The notes under the pieces were generated by a model, which ran no database searches, was not told the origin of the DNA, and saw only the letters and a program-made list of their open reading frames with translations. Of a stretch of 64,000 nucleotides of DNA, positions 1 to 64,000 are shown one piece after another. The translations under genes were made by a program, and so were the position numbers. Origin of the DNA: Oscillospiraceae bacterium (GTDB lineage: Bacteria; Bacillota; Clostridia; Oscillospirales; SIG519); NCBI GenBank assembly GCA_015067255.1, contig SVMS01000001.1, forward strand, positions 95,285 to 159,284. Direction: 5' to 3'. Within the stretch, counting starts at the first letter, position 1. Each line of letters opens with the position of its first letter.

Positions 1-78
1 TTTATTGACGATAAAAAAAGAAAAATACCATTTTTTTGAAACTGTTTAAATCAATTCCAAATAAGGAAATAATACAAA

Positions 79-141
79 AACTTATATGTAAAAAAAGTGT
101 TATCTTAAGGAAAGTTTAACTTATATGTGAAAAATTGTTAA
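79..141 (+). promoter_or_regulatory. Two direct repeats (aacttatatgt-aaaaa-gtta) upstream of the regulator pair; possible operator
   Basis: 79-102 aacttatatgtaaaaaaagtgtta and 118-141 aacttatatgtgaaaaattgttaa, offset 39 bp, in the AT-rich region upstream of the 270 start. Confidence 0.25.
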
Positions 142-269
142 GCGTCTATTAATAATTGTAATTGAATGATAAATAAAACTATTGTACAATGTTTATAATA
201 TTATATATTAGAAAGGTGTGAAAGAAAATAAACATACTTCAAGAATTTAATATTATCAAAGAGCAAGAG

Positions 270-1184
270 ATGAATGATTATGCAAAAATTAATTTTTCAG
301 ACCTTGTGGCAGCAAAGGGAACCTACTATTTTTTATCTGTCGCAAAAAAAGTTAAAGCTATCACTATTTTAATAAATGCCAATTTTTTCTCGAACACTTT
401 TTATTGGGGCAAAATGCTGAATATTATTATCCTTGAGCTTAAAAGACTCAATATAGAAAGCTTCATATATATATTGGAAGAGGATAAGCCTGTTGACCTT
501 TCGGATAAAAGGTTTTCTTCAGATGCTTTTATATTTATAGGCGCAAAAAGAGAATCAGCTATATCTCAGATAACAGCTTTAAAAAAACCGCATATATTTA
601 TAGACCCCATAAAAGAGCAAGCTCAGAGCACTATCGTTTCTCACGATAATTTTGCAGCAGGCTATAAATGCGCAAAAATATTTTATGATATGGGGCACCT
701 TACCTTTTGCTTTTTGGACGCTGATTCCAGGTCCTTGAGCTACGAAAAGCGTTACAACGGATTTGCCAGCTTTCTTACTCAGAATAAAATCGAGGACTTT
801 CCCCGTATTTCACCTATGACGGAGGCTAAGAACATCTCCGACATTTACAATTTTTCAGATATTTTAAAACTGAGCAAAAGGCCTACGGCGTTTTTTTGCG
901 CTTCCGACTTCATTTTGCTCTCTGCCTTTTCAATGTTTAAAAAGCTTAACCTTTCAGTCCCCGAGGACATTTCCATTATAAGCTTTGATAATTCCAATCC
1001 TCACGATATTGATAACATCTCTGTTGACAGCTTTGGAATTTCAGTTGTAAATATGGCTCTTACTGCCCTTTATATCCTTCTTATTTATATAGATTCAGGT
1101 ACAATCAGCTTGCCTATGGATATCTGTATAGATACTATCCTTGTAAAAAGAGGTTCTGTGAAAAATCCGAAAGAGGTGCTTTAA
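270..1184 (+). CDS. LacI/RbsB-type periplasmic-binding-fold ligand-binding domain protein lacking an HTH
   Basis: 304-aa ORF with LacI-core-like blocks (AITILINANFFSNTFY, VSHDNFAAGYKCAKIFYDMGH, PTAFFCASDFILLSAF, EDISIISFDN). No N-terminal HTH and no signal peptide. Stop directly abuts the next ATG (TAAATG at 1182-1187). Confidence 0.55.
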   Translation: MNDYAKINFSDLVAAKGTYYFLSVAKKVKAITILINANFFSNTFYWGKMLNIIILELKRLNIESFIYILEEDKPVDLSDKRFSSDAFIFIGAKRESAISQITALKKPHIFIDPIKEQAQSTIVSHDNFAAGYKCAKIFYDMGHLTFCFLDADSRSLSYEKRYNGFASFLTQNKIEDFPRISPMTEAKNISDIYNFSDILKLSKRPTAFFCASDFILLSAFSMFKKLNLSVPEDISIISFDNSNPHDIDNISVDSFGISVVNMALTALYILLIYIDSGTISLPMDICIDTILVKRGSVKNPKEVL

Positions 1185-2759
1185 ATGAAAATAATTCTTT
1201 ATAAATTCCCCTCAAAAGCAATTTCGGATAAAATTTGCGAGAACCTGAATAAAGACTTTGACGTTCTGAACATCAGCGTATTTTCAGAGGTTTTCCTGTC
1301 TGATATATTCAATAAGGAAAACTGTCTTATTATGGTATATGTTGACGAAACAAAAATGAAAGCCTTTTACGAAATAACCAATCTGATGAAATTTTATAAT
1401 GATGTTATTGTAGTGGCAATCAGCAAGAAATTCACATCGTCAACTATTCGTGAATGTTTTTTAAAGGGCGCGTATGACTGCATAGAAACAGATTGGAATA
1501 TAGATTACAGCGAAATTGTAAAAAGCTTTGAGGAAAAGAAAACGAGAAACCGTTTTGTCGATTTGTTAAAGCTTGAAAAAAACAACAGCTATATTGAGCG
1601 TCTTTTCCTTGATATTATAGAGAACAAAGGAAATGAGAGCAATTTCCAGACACGTGCCGAAAGCTTTAATATTTTAAAGTATACAAGCTTTTCCACAATA
1701 GTTTTGAAAATTGATTATCCCTTTGAAAAAACTTTTTCCCCTAATTTTGACGATTTTTCAAACGACCATTACGAAATATTAAAGCACTACGCTATTGACT
1801 TGGAGCAATTTTATTTTATCGAAGACTTTATTGTCTGCATAAAAAATAACGATGAAATTATTTTTATCATTTGCTCTATGGAGAAAAGCGCAAAGAAAAC
1901 CAATGCGGTTATTATGAACTTTTTAAGAGATTTGAATGAAAGCTTTTATACTCATACCAATTTGGAATTTCTTGCAGGCGTAAGCCAGATAAAAAGCAGT
2001 CTTGATTCTATTTATACCTGCTATAAGCAGTCCTTAGATGCTGTAGAATACGGCTTTTACCGTCTTAACGAAGCCTTTTTCTTTTATGACGGCAATTCTT
2101 TATCAAAGGAAATTATCCACGAAAATAACTATATAACAGGTATAGACTCGGCTATCGAGCTTAATGATACTCAGCAGATAACAACAAGTATCCTTATAGT
2201 GCTTGAACGCCTTGCAAAGTTTAATATGTCAATAAAAAATTATACCGATATAGTAGAGCTGATTCTTTACAGAATTATGTTTTTATCCTCAAAACGCGGA
2301 TACAAATTTTCTTTGGGAAACGCAAACGGTCTTAATATCCTTAAATGTATTTCAAAGCTTTACAGAATTGACAAAATGAAAAATGCTCTGAGCTTATTTT
2401 TGAATTCTGTTTTGAAATGCAACACTTCTAATACTTTAAAAAACAACGAAACTGTAAATCAGATAAAAAAATTCATTTACGAAAATTTCAGCTCCCCCAT
2501 AACGCTTACCTCAATAGCGGAGCATGTGCATTTGAATCCAAACTATCTTTCAGGCATATTCAAAGCGCAGACGGGAGAAAACCTCTATTCTTTTATGACA
2601 AATGTCAGAATGATTGAAGCCAAAAGGCTGCTTTCGGAAACAGATATGAGCATTTCCGATATTGCAACAGCTTGTGGATATTTAGAGCTTATTTCCTTCA
2701 GCAGAGCCTTTAAAAGAGCTTGCGGAGTTTCCCCCGGAAGCTATCGAAAAAAAGGTTAG
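1185..2759 (+). CDS. AraC-family transcriptional regulator with degenerate N-terminal receiver-like domain (YesN-like architecture)
   Basis: 524 aa. C-terminal AraC HTH pair (ITLTSIAEHVHLNPNYLSGIFK ... ISDIATACGYLELISFSRAFKRACGVSPGSYR). The N-terminal ~115 aa are receiver-shaped but lack the DD acidic pocket (MKIILYKFPS) and the conserved Lys (GAYDCIETD). Confidence 0.75.
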   Translation: MKIILYKFPSKAISDKICENLNKDFDVLNISVFSEVFLSDIFNKENCLIMVYVDETKMKAFYEITNLMKFYNDVIVVAISKKFTSSTIRECFLKGAYDCIETDWNIDYSEIVKSFEEKKTRNRFVDLLKLEKNNSYIERLFLDIIENKGNESNFQTRAESFNILKYTSFSTIVLKIDYPFEKTFSPNFDDFSNDHYEILKHYAIDLEQFYFIEDFIVCIKNNDEIIFIICSMEKSAKKTNAVIMNFLRDLNESFYTHTNLEFLAGVSQIKSSLDSIYTCYKQSLDAVEYGFYRLNEAFFFYDGNSLSKEIIHENNYITGIDSAIELNDTQQITTSILIVLERLAKFNMSIKNYTDIVELILYRIMFLSSKRGYKFSLGNANGLNILKCISKLYRIDKMKNALSLFLNSVLKCNTSNTLKNNETVNQIKKFIYENFSSPITLTSIAEHVHLNPNYLSGIFKAQTGENLYSFMTNVRMIEAKRLLSETDMSISDIATACGYLELISFSRAFKRACGVSPGSYRKKG

Positions 2760-2802
2760 TAAAAAACTGAGATTTTGTTTAATAACACCTTAAGTTTTTG
2801 CA

Positions 2803-2831
2803 TTGATTATAAACAAAAAATGTGGTACTAT
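2803..2831 (+). promoter_or_regulatory. Candidate sigma-A promoter for the SBP gene
   Basis: TTGATT (2803-2808), 17-nt spacer ending in TGg, then TACTAT (2826-2831); about 100 nt upstream of the 2931 ATG. Confidence 0.4.
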
Positions 2832-2930
2832 TTTAATGTGGTTTAGTGTTTGTGCTAAATATTAATTCGTTTTATTGATGTTTTTAAGTATTTTGTACTT
2901 AAGCATATAAAGAAAAGGAGAGAAAAACAT

Positions 2931-4421
2931 ATGAAAAAAATCAGTTCCATACTTGCCTTGTTGCTATGTATGTCTATGCTTCTTACCGCTTGCGGCGGCG
3001 GTCCTGCAATAGATGATGTAAGCGGAATCGGCTACGGTGGCGACGATGTGTATGGTGAAAACAGCTTAGGCGGCATTAACGGAGGTAACGGCGGAAACGG
3101 CGGCGGAAATAATACCGACGGAAACGGAAGCCAGGTAACTTCAAAATTCGGAGTTAAATCAAGAAAACAGCTTCCCGATTACATTAAAGATTTACCCGAA
3201 ACCTCTGAGCTCAAGATGTTTGTTACAGTTAGACCTAACGAAGTAGAACAAAAAGCTAAGCTTGAACTCTTCAAGACAATGACAGGAAAAACCTTTACTT
3301 TTAAATATGATGTTGCTACAGACTGGAATACTTATTCCGAAGAATTGGCAACTCTTGTTTCTTCAAACTCTGCACCTGACAGCTACAGCGTAGATATCAC
3401 TCAGGCTGCATTCGTAATGGGTAAAGGCGTTTTTGAAGATATATCAAATTACATAGACGCTACTGACCCTCTGTGGATTGAAACAACTCAAAATCCCAAT
3501 GATGTATATACAAAGTATAAGGGAACAAGATATGCAGTATGCACAAGCACAAGTGTTATCTCTAACGGTCTTCTTTATAATAAGAAGCTTACTGATGCTG
3601 CAGTTGCTAAATCAGGCGGCACTCTTCAGGACCCTGTTACAATGTTCTATAACAACAAATGGGATTGGAACGCTTTCGGAAAATTCGTAGAGCTTATCAC
3701 AGTTCCCGGAAACCCCGAACCCTCAGTTTACGGCGCTTCTATCAACTGGGCTTTCCTTGTTACCTGGATAGGTTCAACAGGTATCGACATTATTAAAATG
3801 GACGACAACAGCAAGCTTGTTTCCAATATCAGTGATAAGAATGTTTTACGTACCTATGAGTACATTCAGAGCTTAACTGCTAAGGGCTGTCTTGACAGAC
3901 TTACCTGGGATAATATTCCTAACCGCTTCTCTTCAAATAAGATAGGCTTTATCAGCGGACACGTATGGGATTACAATACTCCTGCATATCTCCCCTTGAA
4001 GCAGGCAGGAACAATTCAGTTTGTTCCCTATCCTAAGGATCCTGAGGCTGATAAATATTATCACAATGCCAATACAAACTTCTTTGCTATTCCTAAGGGC
4101 GCTAAAAACCCCTACGGTATAGCTGCTTGGGAATATCTTGGCAGATATATGCACTATAATGAGAATGAGAACTTCGTAAAAGCTCAGAAGGATATGTATG
4201 CAACAACTTACGGCTGGACAGACCAGGATTATCAGTATTATATAAAGGATATTGATAAAAAGGTTACTCCTATTACCTTTATCGGAAACAGACTTACAGA
4301 CTTTGATGATAAAAGATTTACAGAAGGTCTTGTAAATACAGCTCTCGGTACTCCTGCAAGTATTATTAACGAAGTTAAATCAGCTCACATTTCCGCTGTT
4401 GATAAATTTAACAGAAGTTAA
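2931..4421 (+). CDS. Lipoprotein, ABC-type extracellular solute-binding protein (family 1, sugar-type), no adjacent permeases
   Basis: 496 aa. RBS aaaggagag. Signal peptide plus lipobox (LLTAC-GGG). G/N-rich tether (GGINGGNGGNGGGNNTDGNG). SBP_bac_1-like blocks (KLELFKTMTGKTFTFKYD...WNTYSEELATLVSSNSAPDSY). Confidence 0.7.
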   Translation: MKKISSILALLLCMSMLLTACGGGPAIDDVSGIGYGGDDVYGENSLGGINGGNGGNGGGNNTDGNGSQVTSKFGVKSRKQLPDYIKDLPETSELKMFVTVRPNEVEQKAKLELFKTMTGKTFTFKYDVATDWNTYSEELATLVSSNSAPDSYSVDITQAAFVMGKGVFEDISNYIDATDPLWIETTQNPNDVYTKYKGTRYAVCTSTSVISNGLLYNKKLTDAAVAKSGGTLQDPVTMFYNNKWDWNAFGKFVELITVPGNPEPSVYGASINWAFLVTWIGSTGIDIIKMDDNSKLVSNISDKNVLRTYEYIQSLTAKGCLDRLTWDNIPNRFSSNKIGFISGHVWDYNTPAYLPLKQAGTIQFVPYPKDPEADKYYHNANTNFFAIPKGAKNPYGIAAWEYLGRYMHYNENENFVKAQKDMYATTYGWTDQDYQYYIKDIDKKVTPITFIGNRLTDFDDKRFTEGLVNTALGTPASIINEVKSAHISAVDKFNRS

Positions 4422-4527
4422 TAAGATTAATTTGTTATTTTAATTGTCCGGAGCAACAGCTTTGTTCAATTATTATATATTATTAATAATGCCTAACGGC
4501 ATAAAAAATTAAAAAAGGAGAATGAAA

Positions 4528-7500
4528 ATGAAAACAGCAAAAAAACTTTTGTGTTTGCTTATGACTGTAGCAATGCTTGTTTCTGTAATTGCTATAGCTC
4601 CTACAGTAAACGCAGCAAAAGGCCCTAACGGTTTAGTAGTTCTTGAGCCCGGCCTTGCTGATGATGGCTATACCCTCGATATAGGCAACTGGGTAGGCGG
4701 AACAGCTTTCTCTGCTATTCCCACAGCAAGCAACGGTTTCCCACTTGTTTGGGTTCCCGCCGGAGATGCCTTCAGCAACACTGATCCGGAAGATTATACA
4801 CAGGGCACAAACAAATTTGAAGTTCCCGGATTCTTTACTGATACGGTAATGTTGAGAGCTCCTTATTCAAGCGGCGGTCCGAGATACGTTGATTACAACG
4901 TTGTAGGCGGCTCCTACATCGGCTTCCTTTCTTACTACAGAAACAATTACAGCCCCTCTACTCTTTACAAAATGTGGTTCCAAAACGCTAATAACACCAA
5001 GGGTGTTAGAGTTATGTACTCCACAGATAACGGCGCTACTTGGGAAGGTCCCCTATCTCATTCTGCGCTCTTTGAGTTTACAAGAACTTCCACAAAAAAT
5101 GCAGCTCCGGGAAGTCAGGATGTAACCTCTCAGCTTAATACAATTGCTAGCTACGTTTTAAATAACAAAACTGCTACAGGAGCTATGTCCTACTTCTATG
5201 ATTACATAGGTATGTGTCATTCTTACCAAATTCCTGAAGACGCAACAATGGTAAGATACATATTCCCCGAAGAAGATCTGCTCCTTACTGATGTTAGCTG
5301 GGGAGTTTCATACGGCTTCTTCTATGGCGGCGCTGCAGCTTCTGCAACACCTATCTCCAATAAAAACTATGTGTTCGAGGGTACAACTGAAATCCCCTCA
5401 GAGCCCGATCCCGAGCCCGATCCCGAGCCCGAACCCGAGCCTGAATTACCTCCCGAAGCTGATAAGGATATCTTCTATCCCGGTACAGCTGACGACCTCA
5501 CAGGCAATGCCTACGGCAGCACACTCTACGGTAAGGCTAACTATTCAGACTACAATGTTGGTTATTTCACATCAATATGGGATTTCTTAACAGGTATGGA
5601 TATCCCTAATGTTGTTGGTAACACCAGATATTCCGAAACTGCTCAATTCTTAGGCTATAACGGTGCTACTCCCGAGGCGCTTGACAACGCAGAGAGAAGC
5701 CTTACATACAATGTTGTCGGCGACACTTATTTTGGCCTTGACTTCTACAGCGGTACTGCAGAAGTTGATTCCTTAATAGATATGATATATGACAGATATG
5801 ATACAGGCTGGCAGCTTTGGATTTCTTCCGATAACGGCGAAACCTATGAGAAAATCAATCCCTATGATTACTATCTAAATAAAATGGGTAGAATAGTAGT
5901 CATCGATGGGGCACAAAAAGACATTCCTGTTACAAACGCTGATTGTTGGTTTGGCCAAGGCGGTCACCTCGGTCTCCTTGACTTCCTTGTAAAGAACAAG
6001 CATTTACAACAGCCCGGCATGAGCCTTGGTGAAGCAGGTGTTGGTGCTTCTCACTTCTCAGTTGGTAAGGCTTACTACTTACCCGAAGGTACTACAAATG
6101 CAAAAATCGTATTCCCCTCTTTCTCTTTTGTAGGCAACGGCGATGCTGTTTGGAACGTTGCTCTTACAGGTGTTAAATCCTCTTTAACTCCTATCACTGC
6201 TGATAGCACAGGAACAATGGCTACAGCTGACGGCGTAACTCTTCCCGAGTATGACAATACCATTGCTTTAGATACCTTCAATAAAGCAACAGGCGCAGCA
6301 GTTGCTGCAGCAGGCTCTGCTAACGTTAACTATTCTTATAATGACTCTGCTGTTTATGTTAACGTTGAAACAGATGCTGATATCGTTGATTTCTACTACA
6401 TCAACAACATCAACTTCCTCCAGAACATAACAGGTAACACAGTATTTGATTTATTCAACATTCCTGCTAACGTTGACGGCGATATTTCCAGCGCTATCGG
6501 AAAGGTTTCCTACAACAAAACAACAGGTGAATTCACAACAGGCAATATGGGCGGCGTATTCTCTGCTGACGATGCTAAATATGCTAAGGCTACAGAGACA
6601 GGCGTATCCTTTATTGTTCCCCGTTCCACAGTTTGCGATAAATTCTTATTCCACGTTGCAGCTTACAACGAAGGCGACAGCACAATGCTTTCTACAGGAA
6701 GCATCAACGGCGGTAGCCTTGCAGGCTTCAAGACCTTGAACTTTGCTGATGTTTCTTCCAAGTATACATTTGCAGACGGTAAGGTTAACAACATTAAGTA
6801 CGGCACAACCGTAAACAACTTTATCATGGGCAACGGAGAGTCTGTAGCTCTTTACAACATCGACGGAAAAGCTCTTGCTTCCAACGAGATATTGAGAACA
6901 GGTACTTATGCAGTTGTTAACGGCAACAGATATGACATTATTCTCGAAAACGACGTAAACGGCGATGCTGATTTCAACGTTCTTGACCTTGTTACAGTAA
7001 GAAATTACCTCTTGAACGTTACTGACTTAGCTCCTGCTTCCAAGAAAGCTGCAGGCGCTGATGAAATTACAATCGTTGAGCTTCTTTCACTTAAGGATGA
7101 TATCCTTGCAGGAAAGACATTTGAGACAGAAGAAGCTTACTCTCCCAAATACATTTCTTTAGACGGCGAATATTCAATTAAGAATACTGCTTCTGCTCAG
7201 GCTATCAAAGATTACCTTGCTACTGCATTGACTGTTGAAGGCTTTATCAGCGCTACAACAGTTGGTACTCTTGAGCCCGGTGTTGACCCCACATTCGAAG
7301 CAGACCTTAACACTGTTTTAACAACAGGTGCTAAGCTTATCGCTCGCGCAGGCTTTGTTTGGGGAGCAGGTCTTGATATGAATATTCACTTTGCAAACTG
7401 CTTTAAGTGGGCTGATTATGTTCACAGAATCGATTCAAGAATTCTTCTTGAGGCTTGTATCTTTGAATCAATTGCTCAAACAACAGCAGAAAGAACAATG

Positions 7501-8361
7501 ATTCCTGCATATGTATTTGAAGCATTTGATCTTCCCGTTGAAACAAGAGCTTTCGATTACTGGAGCATTATTAACTATAATTATGAAAATAAATGGGGAG
7601 ACACTGTTTCAGTTCCCAACTTAGTAGAAACAGAAGCTCAGATGTGGTTCTACTACTTAGCTACACAGTATATTGATGCTGGCTTTGATGTTATCAATCT
7701 TGGTCAGGTAGCTATGTCCTTCGAGGAGGATGACGGTACAGTTCTTAACGAACTTCTCACAATGATAAGAGAATACGCTGCTGAAAACGGAAGAAACAAC
7801 AACGTTCTTATTACAGGACATAACAAATACAATATATCCAAGTTCATTCTTAAAGACGGCAATTTATTATTCGACTTTGATACATTCCCCTCTCGTATTT
7901 ACGACGGTGACGGAGAATATGCAATAGAAGCTAACGGATATATGCCTTGTACCTTGAAGGCAGGATACTTAGATTCTATCTATCAAAGAACTTCTGGCGG
8001 AAAACATCCTCAGGGTTACAATGTATCCGAAAACTTCTATGTAGTTGAAATCGACAACTTTGAAAATAACCATCCCGGTGATCCTACTCCTGCAACTCAT
8101 TATCCTTGGGGTTATGATGAAATCACATGGTTTGCTTTACAGCCCAAAGAAGGACAAACTAAATTCCTTAACCATATGATTAACTCTTTGAAGCTAACTG
8201 ATCCCGGCACAGGATATATCTCTCTTCCCGGACGTCGTACTGCTACACGTACTATAAACGGCGAGACTGAATACCACTTCAACGCTTCCTCTTTAGTTAA
8301 GAATGGTCAAGCACTTGAAAGTGTTTACAGAGATGTTTATTCAAAACAAATTTCAGCTTAA
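4528..8361 (+). CDS. Giant secreted multidomain protein (paralogue 1): two Asp-box-containing domains, Pro/Glu/Asp linker, dockerin-like EF-hand module, C-terminal unassigned putative glycosidase-like domain
   Basis: Start moved to ATG 4528 (7 nt after GGAG; the track ATG 4522 is only 1 nt after it). Signal peptide ending TVNA-AK. Asp-box-like YSTDNGATW and SSDNGETY. PEPDPEPDPEPEPEPE linker. DVNGDADFNVLD loop. About 430-aa C-terminal domain (ARAGFVWGAG...GQVAMSFEEDDG...VVEIDNFENN...WGYDEITWFALQP). Confidence 0.8.
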   Translation: MKTAKKLLCLLMTVAMLVSVIAIAPTVNAAKGPNGLVVLEPGLADDGYTLDIGNWVGGTAFSAIPTASNGFPLVWVPAGDAFSNTDPEDYTQGTNKFEVPGFFTDTVMLRAPYSSGGPRYVDYNVVGGSYIGFLSYYRNNYSPSTLYKMWFQNANNTKGVRVMYSTDNGATWEGPLSHSALFEFTRTSTKNAAPGSQDVTSQLNTIASYVLNNKTATGAMSYFYDYIGMCHSYQIPEDATMVRYIFPEEDLLLTDVSWGVSYGFFYGGAAASATPISNKNYVFEGTTEIPSEPDPEPDPEPEPEPELPPEADKDIFYPGTADDLTGNAYGSTLYGKANYSDYNVGYFTSIWDFLTGMDIPNVVGNTRYSETAQFLGYNGATPEALDNAERSLTYNVVGDTYFGLDFYSGTAEVDSLIDMIYDRYDTGWQLWISSDNGETYEKINPYDYYLNKMGRIVVIDGAQKDIPVTNADCWFGQGGHLGLLDFLVKNKHLQQPGMSLGEAGVGASHFSVGKAYYLPEGTTNAKIVFPSFSFVGNGDAVWNVALTGVKSSLTPITADSTGTMATADGVTLPEYDNTIALDTFNKATGAAVAAAGSANVNYSYNDSAVYVNVETDADIVDFYYINNINFLQNITGNTVFDLFNIPANVDGDISSAIGKVSYNKTTGEFTTGNMGGVFSADDAKYAKATETGVSFIVPRSTVCDKFLFHVAAYNEGDSTMLSTGSINGGSLAGFKTLNFADVSSKYTFADGKVNNIKYGTTVNNFIMGNGESVALYNIDGKALASNEILRTGTYAVVNGNRYDIILENDVNGDADFNVLDLVTVRNYLLNVTDLAPASKKAAGADEITIVELLSLKDDILAGKTFETEEAYSPKYISLDGEYSIKNTASAQAIKDYLATALTVEGFISATTVGTLEPGVDPTFEADLNTVLTTGAKLIARAGFVWGAGLDMNIHFANCFKWADYVHRIDSRILLEACIFESIAQTTAERTMIPAYVFEAFDLPVETRAFDYWSIINYNYENKWGDTVSVPNLVETEAQMWFYYLATQYIDAGFDVINLGQVAMSFEEDDGTVLNELLTMIREYAAENGRNNNVLITGHNKYNISKFILKDGNLLFDFDTFPSRIYDGDGEYAIEANGYMPCTLKAGYLDSIYQRTSGGKHPQGYNVSENFYVVEIDNFENNHPGDPTPATHYPWGYDEITWFALQPKEGQTKFLNHMINSLKLTDPGTGYISLPGRRTATRTINGETEYHFNASSLVKNGQALESVYRDVYSKQISA
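6160..6836 (+). repeat. High-identity tract shared with 20002-20678 (direct orientation, constant offset 13842 nt)
   Basis: Hand alignment gives roughly nine in ten positions identical, with uninterrupted identical runs of about 45-75 nt. The track's shadow ORFs 6446-6739 and 20288-20581 are nearly identical 97-mers. Confidence 0.85.
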
Positions 8362-8393
8362 CCTTATTTATTAAAAATCTAATTTAGATTTTA

Positions 8394-8430
8394 GCAAGGG
8401 TGTAGGGCTCTTCCCTGCACCCTTGCATTT
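8394..8430 (+). terminator. Hairpin after giant gene 1 (weak T-tail)
   Basis: gcaagggtgtaggg-ctctt-ccctgcacccttgc (13/14 bp) followed by attt. Confidence 0.5.
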
Positions 8431-8467
8431 AAACTATGGCAACTATTATTTTTACTTCTCCATTGTA

Positions 8468-8530
8468 ATAATGATTATCGAATGTCGAGAAATTGACCCA
8501 ATTTCTCGACAAAGCCTATGAAAATCGGCT
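8468..8530 (+). repeat. 63-bp module, copy 1 (inverted partner at 24460-24522)
   Basis: ataatgattatcgaatgtcgagaaattgacccaatttctcgacaaagcctatgaaaatcggct. 62/63 identical to the reverse complement of 24460-24522. Contains an 11-bp-stem hairpin (gtcgagaaatt/aatttctcgac). Confidence 0.9.
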
Positions 8531-8590
8531 TATCAAAACGCAAAAAAGCGTTTTGATAAACAACAATCTTTATAAGAAAGGAATTTTCTT

Positions 8591-11500
8591 ATGCACAATA
8601 AATTCAAAACTAAAGCCCTATCCGTTTTGACTGCTTTATTGTTACTTAGCTCTGTGTTTACTCTATTGCTGCCTTCCTCTGTTATTGTTGCAGAAGAAGA
8701 GCAACAACCTATCAGGCCCGGAATGTTTGAGGTTTTCAAGTCAGAAAATTATATTACAGGTCAAACAGGTCTTGGCGGAAAATTCTCCAATATTGATCAT
8801 TTTGTGTCTATGTCCATGTTCTTTGGAAGTTATATTAAGCAGATAGATGTTAACTATTGGGCAAGCTCCTCTCGTGCTACCGTTCCTTATGGCATTAGAG
8901 CAATTGACGGTAATCAGAGCATTACATACCCTGTAAGAGATAACACCTATTTTGCTTTTAATACTATTACAGGTACTAACTACAAAATAGGCAGCCTTAC
9001 AAACCTCATTTATAACACTGAGGGCACAGGCTGGCATCTACAGGTTTCCTACGATAACGGAAAAAACTTTGAAAATATCAATTATGATAATATCTATCAG
9101 GCTCAAGCATATAACTGGACTGATGCAAATAAAAGTCCTACTAAAGACAACAGCTTTAATATTCTCGATTATTTAGCTACTTATTCTTCGGAGCCTGATT
9201 ATAAAATTCCTGTTCCCGATTGTGACAAGTACTGTCTTGTTACTCACGTTTATAAAATTCCCGCTTTTGTTACTCACGTAAGAATTATGTTCCCTAAATA
9301 TACTGCTATTGAACAATACGATTCTGTTACCAACCAGCAATACGCAGGTCTTTGGTCTCAGTCTCTTTCTTCAATTAAGCTTTCCAGAACGAAAATTGAT
9401 TCTACTTCAAAAGGCGATACTGCTGTAAAAAACTACTACGAAGACCCTTGCTACAGCGTTAAATCTTCTCAAAAAGAATCTTTTGTCTTCTCAAAAGACA
9501 TTTTATATATCAATGATGAAATCGTAACCGATTTTTCATTATCCAACATTGAAAAAGCCTTTGATACCACTATGTCAAAGGTACAATTCTACGATTCTTC
9601 CGATAATCTTATTACTAATTATTCCACTTTGATTGACGAAACAATGAAGGTTAAATTCGTTGCACACGGATATACAGGTACTGTGGCAGGTCTTGTTGCA
9701 GGTGATGTTATTAACGAATATACAGTTAAAATCAGCGAATTGAAGGAGCCTGAATTTGTTTTAAAGGACAATCTGGCTCATATTGAAATTACTGACAATA
9801 ATATTGTTATAAAACAAAAGTCTGACGAAGAAGATATCACATACGAAGATTTCAAAAACTACTATAATATTTCCTACGGCGATATTCTCTTCTATGAAAT
9901 GGACGGAACTCCCATCACTGACCTTGACGCTATTGTTTCTCCGCAATGTATCGCAAAATTTGTCACAAAAGATTGTCCCGGTCAGGTAGACGGCGTAGTT
10001 AAGAGTACCTGTAATCTTTCCTTGGTATTAGATCCAATATATATTGATTTCCCCGAAACCGAGACTGATTCCAAGCTTATTTTAAAGCCCGGTATTGCAG
10101 ACCGTTTTATTCCTGTAGTTAACCCCACTACCGGCGTTTCCTTCTCTTCCTATGCAACCTTTGAAAACGGTGCGGCACTTAGCTTAGTAAATATCGGTCC
10201 AGATACACTTGCTTGGTTTGATACTCAAAAGGTTGTTTTCGGCAAAGAAGCTACCGGTATGGTTCACTATAACGCAGTTGCTCCTTGGGATATAGAGCCT
10301 GCTTTGGTTTATAAGGTTCAGCCTGAAACCTATGTGGGTGCCGTATTCATTGTCGGAAGTAACCTTACCACTGCTAAGGATGCTTTGGACTCTATAGAAG
10401 ACGTCCAGTTCCTTGCTTCTAAGGACGGCGACATTTGGGTAGACCTTGGCGACCCCTATAAAGGCTGTATTTCCACTACCAACAACCTCTATTTAGGTGA
10501 TATTAAAAGAGCATTGAAAGCGTCCTACGATGACGGAAAAGGTAACAACCACTTCAGTGGCTGGTCTCAGGTGCTTTTCTCATCATATATACCCGAAGGC
10601 TATACCTATTTTAAGATTAAGATGCCCAACAACCTTCTTCAGAGAGAGCTTATTGGTTCATATAGGTTCAAGGATGCTGCCAACGGAGATTATTCTCTTG
10701 ACGATAGCGTTTTATACACCTGGTGTTCAATTCACGGCGCATGGTGTTCTCCCACTCATGAGTTCCTTAACAGTGGAGAAGGCGCTATTGTAGCTACCAA
10801 TGACGGCGTTGTTTTCCAATATGGCTTTAACCTTGCACTTGTCAAGGCTTCTTCAACCCCAATCACCTGTACTCCCGAAGGCGATTTAGTTGCAGGTGAT
10901 CCCGAATACTCTAACAACTACGATGCTTCTGAATTTATAATTAAAGACAATAAAATAAGCGTTTTAGGCGATATTTTAAACGTTCGTAATTTCGGTGATG
11001 AAAAGACAACCTATCAGGAAATTTTAGACAGAATTGAGCTTCGCTTCGCACAGGCTAAGTTCTATACAGACGACACTCTTTCCGTAGAGATTACAGACCT
11101 TTCAAAGCCTGCTGAAAACACAGCTTATCTTTGCATCACTGCTCATAAAAACAAGGTTATTCAGTATTATCCCGAGGGCAAGGTTTTAGGTCTTTTCAAG
11201 GTTTCTCCCGTTAAAGTAACAGACGTTCCCTCTGTTGTTGAAAATGGTAATTTATATACAATTGACCACGAGCAAAAAACCATAACTTTCTTCTACTATA
11301 TGGATGAGAGCGCTCCTACCTATGCAACTGTCAAAAATACACTTAAGGGTAAAGAGGCTCAGTTCAGATTTGAGACACTTGCCGGCGAATACGTTGACAT
11401 TAACCTTGACGGTACCTCAAACTATGCAAATGTTTTAATATGTGCATATAACTGCGAAGGCTTTAACAACGGCGATGTATTTACAAAGTATACACTGTTA

Positions 11501-12649
11501 TTTGAGCCCGTTCTTAAAGATGTTTCTGTTTCAAGTCTTGATGAATCAAAAGTTGAAATTGATAACATCGACAATGTGCTTGTTATTCACTCAGATTCAT
11601 TTACAATCGGTGATATTGACAAGCTTCTCAAAAAGAACAACTGTACTGTAATGTTCTCTATGCTACAGGCTGACGGTTCTTTTGAAACTATTCTCGATTA
11701 CTCAACTCTTGCCAATACTGACGTTTATGTTGACTTGTTCTCAACTGTTGACTCAAGAACCTATTCCTATCCCTTAACCTTCGATGTTCCTCAGAATGAA
11801 GAAGACACTATAAAGGTTCTTAACGTTCCTGAGCTTGAAACATTATCTATTGATGATTTCTCAGCAGTTGTATCCCTTATTACAGAATACAACAAATACT
11901 ATTATCAATATGATGAAAACCAGAGAGCTTATTATGAGAATGCTATCAATCTTTTGAAAACAAAAATGGACAACCTTTTTGTTGCTCAGCAGATTGCAGA
12001 GCTTACAGCGGGACTTCCCACTACTCTTACCTCTGCTAACATCAACACTGTTCTTCTTATAGAGAAGAGCTATGCTTCACTTTTCTCCGAAGTAAGAGAT
12101 ACTCTTGACAGCTCTATAACAGACCAAATTGCTAATTTCAAAGAACAGGTTGGCGCTATTATCCAATCCGATAACGGCGTTAAGGTTTCCGGACTTAAAT
12201 GGAATATCCGTATAAAAGTTAAAGGCTTATCCACTAAGGATGAAGCTTTTGCAAGAGTTAATCCCAAGGTTTCCGGTACAAATCTTCTTTCTCTGTTTGA
12301 AATTGAGTTCTATGACATTTTAAACAATCAAAAATTTGCTCTTGAGGAAGACAAGGTTATTACTATTTCTCTTCCTGTAAAGGATTTTGAAGGTTATGAA
12401 AATCTTTTAGGTCTTTACGAAAGAACTGACGGTAAGGTTTCTTACCTCCAGTCAACCTTAGAGGGTGACTATATCTCCTTCAAGGTTAAGCCCTTTAACA
12501 GCGTTGGTGTTGTTGGCTCTGAGCCCTTCCCCGTTTTAATCGTTGTTTTAGCTTCTATCGGCGGTCTTATCGTTCTTGCAGGAATTGCAGTAGGCGTTAT
12601 CTTCTTTGTTAAAAACAAAAATAAAGTTAAGGGAGGTACAGAGGAATGA
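8591..12649 (+). CDS. Giant surface protein with C-terminal transmembrane anchor; two copies of the same Asp-box-type domain plus about five tandem ~95-aa modules
   Basis: 1352 aa. Signal peptide (ALSVLTALLLLSSVFTLLLPSSVIVA). GWHLQVSYDNGKNFENINY and FLASKDGDIWVDL domains ending YKIPAFVTHVRIMFP / YIPEGYTYFKIKMP. C-terminal TM FPVLIVVLASIGGLIVLAGIAVGVIFFV followed by KNKNKVKGG. Confidence 0.8.
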   Translation: MHNKFKTKALSVLTALLLLSSVFTLLLPSSVIVAEEEQQPIRPGMFEVFKSENYITGQTGLGGKFSNIDHFVSMSMFFGSYIKQIDVNYWASSSRATVPYGIRAIDGNQSITYPVRDNTYFAFNTITGTNYKIGSLTNLIYNTEGTGWHLQVSYDNGKNFENINYDNIYQAQAYNWTDANKSPTKDNSFNILDYLATYSSEPDYKIPVPDCDKYCLVTHVYKIPAFVTHVRIMFPKYTAIEQYDSVTNQQYAGLWSQSLSSIKLSRTKIDSTSKGDTAVKNYYEDPCYSVKSSQKESFVFSKDILYINDEIVTDFSLSNIEKAFDTTMSKVQFYDSSDNLITNYSTLIDETMKVKFVAHGYTGTVAGLVAGDVINEYTVKISELKEPEFVLKDNLAHIEITDNNIVIKQKSDEEDITYEDFKNYYNISYGDILFYEMDGTPITDLDAIVSPQCIAKFVTKDCPGQVDGVVKSTCNLSLVLDPIYIDFPETETDSKLILKPGIADRFIPVVNPTTGVSFSSYATFENGAALSLVNIGPDTLAWFDTQKVVFGKEATGMVHYNAVAPWDIEPALVYKVQPETYVGAVFIVGSNLTTAKDALDSIEDVQFLASKDGDIWVDLGDPYKGCISTTNNLYLGDIKRALKASYDDGKGNNHFSGWSQVLFSSYIPEGYTYFKIKMPNNLLQRELIGSYRFKDAANGDYSLDDSVLYTWCSIHGAWCSPTHEFLNSGEGAIVATNDGVVFQYGFNLALVKASSTPITCTPEGDLVAGDPEYSNNYDASEFIIKDNKISVLGDILNVRNFGDEKTTYQEILDRIELRFAQAKFYTDDTLSVEITDLSKPAENTAYLCITAHKNKVIQYYPEGKVLGLFKVSPVKVTDVPSVVENGNLYTIDHEQKTITFFYYMDESAPTYATVKNTLKGKEAQFRFETLAGEYVDINLDGTSNYANVLICAYNCEGFNNGDVFTKYTLLFEPVLKDVSVSSLDESKVEIDNIDNVLVIHSDSFTIGDIDKLLKKNNCTVMFSMLQADGSFETILDYSTLANTDVYVDLFSTVDSRTYSYPLTFDVPQNEEDTIKVLNVPELETLSIDDFSAVVSLITEYNKYYYQYDENQRAYYENAINLLKTKMDNLFVAQQIAELTAGLPTTLTSANINTVLLIEKSYASLFSEVRDTLDSSITDQIANFKEQVGAIIQSDNGVKVSGLKWNIRIKVKGLSTKDEAFARVNPKVSGTNLLSLFEIEFYDILNNQKFALEEDKVITISLPVKDFEGYENLLGLYERTDGKVSYLQSTLEGDYISFKVKPFNSVGVVGSEPFPVLIVVLASIGGLIVLAGIAVGVIFFVKNKNKVKGGTEE

Positions 12650-14211
12650 TTAAACATAAAAGATTTTTAGCATTTCTTTTACCCATTCTCATTGTTAGTG
12701 CTATTATTATCCCTCATATCGACCTGGAAAACGTAAGTGCTCAAGAACAGACCGACAATTTTGTCAATGTTAAAGATTTTGGTGCCAAAGGTAACGGCTT
12801 GGTTGACGAAACAGATGCTATTATAGCCGCTATCAACAGCGTTAAGGACACAGGCGGTACTGTTTTCTTCCCTTCAGGTGTTTACAGAATTACTTTGGGT
12901 AACATATTTGTTCCTTCGGGAGTATCAATTGTCGGTACTCTCGGAGCAACAACAGGTCCTTGGCAAAACTATCTGGATGCTCAGGATAAAACAAAGGTAA
13001 ACCACGGCTTTGTTGTCGGCTCTGCCAGCACCTTTATAAAAGTTTCTATGCTTAAAGGCTCCTGGATTGTTGCTGCTCACGGAGAAGGCGAAGCTGATGC
13101 TGATGCTACCTTCTATCTTGACGGAAATACAAGCTTCTCAAAAATCGGCTTTGTTTCCCTCTTTGCATCTCCCCTTATAAACTCAACCTTTGCTTCTCCT
13201 CCCCACATTGCTGTTGATACCTCTAAAATGACCGATAAAAAAGGTCCTATAAATATTACCGATGTATCCCTCTCCAACTGCTATACAGGTATAGCTGTTA
13301 CTCAGGGCGACGGTGTTGACACCTTCAATTTGGGCGAAGATAAGCAACCCGTATCCATCGGTAAAGTAACCATTAAGAATGTTATGGGTTCTCCTATGCA
13401 TACAGGTATTTTGGTTAAAGGTATTGCAAGTAAGGTTGCTATTGAAAATGTTCAATTTAACTATGCTACTTACAACACAAAATATGTTGAAGAAAGAACA
13501 TTATACGCTCACGATATAGTTCTTGCCGCTGCTTCTGATGTAACTGTTGACAGAGTTCTCAGCTTCGGCGCAGAGGCTGGTCTCAAAACTGAAAAGGCTT
13601 ACAAGAACACCGGTGTAAATCTTAAGGCAACAGGTCTTAATCTTGAAAACAGATTCCCTGTTCATCTCACAGCAGCAGGAAATTATGATATAAGAAGCTC
13701 ATACTTCTTTGTCATAAACTATGCTAATAAGAGAAACGAAACCTTCTACCGTGCATTATACATTACAGATGATGAAGACAGCACAGTTAAATCCTCATAC
13801 ACCTTTAAAAATATCTTCCTTCAGGATGTGGGTGCAGGTAATGGCCTTGATTTGAATAACGCTCAGTACAACAACGCTTTCATCGACATTACCGTTAAGG
13901 ATAACGCTGCTGCGCTTTTTGAGAACGTTGAAACCTACGGTTATGATAACTCTCCTGAGCCTAATGCAATGATATACTATACTCATAACGGAACAGGCAC
14001 AAGCTCAGGTATCTTCCGCAATATAAACACTATATTCTCATACACCAATCAGCCCCTTATAACTGTAGGTGGTACAGGATATAAAAACGGTGAAGCTGTT
14101 ATGGAATACTGCAGATTTACTTCTTCTAATGTTATTCCTGATGATAACTCGGTTAAGTTTGTTTACTGCACTCAGAATTCATCACAAACAAATACACTTA
14201 TAAATAATTAG
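12646..14211 (+). CDS. Membrane-anchored right-handed beta-helix protein, Pectate_lyase_3 / GH28-GH55-related superfamily
   Basis: 521 aa. ATGA overlap with the upstream stop. N-terminal TM segment. Hallmark NVKDFGAKGNGLVDETDAIIAAINSVKDTGGTVFFPSGVYRI. Confidence 0.75.
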   Translation: MIKHKRFLAFLLPILIVSAIIIPHIDLENVSAQEQTDNFVNVKDFGAKGNGLVDETDAIIAAINSVKDTGGTVFFPSGVYRITLGNIFVPSGVSIVGTLGATTGPWQNYLDAQDKTKVNHGFVVGSASTFIKVSMLKGSWIVAAHGEGEADADATFYLDGNTSFSKIGFVSLFASPLINSTFASPPHIAVDTSKMTDKKGPINITDVSLSNCYTGIAVTQGDGVDTFNLGEDKQPVSIGKVTIKNVMGSPMHTGILVKGIASKVAIENVQFNYATYNTKYVEERTLYAHDIVLAAASDVTVDRVLSFGAEAGLKTEKAYKNTGVNLKATGLNLENRFPVHLTAAGNYDIRSSYFFVINYANKRNETFYRALYITDDEDSTVKSSYTFKNIFLQDVGAGNGLDLNNAQYNNAFIDITVKDNAAALFENVETYGYDNSPEPNAMIYYTHNGTGTSSGIFRNINTIFSYTNQPLITVGGTGYKNGEAVMEYCRFTSSNVIPDDNSVKFVYCTQNSSQTNTLINN

Positions 14212-14225
14212 GAGGTTGTGCAAGC

Positions 14226-15866
14226 ATGAAAAATCATATCAAATTTCTTTGTATTGTTATTGCAGTGATGTTAAGTGTTTTAGCACTTTCCTCCTGTAAT
14301 AAGCTTCACTTCAAAGATTACCAGAATAACGGCAATACCGATGAATACGGCGCAGATTTAACCCAAAGCTCTGTATTTGACGGTATGGAGTTTGATACTA
14401 ATTATACAGACCCCAATGCTTCTTCCTCTTCAAAGCCCACTTATACTCCTGAAGAAAAAGAAGAGGTTAACGGTATTAAAAAATTCTATTTGAGCGTTAA
14501 AAATTTAGGTGCTGTCGGCGACGGCGTTGCTGATGACACTGAGGCTTTTGAAAAAGCTGTTCATACCTTGAAAAATTCCGGCGGTGTTATATACGTTCCC
14601 GCAGGCGTTTACCGTCTTACAAGAGGTATTAACATTCCTTTAGGCGTTACCATTACAGGTGATTCTCCTTCCTTAAAGGGAATGTGGTCCAATCCTTCAG
14701 TTTTAACCTCAGCTAAACAAGAGCAGTCTGCTTCTACAGACTTCCTTAAAACTGACAATTTCAGCGGCTCCTGGATTTTAGTTGACCACGGCAAAGGTGA
14801 TGTTAACGGAACTCCTGCAATCAGAGTACAGGGTAATACAACCGTTTCTTCTTTAGGCTTTGTTTACAAGGAACAGATTCCCGTTGTAAATACAGTAAAT
14901 GAATATCCCCCTGCTATTTCATTTATGTCAACCCGTGAATATACCTATGCCCGTGACGGTGTTGTAATTGAGGATATTTATCTTGCTAATCCTTATCTCG
15001 GAATTTTCGTAGGTACAGGAGAGAATCTCAAGGATTATTATGTTGGACAGACGACTAATTTGTCTTTGGGTAGACTCCGTGTCCACAACATAACAGGAAC
15101 TTCTCTTTGGAAATCTATCTTTATCAGAGGCGTATTGGATACTGTTGATGTAAGCAACATCAACTTAGGATATACAAACTTTGTAAAATCATATCTCCAA
15201 TACCGCCACAACAACTGTTCAGATATTGAAATTTCAAGAGCTGACGGTAACAATATGGCAAACATTACTCTCTTTGGCGCTAATATCGGTATCAGCTGTG
15301 TTCCGGGCTTTGAAGGCTCTGCTTCAATAAGAGGTACAGGTATTAAGTCTTATGCAGGTATCGGTATGCAAACCTGCACAGGTCAGTATGAAATAAACGA
15401 TTCCGAATTTGCCGCTATCAACTATTCCAACTACCGTGCAAACAAAGAGTCTATAGGCTTAGCTGTTCTTGATGACGAATGTGTTCACAGACCTCACTAT
15501 ATGTTTGACAGCGTTACAATTTCAAATACTGCAACAGGTATAGATTCCTCAAGCTCTGCTTTGAAGATTAATATCGGCAAAAATGGACATCTTGTTCTTT
15601 CAAATTCTAAAATCAAAGCAGGCAACGCTTTAGAGGCTGCTGTTACCTTTGATAAACTTGATTTGACCTTCACAACTGCAAGTATTTACAACACTTCAAT
15701 AACCGGTTCAGGCACAAAGCTTGCTTTGTTGGAAAAATCTAATATTACTGCAGGCTGCTTACAGTTTAACGAATGTACCATTGACGATGCTCTTATGACA
15801 AATATGTCTGATGCTAAAATATGGTACAACAACAGCTTAAAAACCTCCGGAGGCGCTATTTCTTAA
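14226..15866 (+). CDS. Lipoprotein, right-handed beta-helix protein, Pectate_lyase_3 superfamily (paralogue of 12646-14211)
   Basis: 546 aa. Lipobox LALSSC-NK. VKNLGAVGDGVADDTEAFEKAVHTLKNSGGVIYVPAGVYRL. RBS aggagg. Confidence 0.75.
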   Translation: MKNHIKFLCIVIAVMLSVLALSSCNKLHFKDYQNNGNTDEYGADLTQSSVFDGMEFDTNYTDPNASSSSKPTYTPEEKEEVNGIKKFYLSVKNLGAVGDGVADDTEAFEKAVHTLKNSGGVIYVPAGVYRLTRGINIPLGVTITGDSPSLKGMWSNPSVLTSAKQEQSASTDFLKTDNFSGSWILVDHGKGDVNGTPAIRVQGNTTVSSLGFVYKEQIPVVNTVNEYPPAISFMSTREYTYARDGVVIEDIYLANPYLGIFVGTGENLKDYYVGQTTNLSLGRLRVHNITGTSLWKSIFIRGVLDTVDVSNINLGYTNFVKSYLQYRHNNCSDIEISRADGNNMANITLFGANIGISCVPGFEGSASIRGTGIKSYAGIGMQTCTGQYEINDSEFAAINYSNYRANKESIGLAVLDDECVHRPHYMFDSVTISNTATGIDSSSSALKINIGKNGHLVLSNSKIKAGNALEAAVTFDKLDLTFTTASIYNTSITGSGTKLALLEKSNITAGCLQFNECTIDDALMTNMSDAKIWYNNSLKTSGGAIS

Positions 15867-15895
15867 GCTAAAATCAACTAATAGGACGTGCTCAA

Positions 15896-18376
15896 ATGAA
15901 AACCTTATCACTTAACGGAAACTGGAAATTAAAGCATACAAGCGGAATGAGAGGGGGACTTCCCCATCTCATATACGACAATATGGAATATTATCCTGCT
16001 GATATACAGGGAAAGCCCAAGAAGTTTGACGTAAGCTTCTACGACGAAAAGAAATGGATGGACACCAAGGTACCCGGTTGTGTCCATGACGAGCTTATAA
16101 AGAGGGGTATAATAGATGATCCTTACATAGGCTCAAACGTTCTTAAATGTCGTTGGGTCGAAGAAATGCTTTGGTTTTATCACAAAGAATTTGATGCTTG
16201 TGATGCTGCAAAGGCTACTCTTGCAATTCTTCGTTTCAAACAGCTTGACCTTCACGCTATTGTTTACCTTAACGGTGTTGAAATAGCAAGGCATAATAAC
16301 GTATACTATCCTCTTGAGATAGATGTTTCCGGTAAGCTTAAGGAAGGCAAAAACATTCTTGATGTACGTCTCGACAGCGGTGTTTTCTATGCCGCAGAAA
16401 AGAAAATAACTGATTTATCCTCGGCTACAAGAACTATGGACGAGCTTCTGAATAAACGTATGTGGCTCAGAAAGCCCCAGAGTTCTTGTGGCTGGGACTG
16501 GTCTCCCCGTCTTCTCAACATAGGAATTACAGACGATGTTGAGCTTATTTATGATGAAAAATGTATTATAACTCAAGCTCAGGTATCTGTTGATACTAAA
16601 GAGGACTTAAAAAGCGCCGATGTGTGTGCAAAGCTGTTCTATAAAGGCTCTGCTGCACCTGAATTAAACGAGCTTTTATTGGACGGAAACAAAGTACAAG
16701 ACTTTACCGTTACACAGGGTGACGGATTTATTCAATATAATTTCCAAATTAAAAACCCACGTCTTTGGTGGTGTATTGATTTCGGCTCACAGGAAATGTA
16801 CGAGCTTGAAATTACTCTCAAGTCCGGCGAAAGCTTTAAAAAGAGCTTTGGCGTACGCCATATCTTCATTGATACAGGCAAAAATGCACAGGGGCAGAAC
16901 GTCTTCTGTGTATACCTTAACGGTGTAAATATATTTGCCAAGGGTGCAAATATGGTGCCTGCTGATATGATTGTCCCCAACATTGACAACAAGAGATATG
17001 AGCGTTTAATAGAGCTTGCTAAAAATGCAGGCTTCAACTTCCTTCGTGTTTGGGGCGGAGGTATATACGAATCTGACTATTTCTTTGAGCTTTGCAACAA
17101 AAACGGTATTCTTGTTTGGCAGGAATTTATCTGTGCTTGCTCAAATTTACCTACATACGACAAAGATTTCCTTGAAGATGTTCAAAAGGAATTTACATAT
17201 CAGGTCCGCAGACTTTCAAACAATCCTTCTCTTATTGTATGGTGCGGCGGAAATGAGCTTTTAAAAGAATGGGTTGAAGGTTCAGAAGGTCTTTTCTCAG
17301 AAATTTTACCCTCTATTGTAAAAGAAAACGATATTGAAAAATATTATCAGCCTACTTCTCCTATGTCCTTTGAAGACGATGTCATTTACGATGATGACAC
17401 TCAGGGCGACCAGCATCCCTGGAAAATCGGCTTCTCCGACAAGGATTACAGAAAATATCACGAATACGAATCCCGTTTTCCAAATGAAGGCGGTATGTTA
17501 GGTCCTGTTTCAAGAAAAACCACTATGAAATGCCTTGATAAAGGTGATGAGTATTTACATTCATTCACTTGGGATATTCACGAAAATATGCTTGAAGAGT
17601 GGCAAATAGGCACCTCTGCTGATTTATGTATATCCTTCTTTACAAAAATCAATCCCCGTGATATTTCTTTAGATGAACAAATCTATTTAGGCGGTGTTGT
17701 TCAGGGCGAAGCCTTCTCTGAATATATAAATAACTTCAGAAGAAGAAAGCCTCTTACTGCTTCTGCAATATTCTGGATGTATAATGATACCTGGCCCTGC
17801 ACAAGAAGCTGGACAGTTGTTGACTATTATCTCAGCGTTACTCCTTGCTTCCATAAAGTTAAAGAAGCCTTTTCTAAAATCGGTGCAACTATTTATAAAA
17901 ATAATAATGGCATAGAATTTTCAGTTGTAAACGATTTACCTAAGGACTTTAAAGGCTACGTTAATTTCGGCGTCTTTACATCAAGCGGAAAATATAAGGA
18001 AGATAAAGAGATTGAGGTTTGCGTTGAGGCAAATGGCATTAAGAAAATAGGTTTTTATGATGCTTGCCTTGAAAAAAGCGATATTGCCTTTATGGAAATA
18101 TACGATGAAAACAAAAACCTTATTGCAAGACGTAAATTTATAGACAGTCTTTATTATGAGCTTAATCTCAAGCCTGCAAACATCAGAAAAACTTTCGTTG
18201 ACGGCGGTGTTCTTCTTGAAAGCGACCGCTTTGTTATGAACGTATGCACCGACCTTGACGGCGAAGATGAAAATCTTCAGAATATGTTTGATATTTATCC
18301 CAATAAGCCTTACTTCTTTAAGGGTGATGATATCAACATAATGTATACAGTAAATCAGTTTTTATGTAAAAAATAA
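15896..18376 (+). CDS. Glycoside hydrolase family 2, beta-mannosidase-like, cytoplasmic
   Basis: 826 aa with no signal peptide. MKTLSLNGNWKLKH opening. FLRVWGGGIYESDYFFELCNKNGILVWQEF and WCGGNEL blocks typical of GH2 beta-mannosidases. Confidence 0.8.
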   Translation: MKTLSLNGNWKLKHTSGMRGGLPHLIYDNMEYYPADIQGKPKKFDVSFYDEKKWMDTKVPGCVHDELIKRGIIDDPYIGSNVLKCRWVEEMLWFYHKEFDACDAAKATLAILRFKQLDLHAIVYLNGVEIARHNNVYYPLEIDVSGKLKEGKNILDVRLDSGVFYAAEKKITDLSSATRTMDELLNKRMWLRKPQSSCGWDWSPRLLNIGITDDVELIYDEKCIITQAQVSVDTKEDLKSADVCAKLFYKGSAAPELNELLLDGNKVQDFTVTQGDGFIQYNFQIKNPRLWWCIDFGSQEMYELEITLKSGESFKKSFGVRHIFIDTGKNAQGQNVFCVYLNGVNIFAKGANMVPADMIVPNIDNKRYERLIELAKNAGFNFLRVWGGGIYESDYFFELCNKNGILVWQEFICACSNLPTYDKDFLEDVQKEFTYQVRRLSNNPSLIVWCGGNELLKEWVEGSEGLFSEILPSIVKENDIEKYYQPTSPMSFEDDVIYDDDTQGDQHPWKIGFSDKDYRKYHEYESRFPNEGGMLGPVSRKTTMKCLDKGDEYLHSFTWDIHENMLEEWQIGTSADLCISFFTKINPRDISLDEQIYLGGVVQGEAFSEYINNFRRRKPLTASAIFWMYNDTWPCTRSWTVVDYYLSVTPCFHKVKEAFSKIGATIYKNNNGIEFSVVNDLPKDFKGYVNFGVFTSSGKYKEDKEIEVCVEANGIKKIGFYDACLEKSDIAFMEIYDENKNLIARRKFIDSLYYELNLKPANIRKTFVDGGVLLESDRFVMNVCTDLDGEDENLQNMFDIYPNKPYFFKGDDINIMYTVNQFLCKK

Positions 18377-18380
18377 GCTT

Positions 18381-18416
18381 AAAACGGGGGTAGAATTTCA
18401 TACCCCCGTTTTTTAA
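18381..18416 (+). terminator. Rho-independent terminator after the GH2 gene
   Basis: aaaacgggggta-gaatttca-tacccccgtttt followed by a T-run. Confidence 0.85.
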
Positions 18417-18432
18417 AAAAAGGAGAGAAAAT

Positions 18433-21400
18433 ATGAAAAAAATCTTATGCTTATTTTTAGCTGTTTCAATATTGCTTTCTGTTTTTCTTGTAACTCCCAA
18501 CATTTCTGCGACAACAGGCACTAACGGAAAGAAAATTCTCTCTCCAGGCACAGTTGATGACGGTTCTACCTTTGATTTTAATAATTCAATGAACGGCAGT
18601 GCTTTTTCTCCTTCACAAAAAGGCTCTGACGGAAACCCTCTTGTCTTTGTGCCTGAAAGTGATACCTTTAATGTTTGTAACGGTCAGGTTGATATTTCCA
18701 ACAACGAATATAAGGTACAGGGCTTTTTTACCGATAAAGTAACCTTAAGAGCGCCTAATACTCAAAGCGGTGTTTCTGAAAGATACGTTGATTACAACGT
18801 TGAAGGCGGTTCATATATCGGCTTTCTTTCCTATTACAGAAACAATTTTACCGCAAATACCATTTCTAAAATGTGGTTTAATACTCATAATAACGGCGTA
18901 AGAGTTATGTATTCTACGGACAACGGTGCTACCTGGAATGGTCCTTTGAGCTATTCTGCTCTTTTTGAATTTGTAAGATTAACTAATCCTACAAGTGTTG
19001 AAAACGGAGCTCAAAATCCTCAGTCTCAGCTTGATAATCTTCCTGCTCAGGTTGCCCATATGATAAACAACAATTCAGGACAAAGCAATATGCTTTGGTT
19101 TTATGAATATGTAGGTATGTGTCATTCCTATTCTATTCCTTCAGATGCAACAATGGTAAGATACATATTCCCTGCCGATTCAGTAATTCAGTCCGAAGGC
19201 GAATGGCTTCAAAACCGTGGCTTTCTTTATGGCGGTGCAGCAGCTTCTTCTACCCCAATTAACGACAAAACCTTTTCTTTTGTTTCTTCTGAGCCTAAGC
19301 CGGATTTACCAAAAGAACCCGAAAAGCCTCTCTTTACACCGGGCTCGGTTGATAATCTTATTGTAAATGACTTTGGCAGCACACAATACGGCGCTGCAAA
19401 CTTTAATAATTTCGGTATACCTCCGCTGAATAATATAGACGAATTTCTTAAAATTAACGATACAATCAAATACGCTGCAGATAATAAATTCTCTGAAGAT
19501 ATATATTTCTTAGGTTATAATATTCTCCCCTCTGATCTATATTCTAAAGAAAAAAGTCTTACCTACAGGGTTGTGGGTGACAGTTACTTTGCTTTTGACT
19601 TTTTCTCCTCCAATGCAGAAAGTCTGCAGTTAGCTAATCTGTTATACGACAGAAACGGCACAGGCTGGCAGCTATGGTTTTCTTCCGACAACGGAAAAAA
19701 TTACAAGAAGGCTGAGCCTTACGAGTTCTATCTTAATAAGATGGTAAGATTTAACGGTAGTTCATCATATATTGTAAAGGATTCTGACTGCTGGTTTGGA
19801 CAAGGCGTCAATAAAGGTCTTCTCGACTTTCTTAAATTAAATATGCATTCATCAACTACCATAGGTCTTAGTGACCCTAATGCCGGCGCTTCTCACTTTA
19901 TTTTAGGTAAATCCTACTATTTACCCGAAGGTACTACAAATGCAAAAATTGTATTCCCCGATTTATCTTATGTAAGTAACGGTGAAGAACGTTGGAAGCT
20001 TGCTCTTACAGGTGTTAAGGCTTCTTTAACTCCTATTACTGCTGAGAGCGCAGGCTCAAAAGCTACAGTTGACGGCGTAACTCTTCCCGAGTACGACAAC
20101 ACCTTTGCTTTAGATACCTTCAATAAAGCAACAGGCGCAGTTGCTGCAGCTACAGGCTCTGCTAATGTTAACTACTCTTATGACGACAGCAACGTTTATG
20201 TTAACGTTGAAACTGATGCTGATATCGTTGATTTCTACTATATCAACAACATCAACTTCCTTCAGAACATAACAGGCAACACAGTATTTGATTTATTCAA
20301 CATTCCTGCTAACGTTGACGGCGATGTTTCCAGCGCTATCGGAAAAATCTCCTACAATGCAACAACAGGTAAATTCACAACAGACAATATGGGCGGCGTA
20401 TTCTCTGCAGACGAAGCTAAAGACGCTAAGGCTACAGAAACAGGCGTATCCTTTATTGTTCCCCGTTCCACAGTTTGCGATAAATTCTTATTCCATGTTG
20501 CAGCGTACAACGAAGGCGACAGCACAATGCTTTCTACAGGAAGCATCAACGGCGGTAGCCTTGCAGGCTTCAAGACCTTGAGCTTTGCTGATGTTTCTTC
20601 CAAATATACATTTGCAGACGGAAAGGTTAACAATATTAAATACGGCACAAGTGTAAACAGCTTTATCATGGGCAACGGCAAGACTGTATCACTTTTCAGT
20701 GCTGACGGAAAAGCTCTTGCGTCCAATACTATATTGGGCACAGGCGCTTATGCAGTTGTTGACGGCAACAAGTATGATATCGTTCTTGAAAATGACGTTA
20801 ACGGCGACGCTGATTTTAACATTCTTGATGCTGTTACTGTAAGAAACAGTCTGTTAGGTATTTATGAGTTAAGTGATGCTTCAAAAGAAGCAATAAATAC
20901 TAAAACACCTTCTCTTATTGACCTTTTATCTTTAAAATCTGATATCCTTAACGGCAAAAAATTTGAAGAGGAAAAAGAATATTGTCCAAAGTATATTTCT
21001 TTAGACGGTGAATTTTCAATAAAAGGACAGGCTTCCCGTGAATCACTTCAAAATTATCTTGCCTCTGCTTCAACTCTTGAAGGCTTTATCAGTGCTACTA
21101 CAGTAGGAGACCTTGTTCCCGGTGTTGACCCTACATTTGAACAAGACCTTCAAACTGTTTTAACAACAGGCTCGAGATTGATTGCCCGTGCAGGCTTTAT
21201 CTGGTCTAACGGACTTGAGCTTATTACTCACTTTGCAAACAGCAAAAAATATGCAAAATATGTTCACGATATTGATTCAAGAATTATTCTTGAGGCTTGT
21301 ATTTTTGAAGCTATCGGAGAAGAAACATCTTCAAGAACTATAATTCCCGAATACGTACTTGAAGCCTTTGGAGAACCCATTGAAAAGTCAAGACCCTTTG

Positions 21401-22218
21401 ATTACTGGAATATAATAAATTATGATTATCTGAATATTTGGGGTAACGGTACCTCCGTTCCTGATATGACAACCTTGGAAGGACAAATGTGGTGCTATTA
21501 CTTAGCCACCCAGTATATTGATGCAGGCTTTGATATTATAGACTTCGGACAAATAGCTTTAATTAGCGCAAATGATGACGGTACTGCTGTAAATAAGCTC
21601 TTTAATATGGTAAGAGAATATGCCGCCGAAAACGGAAGAAACAACAATGTTCTTATTACAGCTCACGTTTATTATAATTTAAGGCCTGAAATACTTTACA
21701 GTAACCCATCTACAAAGCTTTTGAATTTTGACTATCTTACCTTCCCCTCCCGTATATATGACGGTAACGGAAGCTATGAAATTGAAAGTGACGGATATAT
21801 GCCCTGTACCATAGAGGTCGGATTTATTGACTCTCTGTATGGCAGAACTCCCGAGGGTATGTCTCCCCAAGGCTATTATATGGAAAATGCTCTTTATTTG
21901 GTTGAGTTTGATAACTTCGGTCACGAAAGTATGCCTGACGGAGTTGCAACCGGCACGTATATTCCCTGGGGCTATGACGAAATTACCTGGTATGCTTTAC
22001 AGCCCAAAAGAGCTCAGATGCAATTTATGACAGAGGCAATAGCCGCTATTCGTTCCTTTGACGACGGTGTTGGCTATTTTGCCCTTCCCTTCCGCCGTAA
22101 TTCTACCCGTATAATAAACGGAGAGGTTGAATATATGTTTAATGCTTCCTCTAAGGTTAAAAACGGCGCAGGACTCGAAGCCTTTTTCAGACAAATAATT
22201 ACAACAAGCTGGAAATAA
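18433..22218 (+). CDS. Giant secreted multidomain protein (paralogue 2 of 4528-8361)
   Basis: 1261 aa. RBS aaaggagag. Signal peptide ending NISA-TT. Same domain order as paralogue 1 (YSTDNGATW, SSDNGKNY, DVNGDADFNILD, C-terminal ARAGFIW...WGYDEITWYALQP). Confidence 0.8.
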   Translation: MKKILCLFLAVSILLSVFLVTPNISATTGTNGKKILSPGTVDDGSTFDFNNSMNGSAFSPSQKGSDGNPLVFVPESDTFNVCNGQVDISNNEYKVQGFFTDKVTLRAPNTQSGVSERYVDYNVEGGSYIGFLSYYRNNFTANTISKMWFNTHNNGVRVMYSTDNGATWNGPLSYSALFEFVRLTNPTSVENGAQNPQSQLDNLPAQVAHMINNNSGQSNMLWFYEYVGMCHSYSIPSDATMVRYIFPADSVIQSEGEWLQNRGFLYGGAAASSTPINDKTFSFVSSEPKPDLPKEPEKPLFTPGSVDNLIVNDFGSTQYGAANFNNFGIPPLNNIDEFLKINDTIKYAADNKFSEDIYFLGYNILPSDLYSKEKSLTYRVVGDSYFAFDFFSSNAESLQLANLLYDRNGTGWQLWFSSDNGKNYKKAEPYEFYLNKMVRFNGSSSYIVKDSDCWFGQGVNKGLLDFLKLNMHSSTTIGLSDPNAGASHFILGKSYYLPEGTTNAKIVFPDLSYVSNGEERWKLALTGVKASLTPITAESAGSKATVDGVTLPEYDNTFALDTFNKATGAVAAATGSANVNYSYDDSNVYVNVETDADIVDFYYINNINFLQNITGNTVFDLFNIPANVDGDVSSAIGKISYNATTGKFTTDNMGGVFSADEAKDAKATETGVSFIVPRSTVCDKFLFHVAAYNEGDSTMLSTGSINGGSLAGFKTLSFADVSSKYTFADGKVNNIKYGTSVNSFIMGNGKTVSLFSADGKALASNTILGTGAYAVVDGNKYDIVLENDVNGDADFNILDAVTVRNSLLGIYELSDASKEAINTKTPSLIDLLSLKSDILNGKKFEEEKEYCPKYISLDGEFSIKGQASRESLQNYLASASTLEGFISATTVGDLVPGVDPTFEQDLQTVLTTGSRLIARAGFIWSNGLELITHFANSKKYAKYVHDIDSRIILEACIFEAIGEETSSRTIIPEYVLEAFGEPIEKSRPFDYWNIINYDYLNIWGNGTSVPDMTTLEGQMWCYYLATQYIDAGFDIIDFGQIALISANDDGTAVNKLFNMVREYAAENGRNNNVLITAHVYYNLRPEILYSNPSTKLLNFDYLTFPSRIYDGNGSYEIESDGYMPCTIEVGFIDSLYGRTPEGMSPQGYYMENALYLVEFDNFGHESMPDGVATGTYIPWGYDEITWYALQPKRAQMQFMTEAIAAIRSFDDGVGYFALPFRRNSTRIINGEVEYMFNASSKVKNGAGLEAFFRQIITTSWK
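20002..20678 (+). repeat. High-identity tract shared with 6160-6836
   Basis: See 6160-6836. Confidence 0.85.
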
Positions 22219-22222
22219 CCAT

Positions 22223-22247
22223 AAAAAAACTGTGCAGAATTAGCGTG
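22223..22247. repeat. Left arm of a 25-bp inverted repeat bracketing the whole convergent gap
   Basis: aaaaaaactgtgcagaattagcgtg versus the reverse complement of 22599-22623 (aaaaaagctgtgcagaattggcgtg), 23/25. Starts 5 nt after the stop at 22216-22218. Confidence 0.85.
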
Positions 22248-22441
22248 ATACTCTTAACGGAGTATCACGCAACTCTATTCGCCTACGGCGAGTGATATTG
22301 CTTCGCAGTGATATTCGGCTTTTAGCCGAGTGCTATTTGGCTCCGCCAAGTTATATGCGAATAGAATATCACGGAACCGATAGGTTTCATATCACTTTCG
22401 CAAAGCGAAAATATCACGCTGGCGACAGTCAGCATATCACT
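22243..22441 (+). repeat. Hairpin-array repeat, copy A (GTGATAT/ATATCAC family)
   Basis: H0 hairpin 22243-22270; tattcgcc at 22276. GTGATAT-type heptamers at 22292, 22308, 22330 and 22350, separated by mini-hairpins. gcgaata at 22358. ATATCAC at 22366, 22389, 22411 and 22434, separated by 13-16-nt hairpins. Confidence 0.9.
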
Positions 22442-22455
22442 TTACAGACAAAAAG

Positions 22456-22500
22456 AAAGAGAAGACTCGTCAAGTACGAATCTTCTCTTTTCTGTTGTTA
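22456..22500 (+). terminator. Hairpin with U-rich tail inside the convergent gap
   Basis: aaagagaaga (22456-22465) pairs with tcttctcttt (22481-22490), followed by ttctgttgtt. Confidence 0.45.
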
Positions 22501-22598
22501 GTGGGTTTGGGCTGCTGCCCAAGTGCGTTTGTACATACAAATGCGATGCTGGTTCTTAACCGAATTTGAAAGAATTTCATTTTCTCCGATAAGAACAA

Positions 22599-22623
22599 CA
22601 CGCCAATTCTGCACAGCTTTTTT
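22599..22623. repeat. Right arm of the 25-bp inverted repeat
   Basis: cacgccaattctgcacagctttttt; ends 6 nt before the coaW-like stop at 22630. Confidence 0.85.
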
Positions 22624-22629
22624 AAGCTT

Positions 22630-23463
22630 TTAAATTTCTGTTAGCTCATCCTCTTGAGCTATTGCGGCGCCTATTGCCGTTACAAATGCCGCTTTTTCAG
22701 GAATATTATACTCTATGCCTGTAAACTCTGAAAATGCTTTAAAGCAAAGCTTAGCCACGTCATTTTCTACTGTTGAGCCTATAACTGTAATACTTTCGGG
22801 TGTTTCAGCCTCAAAACAGAATTTAGCAAGCATACCCACAGTCTGAAAAACCATATTGAATATTCCTAAGGCTATATCGCTGCTGTTTGCCGTTTCCTTT
22901 ATGTTTCCGAAATTGGAAGCGGTTATTTCAGAGCCCATACTGCCCACATTCTTCTTGCTTATATCTCCTATAAAAAGGTCGACATTATGAAGCTTTCCTG
23001 CGTTTGCAAGATGCAAGGCTTCGTCAAAATCATCCTTGTCAAGTATAAGCTTGGAAAGACCTCTTATTGTGCCCCCGCCGACTCCTGAGCCGCCGCAATG
23101 CTTAAAGCCTTTCTTATCAGCCTTTATAAAGCAGGTTCCTGTTCCTACGCTTGCAACAAAAGCGCTTTTTTCATCTGTTACATACATAGCGCCGTTGCCT
23201 ATACAAAAAAGCTCATCTGCAATATAAGTTTTAACTGAGTAAATACCCTCATTAAAATAAGAAGCGCCTACGCCTGTAAGCACTATTTTTTCTATATCGG
23301 AAAGCAGGATACCTGCTTTTTCAATAAAGCTGTCAAAAGCATCAATTGCCGATTTATTAGGCTCTGTATTTGCAAAACGCATAGGACAAATAATTTCATC
23401 TTTATCAAAGCCTACTATCTTTACCGTTGTTGCGCCTATATCTATTCCGAGTGTAATTTTCAC
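22630..23463 (-). CDS. coaW: Type II pantothenate kinase-like ASKHA ATPase
   Basis: 277 aa. GIDIGATTVKIVG phosphate-1 motif, SVGTGTCF, GSGVGGGTIRGL. Abuts the upstream S-component gene. Confidence 0.6.
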   Translation of the reverse strand: MKITLGIDIGATTVKIVGFDKDEIICPMRFANTEPNKSAIDAFDSFIEKAGILLSDIEKIVLTGVGASYFNEGIYSVKTYIADELFCIGNGAMYVTDEKSAFVASVGTGTCFIKADKKGFKHCGGSGVGGGTIRGLSKLILDKDDFDEALHLANAGKLHNVDLFIGDISKKNVGSMGSEITASNFGNIKETANSSDIALGIFNMVFQTVGMLAKFCFEAETPESITVIGSTVENDVAKLCFKAFSEFTGIEYNIPEKAAFVTAIGAAIAQEDELTEI

Positions 23464-24282
23464 TTATTCTTCCTCTTTTTCAGAAACAGCCTCTTGTAAA
23501 ACGGGCTGTTTTTTATTGATTTTTCCCAAAGCCTTACATACAGCTCCTGTAATAATACAGGAAGCCACAGCTTCAAGAATACCGTTAAAGCCTGCAATAG
23601 ACATAAACAAAACCAATAAACCGTTTACTGTTGTTCCCAAAGCGTTAGCAGCAATATTTCCTAAGAACAAATATATACTGCCTAAAAACAAAACTGTATT
23701 TAAAAGAGAGCCTAAAAGACCTACAGCACCGAAAGCAAAGGTGTTTTCAAATCTATTTTCAGTCAAAATAGAAATCAAAGATACTATAATACCCATAATG
23801 ACAGCAGGGATAAGGCAAGCCATCATCATAAATATACTTCCCTTTCCGCTTCCGAACTGAGTTATTATAAATGCAGATATACAAGCTGATATAATATACG
23901 GAACAAGATTTACTGCAAAACGGCTGATTTTTTTATGCTGGAAGGCTTTAATAAGAAGCCCTGACAAAAAGCCCATAATAACTCTGGGCAGTACACATAT
24001 TAAAAAGGTTGCAAATACGCTGTAGGACAGCATAGCAGGTCCTAAGGGAATATCATTAGGAGCTTGGAAAAAGCTTGTCAAACCAAAAACAAGACCCAGA
24101 AAAGCGCCTGCTGAGGGCCCGAGCAAAACAGCACCCACTATAACAGGAACCTGAATTATTGTAAGCTTAATTCCTATACTTACAGGAAGATATCCTATAG
24201 GAGTAACCGCAAGAATTATAATTATGGCGGAAAGCAAAGCAAGCTTTACAAAAAACTGTATGGAAAATTTCTTGTTTTTCAT
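23464..24282 (-). CDS. ECF-transporter substrate-specific (S) component; pantothenate (PanT-like) suggested only by linkage
   Basis: Start moved to the ATG at 24282 (MKNKKFSIQ...) preceded by agagg; the track start at 24375 lies in hairpin-rich leader. Polytopic membrane protein with LTIIQVPVIVGAVLLGPSAGAFLGLVFGL typical of the ECF_trnsprt family. Confidence 0.6.
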   Translation of the reverse strand: MKNKKFSIQFFVKLALLSAIIIILAVTPIGYLPVSIGIKLTIIQVPVIVGAVLLGPSAGAFLGLVFGLTSFFQAPNDIPLGPAMLSYSVFATFLICVLPRVIMGFLSGLLIKAFQHKKISRFAVNLVPYIISACISAFIITQFGSGKGSIFMMMACLIPAVIMGIIVSLISILTENRFENTFAFGAVGLLGSLLNTVLFLGSIYLFLGNIAANALGTTVNGLLVLFMSIAGFNGILEAVASCIITGAVCKALGKINKKQPVLQEAVSEKEEE

Positions 24283-24324
24283 TTTTAAACCTCTTTTTAA
24301 AAATAATATAATGACTATGTGGAT

Positions 24325-24506
24325 GTCGAAATAGGGCAAAGCCTTATTTCGACTGCGAATTCTTTGAATTCGCAAACAATTACCAACGGTAATTGAACAT
24401 ATTCATTGAAATGATATCGAAGTTGCAAAATAACATTTTAAGATGTTTTTGCAACATAGAGCCGATTTTCATCGGCTTTGTCGAGAAATTGGGTCAATTT
24501 CTCGAC
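24325..24506 (-). other. Six back-to-back hairpins in the leader of the S-component/coaW operon
   Basis: Stems at 24325-24353, 24355-24373 (gcgaattc-ttt-gaattcgc), 24377-24395 (caattacc-aac-ggtaattg), 24423-24454, 24460-24477 and 24480-24506. Confidence 0.8.
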
Positions 24507-24522
24507 ATTCGATAATCATTAT
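24460..24522 (-). repeat. 63-bp module, copy 2 (inverted partner of 8468-8530)
   Basis: Its reverse complement matches 8468-8530 at 62/63 positions. Confidence 0.9.
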
Positions 24523-24526
24523 AACC

Positions 24527-24555
24527 ATTATAGTACCAAAAAAATGAAAAATCAA
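24527..24555 (-). promoter_or_regulatory. Candidate sigma-A promoter of the S-component/coaW operon
   Basis: On the minus strand: TTGATT (24555-24550), 17 nt, TATAAT (24532-24527). The predicted TSS falls at the edge of the 63-bp module. Confidence 0.55.
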
Positions 24556-24651
24556 TGTAAATATAAAATTTTTGTAGATTTTTATTTTAAAATATAGTAT
24601 AATATGATTGCAGTATTTTAAAAAAATATATATTGTGGAGATGATACTGTT

Positions 24652-25419
24652 TTGGAATACGGTCTTTCCAGCGCTTGCTTTTATCCTATGGATACCTTTG
24701 ATACCCTTGAAATTATAAGTAATGCCGGATTTAATACTATCGAAATTTTTGCCAATGCCTATTCAGAGTGTACAGGCGAAGGGCTTAAAAAATTAAAAGA
24801 GCTTAAAAACAGATATAATCTCAATGTATATTCATTTCATCCTTTTACAGGTGTTGTTGACCCTTATATGCTTTTTTCCGGATATAAACGCCGTTTTGAC
24901 GATACTGTTGAGCTTTATAAAAGGCTTTTTGAGGCGGCAAAGGAATTAGGCGCTGAGGTTTTTAATTTTCACGGAGATTATAAGGACGTTTACTCTACCT
25001 CTCCTGCTCAATACGCCGAGGTTTATAAAAAGCTTTTTGAAGAAGCGAAGGCTATGGATTTAAAATTTGCACAGGAAAATGTTTCCCGTTGCAAATGCGG
25101 ATATATTGACTATTTAAAGGAACTTAAAAACGAGCTTAATGACGAAATATACTTTACACTTGATTTAAAGCAGGCAATAAGAGCTAAGCAGGATATTTTT
25201 AAAATGATAGAGCTTATGGAAAAAAACATTGTAAACTATCATATAAGCGACAGTGATAAAGAGCGTGACTGTCTTTTGCCTACCTACGGAACAGCGGATT
25301 TGAGCAAAATAAATAAGGCTATTTCCAAATATTATAACGGACCTGCAATTGTTGAGGTTTATAGCAACTGCTATTCCTCTACCGACATATTCAAGCAATT
25401 AAAAACAAAACTTTTTTAG
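24652..25419 (+). CDS. Sugar phosphate isomerase/epimerase (xylose isomerase-like TIM barrel, AP_endonuc_2 family)
   Basis: 255 aa with a TTG start. NAGFNTIEIF, AEVFNFHG and QENVS blocks. Confidence 0.6.
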   Translation: MEYGLSSACFYPMDTFDTLEIISNAGFNTIEIFANAYSECTGEGLKKLKELKNRYNLNVYSFHPFTGVVDPYMLFSGYKRRFDDTVELYKRLFEAAKELGAEVFNFHGDYKDVYSTSPAQYAEVYKKLFEEAKAMDLKFAQENVSRCKCGYIDYLKELKNELNDEIYFTLDLKQAIRAKQDIFKMIELMEKNIVNYHISDSDKERDCLLPTYGTADLSKINKAISKYYNGPAIVEVYSNCYSSTDIFKQLKTKLF

Positions 25420-25430
25420 GAGGGCTTACA

Positions 25431-26894
25431 GTGAAAATCAGAATTTTTATGCTTTTGACGGCAAGCGTTATTCTTTTGGCTTCCTGTCAGGAGGGAGTAA
25501 CTGCAGATTTTGACAGTATTTCTTCTGACAGCATCAATCAGTATATTGAATTTTCAAGCGATATCGAAGACATTTCAAGCACGAGTACTTCGTCTGCTGT
25601 TGTTTCTCAGCCTGATGATAAAAGCAGCAGCGCCGTTTCGGATACATCTTCCGAAATTATAATTCCCCCTGCTTCATCAACAACAATTGATATTCCAAGC
25701 ACTCCTGCCGATTCTTCCGAAGAAGAGGAGGAGCCTATCACTATAACGGAGCCCCTTGATACTCTTTACAATTCTCTTGAATCCTATGTCTGCCACCCTT
25801 CTCACTGCTGTACGACAATACCCGCTGCAGTTTCCCATTATTTTGAGAAAAACTTTAATATATACCGATACTATTATTCAAAGCTTTCTTCCTCTGCAAA
25901 AGAGGTTTATGATAAAATCGACCAAGAAATAAAAAAAGGAAAGGCTTTTGCCGAAATTTCTTTTAATGGAAACGAAGATGCTTTTAATAAATATTATCAG
26001 GATAATATATGGCCTGCTTATTATACCTATGTTTTAGACAATTCCTGGGCATTCTTTTTACCTTCTGCTGTTTCTGTAAGCTATAACGGTTCAGTAATTA
26101 AAATTAAATTTCCGTTTATCTATACAGATACAGAAATTTTAGATACCTTTGCTAAAATCCACGAATTTATATTACAGGCGCAGTCAAATCTTTCTTCCTC
26201 TATGTCAGAGTTTGAAAAAGAGCTTTCTCTTTATAATTTCGTGTGTCACAGCATAATATATACTCAGGAAAACCCTAAGGATGCATATAATCTTACAGGA
26301 GCAGTAAACGGCAAGGGTGTCTGCGAAGCCTATTCGGAAATGCTTAAGCTTTTATTTGACAGCGTGGGACTTAAATCAATGGCTGTTGTCGGAAGCAGTA
26401 AAGAAAACAATGAGGGCCATAAATGGAATATGGTCTGCATAGACGGACAGTATGCCTATGTAGATGCAACCTACGGAGACACCTCTACAAGCAACAAAGG
26501 TGAAACAAAGTATATTTTAAATGCAGATAACAGCAAGGATGCCGTTATCAATTATGCCTATTTTAACATAGACGATATTTCTCTTTTGAAAATAAACACC
26601 TTAAAGAAACAGGAAAATTCCTATACCTTCCCCTCTCTGCCCTCTTGCAGCGCTCATATAAGCTATTATGACCATTATAAAATTAACATTCACAACAAAC
26701 AAGAAGCTGAAGAATATCTTAAAAAGGTTGCATATCAGATAAAGATAAAGGGCAAAAGATATTTTCATATACAGAGTGATGCTTTGACTCACGATGAAAT
26801 TTTAGGTATCTTACAAAAAAAACACGTCAGATTAAAGAAATACACTTACACAGGGGCCATTGAAAGAGGCTCTCTTGTAGAAATCACTATTTAA
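25431..26894 (+). CDS. Lipoprotein with Ser-rich linker and transglutaminase-like cysteine-protease-fold domain
   Basis: 487 aa. GTG start after aggaggg. Lipobox LLASC-QEG. GKGVCEAYSEMLKLLFDSVGL...GHKWNMVCIDGQYAYVDATYGD (C-H-D arrangement). Confidence 0.65.
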   Translation: MKIRIFMLLTASVILLASCQEGVTADFDSISSDSINQYIEFSSDIEDISSTSTSSAVVSQPDDKSSSAVSDTSSEIIIPPASSTTIDIPSTPADSSEEEEEPITITEPLDTLYNSLESYVCHPSHCCTTIPAAVSHYFEKNFNIYRYYYSKLSSSAKEVYDKIDQEIKKGKAFAEISFNGNEDAFNKYYQDNIWPAYYTYVLDNSWAFFLPSAVSVSYNGSVIKIKFPFIYTDTEILDTFAKIHEFILQAQSNLSSSMSEFEKELSLYNFVCHSIIYTQENPKDAYNLTGAVNGKGVCEAYSEMLKLLFDSVGLKSMAVVGSSKENNEGHKWNMVCIDGQYAYVDATYGDTSTSNKGETKYILNADNSKDAVINYAYFNIDDISLLKINTLKKQENSYTFPSLPSCSAHISYYDHYKINIHNKQEAEEYLKKVAYQIKIKGKRYFHIQSDALTHDEILGILQKKHVRLKKYTYTGAIERGSLVEITI

Positions 26895-26911
26895 TTAAAG
26901 GAAATGATATT

Positions 26912-29329
26912 TTGAAAAGAAACATTATACCTGAAAAGCTAAAAGTGTGGTTTTCAAATTTAAGAAAAAGCAAGGGCTACAAAATATTTAAAAAGATAAT
27001 GCTGGGAACAGTATCCGCAGGAATTACAATGGCTATTCTTCTCACCTGTTCTTTTGTATTTTTATGCTATAATTATACCGATTCGGATATTGATATAGCT
27101 TTTGAAAATCTGAATCTTGATTACACCACTGTAATTTACGCTAAAAATACTCAGACGGGAAAATATGAAGCTGTCGAAGAGCTTTACAAGGATGAAAACC
27201 GTATATGGATAAGCCTTGATACTCTTCCCAAATATATAAAGGATGCCACTATCGCCATAGAGGACAGACGTTTTGAAAAGCACAAGGGCGTTGACTGGTG
27301 GCGTACCGGTCAGGCGGTATTCAAATACGCATTGGGAGACCGTTCGGGTTTTGGCGGCTCTACTCTCACCCAACAGCTTATAAAGAACATTACAGGCGAC
27401 GGTGCAAGAAGTATTGAGCGTAAAATCAAAGAAATTCTCAGAGCTCTTTATATAGAGCGTAAATATAACAAAGACCAAATTCTTGAATATTATCTCAATA
27501 CCGTTACCTTCGGAGGCACCTGTCAAGGAATTCAGTCTGCGGCAAAAAGATATTTTAATAAGGACGCTACCGAGCTTACTCTTGTAGAAGCTGCCTCTAT
27601 AATAGGTATTACAAACAATCCTTCCCTTTATGACCCCTTCTTGAAGGAAGAAAACAACAAAAACAGGGCAAGGACAATTATGTATACTATGCTTGAGGAA
27701 GGCTTTATCACTCAAGAGGAATATGATGCGGCAAAAGAAGAGCTTGAAGCTCTCACCTACATCAAAAACACCGATTCAGGCTCAAAGCAGAGCTATTTTG
27801 TTGACCACGTTATAACTCAGGTAATTGATGACCTTGTAAAAGAAAAAGGCTATACCAAGGAATATGCAACAGACGTTGTATATACAAAGGGTCTTAAGAT
27901 TTATACCACTATGGACAATGATGTTCAGTCTGTTATGGATGCGGTTTTCACTAATGATGCAAACTTCCCTCCAACCAAAAACGCAAAGGGTGAAATTCCC
28001 CGTGCCGCTATGGTTATAATGGACCAGAAAACAGGTGATGTTTTGGGAATTGTGGGCGACAGAGGCGAAAAGACCATAAACAGAGGCTTTAACTATGCTA
28101 CTCAGGGTATAAGACAGCCCGGTTCTACAATGAAGCCTATTGCAGTTTTTGCCCCTGCCATTGAAAAAGGGATAATAAATGCAGCCTCAATTATAGACGA
28201 CTCTCCTTCAAACAATGACGGAACCTGGCCTCATAACTACAACGGATATTATTCAGGACTTATGTCGGTACGTCAGGCTCTTTTACAGTCAAACAACGCC
28301 GTTCCCGTTCGTATAATTCAAAAGCTTGGTGCTGACAATTCCGTTAATTTCCTTCAGAACGAGCTTCATTTGACAACTCTTGTTGAAAACGATATGAACC
28401 CCTCCTTAGCATTGGGAGGTATAAGCCACGGTGCTACTGTTCTTGAAATGACAGCGGCTTATCAGATTTTCCCCAATCAAGGACTTTACAACACCCCCAG
28501 AGTTTATACAAAGGTTGAAAGCTATGACGGCAGAACCTTACTTGAAAAAGAGGTTGACACAACTCAGGTAGTTTCTGCTCAGACAGCTTACAGCGTTCAC
28601 CAGTTCCTTTTTGAAAATAACCTTTACGGTACAGGTACTCCTGCTAAGCTTTCTACCACTGTCAGCGCAGGAAAAACAGGTACTACCTCAGACGATAAGG
28701 ACCGTTGGTTTATCGGCTATACTCCCGAATACACCTGCGGCGCTTGGTTTGGCTTTAAGGTTGGTGAAAGACTTACCTCTCTTTCTGTTAACCCCTGTTC
28801 AAAGCTTTTCAAATTAGTGCTTGATACAATCAATACCAAAAAAGGTATATCTAATACAGAATTTGCTCCCGTACCCGGAGGTATGTCACAGATAACCTAC
28901 TGTCTTGATTCGGGTATGCCCGTTGGAGATGCATGTGCTCTTGACCCAAGAGGCTTACGTACCGAAACCTGTTGGGTAAGCAATGAAAGCCTTCCCACCG
29001 AAACCTGCACAGCGCACCACCTTGAATATATCTGTACAGCATCGGGCAAGCTTGCTCACAGCAACTGTCCTAAAGAAAATCTTAAGCAAATTGCATTTGT
29101 AGATTTTGAACGCCAGTTCTCTGCAGAGGTTATTGTGGGAGATGCTCAGTATATGCTTCCTCACCTTGACTTTTCAACTCCCTTGTTCTCTGACCCTGTA
29201 TGGCCCGTTTATATGGACAGATACGGCGAGGGTAAATTCCCCGGTAAGCCTACAGGAAGCACTACAATATACAATTCTCTTTGTACTGCTCACAACCCTG
29301 CAAATCCCGCATTGTTACCTGCGCAATAA
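26912..29329 (+). CDS. Class A penicillin-binding protein (GT51 transglycosylase + transpeptidase)
   Basis: 805 aa. AIEDRRFEKHKGVDW, GGSTLTQQL, RKIKEILRALYIE, STMKP, SNN, KTGTT. Confidence 0.9.
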   Translation: MKRNIIPEKLKVWFSNLRKSKGYKIFKKIMLGTVSAGITMAILLTCSFVFLCYNYTDSDIDIAFENLNLDYTTVIYAKNTQTGKYEAVEELYKDENRIWISLDTLPKYIKDATIAIEDRRFEKHKGVDWWRTGQAVFKYALGDRSGFGGSTLTQQLIKNITGDGARSIERKIKEILRALYIERKYNKDQILEYYLNTVTFGGTCQGIQSAAKRYFNKDATELTLVEAASIIGITNNPSLYDPFLKEENNKNRARTIMYTMLEEGFITQEEYDAAKEELEALTYIKNTDSGSKQSYFVDHVITQVIDDLVKEKGYTKEYATDVVYTKGLKIYTTMDNDVQSVMDAVFTNDANFPPTKNAKGEIPRAAMVIMDQKTGDVLGIVGDRGEKTINRGFNYATQGIRQPGSTMKPIAVFAPAIEKGIINAASIIDDSPSNNDGTWPHNYNGYYSGLMSVRQALLQSNNAVPVRIIQKLGADNSVNFLQNELHLTTLVENDMNPSLALGGISHGATVLEMTAAYQIFPNQGLYNTPRVYTKVESYDGRTLLEKEVDTTQVVSAQTAYSVHQFLFENNLYGTGTPAKLSTTVSAGKTGTTSDDKDRWFIGYTPEYTCGAWFGFKVGERLTSLSVNPCSKLFKLVLDTINTKKGISNTEFAPVPGGMSQITYCLDSGMPVGDACALDPRGLRTETCWVSNESLPTETCTAHHLEYICTASGKLAHSNCPKENLKQIAFVDFERQFSAEVIVGDAQYMLPHLDFSTPLFSDPVWPVYMDRYGEGKFPGKPTGSTTIYNSLCTAHNPANPALLPAQ

Positions 29330-29350
29330 TTTATTTAAGGAGTTATTCAT

Positions 29351-29839
29351 ATGGAAAGAAGAGATAAAGAAAATTACTATCTTGATATTGCACAGACAGT
29401 GCTTTCAAGAGGCACTTGTCTGAGAAGAAATTTCGGAGCAATTATCGTAAAAAACGATGTTATTATTGCAACGGGCTATTCAGGTGCTCCCAGAGGCCGT
29501 AAAAACTGCTCTGATTTAGGCTTTTGTATCCGCCAACAGTTAAACATTCCCAGGGGCGAAAGATACGAGCTCTGCCGTTCTGTGCACGCTGAGGCTAACT
29601 GCATAATTTCCGCTTCAAGAGAGGAAACCTTAGGCGCTGACCTTTACCTTGTAGGAAAGGATATGGAAACAGGTGAGCTTGTGCCCAATGCCAACTCCTG
29701 CTCTATGTGTAAAAGACTTATAATAAACGCAGGCATTTCAAGAGTTATTATAAGAAACACTCCCGAAGCCTTTACTGTTATAAATACTGACGAGTGGATT
29801 GAAAATGACGATTCACTAAGCGGAAGCTTCGGCTATTAA
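29351..29839 (+). CDS. comEB: dCMP deaminase (ComEB-type cytidine/deoxycytidylate deaminase)
   Basis: 162 aa. CRSVHAEANCI and PCSMCKRLIINAG zinc motifs. Confidence 0.85.
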   Translation: MERRDKENYYLDIAQTVLSRGTCLRRNFGAIIVKNDVIIATGYSGAPRGRKNCSDLGFCIRQQLNIPRGERYELCRSVHAEANCIISASREETLGADLYLVGKDMETGELVPNANSCSMCKRLIINAGISRVIIRNTPEAFTVINTDEWIENDDSLSGSFGY

Positions 29840-29851
29840 AAGGTGATAAAA

Positions 29852-30268
29852 ATGAAATCATACAGAAAAATACTTACGCTTAACATACCTGCAAGAAGAG
29901 GCTTTGTAAACATAACTCCCGAGGTAAACAAGGCTCTCAGAGAAAGTAATATCAAAGAAGGTCTTTTGCTTTGTAATGCTATGAATATTACTGCCAGCGT
30001 TTTTATAAATGACGATGAGGGCGGACTTCACAGCGACTTTGAACGTTTCCTCGAAAAATTAGCTCCCGAAAAGCCCTACAGCCAATATGCTCATAACGGA
30101 TATGAGGACAATGCAGATGCTCATATCAAGCGTACAATTATGGGCCGTGAGGTTGTAGTTGCAGTTACTGAGGGCAAGCTTGATTTTGGTACCTGGGAGC
30201 AAATTTTCTACGGAGAATTTGACGGAATGAGAAACAAAAGAGTAATGATTAAAATTATCGGAGAATAA
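29852..30268 (+). CDS. YjbQ/UPF0047 family protein (secondary thiamine-phosphate synthase-type)
   Basis: Start at ATG 29852, 5 nt after aggtga. [20 protein letters not shown] and [13 protein letters not shown] blocks. Confidence 0.75.
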
Positions 30269-30271
30269 CCA

Positions 30272-31336
30272 ATGAATGACTCTTTTTCAAAAATATTTGC
30301 CTGCATAGCTTCTTTGGATATTGACGCTTTATTTCTGAGCTCAGCTTCAGCAAGACATTATTCTTCAAAGCTTGATTTAGACGAAGGCTATGTCCTTATT
30401 ACAAAAGAAAAGGTATACGTTATTGCAGATTTTCGTTACATTGAAGCTGTAAAAAAGAATAAGGATATTTGCCCTGTTTTGCTTGAAGCATCAATAGAAC
30501 AGCTTTTGTTTGAGCTGTGCAGTCAGCTTAATATTGAAAAATTAGGCTTTGAGCAAGAACACTTGACAGTTGCAAAATATTTTGAATTAAAAAATTCTCT
30601 TCACAATATTGAGCTTATTGCAAGCGACCATATTATTTCAAATCTTCGTATGAGCAAAAATGAATACGAAATAGAAATGATAAAAAAAGCTCAAGGCATA
30701 ACAGATGCTGTTTTTGAGCATATGCTTGGCTTTATACGTCCTGAAATTACCGAAAGGCAAATGGCTCTTGAAATAGACACTAAAATAAGAGAGCTTGGCG
30801 GAGATTGCAGTGCATTTTCCACTATTGCTCTGACAGGTAAAAATACCTCTATGCCTCACGGAGTTCCCTCTGATGAAGCTGTAAAGCAGGGGGATTTTGT
30901 ACTACTTGATTTCGGCGCTCAATTCTCTTCCTACAAAAGCGATATGACAAGAGTTGTTGCTGTAGGAAATGCAAGCGAAGAAATGAAAAAGGTTTATTCT
31001 ATCGTTCTTGATGCTCAGAATATGGCTCTTTCCGAATTAAAAGCGGGAATGATCGGAAGCTCTGCTGACAAAATTGCAAGGGATTATATAAACAAAAACG
31101 GCTACCAAGGTACTTTTGGACACTCTTTAGGCCACGGCGTAGGCTTGGATATTCACGAAAGACCTAATTTATCTCCAAAATACGAAAGCCGTCTTCCCAT
31201 AAATTCCGTTGTATCAGTAGAGCCGGGTATTTATCTTGAAAATAAATTCGGTGTTCGAATTGAAGATTTGGTTGTATTAAAGGAAAACTCCAATATAAAT
31301 CTGACTACTTCCCCGAAAAAGCTTATTATATTGTGA
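30272..31336 (+). CDS. Xaa-Pro aminopeptidase/dipeptidase (M24B)
   Basis: 354 aa. DFGAQFSSYKSDMTR, HSLGHGVGLDIHE, EPGIYLENKFGVRIED. Confidence 0.85.
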   Translation: MNDSFSKIFACIASLDIDALFLSSASARHYSSKLDLDEGYVLITKEKVYVIADFRYIEAVKKNKDICPVLLEASIEQLLFELCSQLNIEKLGFEQEHLTVAKYFELKNSLHNIELIASDHIISNLRMSKNEYEIEMIKKAQGITDAVFEHMLGFIRPEITERQMALEIDTKIRELGGDCSAFSTIALTGKNTSMPHGVPSDEAVKQGDFVLLDFGAQFSSYKSDMTRVVAVGNASEEMKKVYSIVLDAQNMALSELKAGMIGSSADKIARDYINKNGYQGTFGHSLGHGVGLDIHERPNLSPKYESRLPINSVVSVEPGIYLENKFGVRIEDLVVLKENSNINLTTSPKKLIIL

Positions 31337-31348
31337 GGTGATTAAAAT

Positions 31349-32263
31349 ATGTCTTTTTCCACAAATACAAAAAACGAATTATGCTCACTAAGGCAAGAGC
31401 GTTGCTGCTCCTTAGCCTTTGTTTACGGCGCTTTATCCTTTGCAAACATATGGAATAAAGATTTAATAAAAATCACCACCGAAAACGAGTGCTTTTCAAA
31501 ATATATCTCTCACGAATTATTAAGACTTTTCAATATAACACCTCAAATCAAAAAAACAACAGGTAAAAACTCTACTTCTTATACTGTTTTTATTGACTCC
31601 GCTGCGCATATACGCAGAATTTCTTTAGGCTTTGGAGTTGACATTTCTCCCCTTTCAATGAAAATAGACCACAGACTTCTTTCAAGAGACTGTTGCCGTA
31701 ACGCTTTTATAAGGGGCGCATTTTTGTCGGCAGGCTCTATAACCTCTCCCGAAAAAGCCTATCATTTAGAATTTACTACTCACAGAGTCAAGCTTGCAGA
31801 AGAGTTTACAACTCTTCTTATGGAATATGAGCTTCACCCAAAGCTTACTTTAAGAAAATCAAATAGAATTATTTATTTTAAGGACAGCAGCGAAATAGAG
31901 GATATTCTCAATATAATGGGAGCCGTTAAAAGCTCTTTTGATTTTATAAATGAAAAAATTGTCAAAGAAATTCGAAACGATGCTAACAGAAGGTCAAACT
32001 GTGAAGCTGCAAATATTTCCAAAACCGTAGAAGCGGCTATGGCACAGACAGCGGCAATAAAAAAGCTTAAGCTAAGCCGTCGTTTTGACTTTCTTCCGCC
32101 AAAGCTTCTCTATATAGCAAAGCTGAGAAGTGAAAATCAGCTTGCCTCTCTTTCCGAGCTTTCAGCTATGACAGACCCACCTATGAGCAAGGCTTCAGTA
32201 AACCGTTGCCTTAAGCAAATTGTAGCGATTGCAAACGGAAAGAAAAAAGAGGACATAAAATAA
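31349..32263 (+). CDS. whiA: DNA-binding sporulation/cell-division regulator WhiA
   Basis: 304 aa. MSFSTNTKNELC opening, LAGLIDADG-like middle region, C-terminal HTH. Confidence 0.85.
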   Translation: MSFSTNTKNELCSLRQERCCSLAFVYGALSFANIWNKDLIKITTENECFSKYISHELLRLFNITPQIKKTTGKNSTSYTVFIDSAAHIRRISLGFGVDISPLSMKIDHRLLSRDCCRNAFIRGAFLSAGSITSPEKAYHLEFTTHRVKLAEEFTTLLMEYELHPKLTLRKSNRIIYFKDSSEIEDILNIMGAVKSSFDFINEKIVKEIRNDANRRSNCEAANISKTVEAAMAQTAAIKKLKLSRRFDFLPPKLLYIAKLRSENQLASLSELSAMTDPPMSKASVNRCLKQIVAIANGKKKEDIK

Positions 32264-32296
32264 TAAAAATTTTCATATAATTGTTTTCGGGTGGTA

Positions 32297-32474
32297 GAGG
32301 AGTGCCTGTAAGGACACTCCTCAGTTTTATTCGTCTTACGGCGAGTGGTATTGCTCCGCAGTGATATTTGTTAAAACAAGTGATATTGCCTTCGGCAGTT
32401 TTTGGGGGCGAATAAAATAAAACTAAAACCAATAGGTTTTAATAGCACTATTACCATATGATAATAATATCACT
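32297..32474 (+). repeat. Hairpin-array repeat, copy B (right arm partly degenerate)
   Basis: H0 gaggagtg...cactcctc at 32297-32322; tattcgtc at 32328. agtggtatt, agtgatatt and agtgatatt separated by mini-hairpins. ggcgaata. Then aaataaaac, atagcact and aatatcact separated by hairpins (taaaaccaataggtttta, attaccatatgataat). Confidence 0.8.
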
Positions 32475-32531
32475 CTTTGTAAAAAGAATATAACCATTAT
32501 TTCGTTCTATAGCCAATAAGGAGGTTTTATT

Positions 32532-35429
32532 TTGAAAATACGGAAAAAGATTTCAGCTTGCGTTGCTGTTTTTATGTGTATATGTATTTTGTTTTCAAGC
32601 TGTAAAAAGCCTCTCAACGACGGTGATACAAGCTCTGATATTGAAAATCCGCCTATTGAAAATGAGTATCCCTCTGCTTCCCGTTATTTTACGGATATCC
32701 GAGGCTTATGGGTAAGCTCTGTTTTAAATATTGATTTTCCTTCTAAAGACAATCTTACTTCACAGCAAATGAAAAGTGAAATTGATGATATAATCAGCCT
32801 TTGTCTTGATACGGGAATTAACACCGTATTTTTTCAGGTGCGTCCCTCCTGCGATGCCTTATATAAATCTGAGATTTTTCCTACAAGTATATATTTAAGC
32901 GGCACTCAAGGAGCACCCTTACCCGATGGCTTTGACCCTCTTGAATATATGATTGAGCAGGCTCACAAAAGAAAAATAGCAGTACACGCCTGGATAAATC
33001 CATACAGGGTTACGGGAAATATGGATATGTCCCTTGACGAGCTTTCTCCTGATAACCCTGCATTGAAAAACCGTGAGCAATTAGTACTTCATAAGGGTAA
33101 ATATTATCTTGATCCCTCCCTTGAAAGCTCAATTCAGCTTATTGTTGACGGTGTAAAGGAAATTGTAGAAAATTATAATATTGACGGTATTCATTTCGAC
33201 GACTATTTTTATCCCGACAAGGATTTTGATGATGACAGCTCCTTTGCTCCCTACAGTTCTAAATATGAAAGCAAGCATGAGTGGCGCTGTGAAAATGTAA
33301 ACAATATGCTTTCAAGAGTATATAGCTCTATAAAGGAAACGGATAAAACTGTTATTTTCGGAGTTTCTCCTATGGGAATCTGGGCAAATAAAAGCACAGA
33401 CAAAAGAGGCTCTGACACAAAGGGCGGAGAAAGTCTTATTTCTCACTGTGCTGACTCTTTAGCCTGGATAGAAAAAGGAATAATTGACTATATATGTCCT
33501 CAGCTGTACTGGACAAATAAAAGCACTATAAGCAATTTTGACATTCTTGTTGACTGGTGGGAAAACGCCGTTAAGGACAGTAATGTCAAGCTTATTATAG
33601 GGCACGCTCTTTATAAATTCGGTGATGAAAATTATCCCGATTTTGACAGCGCCGAAGTAATTACAAATCAGCTTGAAAAAAGCATAGGATGTTCGGGAAA
33701 TGTTTTTTATAATTATAGCTCATTAAAGAAAAATACACTTAAAATCAAAGATGCAATTAAAGAATACTATGCAAAAAAGGCTGACTTTTCTTCCCTTAAG
33801 GTTGCATATCCCGAAAAAAATATGTCAGTTACGACAGATACTATAAGAGTTTTAGGTACATATAATCCTTTACTCTCTCTTACAGTAAACGGAAAAGAAA
33901 TAAAAGAAAAAAATATAAACGGACTTTTCAGCACCGTAATTGACCTTAGCTTAGGTGAAAATACGATTACCGTAAAAAACGGTGACGAGGAGCAAAAAGT
34001 AATAATCACAAGAAAAAAACCAAAGACAACAGCCACTCAGCTTTCCGACTGTTATCCCGATGACCACAACGCTATAAGATATTCAGGGGACACTTTGGAA
34101 ATAAAGGTATCTGCTCCCGAAAACGCTTCTGTAACAGCAACCGTAAACAAAAAAAATATTATTCTTGAAGCTGACAAAGAGAACAAAACTCTTTATAAAG
34201 GAAAATATCAGCTACCTGAAACAGATACAAAGCTTAATCTGGGAAAAGTTAAATATACTGCTGTTCTATCTGACGGCAAAGCTCTTACCAAAACAGCAAA
34301 AACCGATATAACCCTGCTTCCCTCCTCTGAAATTAAAGTTGCACGTCTTAAAGCTAAATCGTGGCTAAGGCCCCACTCCGTTATCAAGAATTTCAGAGAC
34401 AGCTTTTACGGCTACGAGGGACTTGTCGGCAAAATAACGGCAGAGGATTATTTCTATGATGCCAAAACTGAAAAGAAGGATACCTTTGTACGCTTTGAAA
34501 ACGGACTTTGGACACAAAAAAGCAATATAGAAATAATAGAAGCCGAAAAAGAAATATTTCCCGTCAACGAAATTTCAGTGTCCTGTGAAGAAAAATATAC
34601 AGTCTTTACTTTCCAAGGCACTCCTTTGCCGATTAAGGCTGTAAATTCCGAAAACACTATTGTTTTACAGCTTATAGGTCAAAGCCCTGTCTGTCAGGAT
34701 ATAAGCTTTAAGGAAAACCCACTTTTTTCAAAGGCTGAGCTTAAAGACGGAAAAATAGAGCTTACTCTTAAAAACAAAAATGCCTTTTTCGGATTTAAAA
34801 TTGAAAATCACGATACAAGCTTTAAAATTCTTTTTAAAAACCCTGTGAAAATCAAGGATAGAAGCAATCCTTTACAGGACATAGTTATTGCTCTTGACCC
34901 CGGTCACGGCGCTGTGGCAGGCGCTACAGCGGCAGATGCAAACAATGAGCGTGAAATCAATTTCAAAACTGTTATGGAGCTTAAAGAAATACTTGAAGCC
35001 AAGGGCGCAAGGGTGTTTGTTTCAAGGCAGGAAAAGAGCAACGGTCTTGAAACAAGAGAGGTTGTAGACTTTTATGATACAGTTTCTCCCGACCTTGCTG
35101 TTTCAATTCATCACAACGCTGTAGGAGAAGGCGCTGAGCCTATAGATGACATCGGCTTTGAATGTTATTACTCCTCTTTTGAAAGCAAAGCCGCTGCCGA
35201 AACAGTATTTAAAGGTATTTCCAAAAACACAAAAATCCCCTCAACCCTTGAAGATGTTGATTACATTGTAACAAGAACAAGGGCTTACCCCTCTATTCTT
35301 TTGGAAATGGGTTATATTACAAATATTTATGAATATACTTTACTAAACAATAAAAATTACCGCACACTCTTCTTAGAGTCAATAGCTTCTTGTATAACCG
35401 AATACTTTATATGGCAAAATTCTCTGTAA
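32532..35429 (+). CDS. Lipoprotein fusing a GHL10 (YngK/DUF187-like) glycosidase-like domain to a C-terminal N-acetylmuramoyl-L-alanine amidase (Amidase_3)
   Basis: 965 aa. TTG start after aaggagg. Lipobox FSSC-KK. IRGLWVSSVLNIDFPS...AWINPYR...IDGIHFDDYFYP. C-terminal IALDPGHG...VSIHHNA...LLEMGYITN. Confidence 0.75.
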   Translation: MKIRKKISACVAVFMCICILFSSCKKPLNDGDTSSDIENPPIENEYPSASRYFTDIRGLWVSSVLNIDFPSKDNLTSQQMKSEIDDIISLCLDTGINTVFFQVRPSCDALYKSEIFPTSIYLSGTQGAPLPDGFDPLEYMIEQAHKRKIAVHAWINPYRVTGNMDMSLDELSPDNPALKNREQLVLHKGKYYLDPSLESSIQLIVDGVKEIVENYNIDGIHFDDYFYPDKDFDDDSSFAPYSSKYESKHEWRCENVNNMLSRVYSSIKETDKTVIFGVSPMGIWANKSTDKRGSDTKGGESLISHCADSLAWIEKGIIDYICPQLYWTNKSTISNFDILVDWWENAVKDSNVKLIIGHALYKFGDENYPDFDSAEVITNQLEKSIGCSGNVFYNYSSLKKNTLKIKDAIKEYYAKKADFSSLKVAYPEKNMSVTTDTIRVLGTYNPLLSLTVNGKEIKEKNINGLFSTVIDLSLGENTITVKNGDEEQKVIITRKKPKTTATQLSDCYPDDHNAIRYSGDTLEIKVSAPENASVTATVNKKNIILEADKENKTLYKGKYQLPETDTKLNLGKVKYTAVLSDGKALTKTAKTDITLLPSSEIKVARLKAKSWLRPHSVIKNFRDSFYGYEGLVGKITAEDYFYDAKTEKKDTFVRFENGLWTQKSNIEIIEAEKEIFPVNEISVSCEEKYTVFTFQGTPLPIKAVNSENTIVLQLIGQSPVCQDISFKENPLFSKAELKDGKIELTLKNKNAFFGFKIENHDTSFKILFKNPVKIKDRSNPLQDIVIALDPGHGAVAGATAADANNEREINFKTVMELKEILEAKGARVFVSRQEKSNGLETREVVDFYDTVSPDLAVSIHHNAVGEGAEPIDDIGFECYYSSFESKAAAETVFKGISKNTKIPSTLEDVDYIVTRTRAYPSILLEMGYITNIYEYTLLNNKNYRTLFLESIASCITEYFIWQNSL

Positions 35430-35440
35430 ATAAGTGCATA

Positions 35441-35487
35441 AAAAGCCGTCTTATGTCCCTTTTGGAATATAGACGGCTTTTTTTGTT
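35441..35487 (+). terminator. Rho-independent terminator
   Basis: aaaagccgtct ... agacggctttt followed by tttgtttt. Confidence 0.75.
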
Positions 35488-35586
35488 TTATGAAAATTTA
35501 ATTTTAATCTTTAAAGCTACAAAATTTTCTTTTTGCTTGATATAAAATGGTATCATTCACCTTAAAAAGAAAGGAAACAAGCAAAA

Positions 35587-37905
35587 ATGGAAAGACAGAT
35601 TTTTAAAGAAATTAAAGGCATAAAAATTATTGATAAAAATATAATATCAAATCTTTTGTTTTCTCTGCTTGGCTTTATACTGACAAACGGATACATATTT
35701 TCAAATCTTTCACCCTTTGGAGTTGCTCTTACTGCCGCATTTTCCATTAAATCCAAGCTTTCAATTTTGCCCGTAGCAGTAATTTCGGCAAGCTATTTTA
35801 TCAAAGGAACAGAGGGTATAAAATATGCTGTTGCGGTATGGGGTATTTATGCACTTAGAAAAGTATTTAAGAAAAACAATTTTAAGTATGACGGCAACTC
35901 TTTCTTTGCCCTTGCTTCAGGCATAATAATTATTGTAACGTCTTTGGGTGAACTTCTCCAAAGCTACGCAACGGCGCTTGATATAATGTATTCTATCTCA
36001 ATAGGAATACTTTGCGGCGGTATTTGCTTTTTCTATATAAAAACTATCCCTGTTTTTGAAAATTCAATAGGACGCAATATACGCCTTACAAAAAATGAGC
36101 TTATAGGCGTTTTGATATGTGTTGCAAGCTTTTTGCTTTCTCTATGCGAAATTAGGCTTTTTGAAATTTCCTTGGGACATATTCTGGGAAGTCTTATAAT
36201 TCTTATTTCCGCCCGATGCGGAGGTATAGCCTTTGCAGGTGTAAGCGGAATAGCCATAGGCTCTGTGCTTAGTCTTAGTCAGAACTCCTCCCCTTCCACA
36301 ATCGGTGTCTATGCTTTCGGCGCTTTGGTGGCAGGCATTTTTTCCGAAAGAAGAAAAATAATATGCGTCATTTCCTTTTTGCTTGCAAATATACTTGTAG
36401 GAATATATATAAACAATTCAGAATTTATTCTCATAAATTTAACGGAAACGGCTTTAGGCTCTTTAATTTATCTTATTATGCCAAAATTTTTATTAAACCG
36501 CATCGGCAACAGCCTAACCTATGGCGAAAACCTTTCCGTTCAGGCACAGGAAAAATTTAAAGAGCTTTTTGTATCACGCTTAAAAAATGCCGCCTCCTCC
36601 TTTTCACAGCTTGCATATACAGTAAAAGCTTCGGGAGAAATTTTTTCAAATAAAGCAGTAAAGCAAACACCCGACCAGATAATAAGTAACGTATGCAGTG
36701 AGCTTTGCAACGATTGTAAAAACAAAATGTTTTGCTGGAATAACTCCTTTGACGATACTATGAGGGTATTAAATGACTGCATCACTGTCTTTAAGGAAAA
36801 GGGCTCTATTGATGCCTTGGATTTGCCCGGATATTTTCGTTCACGCTGTTTAAAAAGCGAAGCCCTGGCTTCTAAGCTTTCCTTAAAGCTTTATGCTCTT
36901 TATTCAGAGGAGGATATGGAGCATAAGCAAGAGGAAAACAGAGCTATTTTAGCACAGCAATATTCGGGAGTATCTCAGATTATGGACAATATAGCCTCTG
37001 AGCTTGAAGATGTGGTGAAATTCAACAGTCTTTACACTCAAAGGGTTACAAGCTATCTTTGCTCAGAGGGGCTTAAATGCGAAAAAGTATTCGCTTACAG
37101 CGATGCCGATGGCTTTAACGTAATAGAGGCTCAGGGTAAAATGCAAAAGCCTATGCCCAGCTCTAAAAAAATATGCTATGAAATTTCAAAGCTTATAGGC
37201 TGTGATATGGAAATGCTCTTTATGAAAAGCGACGGCATTAACTATGAAATAAAGCTTTGTGAAAAGGAAGAATTATCTGTCTTTTGTGCAAAAGCTATGT
37301 GCCAAAAAAACGGTGAAACCGTGTGCGGAGATTTTGCCTCCTCTTTTCGCGCAGGACGTGGTAAATACGCAATAACCTTAAGTGACGGAATGGGAAGCGG
37401 ACATCAGGCTCAAAGGGATAGCTTGCTTACAGTTGCTTTTCTTGAAAAATTACTCAAGGCAGGCTTTGACAAAGACAGCGCTATGGAGCTTGTAAACTCT
37501 GCTCTTATTTTAAAGTCCGATGATGAAAGCTTTGCCACTGTAGATATCGCAATAATAAATTTGATAAACGGTGTTACCGAATTTATAAAAGCGGGTGCCG
37601 CACCGACATTTATAAAAAGAGGCAGAAGCATTTATGAATTGGGCTGCTCCTGTTTACCTGTGGGCATTTTAGGTGAGGTTAAATTTGAAAAATCCCGCTG
37701 CCGTCTTAAAAAAGGTGATTTATTGGTTATGGTTTCAGACGGAATAACCTGTGCAGGCAACAAAATAATATCAAAAATCCTCACAGACTATAACGGCAAT
37801 TCCCCCTCTGAAATTTCCCGTATTATTCTTGAAAGCATAAAGAAAATATGCGGAGAAAATGACGATATGACAGTAATAGCGGCATATATAAACAAAAACG
37901 AATAA
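35587..37905 (+). CDS. spoIIE: Stage II sporulation protein E (polytopic membrane PP2C phosphatase)
   Basis: 772 aa. About 10 N-terminal TM segments. C-terminal PP2C (GDFASSF...ITLSDGMGSGHQAQRDS...DDMTVIAAYI). Confidence 0.85.
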   Translation: MERQIFKEIKGIKIIDKNIISNLLFSLLGFILTNGYIFSNLSPFGVALTAAFSIKSKLSILPVAVISASYFIKGTEGIKYAVAVWGIYALRKVFKKNNFKYDGNSFFALASGIIIIVTSLGELLQSYATALDIMYSISIGILCGGICFFYIKTIPVFENSIGRNIRLTKNELIGVLICVASFLLSLCEIRLFEISLGHILGSLIILISARCGGIAFAGVSGIAIGSVLSLSQNSSPSTIGVYAFGALVAGIFSERRKIICVISFLLANILVGIYINNSEFILINLTETALGSLIYLIMPKFLLNRIGNSLTYGENLSVQAQEKFKELFVSRLKNAASSFSQLAYTVKASGEIFSNKAVKQTPDQIISNVCSELCNDCKNKMFCWNNSFDDTMRVLNDCITVFKEKGSIDALDLPGYFRSRCLKSEALASKLSLKLYALYSEEDMEHKQEENRAILAQQYSGVSQIMDNIASELEDVVKFNSLYTQRVTSYLCSEGLKCEKVFAYSDADGFNVIEAQGKMQKPMPSSKKICYEISKLIGCDMEMLFMKSDGINYEIKLCEKEELSVFCAKAMCQKNGETVCGDFASSFRAGRGKYAITLSDGMGSGHQAQRDSLLTVAFLEKLLKAGFDKDSAMELVNSALILKSDDESFATVDIAIINLINGVTEFIKAGAAPTFIKRGRSIYELGCSCLPVGILGEVKFEKSRCRLKKGDLLVMVSDGITCAGNKIISKILTDYNGNSPSEISRIILESIKKICGENDDMTVIAAYINKNE

Positions 37906-37907
37906 AG

Positions 37908-37936
37908 AAAGCACCGTCAAAACGGTGCTTTTAATC
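37908..37936 (+). terminator. Rho-independent terminator after spoIIE
   Basis: aaagcaccgt-caaa-acggtgcttt followed by taatcttt. Confidence 0.7.
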
Positions 37937-38080
37937 TTTAATATAATAAAAAGCAGCAGGCTTATCCTCTGGGCGCACTTTTGCACAAGGCATAGCGGCG
38001 TATCCATTGAGGGGATAATGTCTACTACTAATTATAGTATATCCGATTTATTTAATTTGTCAAGTTCATTCTTTCGGAAA

Positions 38081-39274
38081 TCAGTCAAAATAACTCTTAT
38101 AAATAATTTTTATATCACTCTCAGGGAACAGATGCCCATACAGCTCTATAAAATAATCATCGGTCATACTGGCAATATAGTCGACTACTATTTGATTGTA
38201 TTCAGTTTGCTCATAAGGCTTTTCTCTGTAATAATGCGCTTGATTTACATAATTTATATGATGAGTATATATTAAAGAGTTTTTGTTGTTTTGCTTTAAA
38301 TCCTCCAACAGCTTTTCATAGATTTCCCTCATCATAATTTTTATTTTATCATATGTCTTTTCGTGCACATCACTGTTTTTATAAATTTGCCTGTAATTTT
38401 CAGTCTTTGCTTTTTCAAGTGCATTAAAAATCTCTTTGTCCATTTTAATATAGGGCTTGCCATAGCTGTTTTCAACTATGTTTACAATCAGATTATTGAT
38501 AATTTCGGCGTTATAAGTACCTATTTCACCCTTTTCAAAATTACTGTTTAAAAAAAGCTTGGCTCTTTCGGCATCCTGCCTGTCTTTGCCTAAATAGGCT
38601 ATTATATCGGATATTCTCATAACACAGCCTTCAAGAGTTGAAGGCACTAATTTTTTAATGTTGTTTTTATCTGTATAACAGCTTTCTATTTGTCTGTCAA
38701 ATTCTTCAAAGCTGTTTAATGGTACGGGATGATATTCGCAAAGCTCCATTTCCCCGTTATGGGAAGCAATTCCGCTTAAGGTCTGAAGGCTTATATTGTA
38801 GGGGTAAATTTTATCAAGCACACGCACAGAATGAATATTATGGCTGAAATGTCTGCCCGTTTTTTCAAAAAGCAGCTCGTCTAAAAACTCCTCTCCCTTA
38901 TGACCGAAAGGAGTATGCCCGATATCATGTCCAAGGGAAATTGCCTCAATCAAATCAAGATTGAGCTTTAATACCTTGCCTATAGTTCTTGCTATTCTTG
39001 ATACTAACTGTACGTGCAGTCCTCTTCTTGAAATATCGTCATTTTTATAAAGAGAGAAAACCTGCGTTTTATCTGCATATCGGTTGTAATAGGGGCAATG
39101 AATAATTTTATCTGTATCCCGAATAAATGCCGTTCTGATAATATCTGCATTATCACGCTGAGAGTTTCTTCTTATAACGTTTTTTTCATCAAAGGCAAGA
39201 CTCAAGACAGTATTATTCTCTATATCTTCTCTTATTCTTTTTTCTGTTTTTGCCGATAGTCTTTTATAATTCAT
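38081..39274 (-). CDS. HD-domain dGTP triphosphohydrolase-like protein
   Basis: Start taken at ATG 39274 (MNYKRL); the track's TTG at 39319 has no RBS. RTAFIRDTDKIIHCPYYNRYADKTQVF...ISLGHDIGHTPFGHKGE. Confidence 0.75.
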   Translation of the reverse strand: MNYKRLSAKTEKRIREDIENNTVLSLAFDEKNVIRRNSQRDNADIIRTAFIRDTDKIIHCPYYNRYADKTQVFSLYKNDDISRRGLHVQLVSRIARTIGKVLKLNLDLIEAISLGHDIGHTPFGHKGEEFLDELLFEKTGRHFSHNIHSVRVLDKIYPYNISLQTLSGIASHNGEMELCEYHPVPLNSFEEFDRQIESCYTDKNNIKKLVPSTLEGCVMRISDIIAYLGKDRQDAERAKLFLNSNFEKGEIGTYNAEIINNLIVNIVENSYGKPYIKMDKEIFNALEKAKTENYRQIYKNSDVHEKTYDKIKIMMREIYEKLLEDLKQNNKNSLIYTHHINYVNQAHYYREKPYEQTEYNQIVVDYIASMTDDYFIELYGHLFPESDIKIIYKSYFD

Positions 39275-39336
39275 TTTCTCACCCTTATTAAGTATATCAA
39301 TATTACCGTGTTTTTTCAACGGTTTTATTTTAGTTG

Positions 39337-39365
39337 TTGACTTTAGCGTAGTGATGTGATAAAAT
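39337..39365 (+). promoter_or_regulatory. Sigma-A promoter of the amino-acid ABC operon
   Basis: TTGACT (39337-39342), 17-nt spacer ending TGa, TAAAAT (39360-39365). Confidence 0.6.
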
Positions 39366-39412
39366 ACTGATATAATGAATGGCTATAAAGCCAAAAGAAA
39401 GGTTTGTAGAAA

Positions 39413-40234
39413 ATGAAAAAACTTATTTGTCTTATACTTGCACTTTTAACTGTTACTATGGTTTTCGCAGGCTGCGGTGCTAAAACATCTGACAAAACAG
39501 ATTGGGATTATATTGCTGATAAAGGCGAAATGATTATCGGTATTACATATTTCGCTCCCATGAACTATATCGACAAAGAAACTCAGGAGCTTATCGGCTT
39601 TGAAACAGAGTTTGCAAAGGCAGTTTGCGCTAAATTAGGTGTTTCTCCCAAATTCCAGGAAATTGACTGGAATGCTAAGGAAACAGAGCTTAACGCTAAA
39701 AACATTGACTGTATCTGGAACGGTATGACAATTGACGATGAAAGAAAAGCAAATATGGATATTTCCATACCTTATATGCGCAACAGACAGGTTATGATTG
39801 TAAAGAAAGAAAACGTTGCTAAATATACAACTGCTGAAAGTCTTAAAGATGCTGCTTTAGTAGCTGAAATGAAATCTGCAGGCGAAAAGGTTGCTCAAAA
39901 CGATGATTTCTTTGCTCAGGCTAAATATACTGCTGTTGATTCTCAAGCAAAGACTCTTGTAGAAGTTAAAGCAGGCACAGCAGATATTGCTGTTATTGAC
40001 TATATTATGGCATTAGGCTCCATCGGCGAAGGTACAGACTATACTGACCTTGCTGTTGTTGGAGACGGTAGCTTATCTTTCGGTGAACCCGAATTCTACG
40101 GTATTGCTTTCAGAAAGAACAGCCCCAAAACTCTTGAAAAGATTAACGCTGCTATCAAAGAACTTAAAAAAGACGGTACTCTTGATACAATCGCAAAGAA
40201 ATATAAGCTTCAAGACTATATCGTAGTTGAATAA
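39413..40234 (+). CDS. Amino-acid ABC transporter substrate-binding lipoprotein (SBP family 3)
   Basis: 273 aa. Lipobox FAGC-GA. GFETEFAKAVCAKLGV...IDCIWNGMTI. Confidence 0.8.
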   Translation: MKKLICLILALLTVTMVFAGCGAKTSDKTDWDYIADKGEMIIGITYFAPMNYIDKETQELIGFETEFAKAVCAKLGVSPKFQEIDWNAKETELNAKNIDCIWNGMTIDDERKANMDISIPYMRNRQVMIVKKENVAKYTTAESLKDAALVAEMKSAGEKVAQNDDFFAQAKYTAVDSQAKTLVEVKAGTADIAVIDYIMALGSIGEGTDYTDLAVVGDGSLSFGEPEFYGIAFRKNSPKTLEKINAAIKELKKDGTLDTIAKKYKLQDYIVVE

Positions 40235-40259
40235 GAATAATTAAAGGCGGATTTATATT

Positions 40260-40904
40260 ATGTCCTTTTGGCAAGTAACATTGAAGTTGTTGGAAGGTTT
40301 TGCACAAAACTGCAACCTCTTCTTTTTAACCTTGGTTTTATCTCTTCCTTTGGGCTTGATTATAACCTTTGGTTCAATGTCAAAATTTACACCGCTACGG
40401 TGGCTTACAAGAACTTTTGTCTGGGTCATCAGGGGTACTCCCCTGATGCTCCAGCTTTTTGTCGTTTTATACGTACCGGGACTTGTGTTTAATATGCCCT
40501 TCCGTTCAAGAATGACAGCGGCTGTTATTGCCTTTGTAATAAACTACGCTGCTTATTTCTCCGAAATTTTCAGAGGCGGAATTGCAAGTATTCCAAAGGG
40601 GCAATACGAGGCGGGACAGGTTCTCGGAATGACAAAGTTTCAAGTATTTTACAAGGTTATTATAATGCAGGTTATAAAGCGTATCATTCCACCTGTGGGA
40701 AATGAAATACTTACTCTTGTCAAGGATACCTCTCTTGCAAGAGTTATTGCAGTATCGGAAATTATTATGGCATCAACGGAATTTACTGCCGTAGGTCTTA
40801 TCTGGCCTCTGTTCTATTCCGGCCTCTTCTTCCTTGCTTTCTGCGGAATTATTACCTTGCTTATAAATTACGTTGAATCAAAGTTTAATTATTACAAGGG
40901 GTAA
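40260..40904 (+). CDS. Amino-acid ABC transporter permease (His/Glu/Gln/Arg/opine family)
   Basis: 214 aa, polytopic. EAGQVLGMTKFQVFYKVIIMQVIKRIIPPVGNE EAA-loop. Confidence 0.85.
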   Translation: MSFWQVTLKLLEGFAQNCNLFFLTLVLSLPLGLIITFGSMSKFTPLRWLTRTFVWVIRGTPLMLQLFVVLYVPGLVFNMPFRSRMTAAVIAFVINYAAYFSEIFRGGIASIPKGQYEAGQVLGMTKFQVFYKVIIMQVIKRIIPPVGNEILTLVKDTSLARVIAVSEIIMASTEFTAVGLIWPLFYSGLFFLAFCGIITLLINYVESKFNYYKG

Positions 40905-40908
40905 TTTT

Positions 40909-41688
40909 ATGGCTTTACTTGAAGTTAAAAATTTAAAAAAGAGCTTTGGTGAAACCGAAGTTTTAAAGGATATAAGCTTTTCTCTCGAAAAGGGTAAGGT
41001 TTTATCTATTATCGGCTCCTCAGGAAGCGGAAAAACAACTCTTTTGCGTTGCCTGAACTTTCTTGAAAAAGCTGATTCGGGTGAAATTTTCATTAATGAC
41101 GAGCTTATTTTCAGCCCTTCTCTCAACAATTTATCATCAGCTCAGAAACGTAAAAATCAAATGATGTTTGGACTTGTTTTTCAGTCCTTTAATCTTTTTC
41201 CTCAGTATAACGTGCTTGACAATGTTACTCTTGCTGTTAAGCTTCAGGCTAAGGAGCTTGAAAATTTCAAAGCTGATAAAAAGCAAATTTATGCAAAGAT
41301 TGAAGAGGATGCCTGCGAGCTTCTCACAAAGGTTGGTCTTTACGATAAAAGATTTAACTACCCTTGTGAGCTGTCGGGGGGACAGCAACAGCGTGTTGCT
41401 ATTGCAAGAGCTCTTGCTCTCAATCCTCAGATACTCTGCTTTGACGAGCCTACAAGCGCTCTTGACCCTGAGCTTACGGGTGAAGTTCTTTCGGTTATAA
41501 GAAATCTTGCTTCTCATAATATAACTATGATTATCGTTACCCACGAAATGAATTTCGCAAGAGAGGTTTCCAACGAAATTATATTTATGGATAACGGCGT
41601 TATCGCAGAACAAGGTGAGCCTAACGAGCTTTTTGCAAATCCCAAAACAGAAAGACTTCAAGCCTTTTTAAGTGCGATGTCAGACTAA
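40909..41688 (+). CDS. Amino-acid ABC transporter ATP-binding protein
   Basis: Start at ATG 40909 (MALLEVKNL) after aagggg. Walker A GSSGSGKTT, signature LSGGQQQRV, Walker B ILCFDEPTSALD. Confidence 0.9.
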   Translation: MALLEVKNLKKSFGETEVLKDISFSLEKGKVLSIIGSSGSGKTTLLRCLNFLEKADSGEIFINDELIFSPSLNNLSSAQKRKNQMMFGLVFQSFNLFPQYNVLDNVTLAVKLQAKELENFKADKKQIYAKIEEDACELLTKVGLYDKRFNYPCELSGGQQQRVAIARALALNPQILCFDEPTSALDPELTGEVLSVIRNLASHNITMIIVTHEMNFAREVSNEIIFMDNGVIAEQGEPNELFANPKTERLQAFLSAMSD

Positions 41689-41690
41689 TT

Positions 41691-41720
41691 AAAACGGTAG
41701 CTTATTGCTACCGTTTTTGT
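41691..41720 (+). terminator. Rho-independent terminator
   Basis: aaaacggtagc-ttatt-gctaccgtttt followed by tgtc. Confidence 0.8.
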
Positions 41721-41741
41721 CAAAAAGGAGAGTTTCTTTAT

Positions 41742-43118
41742 ATGGCAAAACCGACAAGTTACTATGTATGCACAAATTGCGGCTCTCAGAGTGCAAAATG
41801 GGTAGGCCGCTGTCCCGATTGCGGAGAGTGGAATACAATGCAGGAGGAAGCTGTTCAGTCTGCTCCTGCCGCTACAAATGTAAAAGCAATTAAGCAAACC
41901 GTCAAAAAAAGCGGAAAAGTATATTCCATAAATGAGCTTGAAAGCGACGAGGATATCCGTTACCATACAGGACTTAACGAGCTTGACCGTGTTTTAGGCG
42001 GCGGTATAGTTAAAGGCTCCGTTGTTTTATTGGGTGGTGACCCCGGCATTGGTAAATCCACTATTTTGCTTCAGATGTGCGCAACTCTTGATAAAAATCT
42101 TAAGATACTATATGCCACGGGTGAGGAATCTGCACGTCAGATTAAATTAAGAGCTTCCCGTCTTGGCGTTTATTCAGAACGTCTTTTTATAATGTCGGAA
42201 AACGATACCGACGTTATTGTAAGCACAGCGCTTTCTCAACAGCCCGACATTGTTATTATCGACTCTATTCAGACTATGTTTCTTGAAAGCGTAAGCTCTT
42301 CTCCCGGAAGCGTTTCACAGGTGCGTGAATGTACCGCTGCTCTCACAAGGCTTGCTAAAGGAGAAGGTATTCCCGTTTTCATAGTAGGCCACGTAAACAA
42401 AGAGGGCGCTATTGCAGGCCCTAAGGTTATGGAGCATATGGTTGATGCTGTTTTATATTTTGAGGGCGAGCGTCAATTAGCTTACAGAATTTTAAGAGCT
42501 GTTAAAAACCGTTACGGCTCAACAAACGAAATAGGCGTTTTTGAAATGGGCGATAAAGGTCTTTGCGAGGTTATGAACCCTTCTATGATGTTCCTTTCGG
42601 GCAGACCTAAAAACGTTTCGGGAACTGCCGTTGTATGTATTCTTGAGGGTACCCGTCCTTTACTTGCTGAGGTTCAGGCTCTTATAAGCTCAACCTCCTT
42701 TCCCTCTCCCCGCCGTACCTCTGTGGGTGTAGATTACAGCAGACTTTGTCTTTTACTTGCAGTGCTTGAAAAAAGAGGCGGTCTCTTTTTCTCCTCCTCC
42801 GATGTATATGTAAACGTTGTCGGCGGAATAAAGCTTGATGACCCTTCTTCAGATTTAGGCGTGCTTCTCGCTTTAGCTTCGGGGCTTAAGGATTTAATTA
42901 TCCCCGCTGATATGTTTATTGCAGGCGAGGTTGGTCTTGCGGGAGAAATCCGTAATGTTTCGGGAATTGATTATCGAATTGCAGAAGCTAAAAGACTCGG
43001 CTTTACAAGCTGTATTATCCCCTACCGTAGTAAAATAACAACCAACACCGACGGTATGGAAATATTCAAGGTAAGAAGCATATATGAAGCCATTGACGTT
43101 ATAAAAAACAAAAATTAG
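41742..43118 (+). CDS. radA: DNA repair protein RadA/Sms
   Basis: 458 aa. Zn-finger YVCTNCGSQSAKWVGRCPDCGEWNT, Walker A GDPGIGKST, KNRYG, Lon-like C-terminus. Confidence 0.9.
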   Translation: MAKPTSYYVCTNCGSQSAKWVGRCPDCGEWNTMQEEAVQSAPAATNVKAIKQTVKKSGKVYSINELESDEDIRYHTGLNELDRVLGGGIVKGSVVLLGGDPGIGKSTILLQMCATLDKNLKILYATGEESARQIKLRASRLGVYSERLFIMSENDTDVIVSTALSQQPDIVIIDSIQTMFLESVSSSPGSVSQVRECTAALTRLAKGEGIPVFIVGHVNKEGAIAGPKVMEHMVDAVLYFEGERQLAYRILRAVKNRYGSTNEIGVFEMGDKGLCEVMNPSMMFLSGRPKNVSGTAVVCILEGTRPLLAEVQALISSTSFPSPRRTSVGVDYSRLCLLLAVLEKRGGLFFSSSDVYVNVVGGIKLDDPSSDLGVLLALASGLKDLIIPADMFIAGEVGLAGEIRNVSGIDYRIAEAKRLGFTSCIIPYRSKITTNTDGMEIFKVRSIYEAIDVIKNKN

Positions 43119-43173
43119 TTTTATAAAAGAAGCACAAATCCTTTGTGTTGTCTCCAAAATGACCGTAAAAGAA

Positions 43174-43205
43174 GAAGCGCGAAAATCTCGTGCTTCTTTT
43201 AATTT
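43174..43205 (+). terminator. Rho-independent terminator after radA; near-identical stem-loop recurs at 49601-49623
   Basis: gaagcgcga-aaatc-tcgtgcttc followed by ttttaatttt. Confidence 0.7.
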
Positions 43206-43303
43206 TGTCTTATATCTTGACAAGCAGGGAATTTGTACGGCAAATTCCACTTGTTAAGAGAACCTAAAACCCTTTTCCCGACTCAAAAGAAAATCATTTT
43301 AAT

Positions 43304-43505
43304 AGTGATATTGTGAGACAGGTCTCACAATGATATTTTTGACAAATCAAAAGTGATATTAAAACCTATCGGTTTTAGTGGTATTTTATTTGCCTCAAAA
43401 CTTGCGAAGCAAATAGCACTCGGCAAAGCCGAATAACACTGCGAAGCAATACAACTCGACGCAAGGCAAATAAAACTGGCCAAGTATCCGTAAGGATACT
43501 TGGCC
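43304..43505 (-). repeat. Hairpin-array repeat, copy C (inverted orientation)
   Basis: Read on the minus strand: H0 ggccaagtatcc...ggatacttggcc; tatttgcc. agttgtatt, agtgttatt and agtgctattt separated by mini-hairpins. ggcaaata. Then aataccac, atatcact, atatcat and atatcact separated by hairpins (taaaaccgataggtttta, tttgatttgtcaaaa, tgtgagacctgtctcaca). Confidence 0.9.
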
Positions 43506-43527
43506 TTGCTCTGTGCTTCTTTGTTTA

Positions 43528-46500
43528 TTATTCAGTTTTTGCTCTGTTCTGAAGGTTTTCAAGCTTTTCCTTAGCATAGTTTTCAGCCGCTTCAAACAGC
43601 TTTTCAGCTCTGTCGGGATAGCTTCTTACAAGAGAATTATAACGAACCTCGTTCATAATAAAGTCTTTATAATTAGCTGTGGGAGCCTTACTGTCAAGAA
43701 TGAAAGGATTCTTGCCTTCGTCTGCAAGTCTGGGATTGTAACGGTACATATGCCAGTAACCTGCAGCTACTGCAGCCTTTGTTTCAGCCATTGAATTGCC
43801 CATACCAACCTTAATACCGTGGTTGATACAAGGAGCATATGCAATAATGATTGAAGGTCCATTGTAGCTTTCAGCCTCTGTGATTGCCTTGATTGCCTGA
43901 TTATAGTCAGCACCCATAGCAATCTGAGCTACATATACATAGCCATAGGACATAGCAATTGCGCCAAGGTCCTTCTTCTTTGTAACCTTACCGTTTGCAG
44001 CAAACTGAGCAACAGAACCGGTAGGTGTAGACTTAGAAGCCTGTCCGCCTGTGTTGGAGTAAACCTCTGTATCAAATACAAGGATATTTACATCTTCACC
44101 GGAAGCGATTACGTGGTCAAGACCGCCGAAGCCGATATCGTAAGCCCAACCGTCACCACCGAATATCCACATAGACTTCTTAGCAAGGAATTCTTTATCC
44201 TTAAGGATTTTATCAGCAAGCTCTTTGCATTCGCCGCAGCAGTTGCAAGCTTCAAGAGCAGCAACAAGCTTCTTAGTAGCAACAGCGTTTTCCTTACTGT
44301 TATTAAATGTGTTCTTATATTCAGCAATAGCTGCTTTTACATCTTCATTTGTAGCTTTCTGTGCAAGCTCGTCAACAAGTACGTTTACTTTCTTTCTCAT
44401 CTGAGAAACTGCAAGGCTCATACCGTAGCCATACTCTGCATTATCCTCAAACAAAGAGTTAGCCCATGCGGGACCTCTTCCCTCTCTGTTTACAGTATAA
44501 GGAGTAGAAGGAGCAGAACCGCCCCAGATTGAAGAACAGCCTGTTGCATTTGCTATATACATTCTGTCACCAAACAACTGAGTAACAAGCTTAGCATAAG
44601 GTGTTTCGCCACAGCCTGCGCAAGCACCGGAGTACTCAAGAAGCGGCTGTTTGAACTGTGAGCCCTTAACTGTTTCTACAGCGAAGGGAAGATCTGTTTT
44701 CTCAGAAAGCTTGGAAATAGCAAAATCAAAGGATTTCTGAGCGCCCATATTGGAAGCTAAAGGCTTCATAACAAGAGCCTTTTCCTTAGCAGGACAGACA
44801 TTTGCACAAGAACCGCAGCCTGTACAGTCAAGTACGGAAACAGTTACTGAATACTGATAATTTTCACAGCCCTTACCTGCCATTTGCTTTGTTTTCATAT
44901 CAGCAGGAGCTTTCTTCATCTCTTCTGCATCAAGAACAGCAGGACGGATTACAGCGTGAGGACAAACGTATGAGCACTGGTTACACTGGATACAGTTTTC
45001 AGGAAGCCATACAGGAACGTCAACTGCAACGCCTCTCTTCTCATATGCGGCAGAGCCCTGAGGGAATGTACCGTCAGCTGCATCTACGAAAGTAGAAACA
45101 GGTAATTTATCGCCCTTTTGAGCGTTTACGGGAATAAGAATATTGTTTACAAAATCAACAAGGTCTTTTCTTTCGCCGTCTACCTTAACCTCAGCAGCTT
45201 CCTCAGTTGCATTTGCCCAAGAAGCAGGAACAGGAATTTCAACTATTGAATCAATACCTCTGTCAATAGCAGAGTGGTTCATAGCAACAACCTTTTCACC
45301 CTTCTTGCCGTAAGAGGTAATAACTGCCTCTTTCATATATTTTACAGCTTCGTCTATGGGAATAATGTTTGCAAGCTTAAAGAAAGCAGACTGTAAAATC
45401 ATATTGATTCTGTTGCCAAGACCTAACTCTTTTGCAATAGAAATAGCATCAACAGTATAGAATTTAGCTTTTTTAACAGCAAGGTCTTTCTTAACTGATG
45501 CAGGCAAAGTCTTCTCTAATTCTTCAGCAGTAGCGCCGCTGTTAAGAAGGAATACGCCGCCCTCTTTAATATCCGCTGTCATATCGTATTTTCCGATATA
45601 TGAAGGATTATGGCAAGCAACAAAATCAGCCTGAGATACATAATATGTTGACTTAATGGGTGAATCACCGAAACGAAGGTGAGAAATTGTTACACCGCCT
45701 GACTTCTTAGAGTCATATGCAAAATAAGCCTGAACATATTTATCTGTATGGTCACCGATGATTTTGATGGAGTTTTTATTTGCACCAACAGTACCGTCAG
45801 AGCCAAGACCCCAGAATTTGCAGGAAACAGTGCCTGCTGCAGTTGTGTAGGGGTTTTCATCAACAGGTAATGAAAGATAGGTAACATCGTCTGTGATTGA
45901 AAGAGTAAATCTCTTCTTAGGCTCAGCAGCATCAAGGTTTTTATAAGCTGCGATAATATCTCCGGGTGTTGTATCCTTAGAGCCTAAGCCGTAACGGCCG
46001 GAAACGAGAAGAGCATCTTTAAATTCTGTGTTTGAAATTGCAGCAGCAATATCAAGGAATAAAGGCTCGCCCAAAGAACCGGGTTCCTTTGTTCTGTCAA
46101 GAACAGCTATCTTCTTAACTGTCTTAGGCATAGCATTGAGGAAATGCTCTACAGAGAAGGGACGGTACAAACGTACCTTTACAAGACCTACCTTTTCGCC
46201 CTTTGCGTTGAGGTAATCTATAGTTTCTTCGATTGTATCGCAAACAGAGCCCATAGCTATAATAACTTTTTCAGCATCGGGGGCACCGTAGTAGTTGAAC
46301 AGCTTATAATCTGTACCTACACGGCTGTTTACATCGTTCATATATTTTTCTACAACAGCGGGAAGCTCATCATAATACTTGTTGCAAGCCTCACGTGCCT
46401 GGAAGAAAATATCAGGGTTCTGAGCAGTACCTCTCAATACGGGGTGCTCAGGATTTAAAGCATTTTTACGGAACTGCTCAACAGCATCCATATCAATCAT

Positions 46501-47079
46501 CTGAGCAAGCTCATCATAATCCCAGATTTCAATTTTCTGAATTTCGTGGCTTGTTCTGAAACCGTCAAAGAAATGAAGGAAAGGAACTCTGCCTTTAATA
46601 GCAGAAAGATGTGCAACTGCACCTAAATCCATAACCTCCTGAGGATTGCTTGCGCAAAGCATAGCAAAGCCTGTCTGACGGCATGCCATAACGTCACTGT
46701 GGTCGCCGAAAATAGAAAGAGCGTGGCTTGCAACAGCACGTGCTGAACAGTGAATAACTCCGGGGAGTAATTCACCTGCAATTTTATACATATTAGGAAT
46801 CATCAAAAGAAGACCCTGTGAAGCGGTAAAGGTAGTTGTAAGAGCGCCTGCTGCCAAAGAGCCGTGTACTGTTCCCGATGCTCCTGCCTCAGACTGAAGC
46901 TCTGCTACTCTTACCTCCTGTCCGAAGATATTTTTTCTGCCCTCAGCAGCCCATTTGTCCGACAACTCAGCCATTACAGATGACGGAGTTATGGGATAAA
47001 TGCCGGCAACATCGGTAAAAGCATACGAAACGTGTGCCGCAGCGGTGTTACCATCCATGGTTTTCATTTTTCTTGCCAT
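43528..47079 (-). CDS. nifJ: Pyruvate:ferredoxin (flavodoxin) oxidoreductase, single-polypeptide type
   Basis: 1183 aa. MDGNTAAAHVSYAFTDVAGIYPITPSS opening. Two 4Fe-4S motifs (CIQCNQCSYVCP, CTGCGSCANVCP). TPP-binding GGDGWAYDIG. Confidence 0.95.
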   Translation of the reverse strand: MARKMKTMDGNTAAAHVSYAFTDVAGIYPITPSSVMAELSDKWAAEGRKNIFGQEVRVAELQSEAGASGTVHGSLAAGALTTTFTASQGLLLMIPNMYKIAGELLPGVIHCSARAVASHALSIFGDHSDVMACRQTGFAMLCASNPQEVMDLGAVAHLSAIKGRVPFLHFFDGFRTSHEIQKIEIWDYDELAQMIDMDAVEQFRKNALNPEHPVLRGTAQNPDIFFQAREACNKYYDELPAVVEKYMNDVNSRVGTDYKLFNYYGAPDAEKVIIAMGSVCDTIEETIDYLNAKGEKVGLVKVRLYRPFSVEHFLNAMPKTVKKIAVLDRTKEPGSLGEPLFLDIAAAISNTEFKDALLVSGRYGLGSKDTTPGDIIAAYKNLDAAEPKKRFTLSITDDVTYLSLPVDENPYTTAAGTVSCKFWGLGSDGTVGANKNSIKIIGDHTDKYVQAYFAYDSKKSGGVTISHLRFGDSPIKSTYYVSQADFVACHNPSYIGKYDMTADIKEGGVFLLNSGATAEELEKTLPASVKKDLAVKKAKFYTVDAISIAKELGLGNRINMILQSAFFKLANIIPIDEAVKYMKEAVITSYGKKGEKVVAMNHSAIDRGIDSIVEIPVPASWANATEEAAEVKVDGERKDLVDFVNNILIPVNAQKGDKLPVSTFVDAADGTFPQGSAAYEKRGVAVDVPVWLPENCIQCNQCSYVCPHAVIRPAVLDAEEMKKAPADMKTKQMAGKGCENYQYSVTVSVLDCTGCGSCANVCPAKEKALVMKPLASNMGAQKSFDFAISKLSEKTDLPFAVETVKGSQFKQPLLEYSGACAGCGETPYAKLVTQLFGDRMYIANATGCSSIWGGSAPSTPYTVNREGRGPAWANSLFEDNAEYGYGMSLAVSQMRKKVNVLVDELAQKATNEDVKAAIAEYKNTFNNSKENAVATKKLVAALEACNCCGECKELADKILKDKEFLAKKSMWIFGGDGWAYDIGFGGLDHVIASGEDVNILVFDTEVYSNTGGQASKSTPTGSVAQFAANGKVTKKKDLGAIAMSYGYVYVAQIAMGADYNQAIKAITEAESYNGPSIIIAYAPCINHGIKVGMGNSMAETKAAVAAGYWHMYRYNPRLADEGKNPFILDSKAPTANYKDFIMNEVRYNSLVRSYPDRAEKLFEAAENYAKEKLENLQNRAKTE

Positions 47080-47168
47080 TTTTAATTTCCTCCTTAAAAT
47101 ATATGAGATAATTATATAAATACTATTTTGGGTAGTACTTGTGCGTTTTTTAAAGCCTTACTGTCATA

Positions 47169-47918
47169 TTAAGTTTCATCGTGTTTAAACAATGCAATAT
47201 GCCCTAAAATCTCTAAATTGGTAATAAGCTTTACCTGACCGGGAGATACAACGTTAGAACTGAAAATAACCGAAAGCAAAAGAACTGTCATAGCCGCAAG
47301 AAAGCCAAAAAGCAAAGCCAATATTACCGATAAGGGAACATTTGGATAAACCTGATTTGTAGACACAACCGCTTTTTCGAAAACAGAAGAGAAAAGCGCA
47401 AAATCCTTACTTGTATCTACCATAATGTTCGTTACGGTATTCTGAAGTCCGTCAGCCAACGCGTTCGCAATATCTGCCGCATTTTCAGGGGAATGGTCTT
47501 TTACACTTATAACTATTATATTGCTGGCGCTTTTACGGAAAACAGTCATCTGAGAACGGAGCTTTTCAACCGTATATTCTTCAGGCAAATCAAGAGTATC
47601 TATGGCATAATTAAATGTCATATCAGACTCTGCAAGAATAACATAGTCCTTTAAGAGCTTGTTACTGATATCAATATTATTCTTAACCTTGTTTATATCA
47701 ACGTCGGACTTAATCGCAAGCAAGCTTGCCTTAGCCTCGTAAACAGGTGGGATAAAAAAAGTCGTATATACAAGCACAACTATTCCGCATAAAAGAGAGC
47801 AGCCCAATAAAAGCCACCATTTATCCACAAGAATTTCAAGGGACATATACGCAAGCACGTGGTCCTTAACTTTTGTTCTTATCTTTCCTTCACTGCCGAA
47901 CCTGAATTTAACAGCCAT
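47169..47918 (-). CDS. Wzz/chain-length-determinant N-terminal domain protein (CapA/YveK-like), no partner kinase nearby
   Basis: Start at ATG 47918 (MAVKFRF) after gagggaggg. TM1 WLLLGCSLLCGIVVLVYTTFFIPPVYEAKASL. C-terminal TM PLSVILALLFGFLAAMTVLLL. Confidence 0.55.
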   Translation of the reverse strand: MAVKFRFGSEGKIRTKVKDHVLAYMSLEILVDKWWLLLGCSLLCGIVVLVYTTFFIPPVYEAKASLLAIKSDVDINKVKNNIDISNKLLKDYVILAESDMTFNYAIDTLDLPEEYTVEKLRSQMTVFRKSASNIIVISVKDHSPENAADIANALADGLQNTVTNIMVDTSKDFALFSSVFEKAVVSTNQVYPNVPLSVILALLFGFLAAMTVLLLSVIFSSNVVSPGQVKLITNLEILGHIALFKHDET

Positions 47919-48193
47919 ATATACAACCCTCCCTCTGTTTTTAAAATATAAAAACCTAAACGTACGATTGATTAAGCCATTCTTATTCAGCATGACGTTT
48001 TACAGTTTAGTATAGCATATATCAGTATATTTGTCAATTGAATTCATAGCGTTATTGCCTATTATTTTTTCTTTTCTTTTTCTACATAATTTTACATTAT
48101 ATGGAAAACAAATGCTTTTTTTAAGACTTTTTTTCACTTAATGTCGAATTTGTTTGCAAGTGTGCAATTTAATGCATACTTTGGGGCAAAACA

Positions 48194-48222
48194 TTGACAA
48201 ATAAGGGCCAATATGGTAATAT
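48194..48222 (+). promoter_or_regulatory. Near-consensus sigma-A promoter
   Basis: TTGACA (48194-48199), 17-nt spacer ending TGg, TAATAT (48217-48222). The track's TTG 'start codon' at 48194 is the -35 box. Confidence 0.65.
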
Positions 48223-48262
48223 ATGGTTGATTAGAAAATATGTTCGAAAAGGAAGTGGGAAC

Positions 48263-48688
48263 ATGACCGAAAAAGAGGTTATTGAATTTTTAAAAGGCTA
48301 CAAGTCAATAAGATTTTGCATAGAAGCTAAAACTCTCGAGCTTGAAAGAATAAAAATGCAAAAATCCAATCTTTGCTCCAATAAGGATTTAAGCAGGGAC
48401 AAAGCCCCGTATGATTCTTCTTTTAATTTGATATGGCAGCTCAACAGCCAGTTTGACAGGGATATGGCAAGGCTTATTGCCGATATAGAGCGCTTAAAAG
48501 CTCAAAAAAATCTTATTGACAACTTTATCAACACTCTTCTCCCCCATGAGCAAAGACTCATCCGTTTGCGGTATTTTGAAGGTAAAAAATGGAGCGTAAT
48601 AGAAACTATGCTCAATTATTCTCAGCGTCAGCCCTTCAATATCCACAACAAAATCATCAAAAAGCTTGCTATGCAGCTTTCTGCTTAG
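48263..48688 (+). CDS. Small sigma-70-region-4-like HTH protein, ArpU/DUF1492-like phage-type transcription regulator
   Basis: 141 aa from ATG 48263 after ggaagtggga. C-terminal LPHEQRLIRLRYFEGKKWSVIETMLNYSQRQPFNIHNKIIKKLA resembles an ECF/region-4 HTH. Confidence 0.5.
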   Translation: MTEKEVIEFLKGYKSIRFCIEAKTLELERIKMQKSNLCSNKDLSRDKAPYDSSFNLIWQLNSQFDRDMARLIADIERLKAQKNLIDNFINTLLPHEQRLIRLRYFEGKKWSVIETMLNYSQRQPFNIHNKIIKKLAMQLSA

Positions 48689-48730
48689 TTTGCATCGTTT
48701 TACGTTTAATATCCATTACCACAGTAGCAA

Positions 48731-48760
48731 AAAAATCTCGTTTTTAAGCGAGATTTTTTG
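48731..48760 (+). terminator. Rho-independent terminator after the small regulator
   Basis: aaaaatctcg-tttttaag-cgagattttt followed by tg. Confidence 0.65.
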
Positions 48761-48779
48761 TTGCAATGCCCTTGAGTTA

Positions 48780-48944
48780 TATTCGCCTGCGGCGAGTGAT
48801 ATTGGCTGTGCCAGTGATATTTGCTTCGCAAGTTATATTGCCCTTCGGGCAGTTTTAGCGGCGAATATAATATCACTGCCGCAAAAACGGCAATATCACT
48901 TTCGCAACGCGAAAATATCACTCCGTCGAAGACGGAATATCACT
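48780..48944 (+). repeat. Hairpin-array repeat, copy D
   Basis: tattcgcc at 48780. agtgatatt, agtgatatt and agttatatt separated by mini-hairpins (ggctgtgcc, tgcttcgca, gcccttcgggc). ggcgaata. ATATCAC at 48870, 48893, 48915 and 48937, separated by hairpins (tgccgcaaaaacggca, ttcgcaacgcgaa, tccgtcgaagacgga). Confidence 0.9.
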
Positions 48945-48981
48945 TAAAAAATCTAAATAATTAGATTTATAAAGTAAAACT

Positions 48982-49011
48982 ATCCGTCCGAAGAAATTCG
49001 GGCGGATTTTC
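48982..49011 (+). terminator. Hairpin with T-tail closing the copy-D segment
   Basis: atccgtccgaa-gaaa-ttcgggcggat followed by tttt. Confidence 0.5.
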
Positions 49012-49067
49012 TGTTTGCATTGAAAGAAGATATATTTTGTGTTATAATAGAATTAAGAGGTGATTTT

Positions 49068-49472
49068 ATGGGTTTATTTGATATCTTTAAGAAAAAGAAA
49101 CCACCGTTAACCGAAGAACTATTAAAATGGAAAAAAATGTGGAATTTGTGGTTTGAGGAAAGAGCTGAATCACCTTATCAAGAACTAATGACTTATAAAA
49201 GTGAAACTGGTATTGGAGGGCATAACCAATATTTTGCCAATTTCGAAAACACTGGTGATTTTAAAAAAGAAATATCCGCTTTGGAGCAAATCTTGTCAGA
49301 AAAATTGAAAAATAATTTGAATAGGGCATATGGAACATATTTGTCATTAGAAGAAAAAGAGGAGGACGGAAAAGCAGAGGAGATTTTGAAACAGTACGAT
49401 GATGTATTCTATGAAAATGAGGAAGAGATTAATCGTTTGCTCGAAGAATACGCCTCTAAAATCGAACTTTAA
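49068..49472 (+). CDS. Hypothetical protein, possibly DMP19/DUF4375-like
   Basis: 134 aa from ATG 49068 after aagaggtga. ETGIGGHNQYFANFENTGDFKKEISALEQI resembles the NGG-x-QYF-N core of DUF4375. Acidic C-terminus. Confidence 0.35.
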   Translation: MGLFDIFKKKKPPLTEELLKWKKMWNLWFEERAESPYQELMTYKSETGIGGHNQYFANFENTGDFKKEISALEQILSEKLKNNLNRAYGTYLSLEEKEEDGKAEEILKQYDDVFYENEEEINRLLEEYASKIEL

Positions 49473-49596
49473 TTTTCCTCTTTGCTAATAGCAACACAGG
49501 TTGCAATCGGCTGCTATGTTAAGGGTTTTAGATTCTTATAACAAGTGGTATTTGGCGTTCAAATGCTCTGCTTGTTATTGTATAAGACAAGATTAA

Positions 49597-49630
49597 AAGG
49601 AAGCACGAAAATCTCGTGCTTCCTTTCCTT
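49597..49630. terminator. Bidirectional terminator between 49068-49472 and the GH38 gene
   Basis: aaaggaagcacga-aaatc-tcgtgcttccttt with A-run and T-run flanks. Confidence 0.8.
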
Positions 49631-49632
49631 TA

Positions 49633-52338
49633 TTATTTTTCCAAAATAAGTGTTTTGATTTCTTTCTTTCTGAAAGAAAGTGTTACTTTTTCTTCGCCTA
49701 AGAGCTTATAGCCTCTTTCCGCCATATCCGAAGCGTAAATATTTCCTGTGTATTCAAGGCTTGCCTGCTTATCCTCTTCATTTAAGTTAATGAGTCTTAA
49801 AACTGTTGAGCCGTTTCTCTGTGCCTGCTTGATTGCAGTTACATAAATGCCTTCTCCGTCAAGCTTAAATATTTGTTTATTATCCTCAATAACAACCTTT
49901 TCGTAAGGATCGGGCAAGTAGAAGGTTTCTGTAAGATTGCTGTCCTGTACGGCGCTTCTTCCGCAGCTGAACTTTTTAACATCAACAGGAGAGGTTGTAA
50001 ATATAGCGGGTGTTCTGAAGCGTTTTGAGGCTCCGAATACATCTGCAGAAATATAATTCCCCGAATATGAATAAATTCCCAAACGGCCTGTAAGAGTTCT
50101 TATGCACTGATTTCCGGGGCAGGTCCATACTTCGCCGCTTTTGAACTGATAATCGCTCAAATCACGGTTTATAACGCCTGTGGAACGAACAAGAGTAAAT
50201 GCAAGAGAATTGCCCACATGCTCATAATCGTGATTTCCCAAATTAAACACTGCAAGGCCCTTGCCCTCATTTTCCAAAAGAGCAAAGGATGTATTGGCAT
50301 TTTCTTTTGAAAGCTGATATATATAATCGTTGCTCTCCTGTTCCTTATGAACAATGTCAAAGGGAATATCAGAAGTGCTTACAAGAGATTTTATACCTGT
50401 ATTTACAAGCAATCTTATTCTGTGGTCCTTGGCTCTGTTTTCAAGAACATAGTCAATCTCTACTGTTTTGCTTGCCTTTTTCAACGAAAGAATAAGCTCC
50501 ATATCACAGTCAACTGTTTCCTTAGACCTTTCAAGCTTACTGAAATCATATTCTGCAGGCACCTTTATAGTACGCTTTATGCTTATTGCCTGTACGTATT
50601 CGTTGTTTTCTTTTACAGAAGTTTCAGCATCAAATTCAGAACCGTATATAGCTCTGTCATCGCTGGGGCCGTAAATGTAAGAGTCGCCTCTGTCTGTTGT
50701 TTCTTCGATATCTATTGCATTTTCAAAGGCAAAACCGTTTACCTTGTCAAATATATCCACTTTGCCGTCTGCATTTACTTTAACTTTAAGATATTCATTT
50801 TCCATAACCTTGTCTGCGTTTTCAATTTCTTTTACGCATTTGTAAGGCTTATTGGATTTCTTAACTGTGTAGCTCTTTATCGCAAAGGGATTTATATTGG
50901 TTTCATAGAGGTAAAGCTCAAATCTGTCAACATCAACACAGCCGGGAAGATTTATGGGAGTAAATACGTCTTTTATTATTCTGTTTTTGGAAATAACGGC
51001 AAAATCCACAGGCTTATTATCCAAATCAAAAATTTCAATGCTTTCGTAATTATCGTCAGCACGAATATCTAAAACAACCTTAACTACGCCGTTAAACTCT
51101 TTTTCAAGAGTGTTTACTCCTACTATAGCGTAGTCGTCCTTATTACCCGTTTTAACTGCCTTAGAATGTTCCGCAGCAATTACAAGGCCTCTGTTGAGAA
51201 GGTCGTTTTGCATATCGTCAATACGCTCAAAATTATCCTCCATATGTTTATGGAGCTCATCACGGCTGCAACCGCAGATAGAGTCGTGAGGATGGTTTTT
51301 CATAATCTCTTTCCACACGAAATTAAGATGGTCTTTACAATAAGCGCCCTTTGCTCCGTTTTCTTCAAGGAAGCTGTAGACAGGCTCAAGCATAGTTTCC
51401 ATCATATTCTGAGCAATAACGTTTGCCTTTTTCAAATAAATTCTTGAAGATAAGGTTCCCTTTAAAATCTCCCAAGTATGTCCGTGGCGCATTTCGCCCT
51501 TGTATACATCAGGCTGTATATTGTTCTGCTCTATATAGCTCTTTATCTTCTCGATGTATTCCTTCATTGTAACTTGCTTAACTTTTCTGCCTTCTTCAAG
51601 GTTAGCATTAAGCTTTTCCAAAATTGGAAGCAGATTATCCTGAGCTTCCAAATGGTCAACACCGTTCATACAGAGGATATACGGAGTAAGAGCAACGCCT
51701 TCAAACGATTTGTCAATAACATCAATCAACAGCTTGGCAGTATCAAGATTTTCGGAAAAACGCTGAGCATTGTTATACCAATACATCATATATACGCCAA
51801 GAAGCTTACTTCCGTCAGCGCCTTCCCAGATAAATTCACTTTTCTGAGGAACACGGCTAATCTGACCCTGTTCGTTTTTAGTATAATATGAATTTCCTCT
51901 TCCGAAAATCGTATTGTCAATTCCGAAATTATTCAAAATCTGAGGAAGCTGAGAAATGTTTCCGAACTGGTCGGGAACGTAGCCGACCTTAGCGCAAGCG
52001 CCAAACTCCTCCGCTATTTTTTCACCCTCCAAAAGATTTCTTACAGTAGCTTCACCGCTTGTAAGATAAAAGTCATTCTGAAGATACCAGGGGCCGACTA
52101 TCAGCCTTCCTTGTTTTATGTATTGCTCAAGCTCTCCGCGCTTTCCGGGACGTACTGTAAGATAGTCCTCTAAAACTATGGTCTGCGCATCAAGATGGAA
52201 AATATACTGAGGATATTTTGAAAGAGTAACAAGACACCTGTCAATCAAATCGACAAGACGAAATCTCATTTTCTCCAATGACATATACCATTCTCTGTCC
52301 CAATGGGTATGGGATACAACGCTAAATTCTTTTTTCAT
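49633..52338 (-). CDS. Glycoside hydrolase family 38 alpha-mannosidase, cytoplasmic
   Basis: 901 aa with no signal peptide. VVSHTHWDREWY, VGPWYLQNDFYLTSGE, GYVPDQFGN. Confidence 0.85.
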   Translation of the reverse strand: MKKEFSVVSHTHWDREWYMSLEKMRFRLVDLIDRCLVTLSKYPQYIFHLDAQTIVLEDYLTVRPGKRGELEQYIKQGRLIVGPWYLQNDFYLTSGEATVRNLLEGEKIAEEFGACAKVGYVPDQFGNISQLPQILNNFGIDNTIFGRGNSYYTKNEQGQISRVPQKSEFIWEGADGSKLLGVYMMYWYNNAQRFSENLDTAKLLIDVIDKSFEGVALTPYILCMNGVDHLEAQDNLLPILEKLNANLEEGRKVKQVTMKEYIEKIKSYIEQNNIQPDVYKGEMRHGHTWEILKGTLSSRIYLKKANVIAQNMMETMLEPVYSFLEENGAKGAYCKDHLNFVWKEIMKNHPHDSICGCSRDELHKHMEDNFERIDDMQNDLLNRGLVIAAEHSKAVKTGNKDDYAIVGVNTLEKEFNGVVKVVLDIRADDNYESIEIFDLDNKPVDFAVISKNRIIKDVFTPINLPGCVDVDRFELYLYETNINPFAIKSYTVKKSNKPYKCVKEIENADKVMENEYLKVKVNADGKVDIFDKVNGFAFENAIDIEETTDRGDSYIYGPSDDRAIYGSEFDAETSVKENNEYVQAISIKRTIKVPAEYDFSKLERSKETVDCDMELILSLKKASKTVEIDYVLENRAKDHRIRLLVNTGIKSLVSTSDIPFDIVHKEQESNDYIYQLSKENANTSFALLENEGKGLAVFNLGNHDYEHVGNSLAFTLVRSTGVINRDLSDYQFKSGEVWTCPGNQCIRTLTGRLGIYSYSGNYISADVFGASKRFRTPAIFTTSPVDVKKFSCGRSAVQDSNLTETFYLPDPYEKVVIEDNKQIFKLDGEGIYVTAIKQAQRNGSTVLRLINLNEEDKQASLEYTGNIYASDMAERGYKLLGEEKVTLSFRKKEIKTLILEK

Positions 52339-52463
52339 AACAATACCTCTCTTGCGAAAAATATACTTATTACCCTAATTATACTTGAAAAAAAAGCTAT
52401 GTCAATAAACAATTGTTATTTTTTTATTATCAAAAGTTAATTTTAAAAAACATATATAAAGTA

Positions 52464-52492
52464 TTGATTTTCCGCATCAAAGGTAGTATAAT
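52464..52492 (+). promoter_or_regulatory. Sigma-A promoter of the rsmD-coaD operon
   Basis: TTGATT (52464-52469), 17 nt, TATAAT (52487-52492). Confidence 0.6.
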
Positions 52493-52530
52493 ATAAAATT
52501 AGTAATATAATTGTTTTTTGTGGTGTAAAT

Positions 52531-53112
52531 ATGAAAATTATTACCGGAAGCAAAAAAGGGATATGGCTTGATGCTCCTAAGGGAGAAACTACCCGTCCCA
52601 CCTCTCAGAGAGTAAAAGAGGCAGTTTTTTCAGCGCTTCAGTTTGAAATCGAAGATGCCTGCGTTTTAGATGCTTTTGCAGGAAGCGGTCAGCTTTCTCT
52701 GGAAGCCTTGAGCAGAGGCGCAAAAAAAGCAGTACTTACAGAGTGCGATTCAAATGCGCTTAAGGTAATTCATTCAAACATTAAAAAAACAGGCTTTGAA
52801 AAGCTTTGTACTGTTTTGTCGGGAGATATTTTGAAAAACGCTTCAAGAATTTCTTCCTTTGCGCCCTACGACATAGTTTTTCTTGACCCTCCTTACAAAT
52901 CTGATTTGTATGAAAAAACGCTCAGAATGTTAATTGAGGGCGATATGCTTTCCGACGATGCAAAAATTGTCTGCGAAGCTTCAGATAAAATGATATTTCC
53001 AGATATTTTTGAAAAATTTTCAAAAAAAGAATACCGACACGGTAATACTACCGTAGTAATCTTTCGTAATATGATGGAGGAAACAGATGAGAACAGCAAT
53101 CTGTCCCGGTAG
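52531..53112 (+). CDS. rsmD: 16S rRNA (guanine966-N2)-methyltransferase RsmD
   Basis: 193 aa. MKIITGSKKG...TRPTSQRVKEAVFSAL, DAFAGSGQLSLEALSRGA, FLDPPY. Confidence 0.85.
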   Translation: MKIITGSKKGIWLDAPKGETTRPTSQRVKEAVFSALQFEIEDACVLDAFAGSGQLSLEALSRGAKKAVLTECDSNALKVIHSNIKKTGFEKLCTVLSGDILKNASRISSFAPYDIVFLDPPYKSDLYEKTLRMLIEGDMLSDDAKIVCEASDKMIFPDIFEKFSKKEYRHGNTTVVIFRNMMEETDENSNLSR

Positions 53113-53587
53113 CTTTGACCCTGTTACAAAAGGGCATATGGACATTATAGGCAGAGCCAGCAAAATGTTTGACAGAGTTATAATAGCTATTGCAAACAAC
53201 TCACATAAAAATACGATTTTTTCACCTGAGGAGAGAAAACAGCTTATAATCAAGGCGGGAATTTCCGATAACTGCGAGGTTATCTGCTTTGACGGTCTTT
53301 TGGTCGAGCTTCTTGAGCGTGAAAATTCCAATGTGCTTATAAAAGGAATCCGAAATATCAGAGATTTTGAGTATGAGCTTCAGATGGCGGAGATAAACAA
53401 GGCTCTCAATTCAAAAATCGAAACTGTGTTTTTGCTTTCCCGTCCCGAGCTTATCTGCGTAAGCTCTTCAAACGTTAAGGATATATGCCGTTTTAACGGT
53501 GATATCCGTCCGTTTATTCCGGAGATAATTGCGGACGAGGTTAAACAAAGAATATTAGAAAAAGAAATTAAAAGGGAGGATTTTTAA
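53087..53587 (+). CDS. coaD: Phosphopantetheine adenylyltransferase
   Basis: 166 aa. AICPGSFDPVTKGHMDII, LIKGIRNIRDFEYE, VSSSNVKD. Confidence 0.9.
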   Translation: MRTAICPGSFDPVTKGHMDIIGRASKMFDRVIIAIANNSHKNTIFSPEERKQLIIKAGISDNCEVICFDGLLVELLERENSNVLIKGIRNIRDFEYELQMAEINKALNSKIETVFLLSRPELICVSSSNVKDICRFNGDIRPFIPEIIADEVKQRILEKEIKREDF

Positions 53588-54036
53588 TGGCTTTTTTAGA
53601 TGTTATTGATGAAATTGATGAAATGTTAGAGGAAGCGTGGACTTTCCCCATAGGCGGCAAAACTCTTGTTGACGGTGAAATGATAAAGGAGAAGATGGAA
53701 AAGCTTCGCCTTGAATTCCCTGCTGAAATCAAAAAGGCTAAATCCGTTCTTGATGAGCGTGAGCGCATACTTGAAAAGGCAAAAAATGATGCTCAGCATA
53801 CTATCCGCAACGCTTCAATAAAGCGTGAGGCTCTTCTTAACGAGCAGCAGATAGTTATTGATGCAAAAATCCGTTCCGAAGAAATTCTTAAAAACGCAAA
53901 CGAAGAAGCCGCTAAGCTTCGCAAGGCTGCAATTGACTATGTCAACGCCGCTTTGAAGAAAACAGAAACAATTATGGAAAACAATATTCTTGCCGTTAAA
54001 CAGGCAAGACGTGCTGTAAACGGTGAAAACGAATAA
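53587..54036 (+). CDS. Coiled-coil hypothetical protein
   Basis: 149 aa. ATG overlaps the coaD stop (TAATG). Heptad-rich, charged sequence. No family recognised. Confidence 0.5.
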   Translation: MAFLDVIDEIDEMLEEAWTFPIGGKTLVDGEMIKEKMEKLRLEFPAEIKKAKSVLDERERILEKAKNDAQHTIRNASIKREALLNEQQIVIDAKIRSEEILKNANEEAAKLRKAAIDYVNAALKKTETIMENNILAVKQARRAVNGENE

Positions 54037-54081
54037 AGTTAATTATAGTCCAAAAGGACTAACGAAAGGATATAAAAGCAA

Positions 54082-55290
54082 ATGAAAAAGGCAGTTATGT
54101 ACGGTGCAGGAAATATAGGAAGAGGCTTTATGGGCCAGCTTTTCTGCATGAGTCAAATGGAAACAGTTTTTATTGATATAAACGAGGTTGTTGTTAACAA
54201 GCTCAACACCGATAAAAGCTATCCTATTTTTATTACAAAAAACGGAGAATATGAAGAGTTTACAGTAACCAATGCCCGTGCAGTAAACGGAAAGGTTATC
54301 GAAAACGTAGCAAAGGAAATTGCTACTGCAGACGTTATGGCAACAGCAGTCGGCGTAAATATTTTACCCTACATAGTAAAACCCATAGCAGCAGGAATTA
54401 AAGCAAGAATGCTTGAAAACCCCACAGAGCTTAATATAATTATCTGCGAAAACAAAATCGGTGCAGATAAATACTTGAGAGAGCTTATTTCAAAAGAGCT
54501 TACCGATGAAGAAAACAAATTCTTCAACGAGAAAATAGGTCTTGTAGAAGCTTCTATCGGCAGAATGGTACCTGCTACTCCCAAGGAGATTGCAGAGAAA
54601 AATCCTCTTTCCGTTTGTGTTGAAGAATTCTGCACATTACCTGTTGACAAAGAAGCCTTCAAGGGCGAAATCCCCGACATAAAAAATATGCTTCCCTTTG
54701 CTCCCTTTGAGCTGTTTATTCAGAGAAAACTTTATATGCACAATATGAGCCACGCTCTCAGCGCATATTTAGGATATCTTAAAGATTATAAATTCATATA
54801 TGAAGCTCAGAACAATATGGCAATTAAATTCTTTGCTTTAGGCGCTCTTATAGAGTCTGCTACCGCTTTGAGCATAGAGCATAAGGTTGATATCATTCCT
54901 CTTATTCAGCACGCATACGACCTTTTGGGCCGTTTTGAAAACGTACTTTTAGGCGATACAATCGAAAGAGTCGGAAAAGATACAATCAGAAAGCTTTCCA
55001 CCAATGACAGAATGGCAGGCGCTGCAAAGCTATGCGCTAAAAACGGTATTAAGCCCGTATATATTGCTTTAGGACTTGCTGCAGGTCTTCTCTTCGAGCC
55101 GGAAGCTGACGAGGCTGCAAAAGAGGTTGCCGCTTTCACAAGAGAAAACGGCGTAAGAAAAGCTTTGGAGAAATACAGCGAAATCACAGATGAAACAATA
55201 GTTTCAATGGTAGAGAAAAATTACGAAATGCTTAAAACAAAAGGCTTCGACGATTTTGTTTTCGAAAGCGAAAGATTAAAAGGCTGCTAA
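54082..55290 (+). CDS. mtlD: Mannitol-1-phosphate 5-dehydrogenase family protein
   Basis: 402 aa. MKKAVMYGAGNIGRGFMGQLF matches the MtlD N-terminal Rossmann signature (FGAGNIGRGF). Confidence 0.7.
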   Translation: MKKAVMYGAGNIGRGFMGQLFCMSQMETVFIDINEVVVNKLNTDKSYPIFITKNGEYEEFTVTNARAVNGKVIENVAKEIATADVMATAVGVNILPYIVKPIAAGIKARMLENPTELNIIICENKIGADKYLRELISKELTDEENKFFNEKIGLVEASIGRMVPATPKEIAEKNPLSVCVEEFCTLPVDKEAFKGEIPDIKNMLPFAPFELFIQRKLYMHNMSHALSAYLGYLKDYKFIYEAQNNMAIKFFALGALIESATALSIEHKVDIIPLIQHAYDLLGRFENVLLGDTIERVGKDTIRKLSTNDRMAGAAKLCAKNGIKPVYIALGLAAGLLFEPEADEAAKEVAAFTRENGVRKALEKYSEITDETIVSMVEKNYEMLKTKGFDDFVFESERLKGC

Positions 55291-55300
55291 TTAAACAGAG

Positions 55301-55338
55301 AACGGTGTAACCTCAATCAGAGGCTACACCGTTTTTTA
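55301..55338 (+). terminator. Rho-independent terminator after the mtlD-like gene
   Basis: aacggtgtaacctc-aatca-gaggctacaccgtt followed by ttttat. Confidence 0.8.
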
Positions 55339-55347
55339 TGCAATAAA

Positions 55348-55908
55348 TTATTTTTTAATACATCTGACAGTTACACGATATTCGAGATTTTTTGTACAGG
55401 TGAACAGTGTAAAGTCCCATCCGCCAGACTGCATATCAGAAACAGCCGTTTTATCTAAAAGTATAAGCTCACAAACCTCGTAGCTATGTGCTGTACCGTA
55501 AGCATCTGTAAATATAATTTCATCGCCGTTTTGAAGCTTATCAAGTGAGCCGAAATGGCTTTTATAATTGTGTGCCGCTATAATAAGGTCGTTAGTTTCG
55601 ATACTGCCTGTATAACGGCAGGGGGCAGTTTCAAGACGGTTATAGTCCCACTCATCATATACGGGAAGCTCAACCCCAAGCTTTTCAATGGTTACTTTTC
55701 CGCAAAAAGCATCGCCGCCTACTGTTATTACAGGGGCGCTATCTTTATTTATACTATTCTGAGCATTATCTAATTGACTTAAAATTTTTTCCGCCTGCTT
55801 GCCTGCATTTTTATCCTCAAGGATATTATAGATATACCATCCGCCTGCAATCAAAAGCAAAATACAGCCAATCAGCAAAAGAATTATACTGCTATTTCTT
55901 TTTGCCAT
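55348..55908 (-). CDS. Sortase (small, single N-terminal TM; class not assigned)
   Basis: Start at ATG 55908 (MAKRNSS). His in IIAAHNY, Cys in TLFTCT, Arg in RVTVRC. Confidence 0.8.
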   Translation of the reverse strand: MAKRNSSIILLLIGCILLLIAGGWYIYNILEDKNAGKQAEKILSQLDNAQNSINKDSAPVITVGGDAFCGKVTIEKLGVELPVYDEWDYNRLETAPCRYTGSIETNDLIIAAHNYKSHFGSLDKLQNGDEIIFTDAYGTAHSYEVCELILLDKTAVSDMQSGGWDFTLFTCTKNLEYRVTVRCIKK

Positions 55909-56779
55909 TTTTCTTTGCTCCAAGCTCGAAAATTCCCAGTAAAACAAATCCGATACCCGCAATAGCAATAATAACAATCGGCCACCAGTATTGACCTGTT
56001 TGCGGAAGCTTTTCTCCTACATAGGTATTGGTTACTATAAAGCCGTTTTGAAAGTCCCCGCTGTAGCTTGCTTTGTAGTCGGCAACCGCTTTTTCTCTTA
56101 CAGAATAATTGCCGTTTTTTGAAAGCTTTGTAAATGTGTGTGTCCAGCCGTTTGCTTCGCTTAAAACTGCTTCGGTTACTACGGTGTCATTTTCTAAAAG
56201 CTCAACTGTTACTGAGTCGGGGCGTTTTTTTGATGCGTTATTTCTGTCATCCCACTTTTTCACAACGTAGATATTCATTTCATTAAGATTGCTGTCCTCA
56301 ACTTTTGGAGAAGAAGAGATCTCATAATACAGCTTGCCGTTTGACTCAAAGGGAAGAAATACAATATAAGGATTAAAAGTATATTTACTGTTTTCCTGAG
56401 GGTATACAATCCAGATGCCTAAATTTAAATCAGATACTACTGCCTTTCCGTTTTCCGAAATTACAGATTTTGCGCTGACATTATTACTCTTTATATAGTC
56501 AGCAATAGTTTTCGCCGTCATTTCATTGGGAGTGTTGACAATTCCCGAAATGGATATTCCCGAATTTTCAAAAGCGTTTGTGAGATGATATCCCGTGCTA
56601 TTCAGCTCTGCAATCTGACAAAAATATACTTCCAGTCCGTTTATTTTATTTTTATCTTTGTCTTCCAACGTAACCGTTATTTTACCGCTTTCTGCTGCCG
56701 CTAAGCAAGGAAGAGTAAGGCTTATAAGCAATACAGCAATAAATATATTTTTAATTATCGTTTTCATCTGTTTGCTCAT
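55892..56779 (-). CDS. Minor (probable basal) pilin with CnaB-type domain and LPQTG sorting signal
   Basis: 295 aa. Signal peptide. VKKWDDRNNASKKRPDSVTVELLENDTVV...NGWTHTF (CnaB-like). LPQTGQ + TM + KKNGKKK. Confidence 0.75.
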   Translation of the reverse strand: MSKQMKTIIKNIFIAVLLISLTLPCLAAAESGKITVTLEDKDKNKINGLEVYFCQIAELNSTGYHLTNAFENSGISISGIVNTPNEMTAKTIADYIKSNNVSAKSVISENGKAVVSDLNLGIWIVYPQENSKYTFNPYIVFLPFESNGKLYYEISSSPKVEDSNLNEMNIYVVKKWDDRNNASKKRPDSVTVELLENDTVVTEAVLSEANGWTHTFTKLSKNGNYSVREKAVADYKASYSGDFQNGFIVTNTYVGEKLPQTGQYWWPIVIIAIAGIGFVLLGIFELGAKKNGKKK

Positions 56780-57611
56780 CTCCTTTTTCTTCTGTATTTC
56801 TTTTCATTTTGCGGATACTTTTTAACTTTTTAACAGCAATAAATATTATAAATAATCCGATAAGAGAAAACGTCATCAGATATTTCAAATCAATATTCAG
56901 CAGTTCATTGATAATTCCGTCTTCTCTTGCAGAGAGGTCAACGCCGTCAACCCGAACGCCACGCACTAAAAGACGGTGAGAGTTAACACCGTAGGGTGTG
57001 CAGGTAACAAGCGTCACGCATTCCTTACCGCTGATTACATTGAGGCGTGATACCTCTTCGGGCAAAACAACGGATATATCATCTATTTTGTACTCAAGAA
57101 CCTCGTTTAACACATGAATATAAAATCGGTCACCTATTTTAAGGTGGTCGATATTTGTAAGTAATTTAGCTGAAGGTAAGCCTGTGTGCCCCGCAAGAAC
57201 ACAATGCGTGCTTTTTCCTCCGATAGGCAGATGGCTTTCGGGCACGTGTCCGATGCCTTTTTGAAGCACGCTCTCATCAATTGAATGATAAATAACAAGA
57301 GATGCGCTTATTTTAGGTATTTCAATATATCCCATTACGCCGTTTCCTGCGGCATTTAGAACGTTTTCATATGTTAAACCAAGCTTTTGCAGTTTGTCGG
57401 GATCTGACTTATTTTCATTATAAGAAACCGCATCACTCATAGCCTTGTTAAACTGCTCGGGAGTGGTATTTTCAAAGGTTTTGCTGTAATCTCCTATAAG
57501 CTTTCGATTGAGATATTGATTATATAAATCGCTGACGGTGGGATAAAGAAAGAGGGAAAGACCGCATAGAAAAATAAACACCACTATAATTGTAGGTATA
57601 TGCTTTTTCAT
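56751..57611 (-). CDS. srtC: Class C (pilin-polymerising) sortase
   Basis: 286 aa. LAGHTGL, TLVTCTPYGVNSHRLLVRG, plus N-terminal and C-terminal TM segments typical of class C. Confidence 0.85.
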   Translation of the reverse strand: MKKHIPTIIVVFIFLCGLSLFLYPTVSDLYNQYLNRKLIGDYSKTFENTTPEQFNKAMSDAVSYNENKSDPDKLQKLGLTYENVLNAAGNGVMGYIEIPKISASLVIYHSIDESVLQKGIGHVPESHLPIGGKSTHCVLAGHTGLPSAKLLTNIDHLKIGDRFYIHVLNEVLEYKIDDISVVLPEEVSRLNVISGKECVTLVTCTPYGVNSHRLLVRGVRVDGVDLSAREDGIINELLNIDLKYLMTFSLIGLFIIFIAVKKLKSIRKMKRNTEEKGDEQTDENDN

Positions 57612-57712
57612 AGGTCTTTCCCTCCTTTCAAAAATTTGTGTTTAGAAAAAGAAATAGCTTTGCGCGGGGTGGCTGAAGAAATAAGTCGCTCCGTCAAAAA
57701 GAGTTATTTCTT

Positions 57713-59452
57713 TTATGCCACACTACTTCTTTTTCTTGAAGTAAAAAAAGCTACGGCACCTGCCATCAAAATAATACCTAAAACGGTGAAGATGGTTGTA
57801 CCCATACCACCTGTTTCGGGAAGAACAGAACCTGCTCTGTTACCGATATCCATCCAGGCAAGGAAGGTAGTTGTTTCTCCGCCGAACTTACCGATTGCGC
57901 CGTCACCTGTATGTGCGCCTACTGTTGCATTTAAAATAGAAATGTTGCCGTTAGCATCAATAGTATCGGAAATTGTAATTTCAAAACCATTTGTAGGAAG
58001 AACAAAGCCTGCGGGAGCTACAGTCTCCACAATTTTGTATGTTCCTTCTTTCAAACCGAAGATTGTGATATCACCAAGACCGCCGCCGTAGTAGTCAGCA
58101 TTTCTTACAGGATTGGGAATAGCTTCTCCGTCAAGTACCTGTATCTCATCAATTGCGCCAACTGTATTGCTGGGATCAAGAATATACATAACCTTTCCCG
58201 AAACAAAGGGGTTGGGAGTTTCAATAAACTTCAACAGAGTTTCAACACCGTTTTCGTCAACGCTGTAAATCTGGAATTTTGCGCCTGCAAGACGGTCTGT
58301 TGCAGAAACTGCATTAGTTTCGTCGATAGCAAACTTAGTCAATACAAACATATATGTATATACAGACGCATCGTCTGTTGTGCTACCTTCTTTGTCAGGC
58401 TCATTGGGGTCGTTTGAATAGTGAAGTGTTGCTGTATTTACAGTACGTCCAAGAGAGATTTCTTCGGTAACATCAGCAGTATATGTAACTACAATTTCTG
58501 TGTTTGTAGCAAGCTTATCTGCGCCAATCATAGCTGTTTGCTTCATTGTAACGCTAAATGAATTGTCTGCTTCATTTGATTCTATTGTGCAATAATCTTC
58601 GATATCAGCATCTGCAACGCCTTCGATTGAAACTTCAATAGAATCTGTGTTTAAGGAAAGACCTGCAGGAAGCTCATCAGTGATGTAGTAGTTGTACTTT
58701 GTCTTGTAATACTCATGGCTGGGAACGTGAGTTGTAACTTTGAAGGTTACTGTTTCGCCGATTTCCGAAGAGGTAGCTTCACCGTAGCTGCCGTTATTTT
58801 CAAGAACCTGTTTTGCAAGTTCAGGACGGTTTGCCTTTAAAGTAATGGAAATATCGGTATCTACTGTATCAACCATAACAGCGGAACGAACCATACTTGT
58901 TCCTGAAGTACCGAAATCGGTATCATCATATACAAGATAATAACCAAAGGGAAGGCTATCAAAGGTTACGCTGGTCTCACCTATTGCTGCACTCTTGCTG
59001 ATAACAACATCGCTGAATTTAGCAGTGTTTGCAGCTATATAGTCGTGGATTTGCTCTGCAAAAATAGAAAGTGCATAGTTTGAGTTGTGATTTTCATTGA
59101 TGTAATCTACAACTTTCTGAATGTTGTCATACTCTGCAGGAGCTTTTCCTGCTGTTACCAAGGGGTCTCCGTTAGCATCCTCTACAGTTGCAAAGAACTC
59201 ATAGAAGGGGTTAACTACGGGAGTTTTGGGGTCTGCATACCAGGAATATGCAATACTTGCATCGGCTGTTGTAGCGTAGAAAATTCTGTAAACGCTGAAG
59301 GTTTTTCCTGCCACTGTAGCTTCGGAGTTGGTAGGATTTACGATAGAAATACTGCCTTCGTTTTCGCCTGCTGCAAAAGCTATCATTGATACACAGCTTA
59401 AAATCATACAGAGGCAAAGGGTTGTTGCTAAGATTTTTTTCATTGCTTTCAT
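57713..59452 (-). CDS. Major (backbone) pilin candidate, LPETG sorting signal
   Basis: Start at ATG 59452 (MKAMKKIL) after aaggaag. Signal peptide. E-box-like YKIVETVAPAGFVL. LPETGGMGTTIFTVLGIILMAGAVAFFTSRKR. Confidence 0.75.
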   Translation of the reverse strand: MKAMKKILATTLCLCMILSCVSMIAFAAGENEGSISIVNPTNSEATVAGKTFSVYRIFYATTADASIAYSWYADPKTPVVNPFYEFFATVEDANGDPLVTAGKAPAEYDNIQKVVDYINENHNSNYALSIFAEQIHDYIAANTAKFSDVVISKSAAIGETSVTFDSLPFGYYLVYDDTDFGTSGTSMVRSAVMVDTVDTDISITLKANRPELAKQVLENNGSYGEATSSEIGETVTFKVTTHVPSHEYYKTKYNYYITDELPAGLSLNTDSIEVSIEGVADADIEDYCTIESNEADNSFSVTMKQTAMIGADKLATNTEIVVTYTADVTEEISLGRTVNTATLHYSNDPNEPDKEGSTTDDASVYTYMFVLTKFAIDETNAVSATDRLAGAKFQIYSVDENGVETLLKFIETPNPFVSGKVMYILDPSNTVGAIDEIQVLDGEAIPNPVRNADYYGGGLGDITIFGLKEGTYKIVETVAPAGFVLPTNGFEITISDTIDANGNISILNATVGAHTGDGAIGKFGGETTTFLAWMDIGNRAGSVLPETGGMGTTIFTVLGIILMAGAVAFFTSRKRSSVA

Positions 59453-59500
59453 TTGTTTTTCTTCCTTTCTTTTAATATTTTTATTTTTTGAAAGCACTTT

Positions 59501-62500
59501 CTAATTTTGGCACCTCCTTTTACAGAGGTAATATATGTAAATGCAAAAGGATAATACAATTAGCATTAAACCAAATGCATAAAACATATCAATTCCAATG
59601 CCGCCCGATTCAGGTAAGGGAATTGCCTCGGCGTTTCGGACGAGAATGTTGTAGGCTGTACCGCTTGCCTGTGCATAATAGCTTTCTTCAACGGTAACTG
59701 CGCCGCTTTCGTGAATGGTAAAATATATATATTCGGAAAGTTCAAGGTAGCCTTCGGGGGATTGCTGTTCAGTAAGCCTGTAACGGATGTCGCATTTCAG
59801 ATTATCAAAAATAAGAGTTCCGTTTTCCCCTGTTGTAGCATTCTTTGCAATTTCAGAGGAAATTACATTTCCGTTTGCATCCACCGCTTCAAGAAGGAAG
59901 GTTGCACCCTGAAGCTGCAGGCTTTTATTCATATTGGTTTTGGTAAGTCGAAGCATAACACGCTTTGTGGTGTTGGTAACGGTCAGTGTAACGTGAGGGT
60001 TGCCGTTTTCATCAGTAGACTGAATAGGTATTCCGTAGGATGCCAGCCAGTTTACAAATGAACCGTCTGCCTTTGTATGTTCTGTGCCGATTACCGTTTC
60101 TTTGATAGACCATTCAATCTTAACACCGTTTACATAGACGGGCAAATTGCTCCAGGTATGTTGCCAATTATTATCTGCGCTGAGTACCACCTGAGGCTGA
60201 ACACCTGCTATAACCGTTGTAACAAGCTTGCCGTTGGCAAGAAGCTGAAGAGTTACAGGCTGCCATTCGTTTTCGGGACAGTCCCACAGCTTTTTAGCGG
60301 TTACCGACATAGAGTCGGTACTGTTTCCCACAATAAGTATGCCGTTGACATACTTAATCATCTGACTGTTACCGCCGATAATACCGATTGTTTTATCGTC
60401 ATCAATGTAGCCGATTTCAATATTTCCTATAGGTGAATATCCCGTAGGCGCTTTAACCTCTTCAACAATAATGTTTCCGAAATCATAGCTGAAATTCTGA
60501 ATGGAAATTTCGAAATAACCGTTTGCTGTTCCGCTAAGCACCGTATGAGTGCCGTTTTGTTCATCGTATATATATCTGTCGCTTTGGCTGTCATAGCTGA
60601 ATTTCAACGGTTTTCCGTTTTGTACAAGTCTGAATGTAGCGCCGCCGATAGATACTCCTGTCAAAGCATCTTGCTTTTTAATGATAATGGAGTTACTCTT
60701 GTTATAAATATTTGTAAATTCCGCACGAAGCACCTCATCGGTACCTTCATCAAGAGCGTAGGTCATACCGCGGACTGTCAGCGATGTGCCGCTTCCTGTT
60801 ATTGACTGATTTTCGTGGGCATCTACAACGGTATATTCTGAATAAACGCTGAATTCAACGCTGGGGTCACTGAATAAGTGGGGATGCTCGGTAATTGTCC
60901 ACAGCTCGCCGTAATCGACGTTGGTAATCTCCCACATATAAGTATCAGTAGCAGAGTTGTAAGAGGTAGCATTGCTAAGATTTAAAACAGTATTTACTCC
61001 TGTTGAAACGTCGGTTGCATCAATATAGAAATCAGATTTAGCTTCGGTTATAAGCTCTTTGTTACCTGCAAAGGTCTTATAAACGTGTATAAGACCTTCC
61101 TTTTTAACAAGCTTGCCGTCAATATGCCACGCATCATCCTGCGATTTGAATACGTACCAGCGAATTGCATACTCTCTATCGTTGAGGTCCTCTGCTTTTA
61201 CAGGAACACCGTCAACAGAAAGGTAGCCCGTATTTGCGTACTGAACAAGACTTGAGAAAACGAATTCATCGCTTGGGAAGGCGCTTAGCCATACTCCGTC
61301 AGTTCTTTCACCGTACAGCGCTCTGATTTTTTGGTCGGCGCCGTAAGAGTTGTCCGCGGTTGTGTCGGCAATCCCGTATCTGTTCTGGAGAGTGCCTGTG
61401 CCGAGAGAGGTATCAACTCCGCCAACATAGGCTGCAAAAATCTCTTTTGTATATTTATTGGAGTCCTGTCCTGTAATATTTCCCTCGGTATCTACCGCCA
61501 CTGAGTCAAAACGAATAAAGAAGCTAGCTGTCTGCAAAGCGTTGTATTCCCATATAGCTGTCAGATTAATGGTTGAATCTGTGGCATATTGCATTAATTC
61601 ATCCCATACAAGAGTTGTATTGGGCTGTAAAATGATATCTGTATTCTGAATTCTCCAGCCTCTGAACTGAATTACACGGGAAAGACCTGTTGAGTTGTTT
61701 GAAACCTTGCCCGAAACACTTTGCTGAGAAACGTTCCTTATTACCGCTGAGATGCCCTCTGCAAAGCCATCGCTAACAGTTGTTACGGAAAGTCCCGCAA
61801 CAGTCGGCTTTGTGGAAACAGTTACTCCGTTTACATCCGGGAATGCAACGTTATAATTTACTCTTATGTAAGGGGGCATTTCCATAAAGACTGTATCCTT
61901 AGAAATAACAACGGATGCACCCGCTTCATATATATTTCCGTTGCCTTGCCAATCGGCATTTCCCGAAGGAAGCCTGATTGAAGTTCCCGACAAAACGACT
62001 TCTTCTCTTACAGTACCGTTAAGATACTGATAAGTAACGGTATAGAAAGGTGTTGCAGTTAAAGTGGTTTTTGAATTTACAGTAACAGTATCTCCTGCCG
62101 TATATGTATTTCTTCCGTCAGACCATTGATAATTTCCCTCGGGAATGGTTACTTCTGAGCCTGCGCGAAGAATTTTCTGATTTGAACTTCCGTCCGGATA
62201 ATAATATGATACAGTATAAAAATTAAAGGCTGTACTGGTTGCCGAATTAGTCCCCTTTGGAACAAGACGGATATATCTTACCTTTGAAGAGTTGCTGTTA
62301 CTCTGTCTTGTTGCGATAGTTGTGCTCTGGTCATCAAGAGTATATTTAGTAAAACTTGATGACTGATACCTTGAAGCCGAAATATCAAAGGATTGATAAG
62401 TGTAATCAGTATCAAGAGCCTCGTTTACGAGAGATAAAAGTCCGTCTGTAGCAACGTGAACCGAATAGTTTGAACCGCTTCCGCTTCTTGTAATATCGGT

Positions 62501-63136
62501 TGTACCAATGAATTTCCACGCGCCGTCGATATAAACATAAACATTGGCAACCATTCCGCTTGTGGCAGGTTTTCCTCCGATATCGACAGCAAAAGTTTGC
62601 GCTGTATTTTGATTCTGATTACCTACCGCAAGCATCTGAACGCTGTTAATGTTTTCATTGAGAACGATATCGGGTAAATTTTCTTCATCGGAAATTGTAT
62701 TATTAAGTTCCTCTACCGTATCACGGGTAAGCGGCACCTCATTATTCGTATCAGAATTTGGACTGTTTATGTTGGAATTAAAGGTTAAAGCCGTAGACAT
62801 AGTATCCGTAATGACATTTTCAAGAGAATGGTCATCATTGTCACCAATCAAGGTAAGAATTTCGTTAATGTCATTTTCCTTTAAAAGAACGATATAACAG
62901 TTACCGTCATGAGTGTGCGCCGTTTTGTCGCAAGTAAGAAAATCTCCGTTATAGCAAGAGTCTGTGTGAGTATGCTCCTCTATTCCGCAACGGATTTCCT
63001 GTTCTAAAGCCACCGCGTGAGTAACGCTGAGAAAAAACAAAAACACACAGGAGGCAACACAGAAAAGCGTACATACTGTATAGAACAAAATGTTTCTGAT
63101 ATTCAATTGTAATTTGTTGCTTTTAAAAGCATCCAT
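59501..63136 (-). CDS. Large tip-adhesin-type pilin with LPESG sorting signal
   Basis: 1211 aa. N-terminal TM/signal. Two Cys/His repeats (CGIEEHTHTDSCY, CDKTAHTHDGNCY). Listeria-Bacteroides-repeat-like modules (YTVSYYYPDGS..., YTVTYQYLNGT...). C-terminal CnaB/SpaA-type domains (YRLTEQQSPEGYL). LPESGGIG + TM + KRRCQN. Confidence 0.8.
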   Translation of the reverse strand: MDAFKSNKLQLNIRNILFYTVCTLFCVASCVFLFFLSVTHAVALEQEIRCGIEEHTHTDSCYNGDFLTCDKTAHTHDGNCYIVLLKENDINEILTLIGDNDDHSLENVITDTMSTALTFNSNINSPNSDTNNEVPLTRDTVEELNNTISDEENLPDIVLNENINSVQMLAVGNQNQNTAQTFAVDIGGKPATSGMVANVYVYIDGAWKFIGTTDITRSGSGSNYSVHVATDGLLSLVNEALDTDYTYQSFDISASRYQSSSFTKYTLDDQSTTIATRQSNSNSSKVRYIRLVPKGTNSATSTAFNFYTVSYYYPDGSSNQKILRAGSEVTIPEGNYQWSDGRNTYTAGDTVTVNSKTTLTATPFYTVTYQYLNGTVREEVVLSGTSIRLPSGNADWQGNGNIYEAGASVVISKDTVFMEMPPYIRVNYNVAFPDVNGVTVSTKPTVAGLSVTTVSDGFAEGISAVIRNVSQQSVSGKVSNNSTGLSRVIQFRGWRIQNTDIILQPNTTLVWDELMQYATDSTINLTAIWEYNALQTASFFIRFDSVAVDTEGNITGQDSNKYTKEIFAAYVGGVDTSLGTGTLQNRYGIADTTADNSYGADQKIRALYGERTDGVWLSAFPSDEFVFSSLVQYANTGYLSVDGVPVKAEDLNDREYAIRWYVFKSQDDAWHIDGKLVKKEGLIHVYKTFAGNKELITEAKSDFYIDATDVSTGVNTVLNLSNATSYNSATDTYMWEITNVDYGELWTITEHPHLFSDPSVEFSVYSEYTVVDAHENQSITGSGTSLTVRGMTYALDEGTDEVLRAEFTNIYNKSNSIIIKKQDALTGVSIGGATFRLVQNGKPLKFSYDSQSDRYIYDEQNGTHTVLSGTANGYFEISIQNFSYDFGNIIVEEVKAPTGYSPIGNIEIGYIDDDKTIGIIGGNSQMIKYVNGILIVGNSTDSMSVTAKKLWDCPENEWQPVTLQLLANGKLVTTVIAGVQPQVVLSADNNWQHTWSNLPVYVNGVKIEWSIKETVIGTEHTKADGSFVNWLASYGIPIQSTDENGNPHVTLTVTNTTKRVMLRLTKTNMNKSLQLQGATFLLEAVDANGNVISSEIAKNATTGENGTLIFDNLKCDIRYRLTEQQSPEGYLELSEYIYFTIHESGAVTVEESYYAQASGTAYNILVRNAEAIPLPESGGIGIDMFYAFGLMLIVLSFCIYIYYLCKRRCQN

Positions 63137-63160
63137 TACAAGCCATCTCTTTGTTGGATT

Positions 63161-63700
63161 TTATTTTACATCGCCAAAAGGCTTTAATGAGAATATCACT
63201 TTTCCCAAAAGTCTGTCTTTAGTTACTGTGCCAATTTCCGAAAGTCTGCTATCCATAGCAACATCACGGTTATCTCCTAAAACAAAATATGAATTTGCAG
63301 GCACGTTATAAGGGAAATTAAGATTACTTTGTCCTAAAGTTTTATTCTCAATATAGTTTTCTTCAAGCTCTTTACCGTTTATTGATACAGTTCCGAAAAC
63401 ATCAATGGTAACCTGATCGTTTCCCGAAGCAATAACTCTGCGCACAATTACTTTATTATTATAATAAAAAGCTATGATATCGCCGTTTTCAATTTTTGCC
63501 ATCTTGTTTACAATTAAAATCTGTCCGTCTTTAAGTGTTGGCGACATACTGTTTCCGTAATATTTTACAACAGGCATAATAAAAGTAAATAAATTGAGCA
63601 AAAGAGAAGCAGTGACAATAACTGTGAGAACAATTGTTAATGCTTTTTTAAAAACCTGACTTTTAAAAAAGTTCTGTCTCGGTGCTGAATGCTTACCCAT
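63161..63700 (-). CDS. Type I signal peptidase homologue linked to the pilus operon (SipA-like)
   Basis: 179 aa. RBS aggag. N-terminal TM. Box B YGNSMSPTL, box E GDNRDVAMDSR. The box D position reads VIVRRVIASGND (Arg where Lys is expected). Confidence 0.8.
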   Translation of the reverse strand: MGKHSAPRQNFFKSQVFKKALTIVLTVIVTASLLLNLFTFIMPVVKYYGNSMSPTLKDGQILIVNKMAKIENGDIIAFYYNNKVIVRRVIASGNDQVTIDVFGTVSINGKELEENYIENKTLGQSNLNFPYNVPANSYFVLGDNRDVAMDSRLSEIGTVTKDRLLGKVIFSLKPFGDVK

Positions 63701-63801
63701 AATTTTCTCCTAAAAACAAAAATACAGATAATATCTTTAATATCCTGTAATAAGTTTGTTTTTTAAGTTTTTTATAAAAAAATGCTAATGTCCCACATTT
63801 C

Positions 63802-63830
63802 ATAATATCATATAATTCGAATAATATCAA
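63802..63830 (-). promoter_or_regulatory. Candidate sigma-A promoter of the pilus operon
   Basis: On the minus strand: TTGATA (63830-63825), 17-nt spacer ending TGa, TATTAT (63807-63802). Confidence 0.5.
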
Positions 63831-63863
63831 GTTTTTTTCGGCAGTTATCTAAACAAAAAGAGG

Positions 63864-63901
63864 CTGTAAAAAACTTTTTCGTTTTTTACAGTCCCTTTTT
63901 T
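63864..63901. terminator. Bidirectional-looking terminator insulating the pilus operon from the right flank
   Basis: ctgtaaaaaac-tttttc-gttttttacag with a T-run on the plus side and, on the minus strand, cctctttttg. Confidence 0.6.
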
Positions 63902-64000
63902 GGGGGATAGGAAAATCAAGCAGAATCTGTCAATTTCGCGCCGGCAAAGCCTTGTCGGCGGTTTAGGGTAGAGCGAATAATCCGAATACGTTTTAAAAAG

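Follow-up and report, generated by a model that had tools for sequence, protein, structure and literature searches.

Gut-1 arrays of gut Clostridia are two-armed dispersed repeats, often set in split terminators and in some relatives adjoining a PF05635 gene

Four Intergenic Arrays with One Architecture

The window, by which is meant the whole 64-kb stretch of Oscillospiraceae DNA analyzed here, carries four intergenic elements, A to D, that share a common architecture (Table 1). The neighbors of copy B are whiA and a GHL10/amidase gene, and those of copy C are PFOR and radA, while copy D starts 15 nt after a separate, intact terminator of an upstream 164-aa ORF and is flanked by two ordinary terminators. 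A first-pass annotation of this DNA had already placed the four elements at these coordinates and had given the order of their parts, and both stand, as do the right-arm heptamer starts that it quoted for A and D. Its anatomy is right, with two corrections: copy D has no leading hairpin of its own, and the right arm of copy B is degenerate. The extents are likewise right for the cores of A and C, which are however only part of larger inserts (22241-22605 and 43137-43511). The annotation overlooked two things treated below, the leading hairpin as a part of the repeat and the insertion of the units into host terminators.

The heptamer ATATCAC occurs 30 times in the window against an expected 5.8 +/- 2.5, with 20 of the 30 inside the four elements, and pairs of the form ATATCAC-N8-24-ATATCAC are found nine times, compared with none in 100 shuffles. 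A count of four copies in 64 kb is borne out by an nhmmer profile built from relatives, which matches exactly those four in the window. All eight arms have more hairpin potential than dinucleotide shuffles (z = -2.6 to -6.7), the values for the two folds being -2.7 and -2.65 in B, -4.7 and -4.45 in C, and -6.7 and -3.7 in D. Complementarity between TATTCGCC and GGCGAATA, as the annotation had proposed, is confirmed and reaches 11 bp, a helix that each of the four left arms forms at minimum energy; the compensated pair tatttgcc/ggcaaata of copy C was recovered by an inverted-repeat search. Copy B is identical in three other metagenome contigs, as the strain comparison found all contigs to be.

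CRISPR arrays consist of conserved repeats of 23-50 nt with unique, non-palindromic spacers and are accompanied by cas genes. In the four elements the conserved units are 9 nt long and the variable parts are palindromes, and no cas domains were found in the window.

Table 1. Positions of the parts of copies A to D in the window, with their matches to Rfam family Gut-1 (RF01706)
Copy	Feature	Position	Strand	Remarks
A	5' half of split host bidirectional terminator	22223-22240	+	A-tract 22223-22229, stem CTGTGCAGAAT 22230-22240
A	Leading hairpin P0 (GCGTGATACTC / GAGTATCACGC)	22243-22270	+	Doubles as left terminal inverted repeat of the insert
A	Core	22271-22441	+	L0 / P1 5' strand 22274-22285
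A	Left-arm motifs	22291-22299, 22307-22315, 22329-22337, 22349-22357	+	
A	P1 3' strand / centre	22354-22367	+	
A	Right-arm ATATCAC starts	22366, 22389, 22411, 22434	+	
A	Tail	22442-22605	+	-35-like TTTACA remnant after R4
A	Tail bidirectional terminator hairpin	22448-22498	+	
A	Conserved tail module	22499-22583	+	
A	Right terminal inverted repeat	22584-22605	+	
A	3' half of split host terminator	22606-22623	+	Stem ATTCTGCACAG 22606-22616, T-tract 22617-22623
A	Gut-1 match, left arm	22270-22341	+	46.9 bits
A	Gut-1 match, right arm	22361-22442	-	45.7 bits
B	Whole copy	32297-32474	+	P0 hairpin 32297-32322, L0 32323-32331, left arm, centre GGCGAATA
B	Degenerate right arm, last ATATCAC	32467-32473	+	
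B	Gut-1 match, left arm	32322-32391	+	46.0 bits
C	5' half of split host terminator AAAGAAGCACA	43512-43522	-	Between PFOR and radA
C	P0 terminator hairpin	43505-43478	-	Terminator-like score on minus strand
C	Core	43304-43505	-	Left arm, then right arm to 43304
C	Helix P1	43475-43464 / 43395-43384	-	
C	Tail	43137-43303	-	Hairpin 43170-43200 scores as plus-strand terminator for radA
C	3' half of split host terminator TGTGCTTCTTT	43126-43136	-	
C	Gut-1 match, left arm	43408-43478	-	35.9 bits
D	Separate intact terminator (AAAAAATCTCG...CGAGATTTTTT)	48730-48759	+	Belongs to upstream 164-aa ORF
D	Core	48775-48944	+	L0 48775-48783, left arm, centre GGCGAATATAAT, no own P0
D	Right-arm ATATCAC	48870, 48893, 48915, 48937	+	
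D	Gut-1 match, left arm	48774-48843	+	49.8 bits
D	Gut-1 match, right arm	48865-48945	-	55.4 bits; only match at gathering threshold

Membership in the Gut-1 Family

The first-pass annotation held that the elements resemble nothing known, a claim that a comparison with Rfam refutes. At the gathering threshold, which for Gut-1 (RF01706) is a score of 50 bits, a single match is returned, the right arm of copy D. A permissive scan matches six of the eight arms to the same family, the five others scoring 36-50 bits, with E values for the six from 3e-7 to 1e-3; left arms match on the strand of the element and right arms on the opposite strand. The elements also show the defining trait of the family, a series of hairpins with covarying stems separated by conserved GUGA(A/U)AU. 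Conversely, the flanks of the Gut-1 seeds BAAZ01000095 and BAAZ01025322 (Stockholm file with flanks) show a predicted terminator, a left arm, GGCGAAUAUAAUAUCAC and a right arm of four motifs. The four elements are complete, two-armed members of RF01706. The annotation had itself named a clear match to a described family as grounds against novelty, and RF01706 is such a match.

Gut-1 was described in 2010 as a probable non-coding RNA, from human-gut metagenomes only and with no function given (Weinberg et al., 2010; PMC2864571). It was classed "RNA: certainly" on the basis of covariation, and its Rfam family type is "sRNA" (Rfam; Weinberg et al., 2010). The window elements share with it the same three short hairpins, the AUU...AGU bases, the 3-nt GAU/GAA linkers and the gut habitat. 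They differ in that the Rfam model spans a single arm whereas both arms are present here, and in that they occur in named MAG lineages from humans and ruminants rather than in human gut metagenomes. The published description contains no context, right arm, closing helix, protein link or function (PMC2864571). The motif itself, being already catalogued, is not new; no earlier account seems to cover its context, full architecture or protein partner.

Core Anatomy and Covariation

In nearly all complete copies the core has a fixed length of 170-179 nt. It comprises, in order, a leading hairpin (P0), a left arm that a long-range helix of 11 bp (P1) closes, and a mirrored right arm, with the motifs at fixed positions: L0 at -5, L1 at +15, L2 at +31, L3 at +52, the centre at about +78, and R1-R4 at +88, +113, +136 and +160. 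RNAalifold, applied to 29 diverse copies, returns the local hairpins and the 11-bp P1, which pairs AGUU[N]UAUUCGC with GCGAAUA[N']AAU. The N:N' pair is UA, AU or CG in 29/29 sequences, although these three types track sub-families and so represent a few events rather than 29. Lineages that use other heptamers keep P1 too, in sequences quite unlike these.

The claim that conserved heptamers alternate with variable but palindromic spacers gains statistical support from covariation. With a structure that we specified, 94.8% of cells are paired and 31 of the 50 pairs have changed on both sides, a level reached by 0/500 shuffles, while slid controls stay at or below 47% paired. One-sided (G-U) changes are almost absent, and the stems are 92-95% Watson-Crick, with G:T (29) and A:C (28) equally rare. 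Each left-arm hairpin has a conserved U.G wobble at its base (AUU/AGU). On the strand of the element the left-arm loops read TTC, TTT, TAC, TGC, TTGC and TTAC, and the right-arm loops are their reverse complements (GAA, AAA, GTA, GCA, GCAA and GTAA).

Several further readings of the structure were considered and set aside. Wobble counts show no strand bias overall, G:T against A:C being 6:10 for left arms and 23:18 for right arms, and do not separate RNA from DNA either: the leading hairpins themselves give 49 against 41, which leaves the test powerless. Pairing of left with right motifs as a ladder of four-way junctions shows weak and inconsistent compensation at variant positions (for L3:R1, 6 compensated against 8 mismatched of 54), and among such left-right pairings only that of L0 with the centre, i.e., P1, is supported. 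Loop-loop kissing was rejected by inspection, the loops being complementary as populations but not matched within elements. The TATAAT-like centre GGCGAATATAAT was rejected as a promoter, with no -35 at usable spacing.

Dispersal among Gut Clostridia

A scan of a species-representative genome collection for the left-arm pattern, of the kind the first-pass annotation had proposed, found at least 120 loci. The matches listed are almost all from gut MAGs labelled Acutalibacteraceae, Oscillospiraceae, Ruminococcaceae, "Eubacteriales" or "Clostridia," whose hosts are humans, goats, sheep, deer, cattle and buffalo. In 90 of 93 copies the CAG/TT boundary marks the exact end of a strong hairpin (below -8 kcal/mol). 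These P0 hairpins fall into few sequence families, yet the 72 proteins encoded upstream form 69 BLAST clusters; the leading hairpin is part of the repeat. Among the matches listed, 14 of 121 elements lie 27-43 nt behind a co-oriented tRNA gene, with nine tRNA specificities represented.

The unit to which copy A belongs is found in six genomes including that of the window, at 80-87% identity over about 380 bp (window 22240-22603/22623) in loci L129, L148, L155, L227 and L228, where the P0 sequence of A again follows unrelated genes. That copies sharing the leading hairpin and right flank might be orthologues was rejected, as BLAST shows the genes on both sides to be unrelated; the unit is accordingly a dispersed repeat and not a conserved locus. 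A further 11 copies were counted in the 766 kb that flank the seeded loci, compared with four in the 64-kb window. Gut-1 is a family of dispersed DNA repeats.

Contigs break at the element, as they do at multicopy repeats. Mobile DNA was also searched. Plasmid collections gave no match to the arrays, and a scan of viral sequences for three GTGATAT motifs returned only unrelated tandem repeats, mostly in giant-virus bins. In phage collections, one putative "phage" contig proved to be a unit of tRNA-Arg, array and four-helix-bundle gene.

Arrays Inside Split Terminators

Upstream of P0 lie an A-tract and a unique, copy-specific stretch of 7-12 nt containing GC. The reverse complement of this stretch is found 105-170 nt past the right arm, with a T-tract after it. 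Exact bracketing inverted repeats of at least 10 nt are present at 27 of 77 loci (35%) and in 1.8% of shuffles; for at least 12 nt the figures are 23% and 0.08%. The enclosed insert is mostly 334-375 bp long. Since these stems are completely different between copies, the simplest reading is that a bidirectional terminator of the host has been split by insertion into its loop.

Copies A and C are inserts of this kind, 365-375 bp long, within the split stem of a host bidirectional terminator. In A, host stem and element ends together form a 46-nt inverted repeat (22217-22262 / 22584-22629) that is 83% complementary. The host stem of C has 11 nt and 100% complementarity, with 375 nt between its arms. 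No split host stem surrounds B, D or the copies behind tRNA genes elsewhere, and a search around B gave no outer inverted repeat. Within the host stem, the insert ends of 17 of 27 composites form imperfect inverted repeats, about 20 bp long, at the 99th shuffle percentile or higher; copy A has such terminal repeats, and the shuffle comparison gave none that is convincing for copy C.

Both inserts carry a terminator-like hairpin on each side. In copy C, P0 scores as a terminator for PFOR and the tail hairpin as one for radA. A promoter scan found no promoter-like site ahead of the array of either A or C. Nothing was seen that is clearly a target-site duplication, the junction nucleotides TT, TTA or ATTT being ambiguous, and a search for an empty site through RadA homologs recovered none, the nearest relatives (79 and 68% identity) not being syntenic. 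Many copies of the family thus sit in split host terminators and bring terminators of their own.

Linkage to a PF05635 Four-Helix-Bundle Gene

Among the ORFs downstream of the arrays, the largest recurrent family is a protein of 116-125 aa, about 118 aa in the complete relatives, encoded directly after R4 at five loci (L125, L150, L206, L233 and L236); the only other recurrence is a small cluster of three HTH-like ORFs. The protein matches PF05635 (E = 1e-27) and TIGR02436, and is a four-helix-bundle homolog of the Avd protein of diversity-generating retroelements (DGRs) and of the proteins of 23S rRNA intervening sequences (IVSs). Nine PF05635 genes occur among the 120 loci listed, and six of the nine adjoin a Gut-1 right arm, five of them right behind R4 and the sixth (L189) in convergent orientation to that arm. 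Two of the nine loci, L238 and L189, are preceded by analogous two-armed arrays built on other heptamers, so that L189 belongs to both groups. Only about 5-7% of the elements selected by DNA pattern adjoin a four-helix-bundle gene.

The association was approached from the protein side by a metagenome scan with protein alignment (80 loci). GTGATAT arrays precede the gene in all of the close relatives (at least 75% identity) whose upstream sequence was long enough (5/5), and arrays with at least three forward and at least three reverse-complement heptamers lie upstream in 34 of 70 relatives against 2 of 70 shuffles. All 11 array-bearing loci displayed have one layout: a tRNA gene or ORF, a terminator hairpin, L0/P1, the left arm, P1' and the right arm, followed by a -35 abutting R4, TGnTATAAT, a ribosome-binding site and the gene. 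A tRNA gene lies at most 420 nt upstream of 16 of 64 PF05635 genes. No split host stem was seen around the unit in these gene-bearing relatives. In a second type of array, 7-nt repeats adjoin each other with no hairpins between them and form two inverted blocks.

The heptamer tracks the lineage of the protein, with the variants GTGAAAT, ATGAAAT, GTGAAGT, GTGATGT and AATGAAG; protein identity averages 73% for pairs with the same motif and 52% for pairs with different motifs. Such co-variation of motif and lineage is also expected from simple co-inheritance. Together with the gene linkage, the lineage-specific heptamers give indirect support to a protein-binding array, one of the options raised by the first-pass annotation. 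The 64-kb window has no PF05635 gene, nor a transposase, reverse transcriptase (RT) or HUH domain among the 47 ORFs scanned. Traces of the longer unit persist in gene-less copies, which retain the -35 remnant (TTTACA after R4 in A), and one gene-less sub-family retains the terminator module that follows the ORF in L233.

Interpretation

We hold with moderate confidence that the four elements are gene-less, MITE-like dispersed elements whose heptamers would dock a four-helix-bundle protein supplied in trans. Most likely they are not free-standing sRNA genes. The window copies would represent the non-coding "head" of a family of small elements in gut Oscillospirales and would have lost the PF05635 gene. 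A and C appear to sit in the loop of a bidirectional terminator common to two convergent host genes, and the insert would supply a new terminator hairpin on each side, so that both host genes still terminate. Placed between flanking terminator hairpins, the array would be shielded from incoming transcription. The repeated heptamers (AGTGATATT / AATATCACT), displayed between hairpins that compensatory change has maintained, may be docking sites for an oligomeric four-helix-bundle protein acting on hairpin-extruded DNA or on rare read-through RNA. As the window has no PF05635 gene, the protein is presumed to come from elsewhere. To our knowledge it is not a known transposase, and hairpins would not be needed for plain binding to double-stranded DNA, which counts against the docking reading. 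Mirrored arms and terminator shielding favor a two-fold-symmetric complex at the DNA level; RNA is favored by the conservation of U.G at the bases of hairpins and by the view of the original authors.

The docking reading may, tentatively, be extended to a hitherto unrecognized class of cassette, in which an Avd-like PF05635 protein recognizes lineage-specific heptamer arrays on hairpin ladders and the unit spreads into hairpin loops (terminators here, rRNA helices in IVSs), replacing the terminator function that it disrupts.

The strongest competitor, although on balance a rather unlikely one, is that Gut-1 is a structured non-coding RNA made by terminator read-through or from an unrecognized promoter, a sponge or scaffold on which proteins would bind the heptamers, single-stranded between the hairpins. 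It might, for example, be the 3' trailer of highly expressed tRNA operons or genes. The covariation of the hairpins and of P1, which underlies the verdict of Rfam and Weinberg et al. (2010), speaks for an RNA, as do the wobble at the base of each left-arm hairpin and the kinship of PF05635 proteins with Avd, and read-through behind tRNA genes would yield much RNA. Yet the array begins exactly at the U-tract of a strong hairpin of 12-14 bp in the 90 copies mentioned above, a second, opposing terminator is present on its far side where the neighboring genes converge, and no promoter-like site precedes it in A or C. A single RNA strand does not explain arms that are mirror images down to their loops (TTC/TAC/TGC/TTGC against GAA/GTA/GCA/GCAA), the one-sided G-U intermediates of an RNA stem are almost absent, and the unit looks like inserted DNA, terminal inverted repeats included.

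It is improbable that the array is the duplex-DNA operator or upstream region of the four-helix-bundle promoter, mediating autoregulation or insulation from a tRNA operon, with the window copies as inert relics. The last right-arm motif does abut the -35 of a strong TGnTATAAT promoter in every complete unit, the arms are inverted as in symmetric operators, and weak inward-facing terminators are scored for individual array units. For autoregulation, however, eight to nine sites in 170 bp are too many, and duplex binding needs neither the variable spacing (16-26 bp) nor the strictly kept, compensated hairpins. Gene-less copies, moreover, far outnumber gene-bearing ones and remain well conserved between species at unrelated loci (80-87% over 380 bp).

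The first-pass annotation's suggestion of a REP/BIME- or REPIN-like substrate for a hairpin-recognizing HUH enzyme (RAYT or IS200-type) is highly improbable: although the niche is similar (gene 3' ends and convergent gene pairs), hairpins come with a conserved flanking motif in inverted order and the contig breaks are those of a multicopy repeat, no Y1/HUH transposase, other transposase or RT gene is present in the window, no gene except PF05635 is recurrent directly behind the arrays in the retrieved loci, and hairpin sequences vary between copies where REP palindromes are conserved.

Gut-1 has been in Rfam since 2010 as an "sRNA" of uncultivated gut bacteria, without function or context, and PF05635 proteins (23S rRNA IVS proteins and relatives of Avd) are widespread and have gone unexplained in function since 1993. 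If the linkage holds, these two orphans gain a testable partnership of a protein with a lineage-specific heptamer array, and the Rfam "sRNA" becomes the cis region of a dispersed DNA element. It would also illustrate how small elements can settle harmlessly in compact genomes, through terminator loops and replacement terminators. The repeats have practical relevance as well, because they break MAG assemblies in abundant gut Clostridia.

Comparison with Known Systems

Like MITEs and the REP/BIME, ERIC, Correia, BOX and bcr1 repeats, the elements are short, non-coding and multicopy and occur in unrelated contexts. They occupy the same sites, at gene 3' ends and between convergent genes, and have the same modular, mosaic make-up and strong secondary structure. 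Further common traits are terminal inverted repeats, present in most composites (17/27), and the existence of longer, gene-bearing relatives. In contrast to MITEs, no autonomous partner coding for a transposase was found, and the longer relatives encode only the PF05635 protein. The elements are set apart from MITEs and mosaic repeats by conserved 9-mers between variable, compensated hairpins in two mirrored arms, and by their position inside terminator loops, to which they bring replacement terminators. REP/BIME-RAYT systems combine a conserved palindrome having a GTAG-type foot with an associated Y1/HUH transposase, whereas here the hairpins vary between copies and the window has no HUH domain.

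Avd, the accessory protein of DGRs, forms an oligomeric basic barrel that acts together with structured nucleic acid; DGR homing needs a DNA hairpin downstream of the variable repeat (VR). The PF05635 protein is homologous to Avd (PMC10053308). In contrast to DGRs, no reverse transcriptase, template repeat or variable repeat is present in the window or beside the arrays.

The closest analogy is the classical intervening sequence of 23S rRNA. IVSs carrying a PF05635 ORF were reportedly described by Ralph and McClelland in 1993. We know of no heptamer/hairpin arrays described for them. A summary of the ORF-bearing IVSs is available (bioRxiv 10.1101/2024.02.27.582315). Both kinds of insert replace the apical loop of a host hairpin (here in A, C and 27 of 77 related loci) and have paired ends that extend the host stem, as over the 46 nt in A. 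Both exist in ORF-bearing and ORF-less versions, and the protein family is the same. The host hairpin, however, is an intrinsic terminator here and an rRNA helix there, and the inserts of the window are without the PF05635 ORF, which is found only in their relatives.

Modules within and beside the inserts

Mini-hairpins of about 40 nt with similar sequence, CTTTTGGAA(A)TA..TCGCC..GGCGA..TTCCAAAAG, sit within the loops of array hairpins, in the left arm of L145 and in the right arm of L155:3848-4052, two related loci outside the window. This nesting suggests that insertion repeatedly targets hairpin loops, and does so at more than one scale. A recurring module, CAAGCAGGGAATTTGTnnGGCAAATTCC, adjoins right arms in several genomes (right flanks of L145, L146, L215, L224 and L238), where its orientation is opposite to that of the window copy.

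The tail module of insert A, an element core and tail lying within the split stem of a host bidirectional terminator, is conserved at 80-87% in five other genomes, at unrelated loci, and has no match in Rfam. It may be what is left of a lost gene region, or it may be a second structured module. Copy C has three occurrences of the host-stem sequence AAAGAAGCAC, and the tail terminator hairpin is similar to it. Possible explanations are that the target terminator was duplicated when the element inserted, or that the region was rearranged later.

Features of the window
Feature	Position	Strand	Description
Very large ORF	4522-8361		1279 aa
Very large ORF	8591-12649		1352 aa
Very large ORF	18433-22218		1261 aa
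Tail module, insert A	22499-22583		three hairpins: GGGTTTGGGC..GCCCAA; TTTGTAC..ACAAA; GGTTCTTAACCGA..TCCGATAAGAAC
SpoIIE	35587-37905
Host-stem sequence, copy C	43124-43136; complement at 43190-43201 and 43512-43522		AAAGAAGCAC
Tail terminator hairpin, copy C	43172-43198
Recurring module	~43225-43255		CAAGCAGGGAATTTGTnnGGCAAATTCC
DMP19-like ORF	49020-49472		after copy D
Sortase-dependent pilus operon	55348-63136	-	two sortases, Cna_B/SpaA pilins, LPXTG anchor

Copy number and local duplication

Contigs of L125, L132, L161, L163, L189, L190 and L201 start or end inside the element; MAG assemblies therefore break at this multicopy repeat. L143 carries two tRNA-terminator-element units (at 1025 and 1438), 413 bp apart, in which the elements and downstream flanks are identical and the tRNAs and terminators differ. 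The pair is a local duplication that included the element.

Genes associated with the arrays

Varied small genes follow the four-helix-bundle (PF05635) genes: deaminase-like (L125, L195), GNAT-like (L238) and zinc-ribbon-like (L236), provisional labels assigned from the translated starts. Together with the DMP19-like ORF after copy D, these small genes may travel as cargo on a cassette platform. Another type of array is found upstream of PF05635 genes, in which contiguous heptamers with a 7-nt period form two inverted blocks without hairpin spacers (L260, L262, L268, L275, L282, L284, L285, L292, L296, L299 and L322).

Host and related units

The pilus operon and SpoIIE identify the host as a Firmicute that forms spores; only metagenome contigs of it are known. 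The three very large window ORFs contain no Pfam domains, and their neighborhood is one of glycan utilization (GH2, pectate-lyase-like, AraC regulator).

L327 (MT835815.1 5074-5173) is on a faecal contig labeled 'Bacteriophage sp.' (unverified), whose features are tRNA-Arg, terminator, GTGATAT array and four-helix-bundle gene. This contig probably derives from a bacterium and not from a phage. Compared by eye, it appears to hold the same unit as the related locus L245 and the Gut-1 seed sequence BAAZ01025322.
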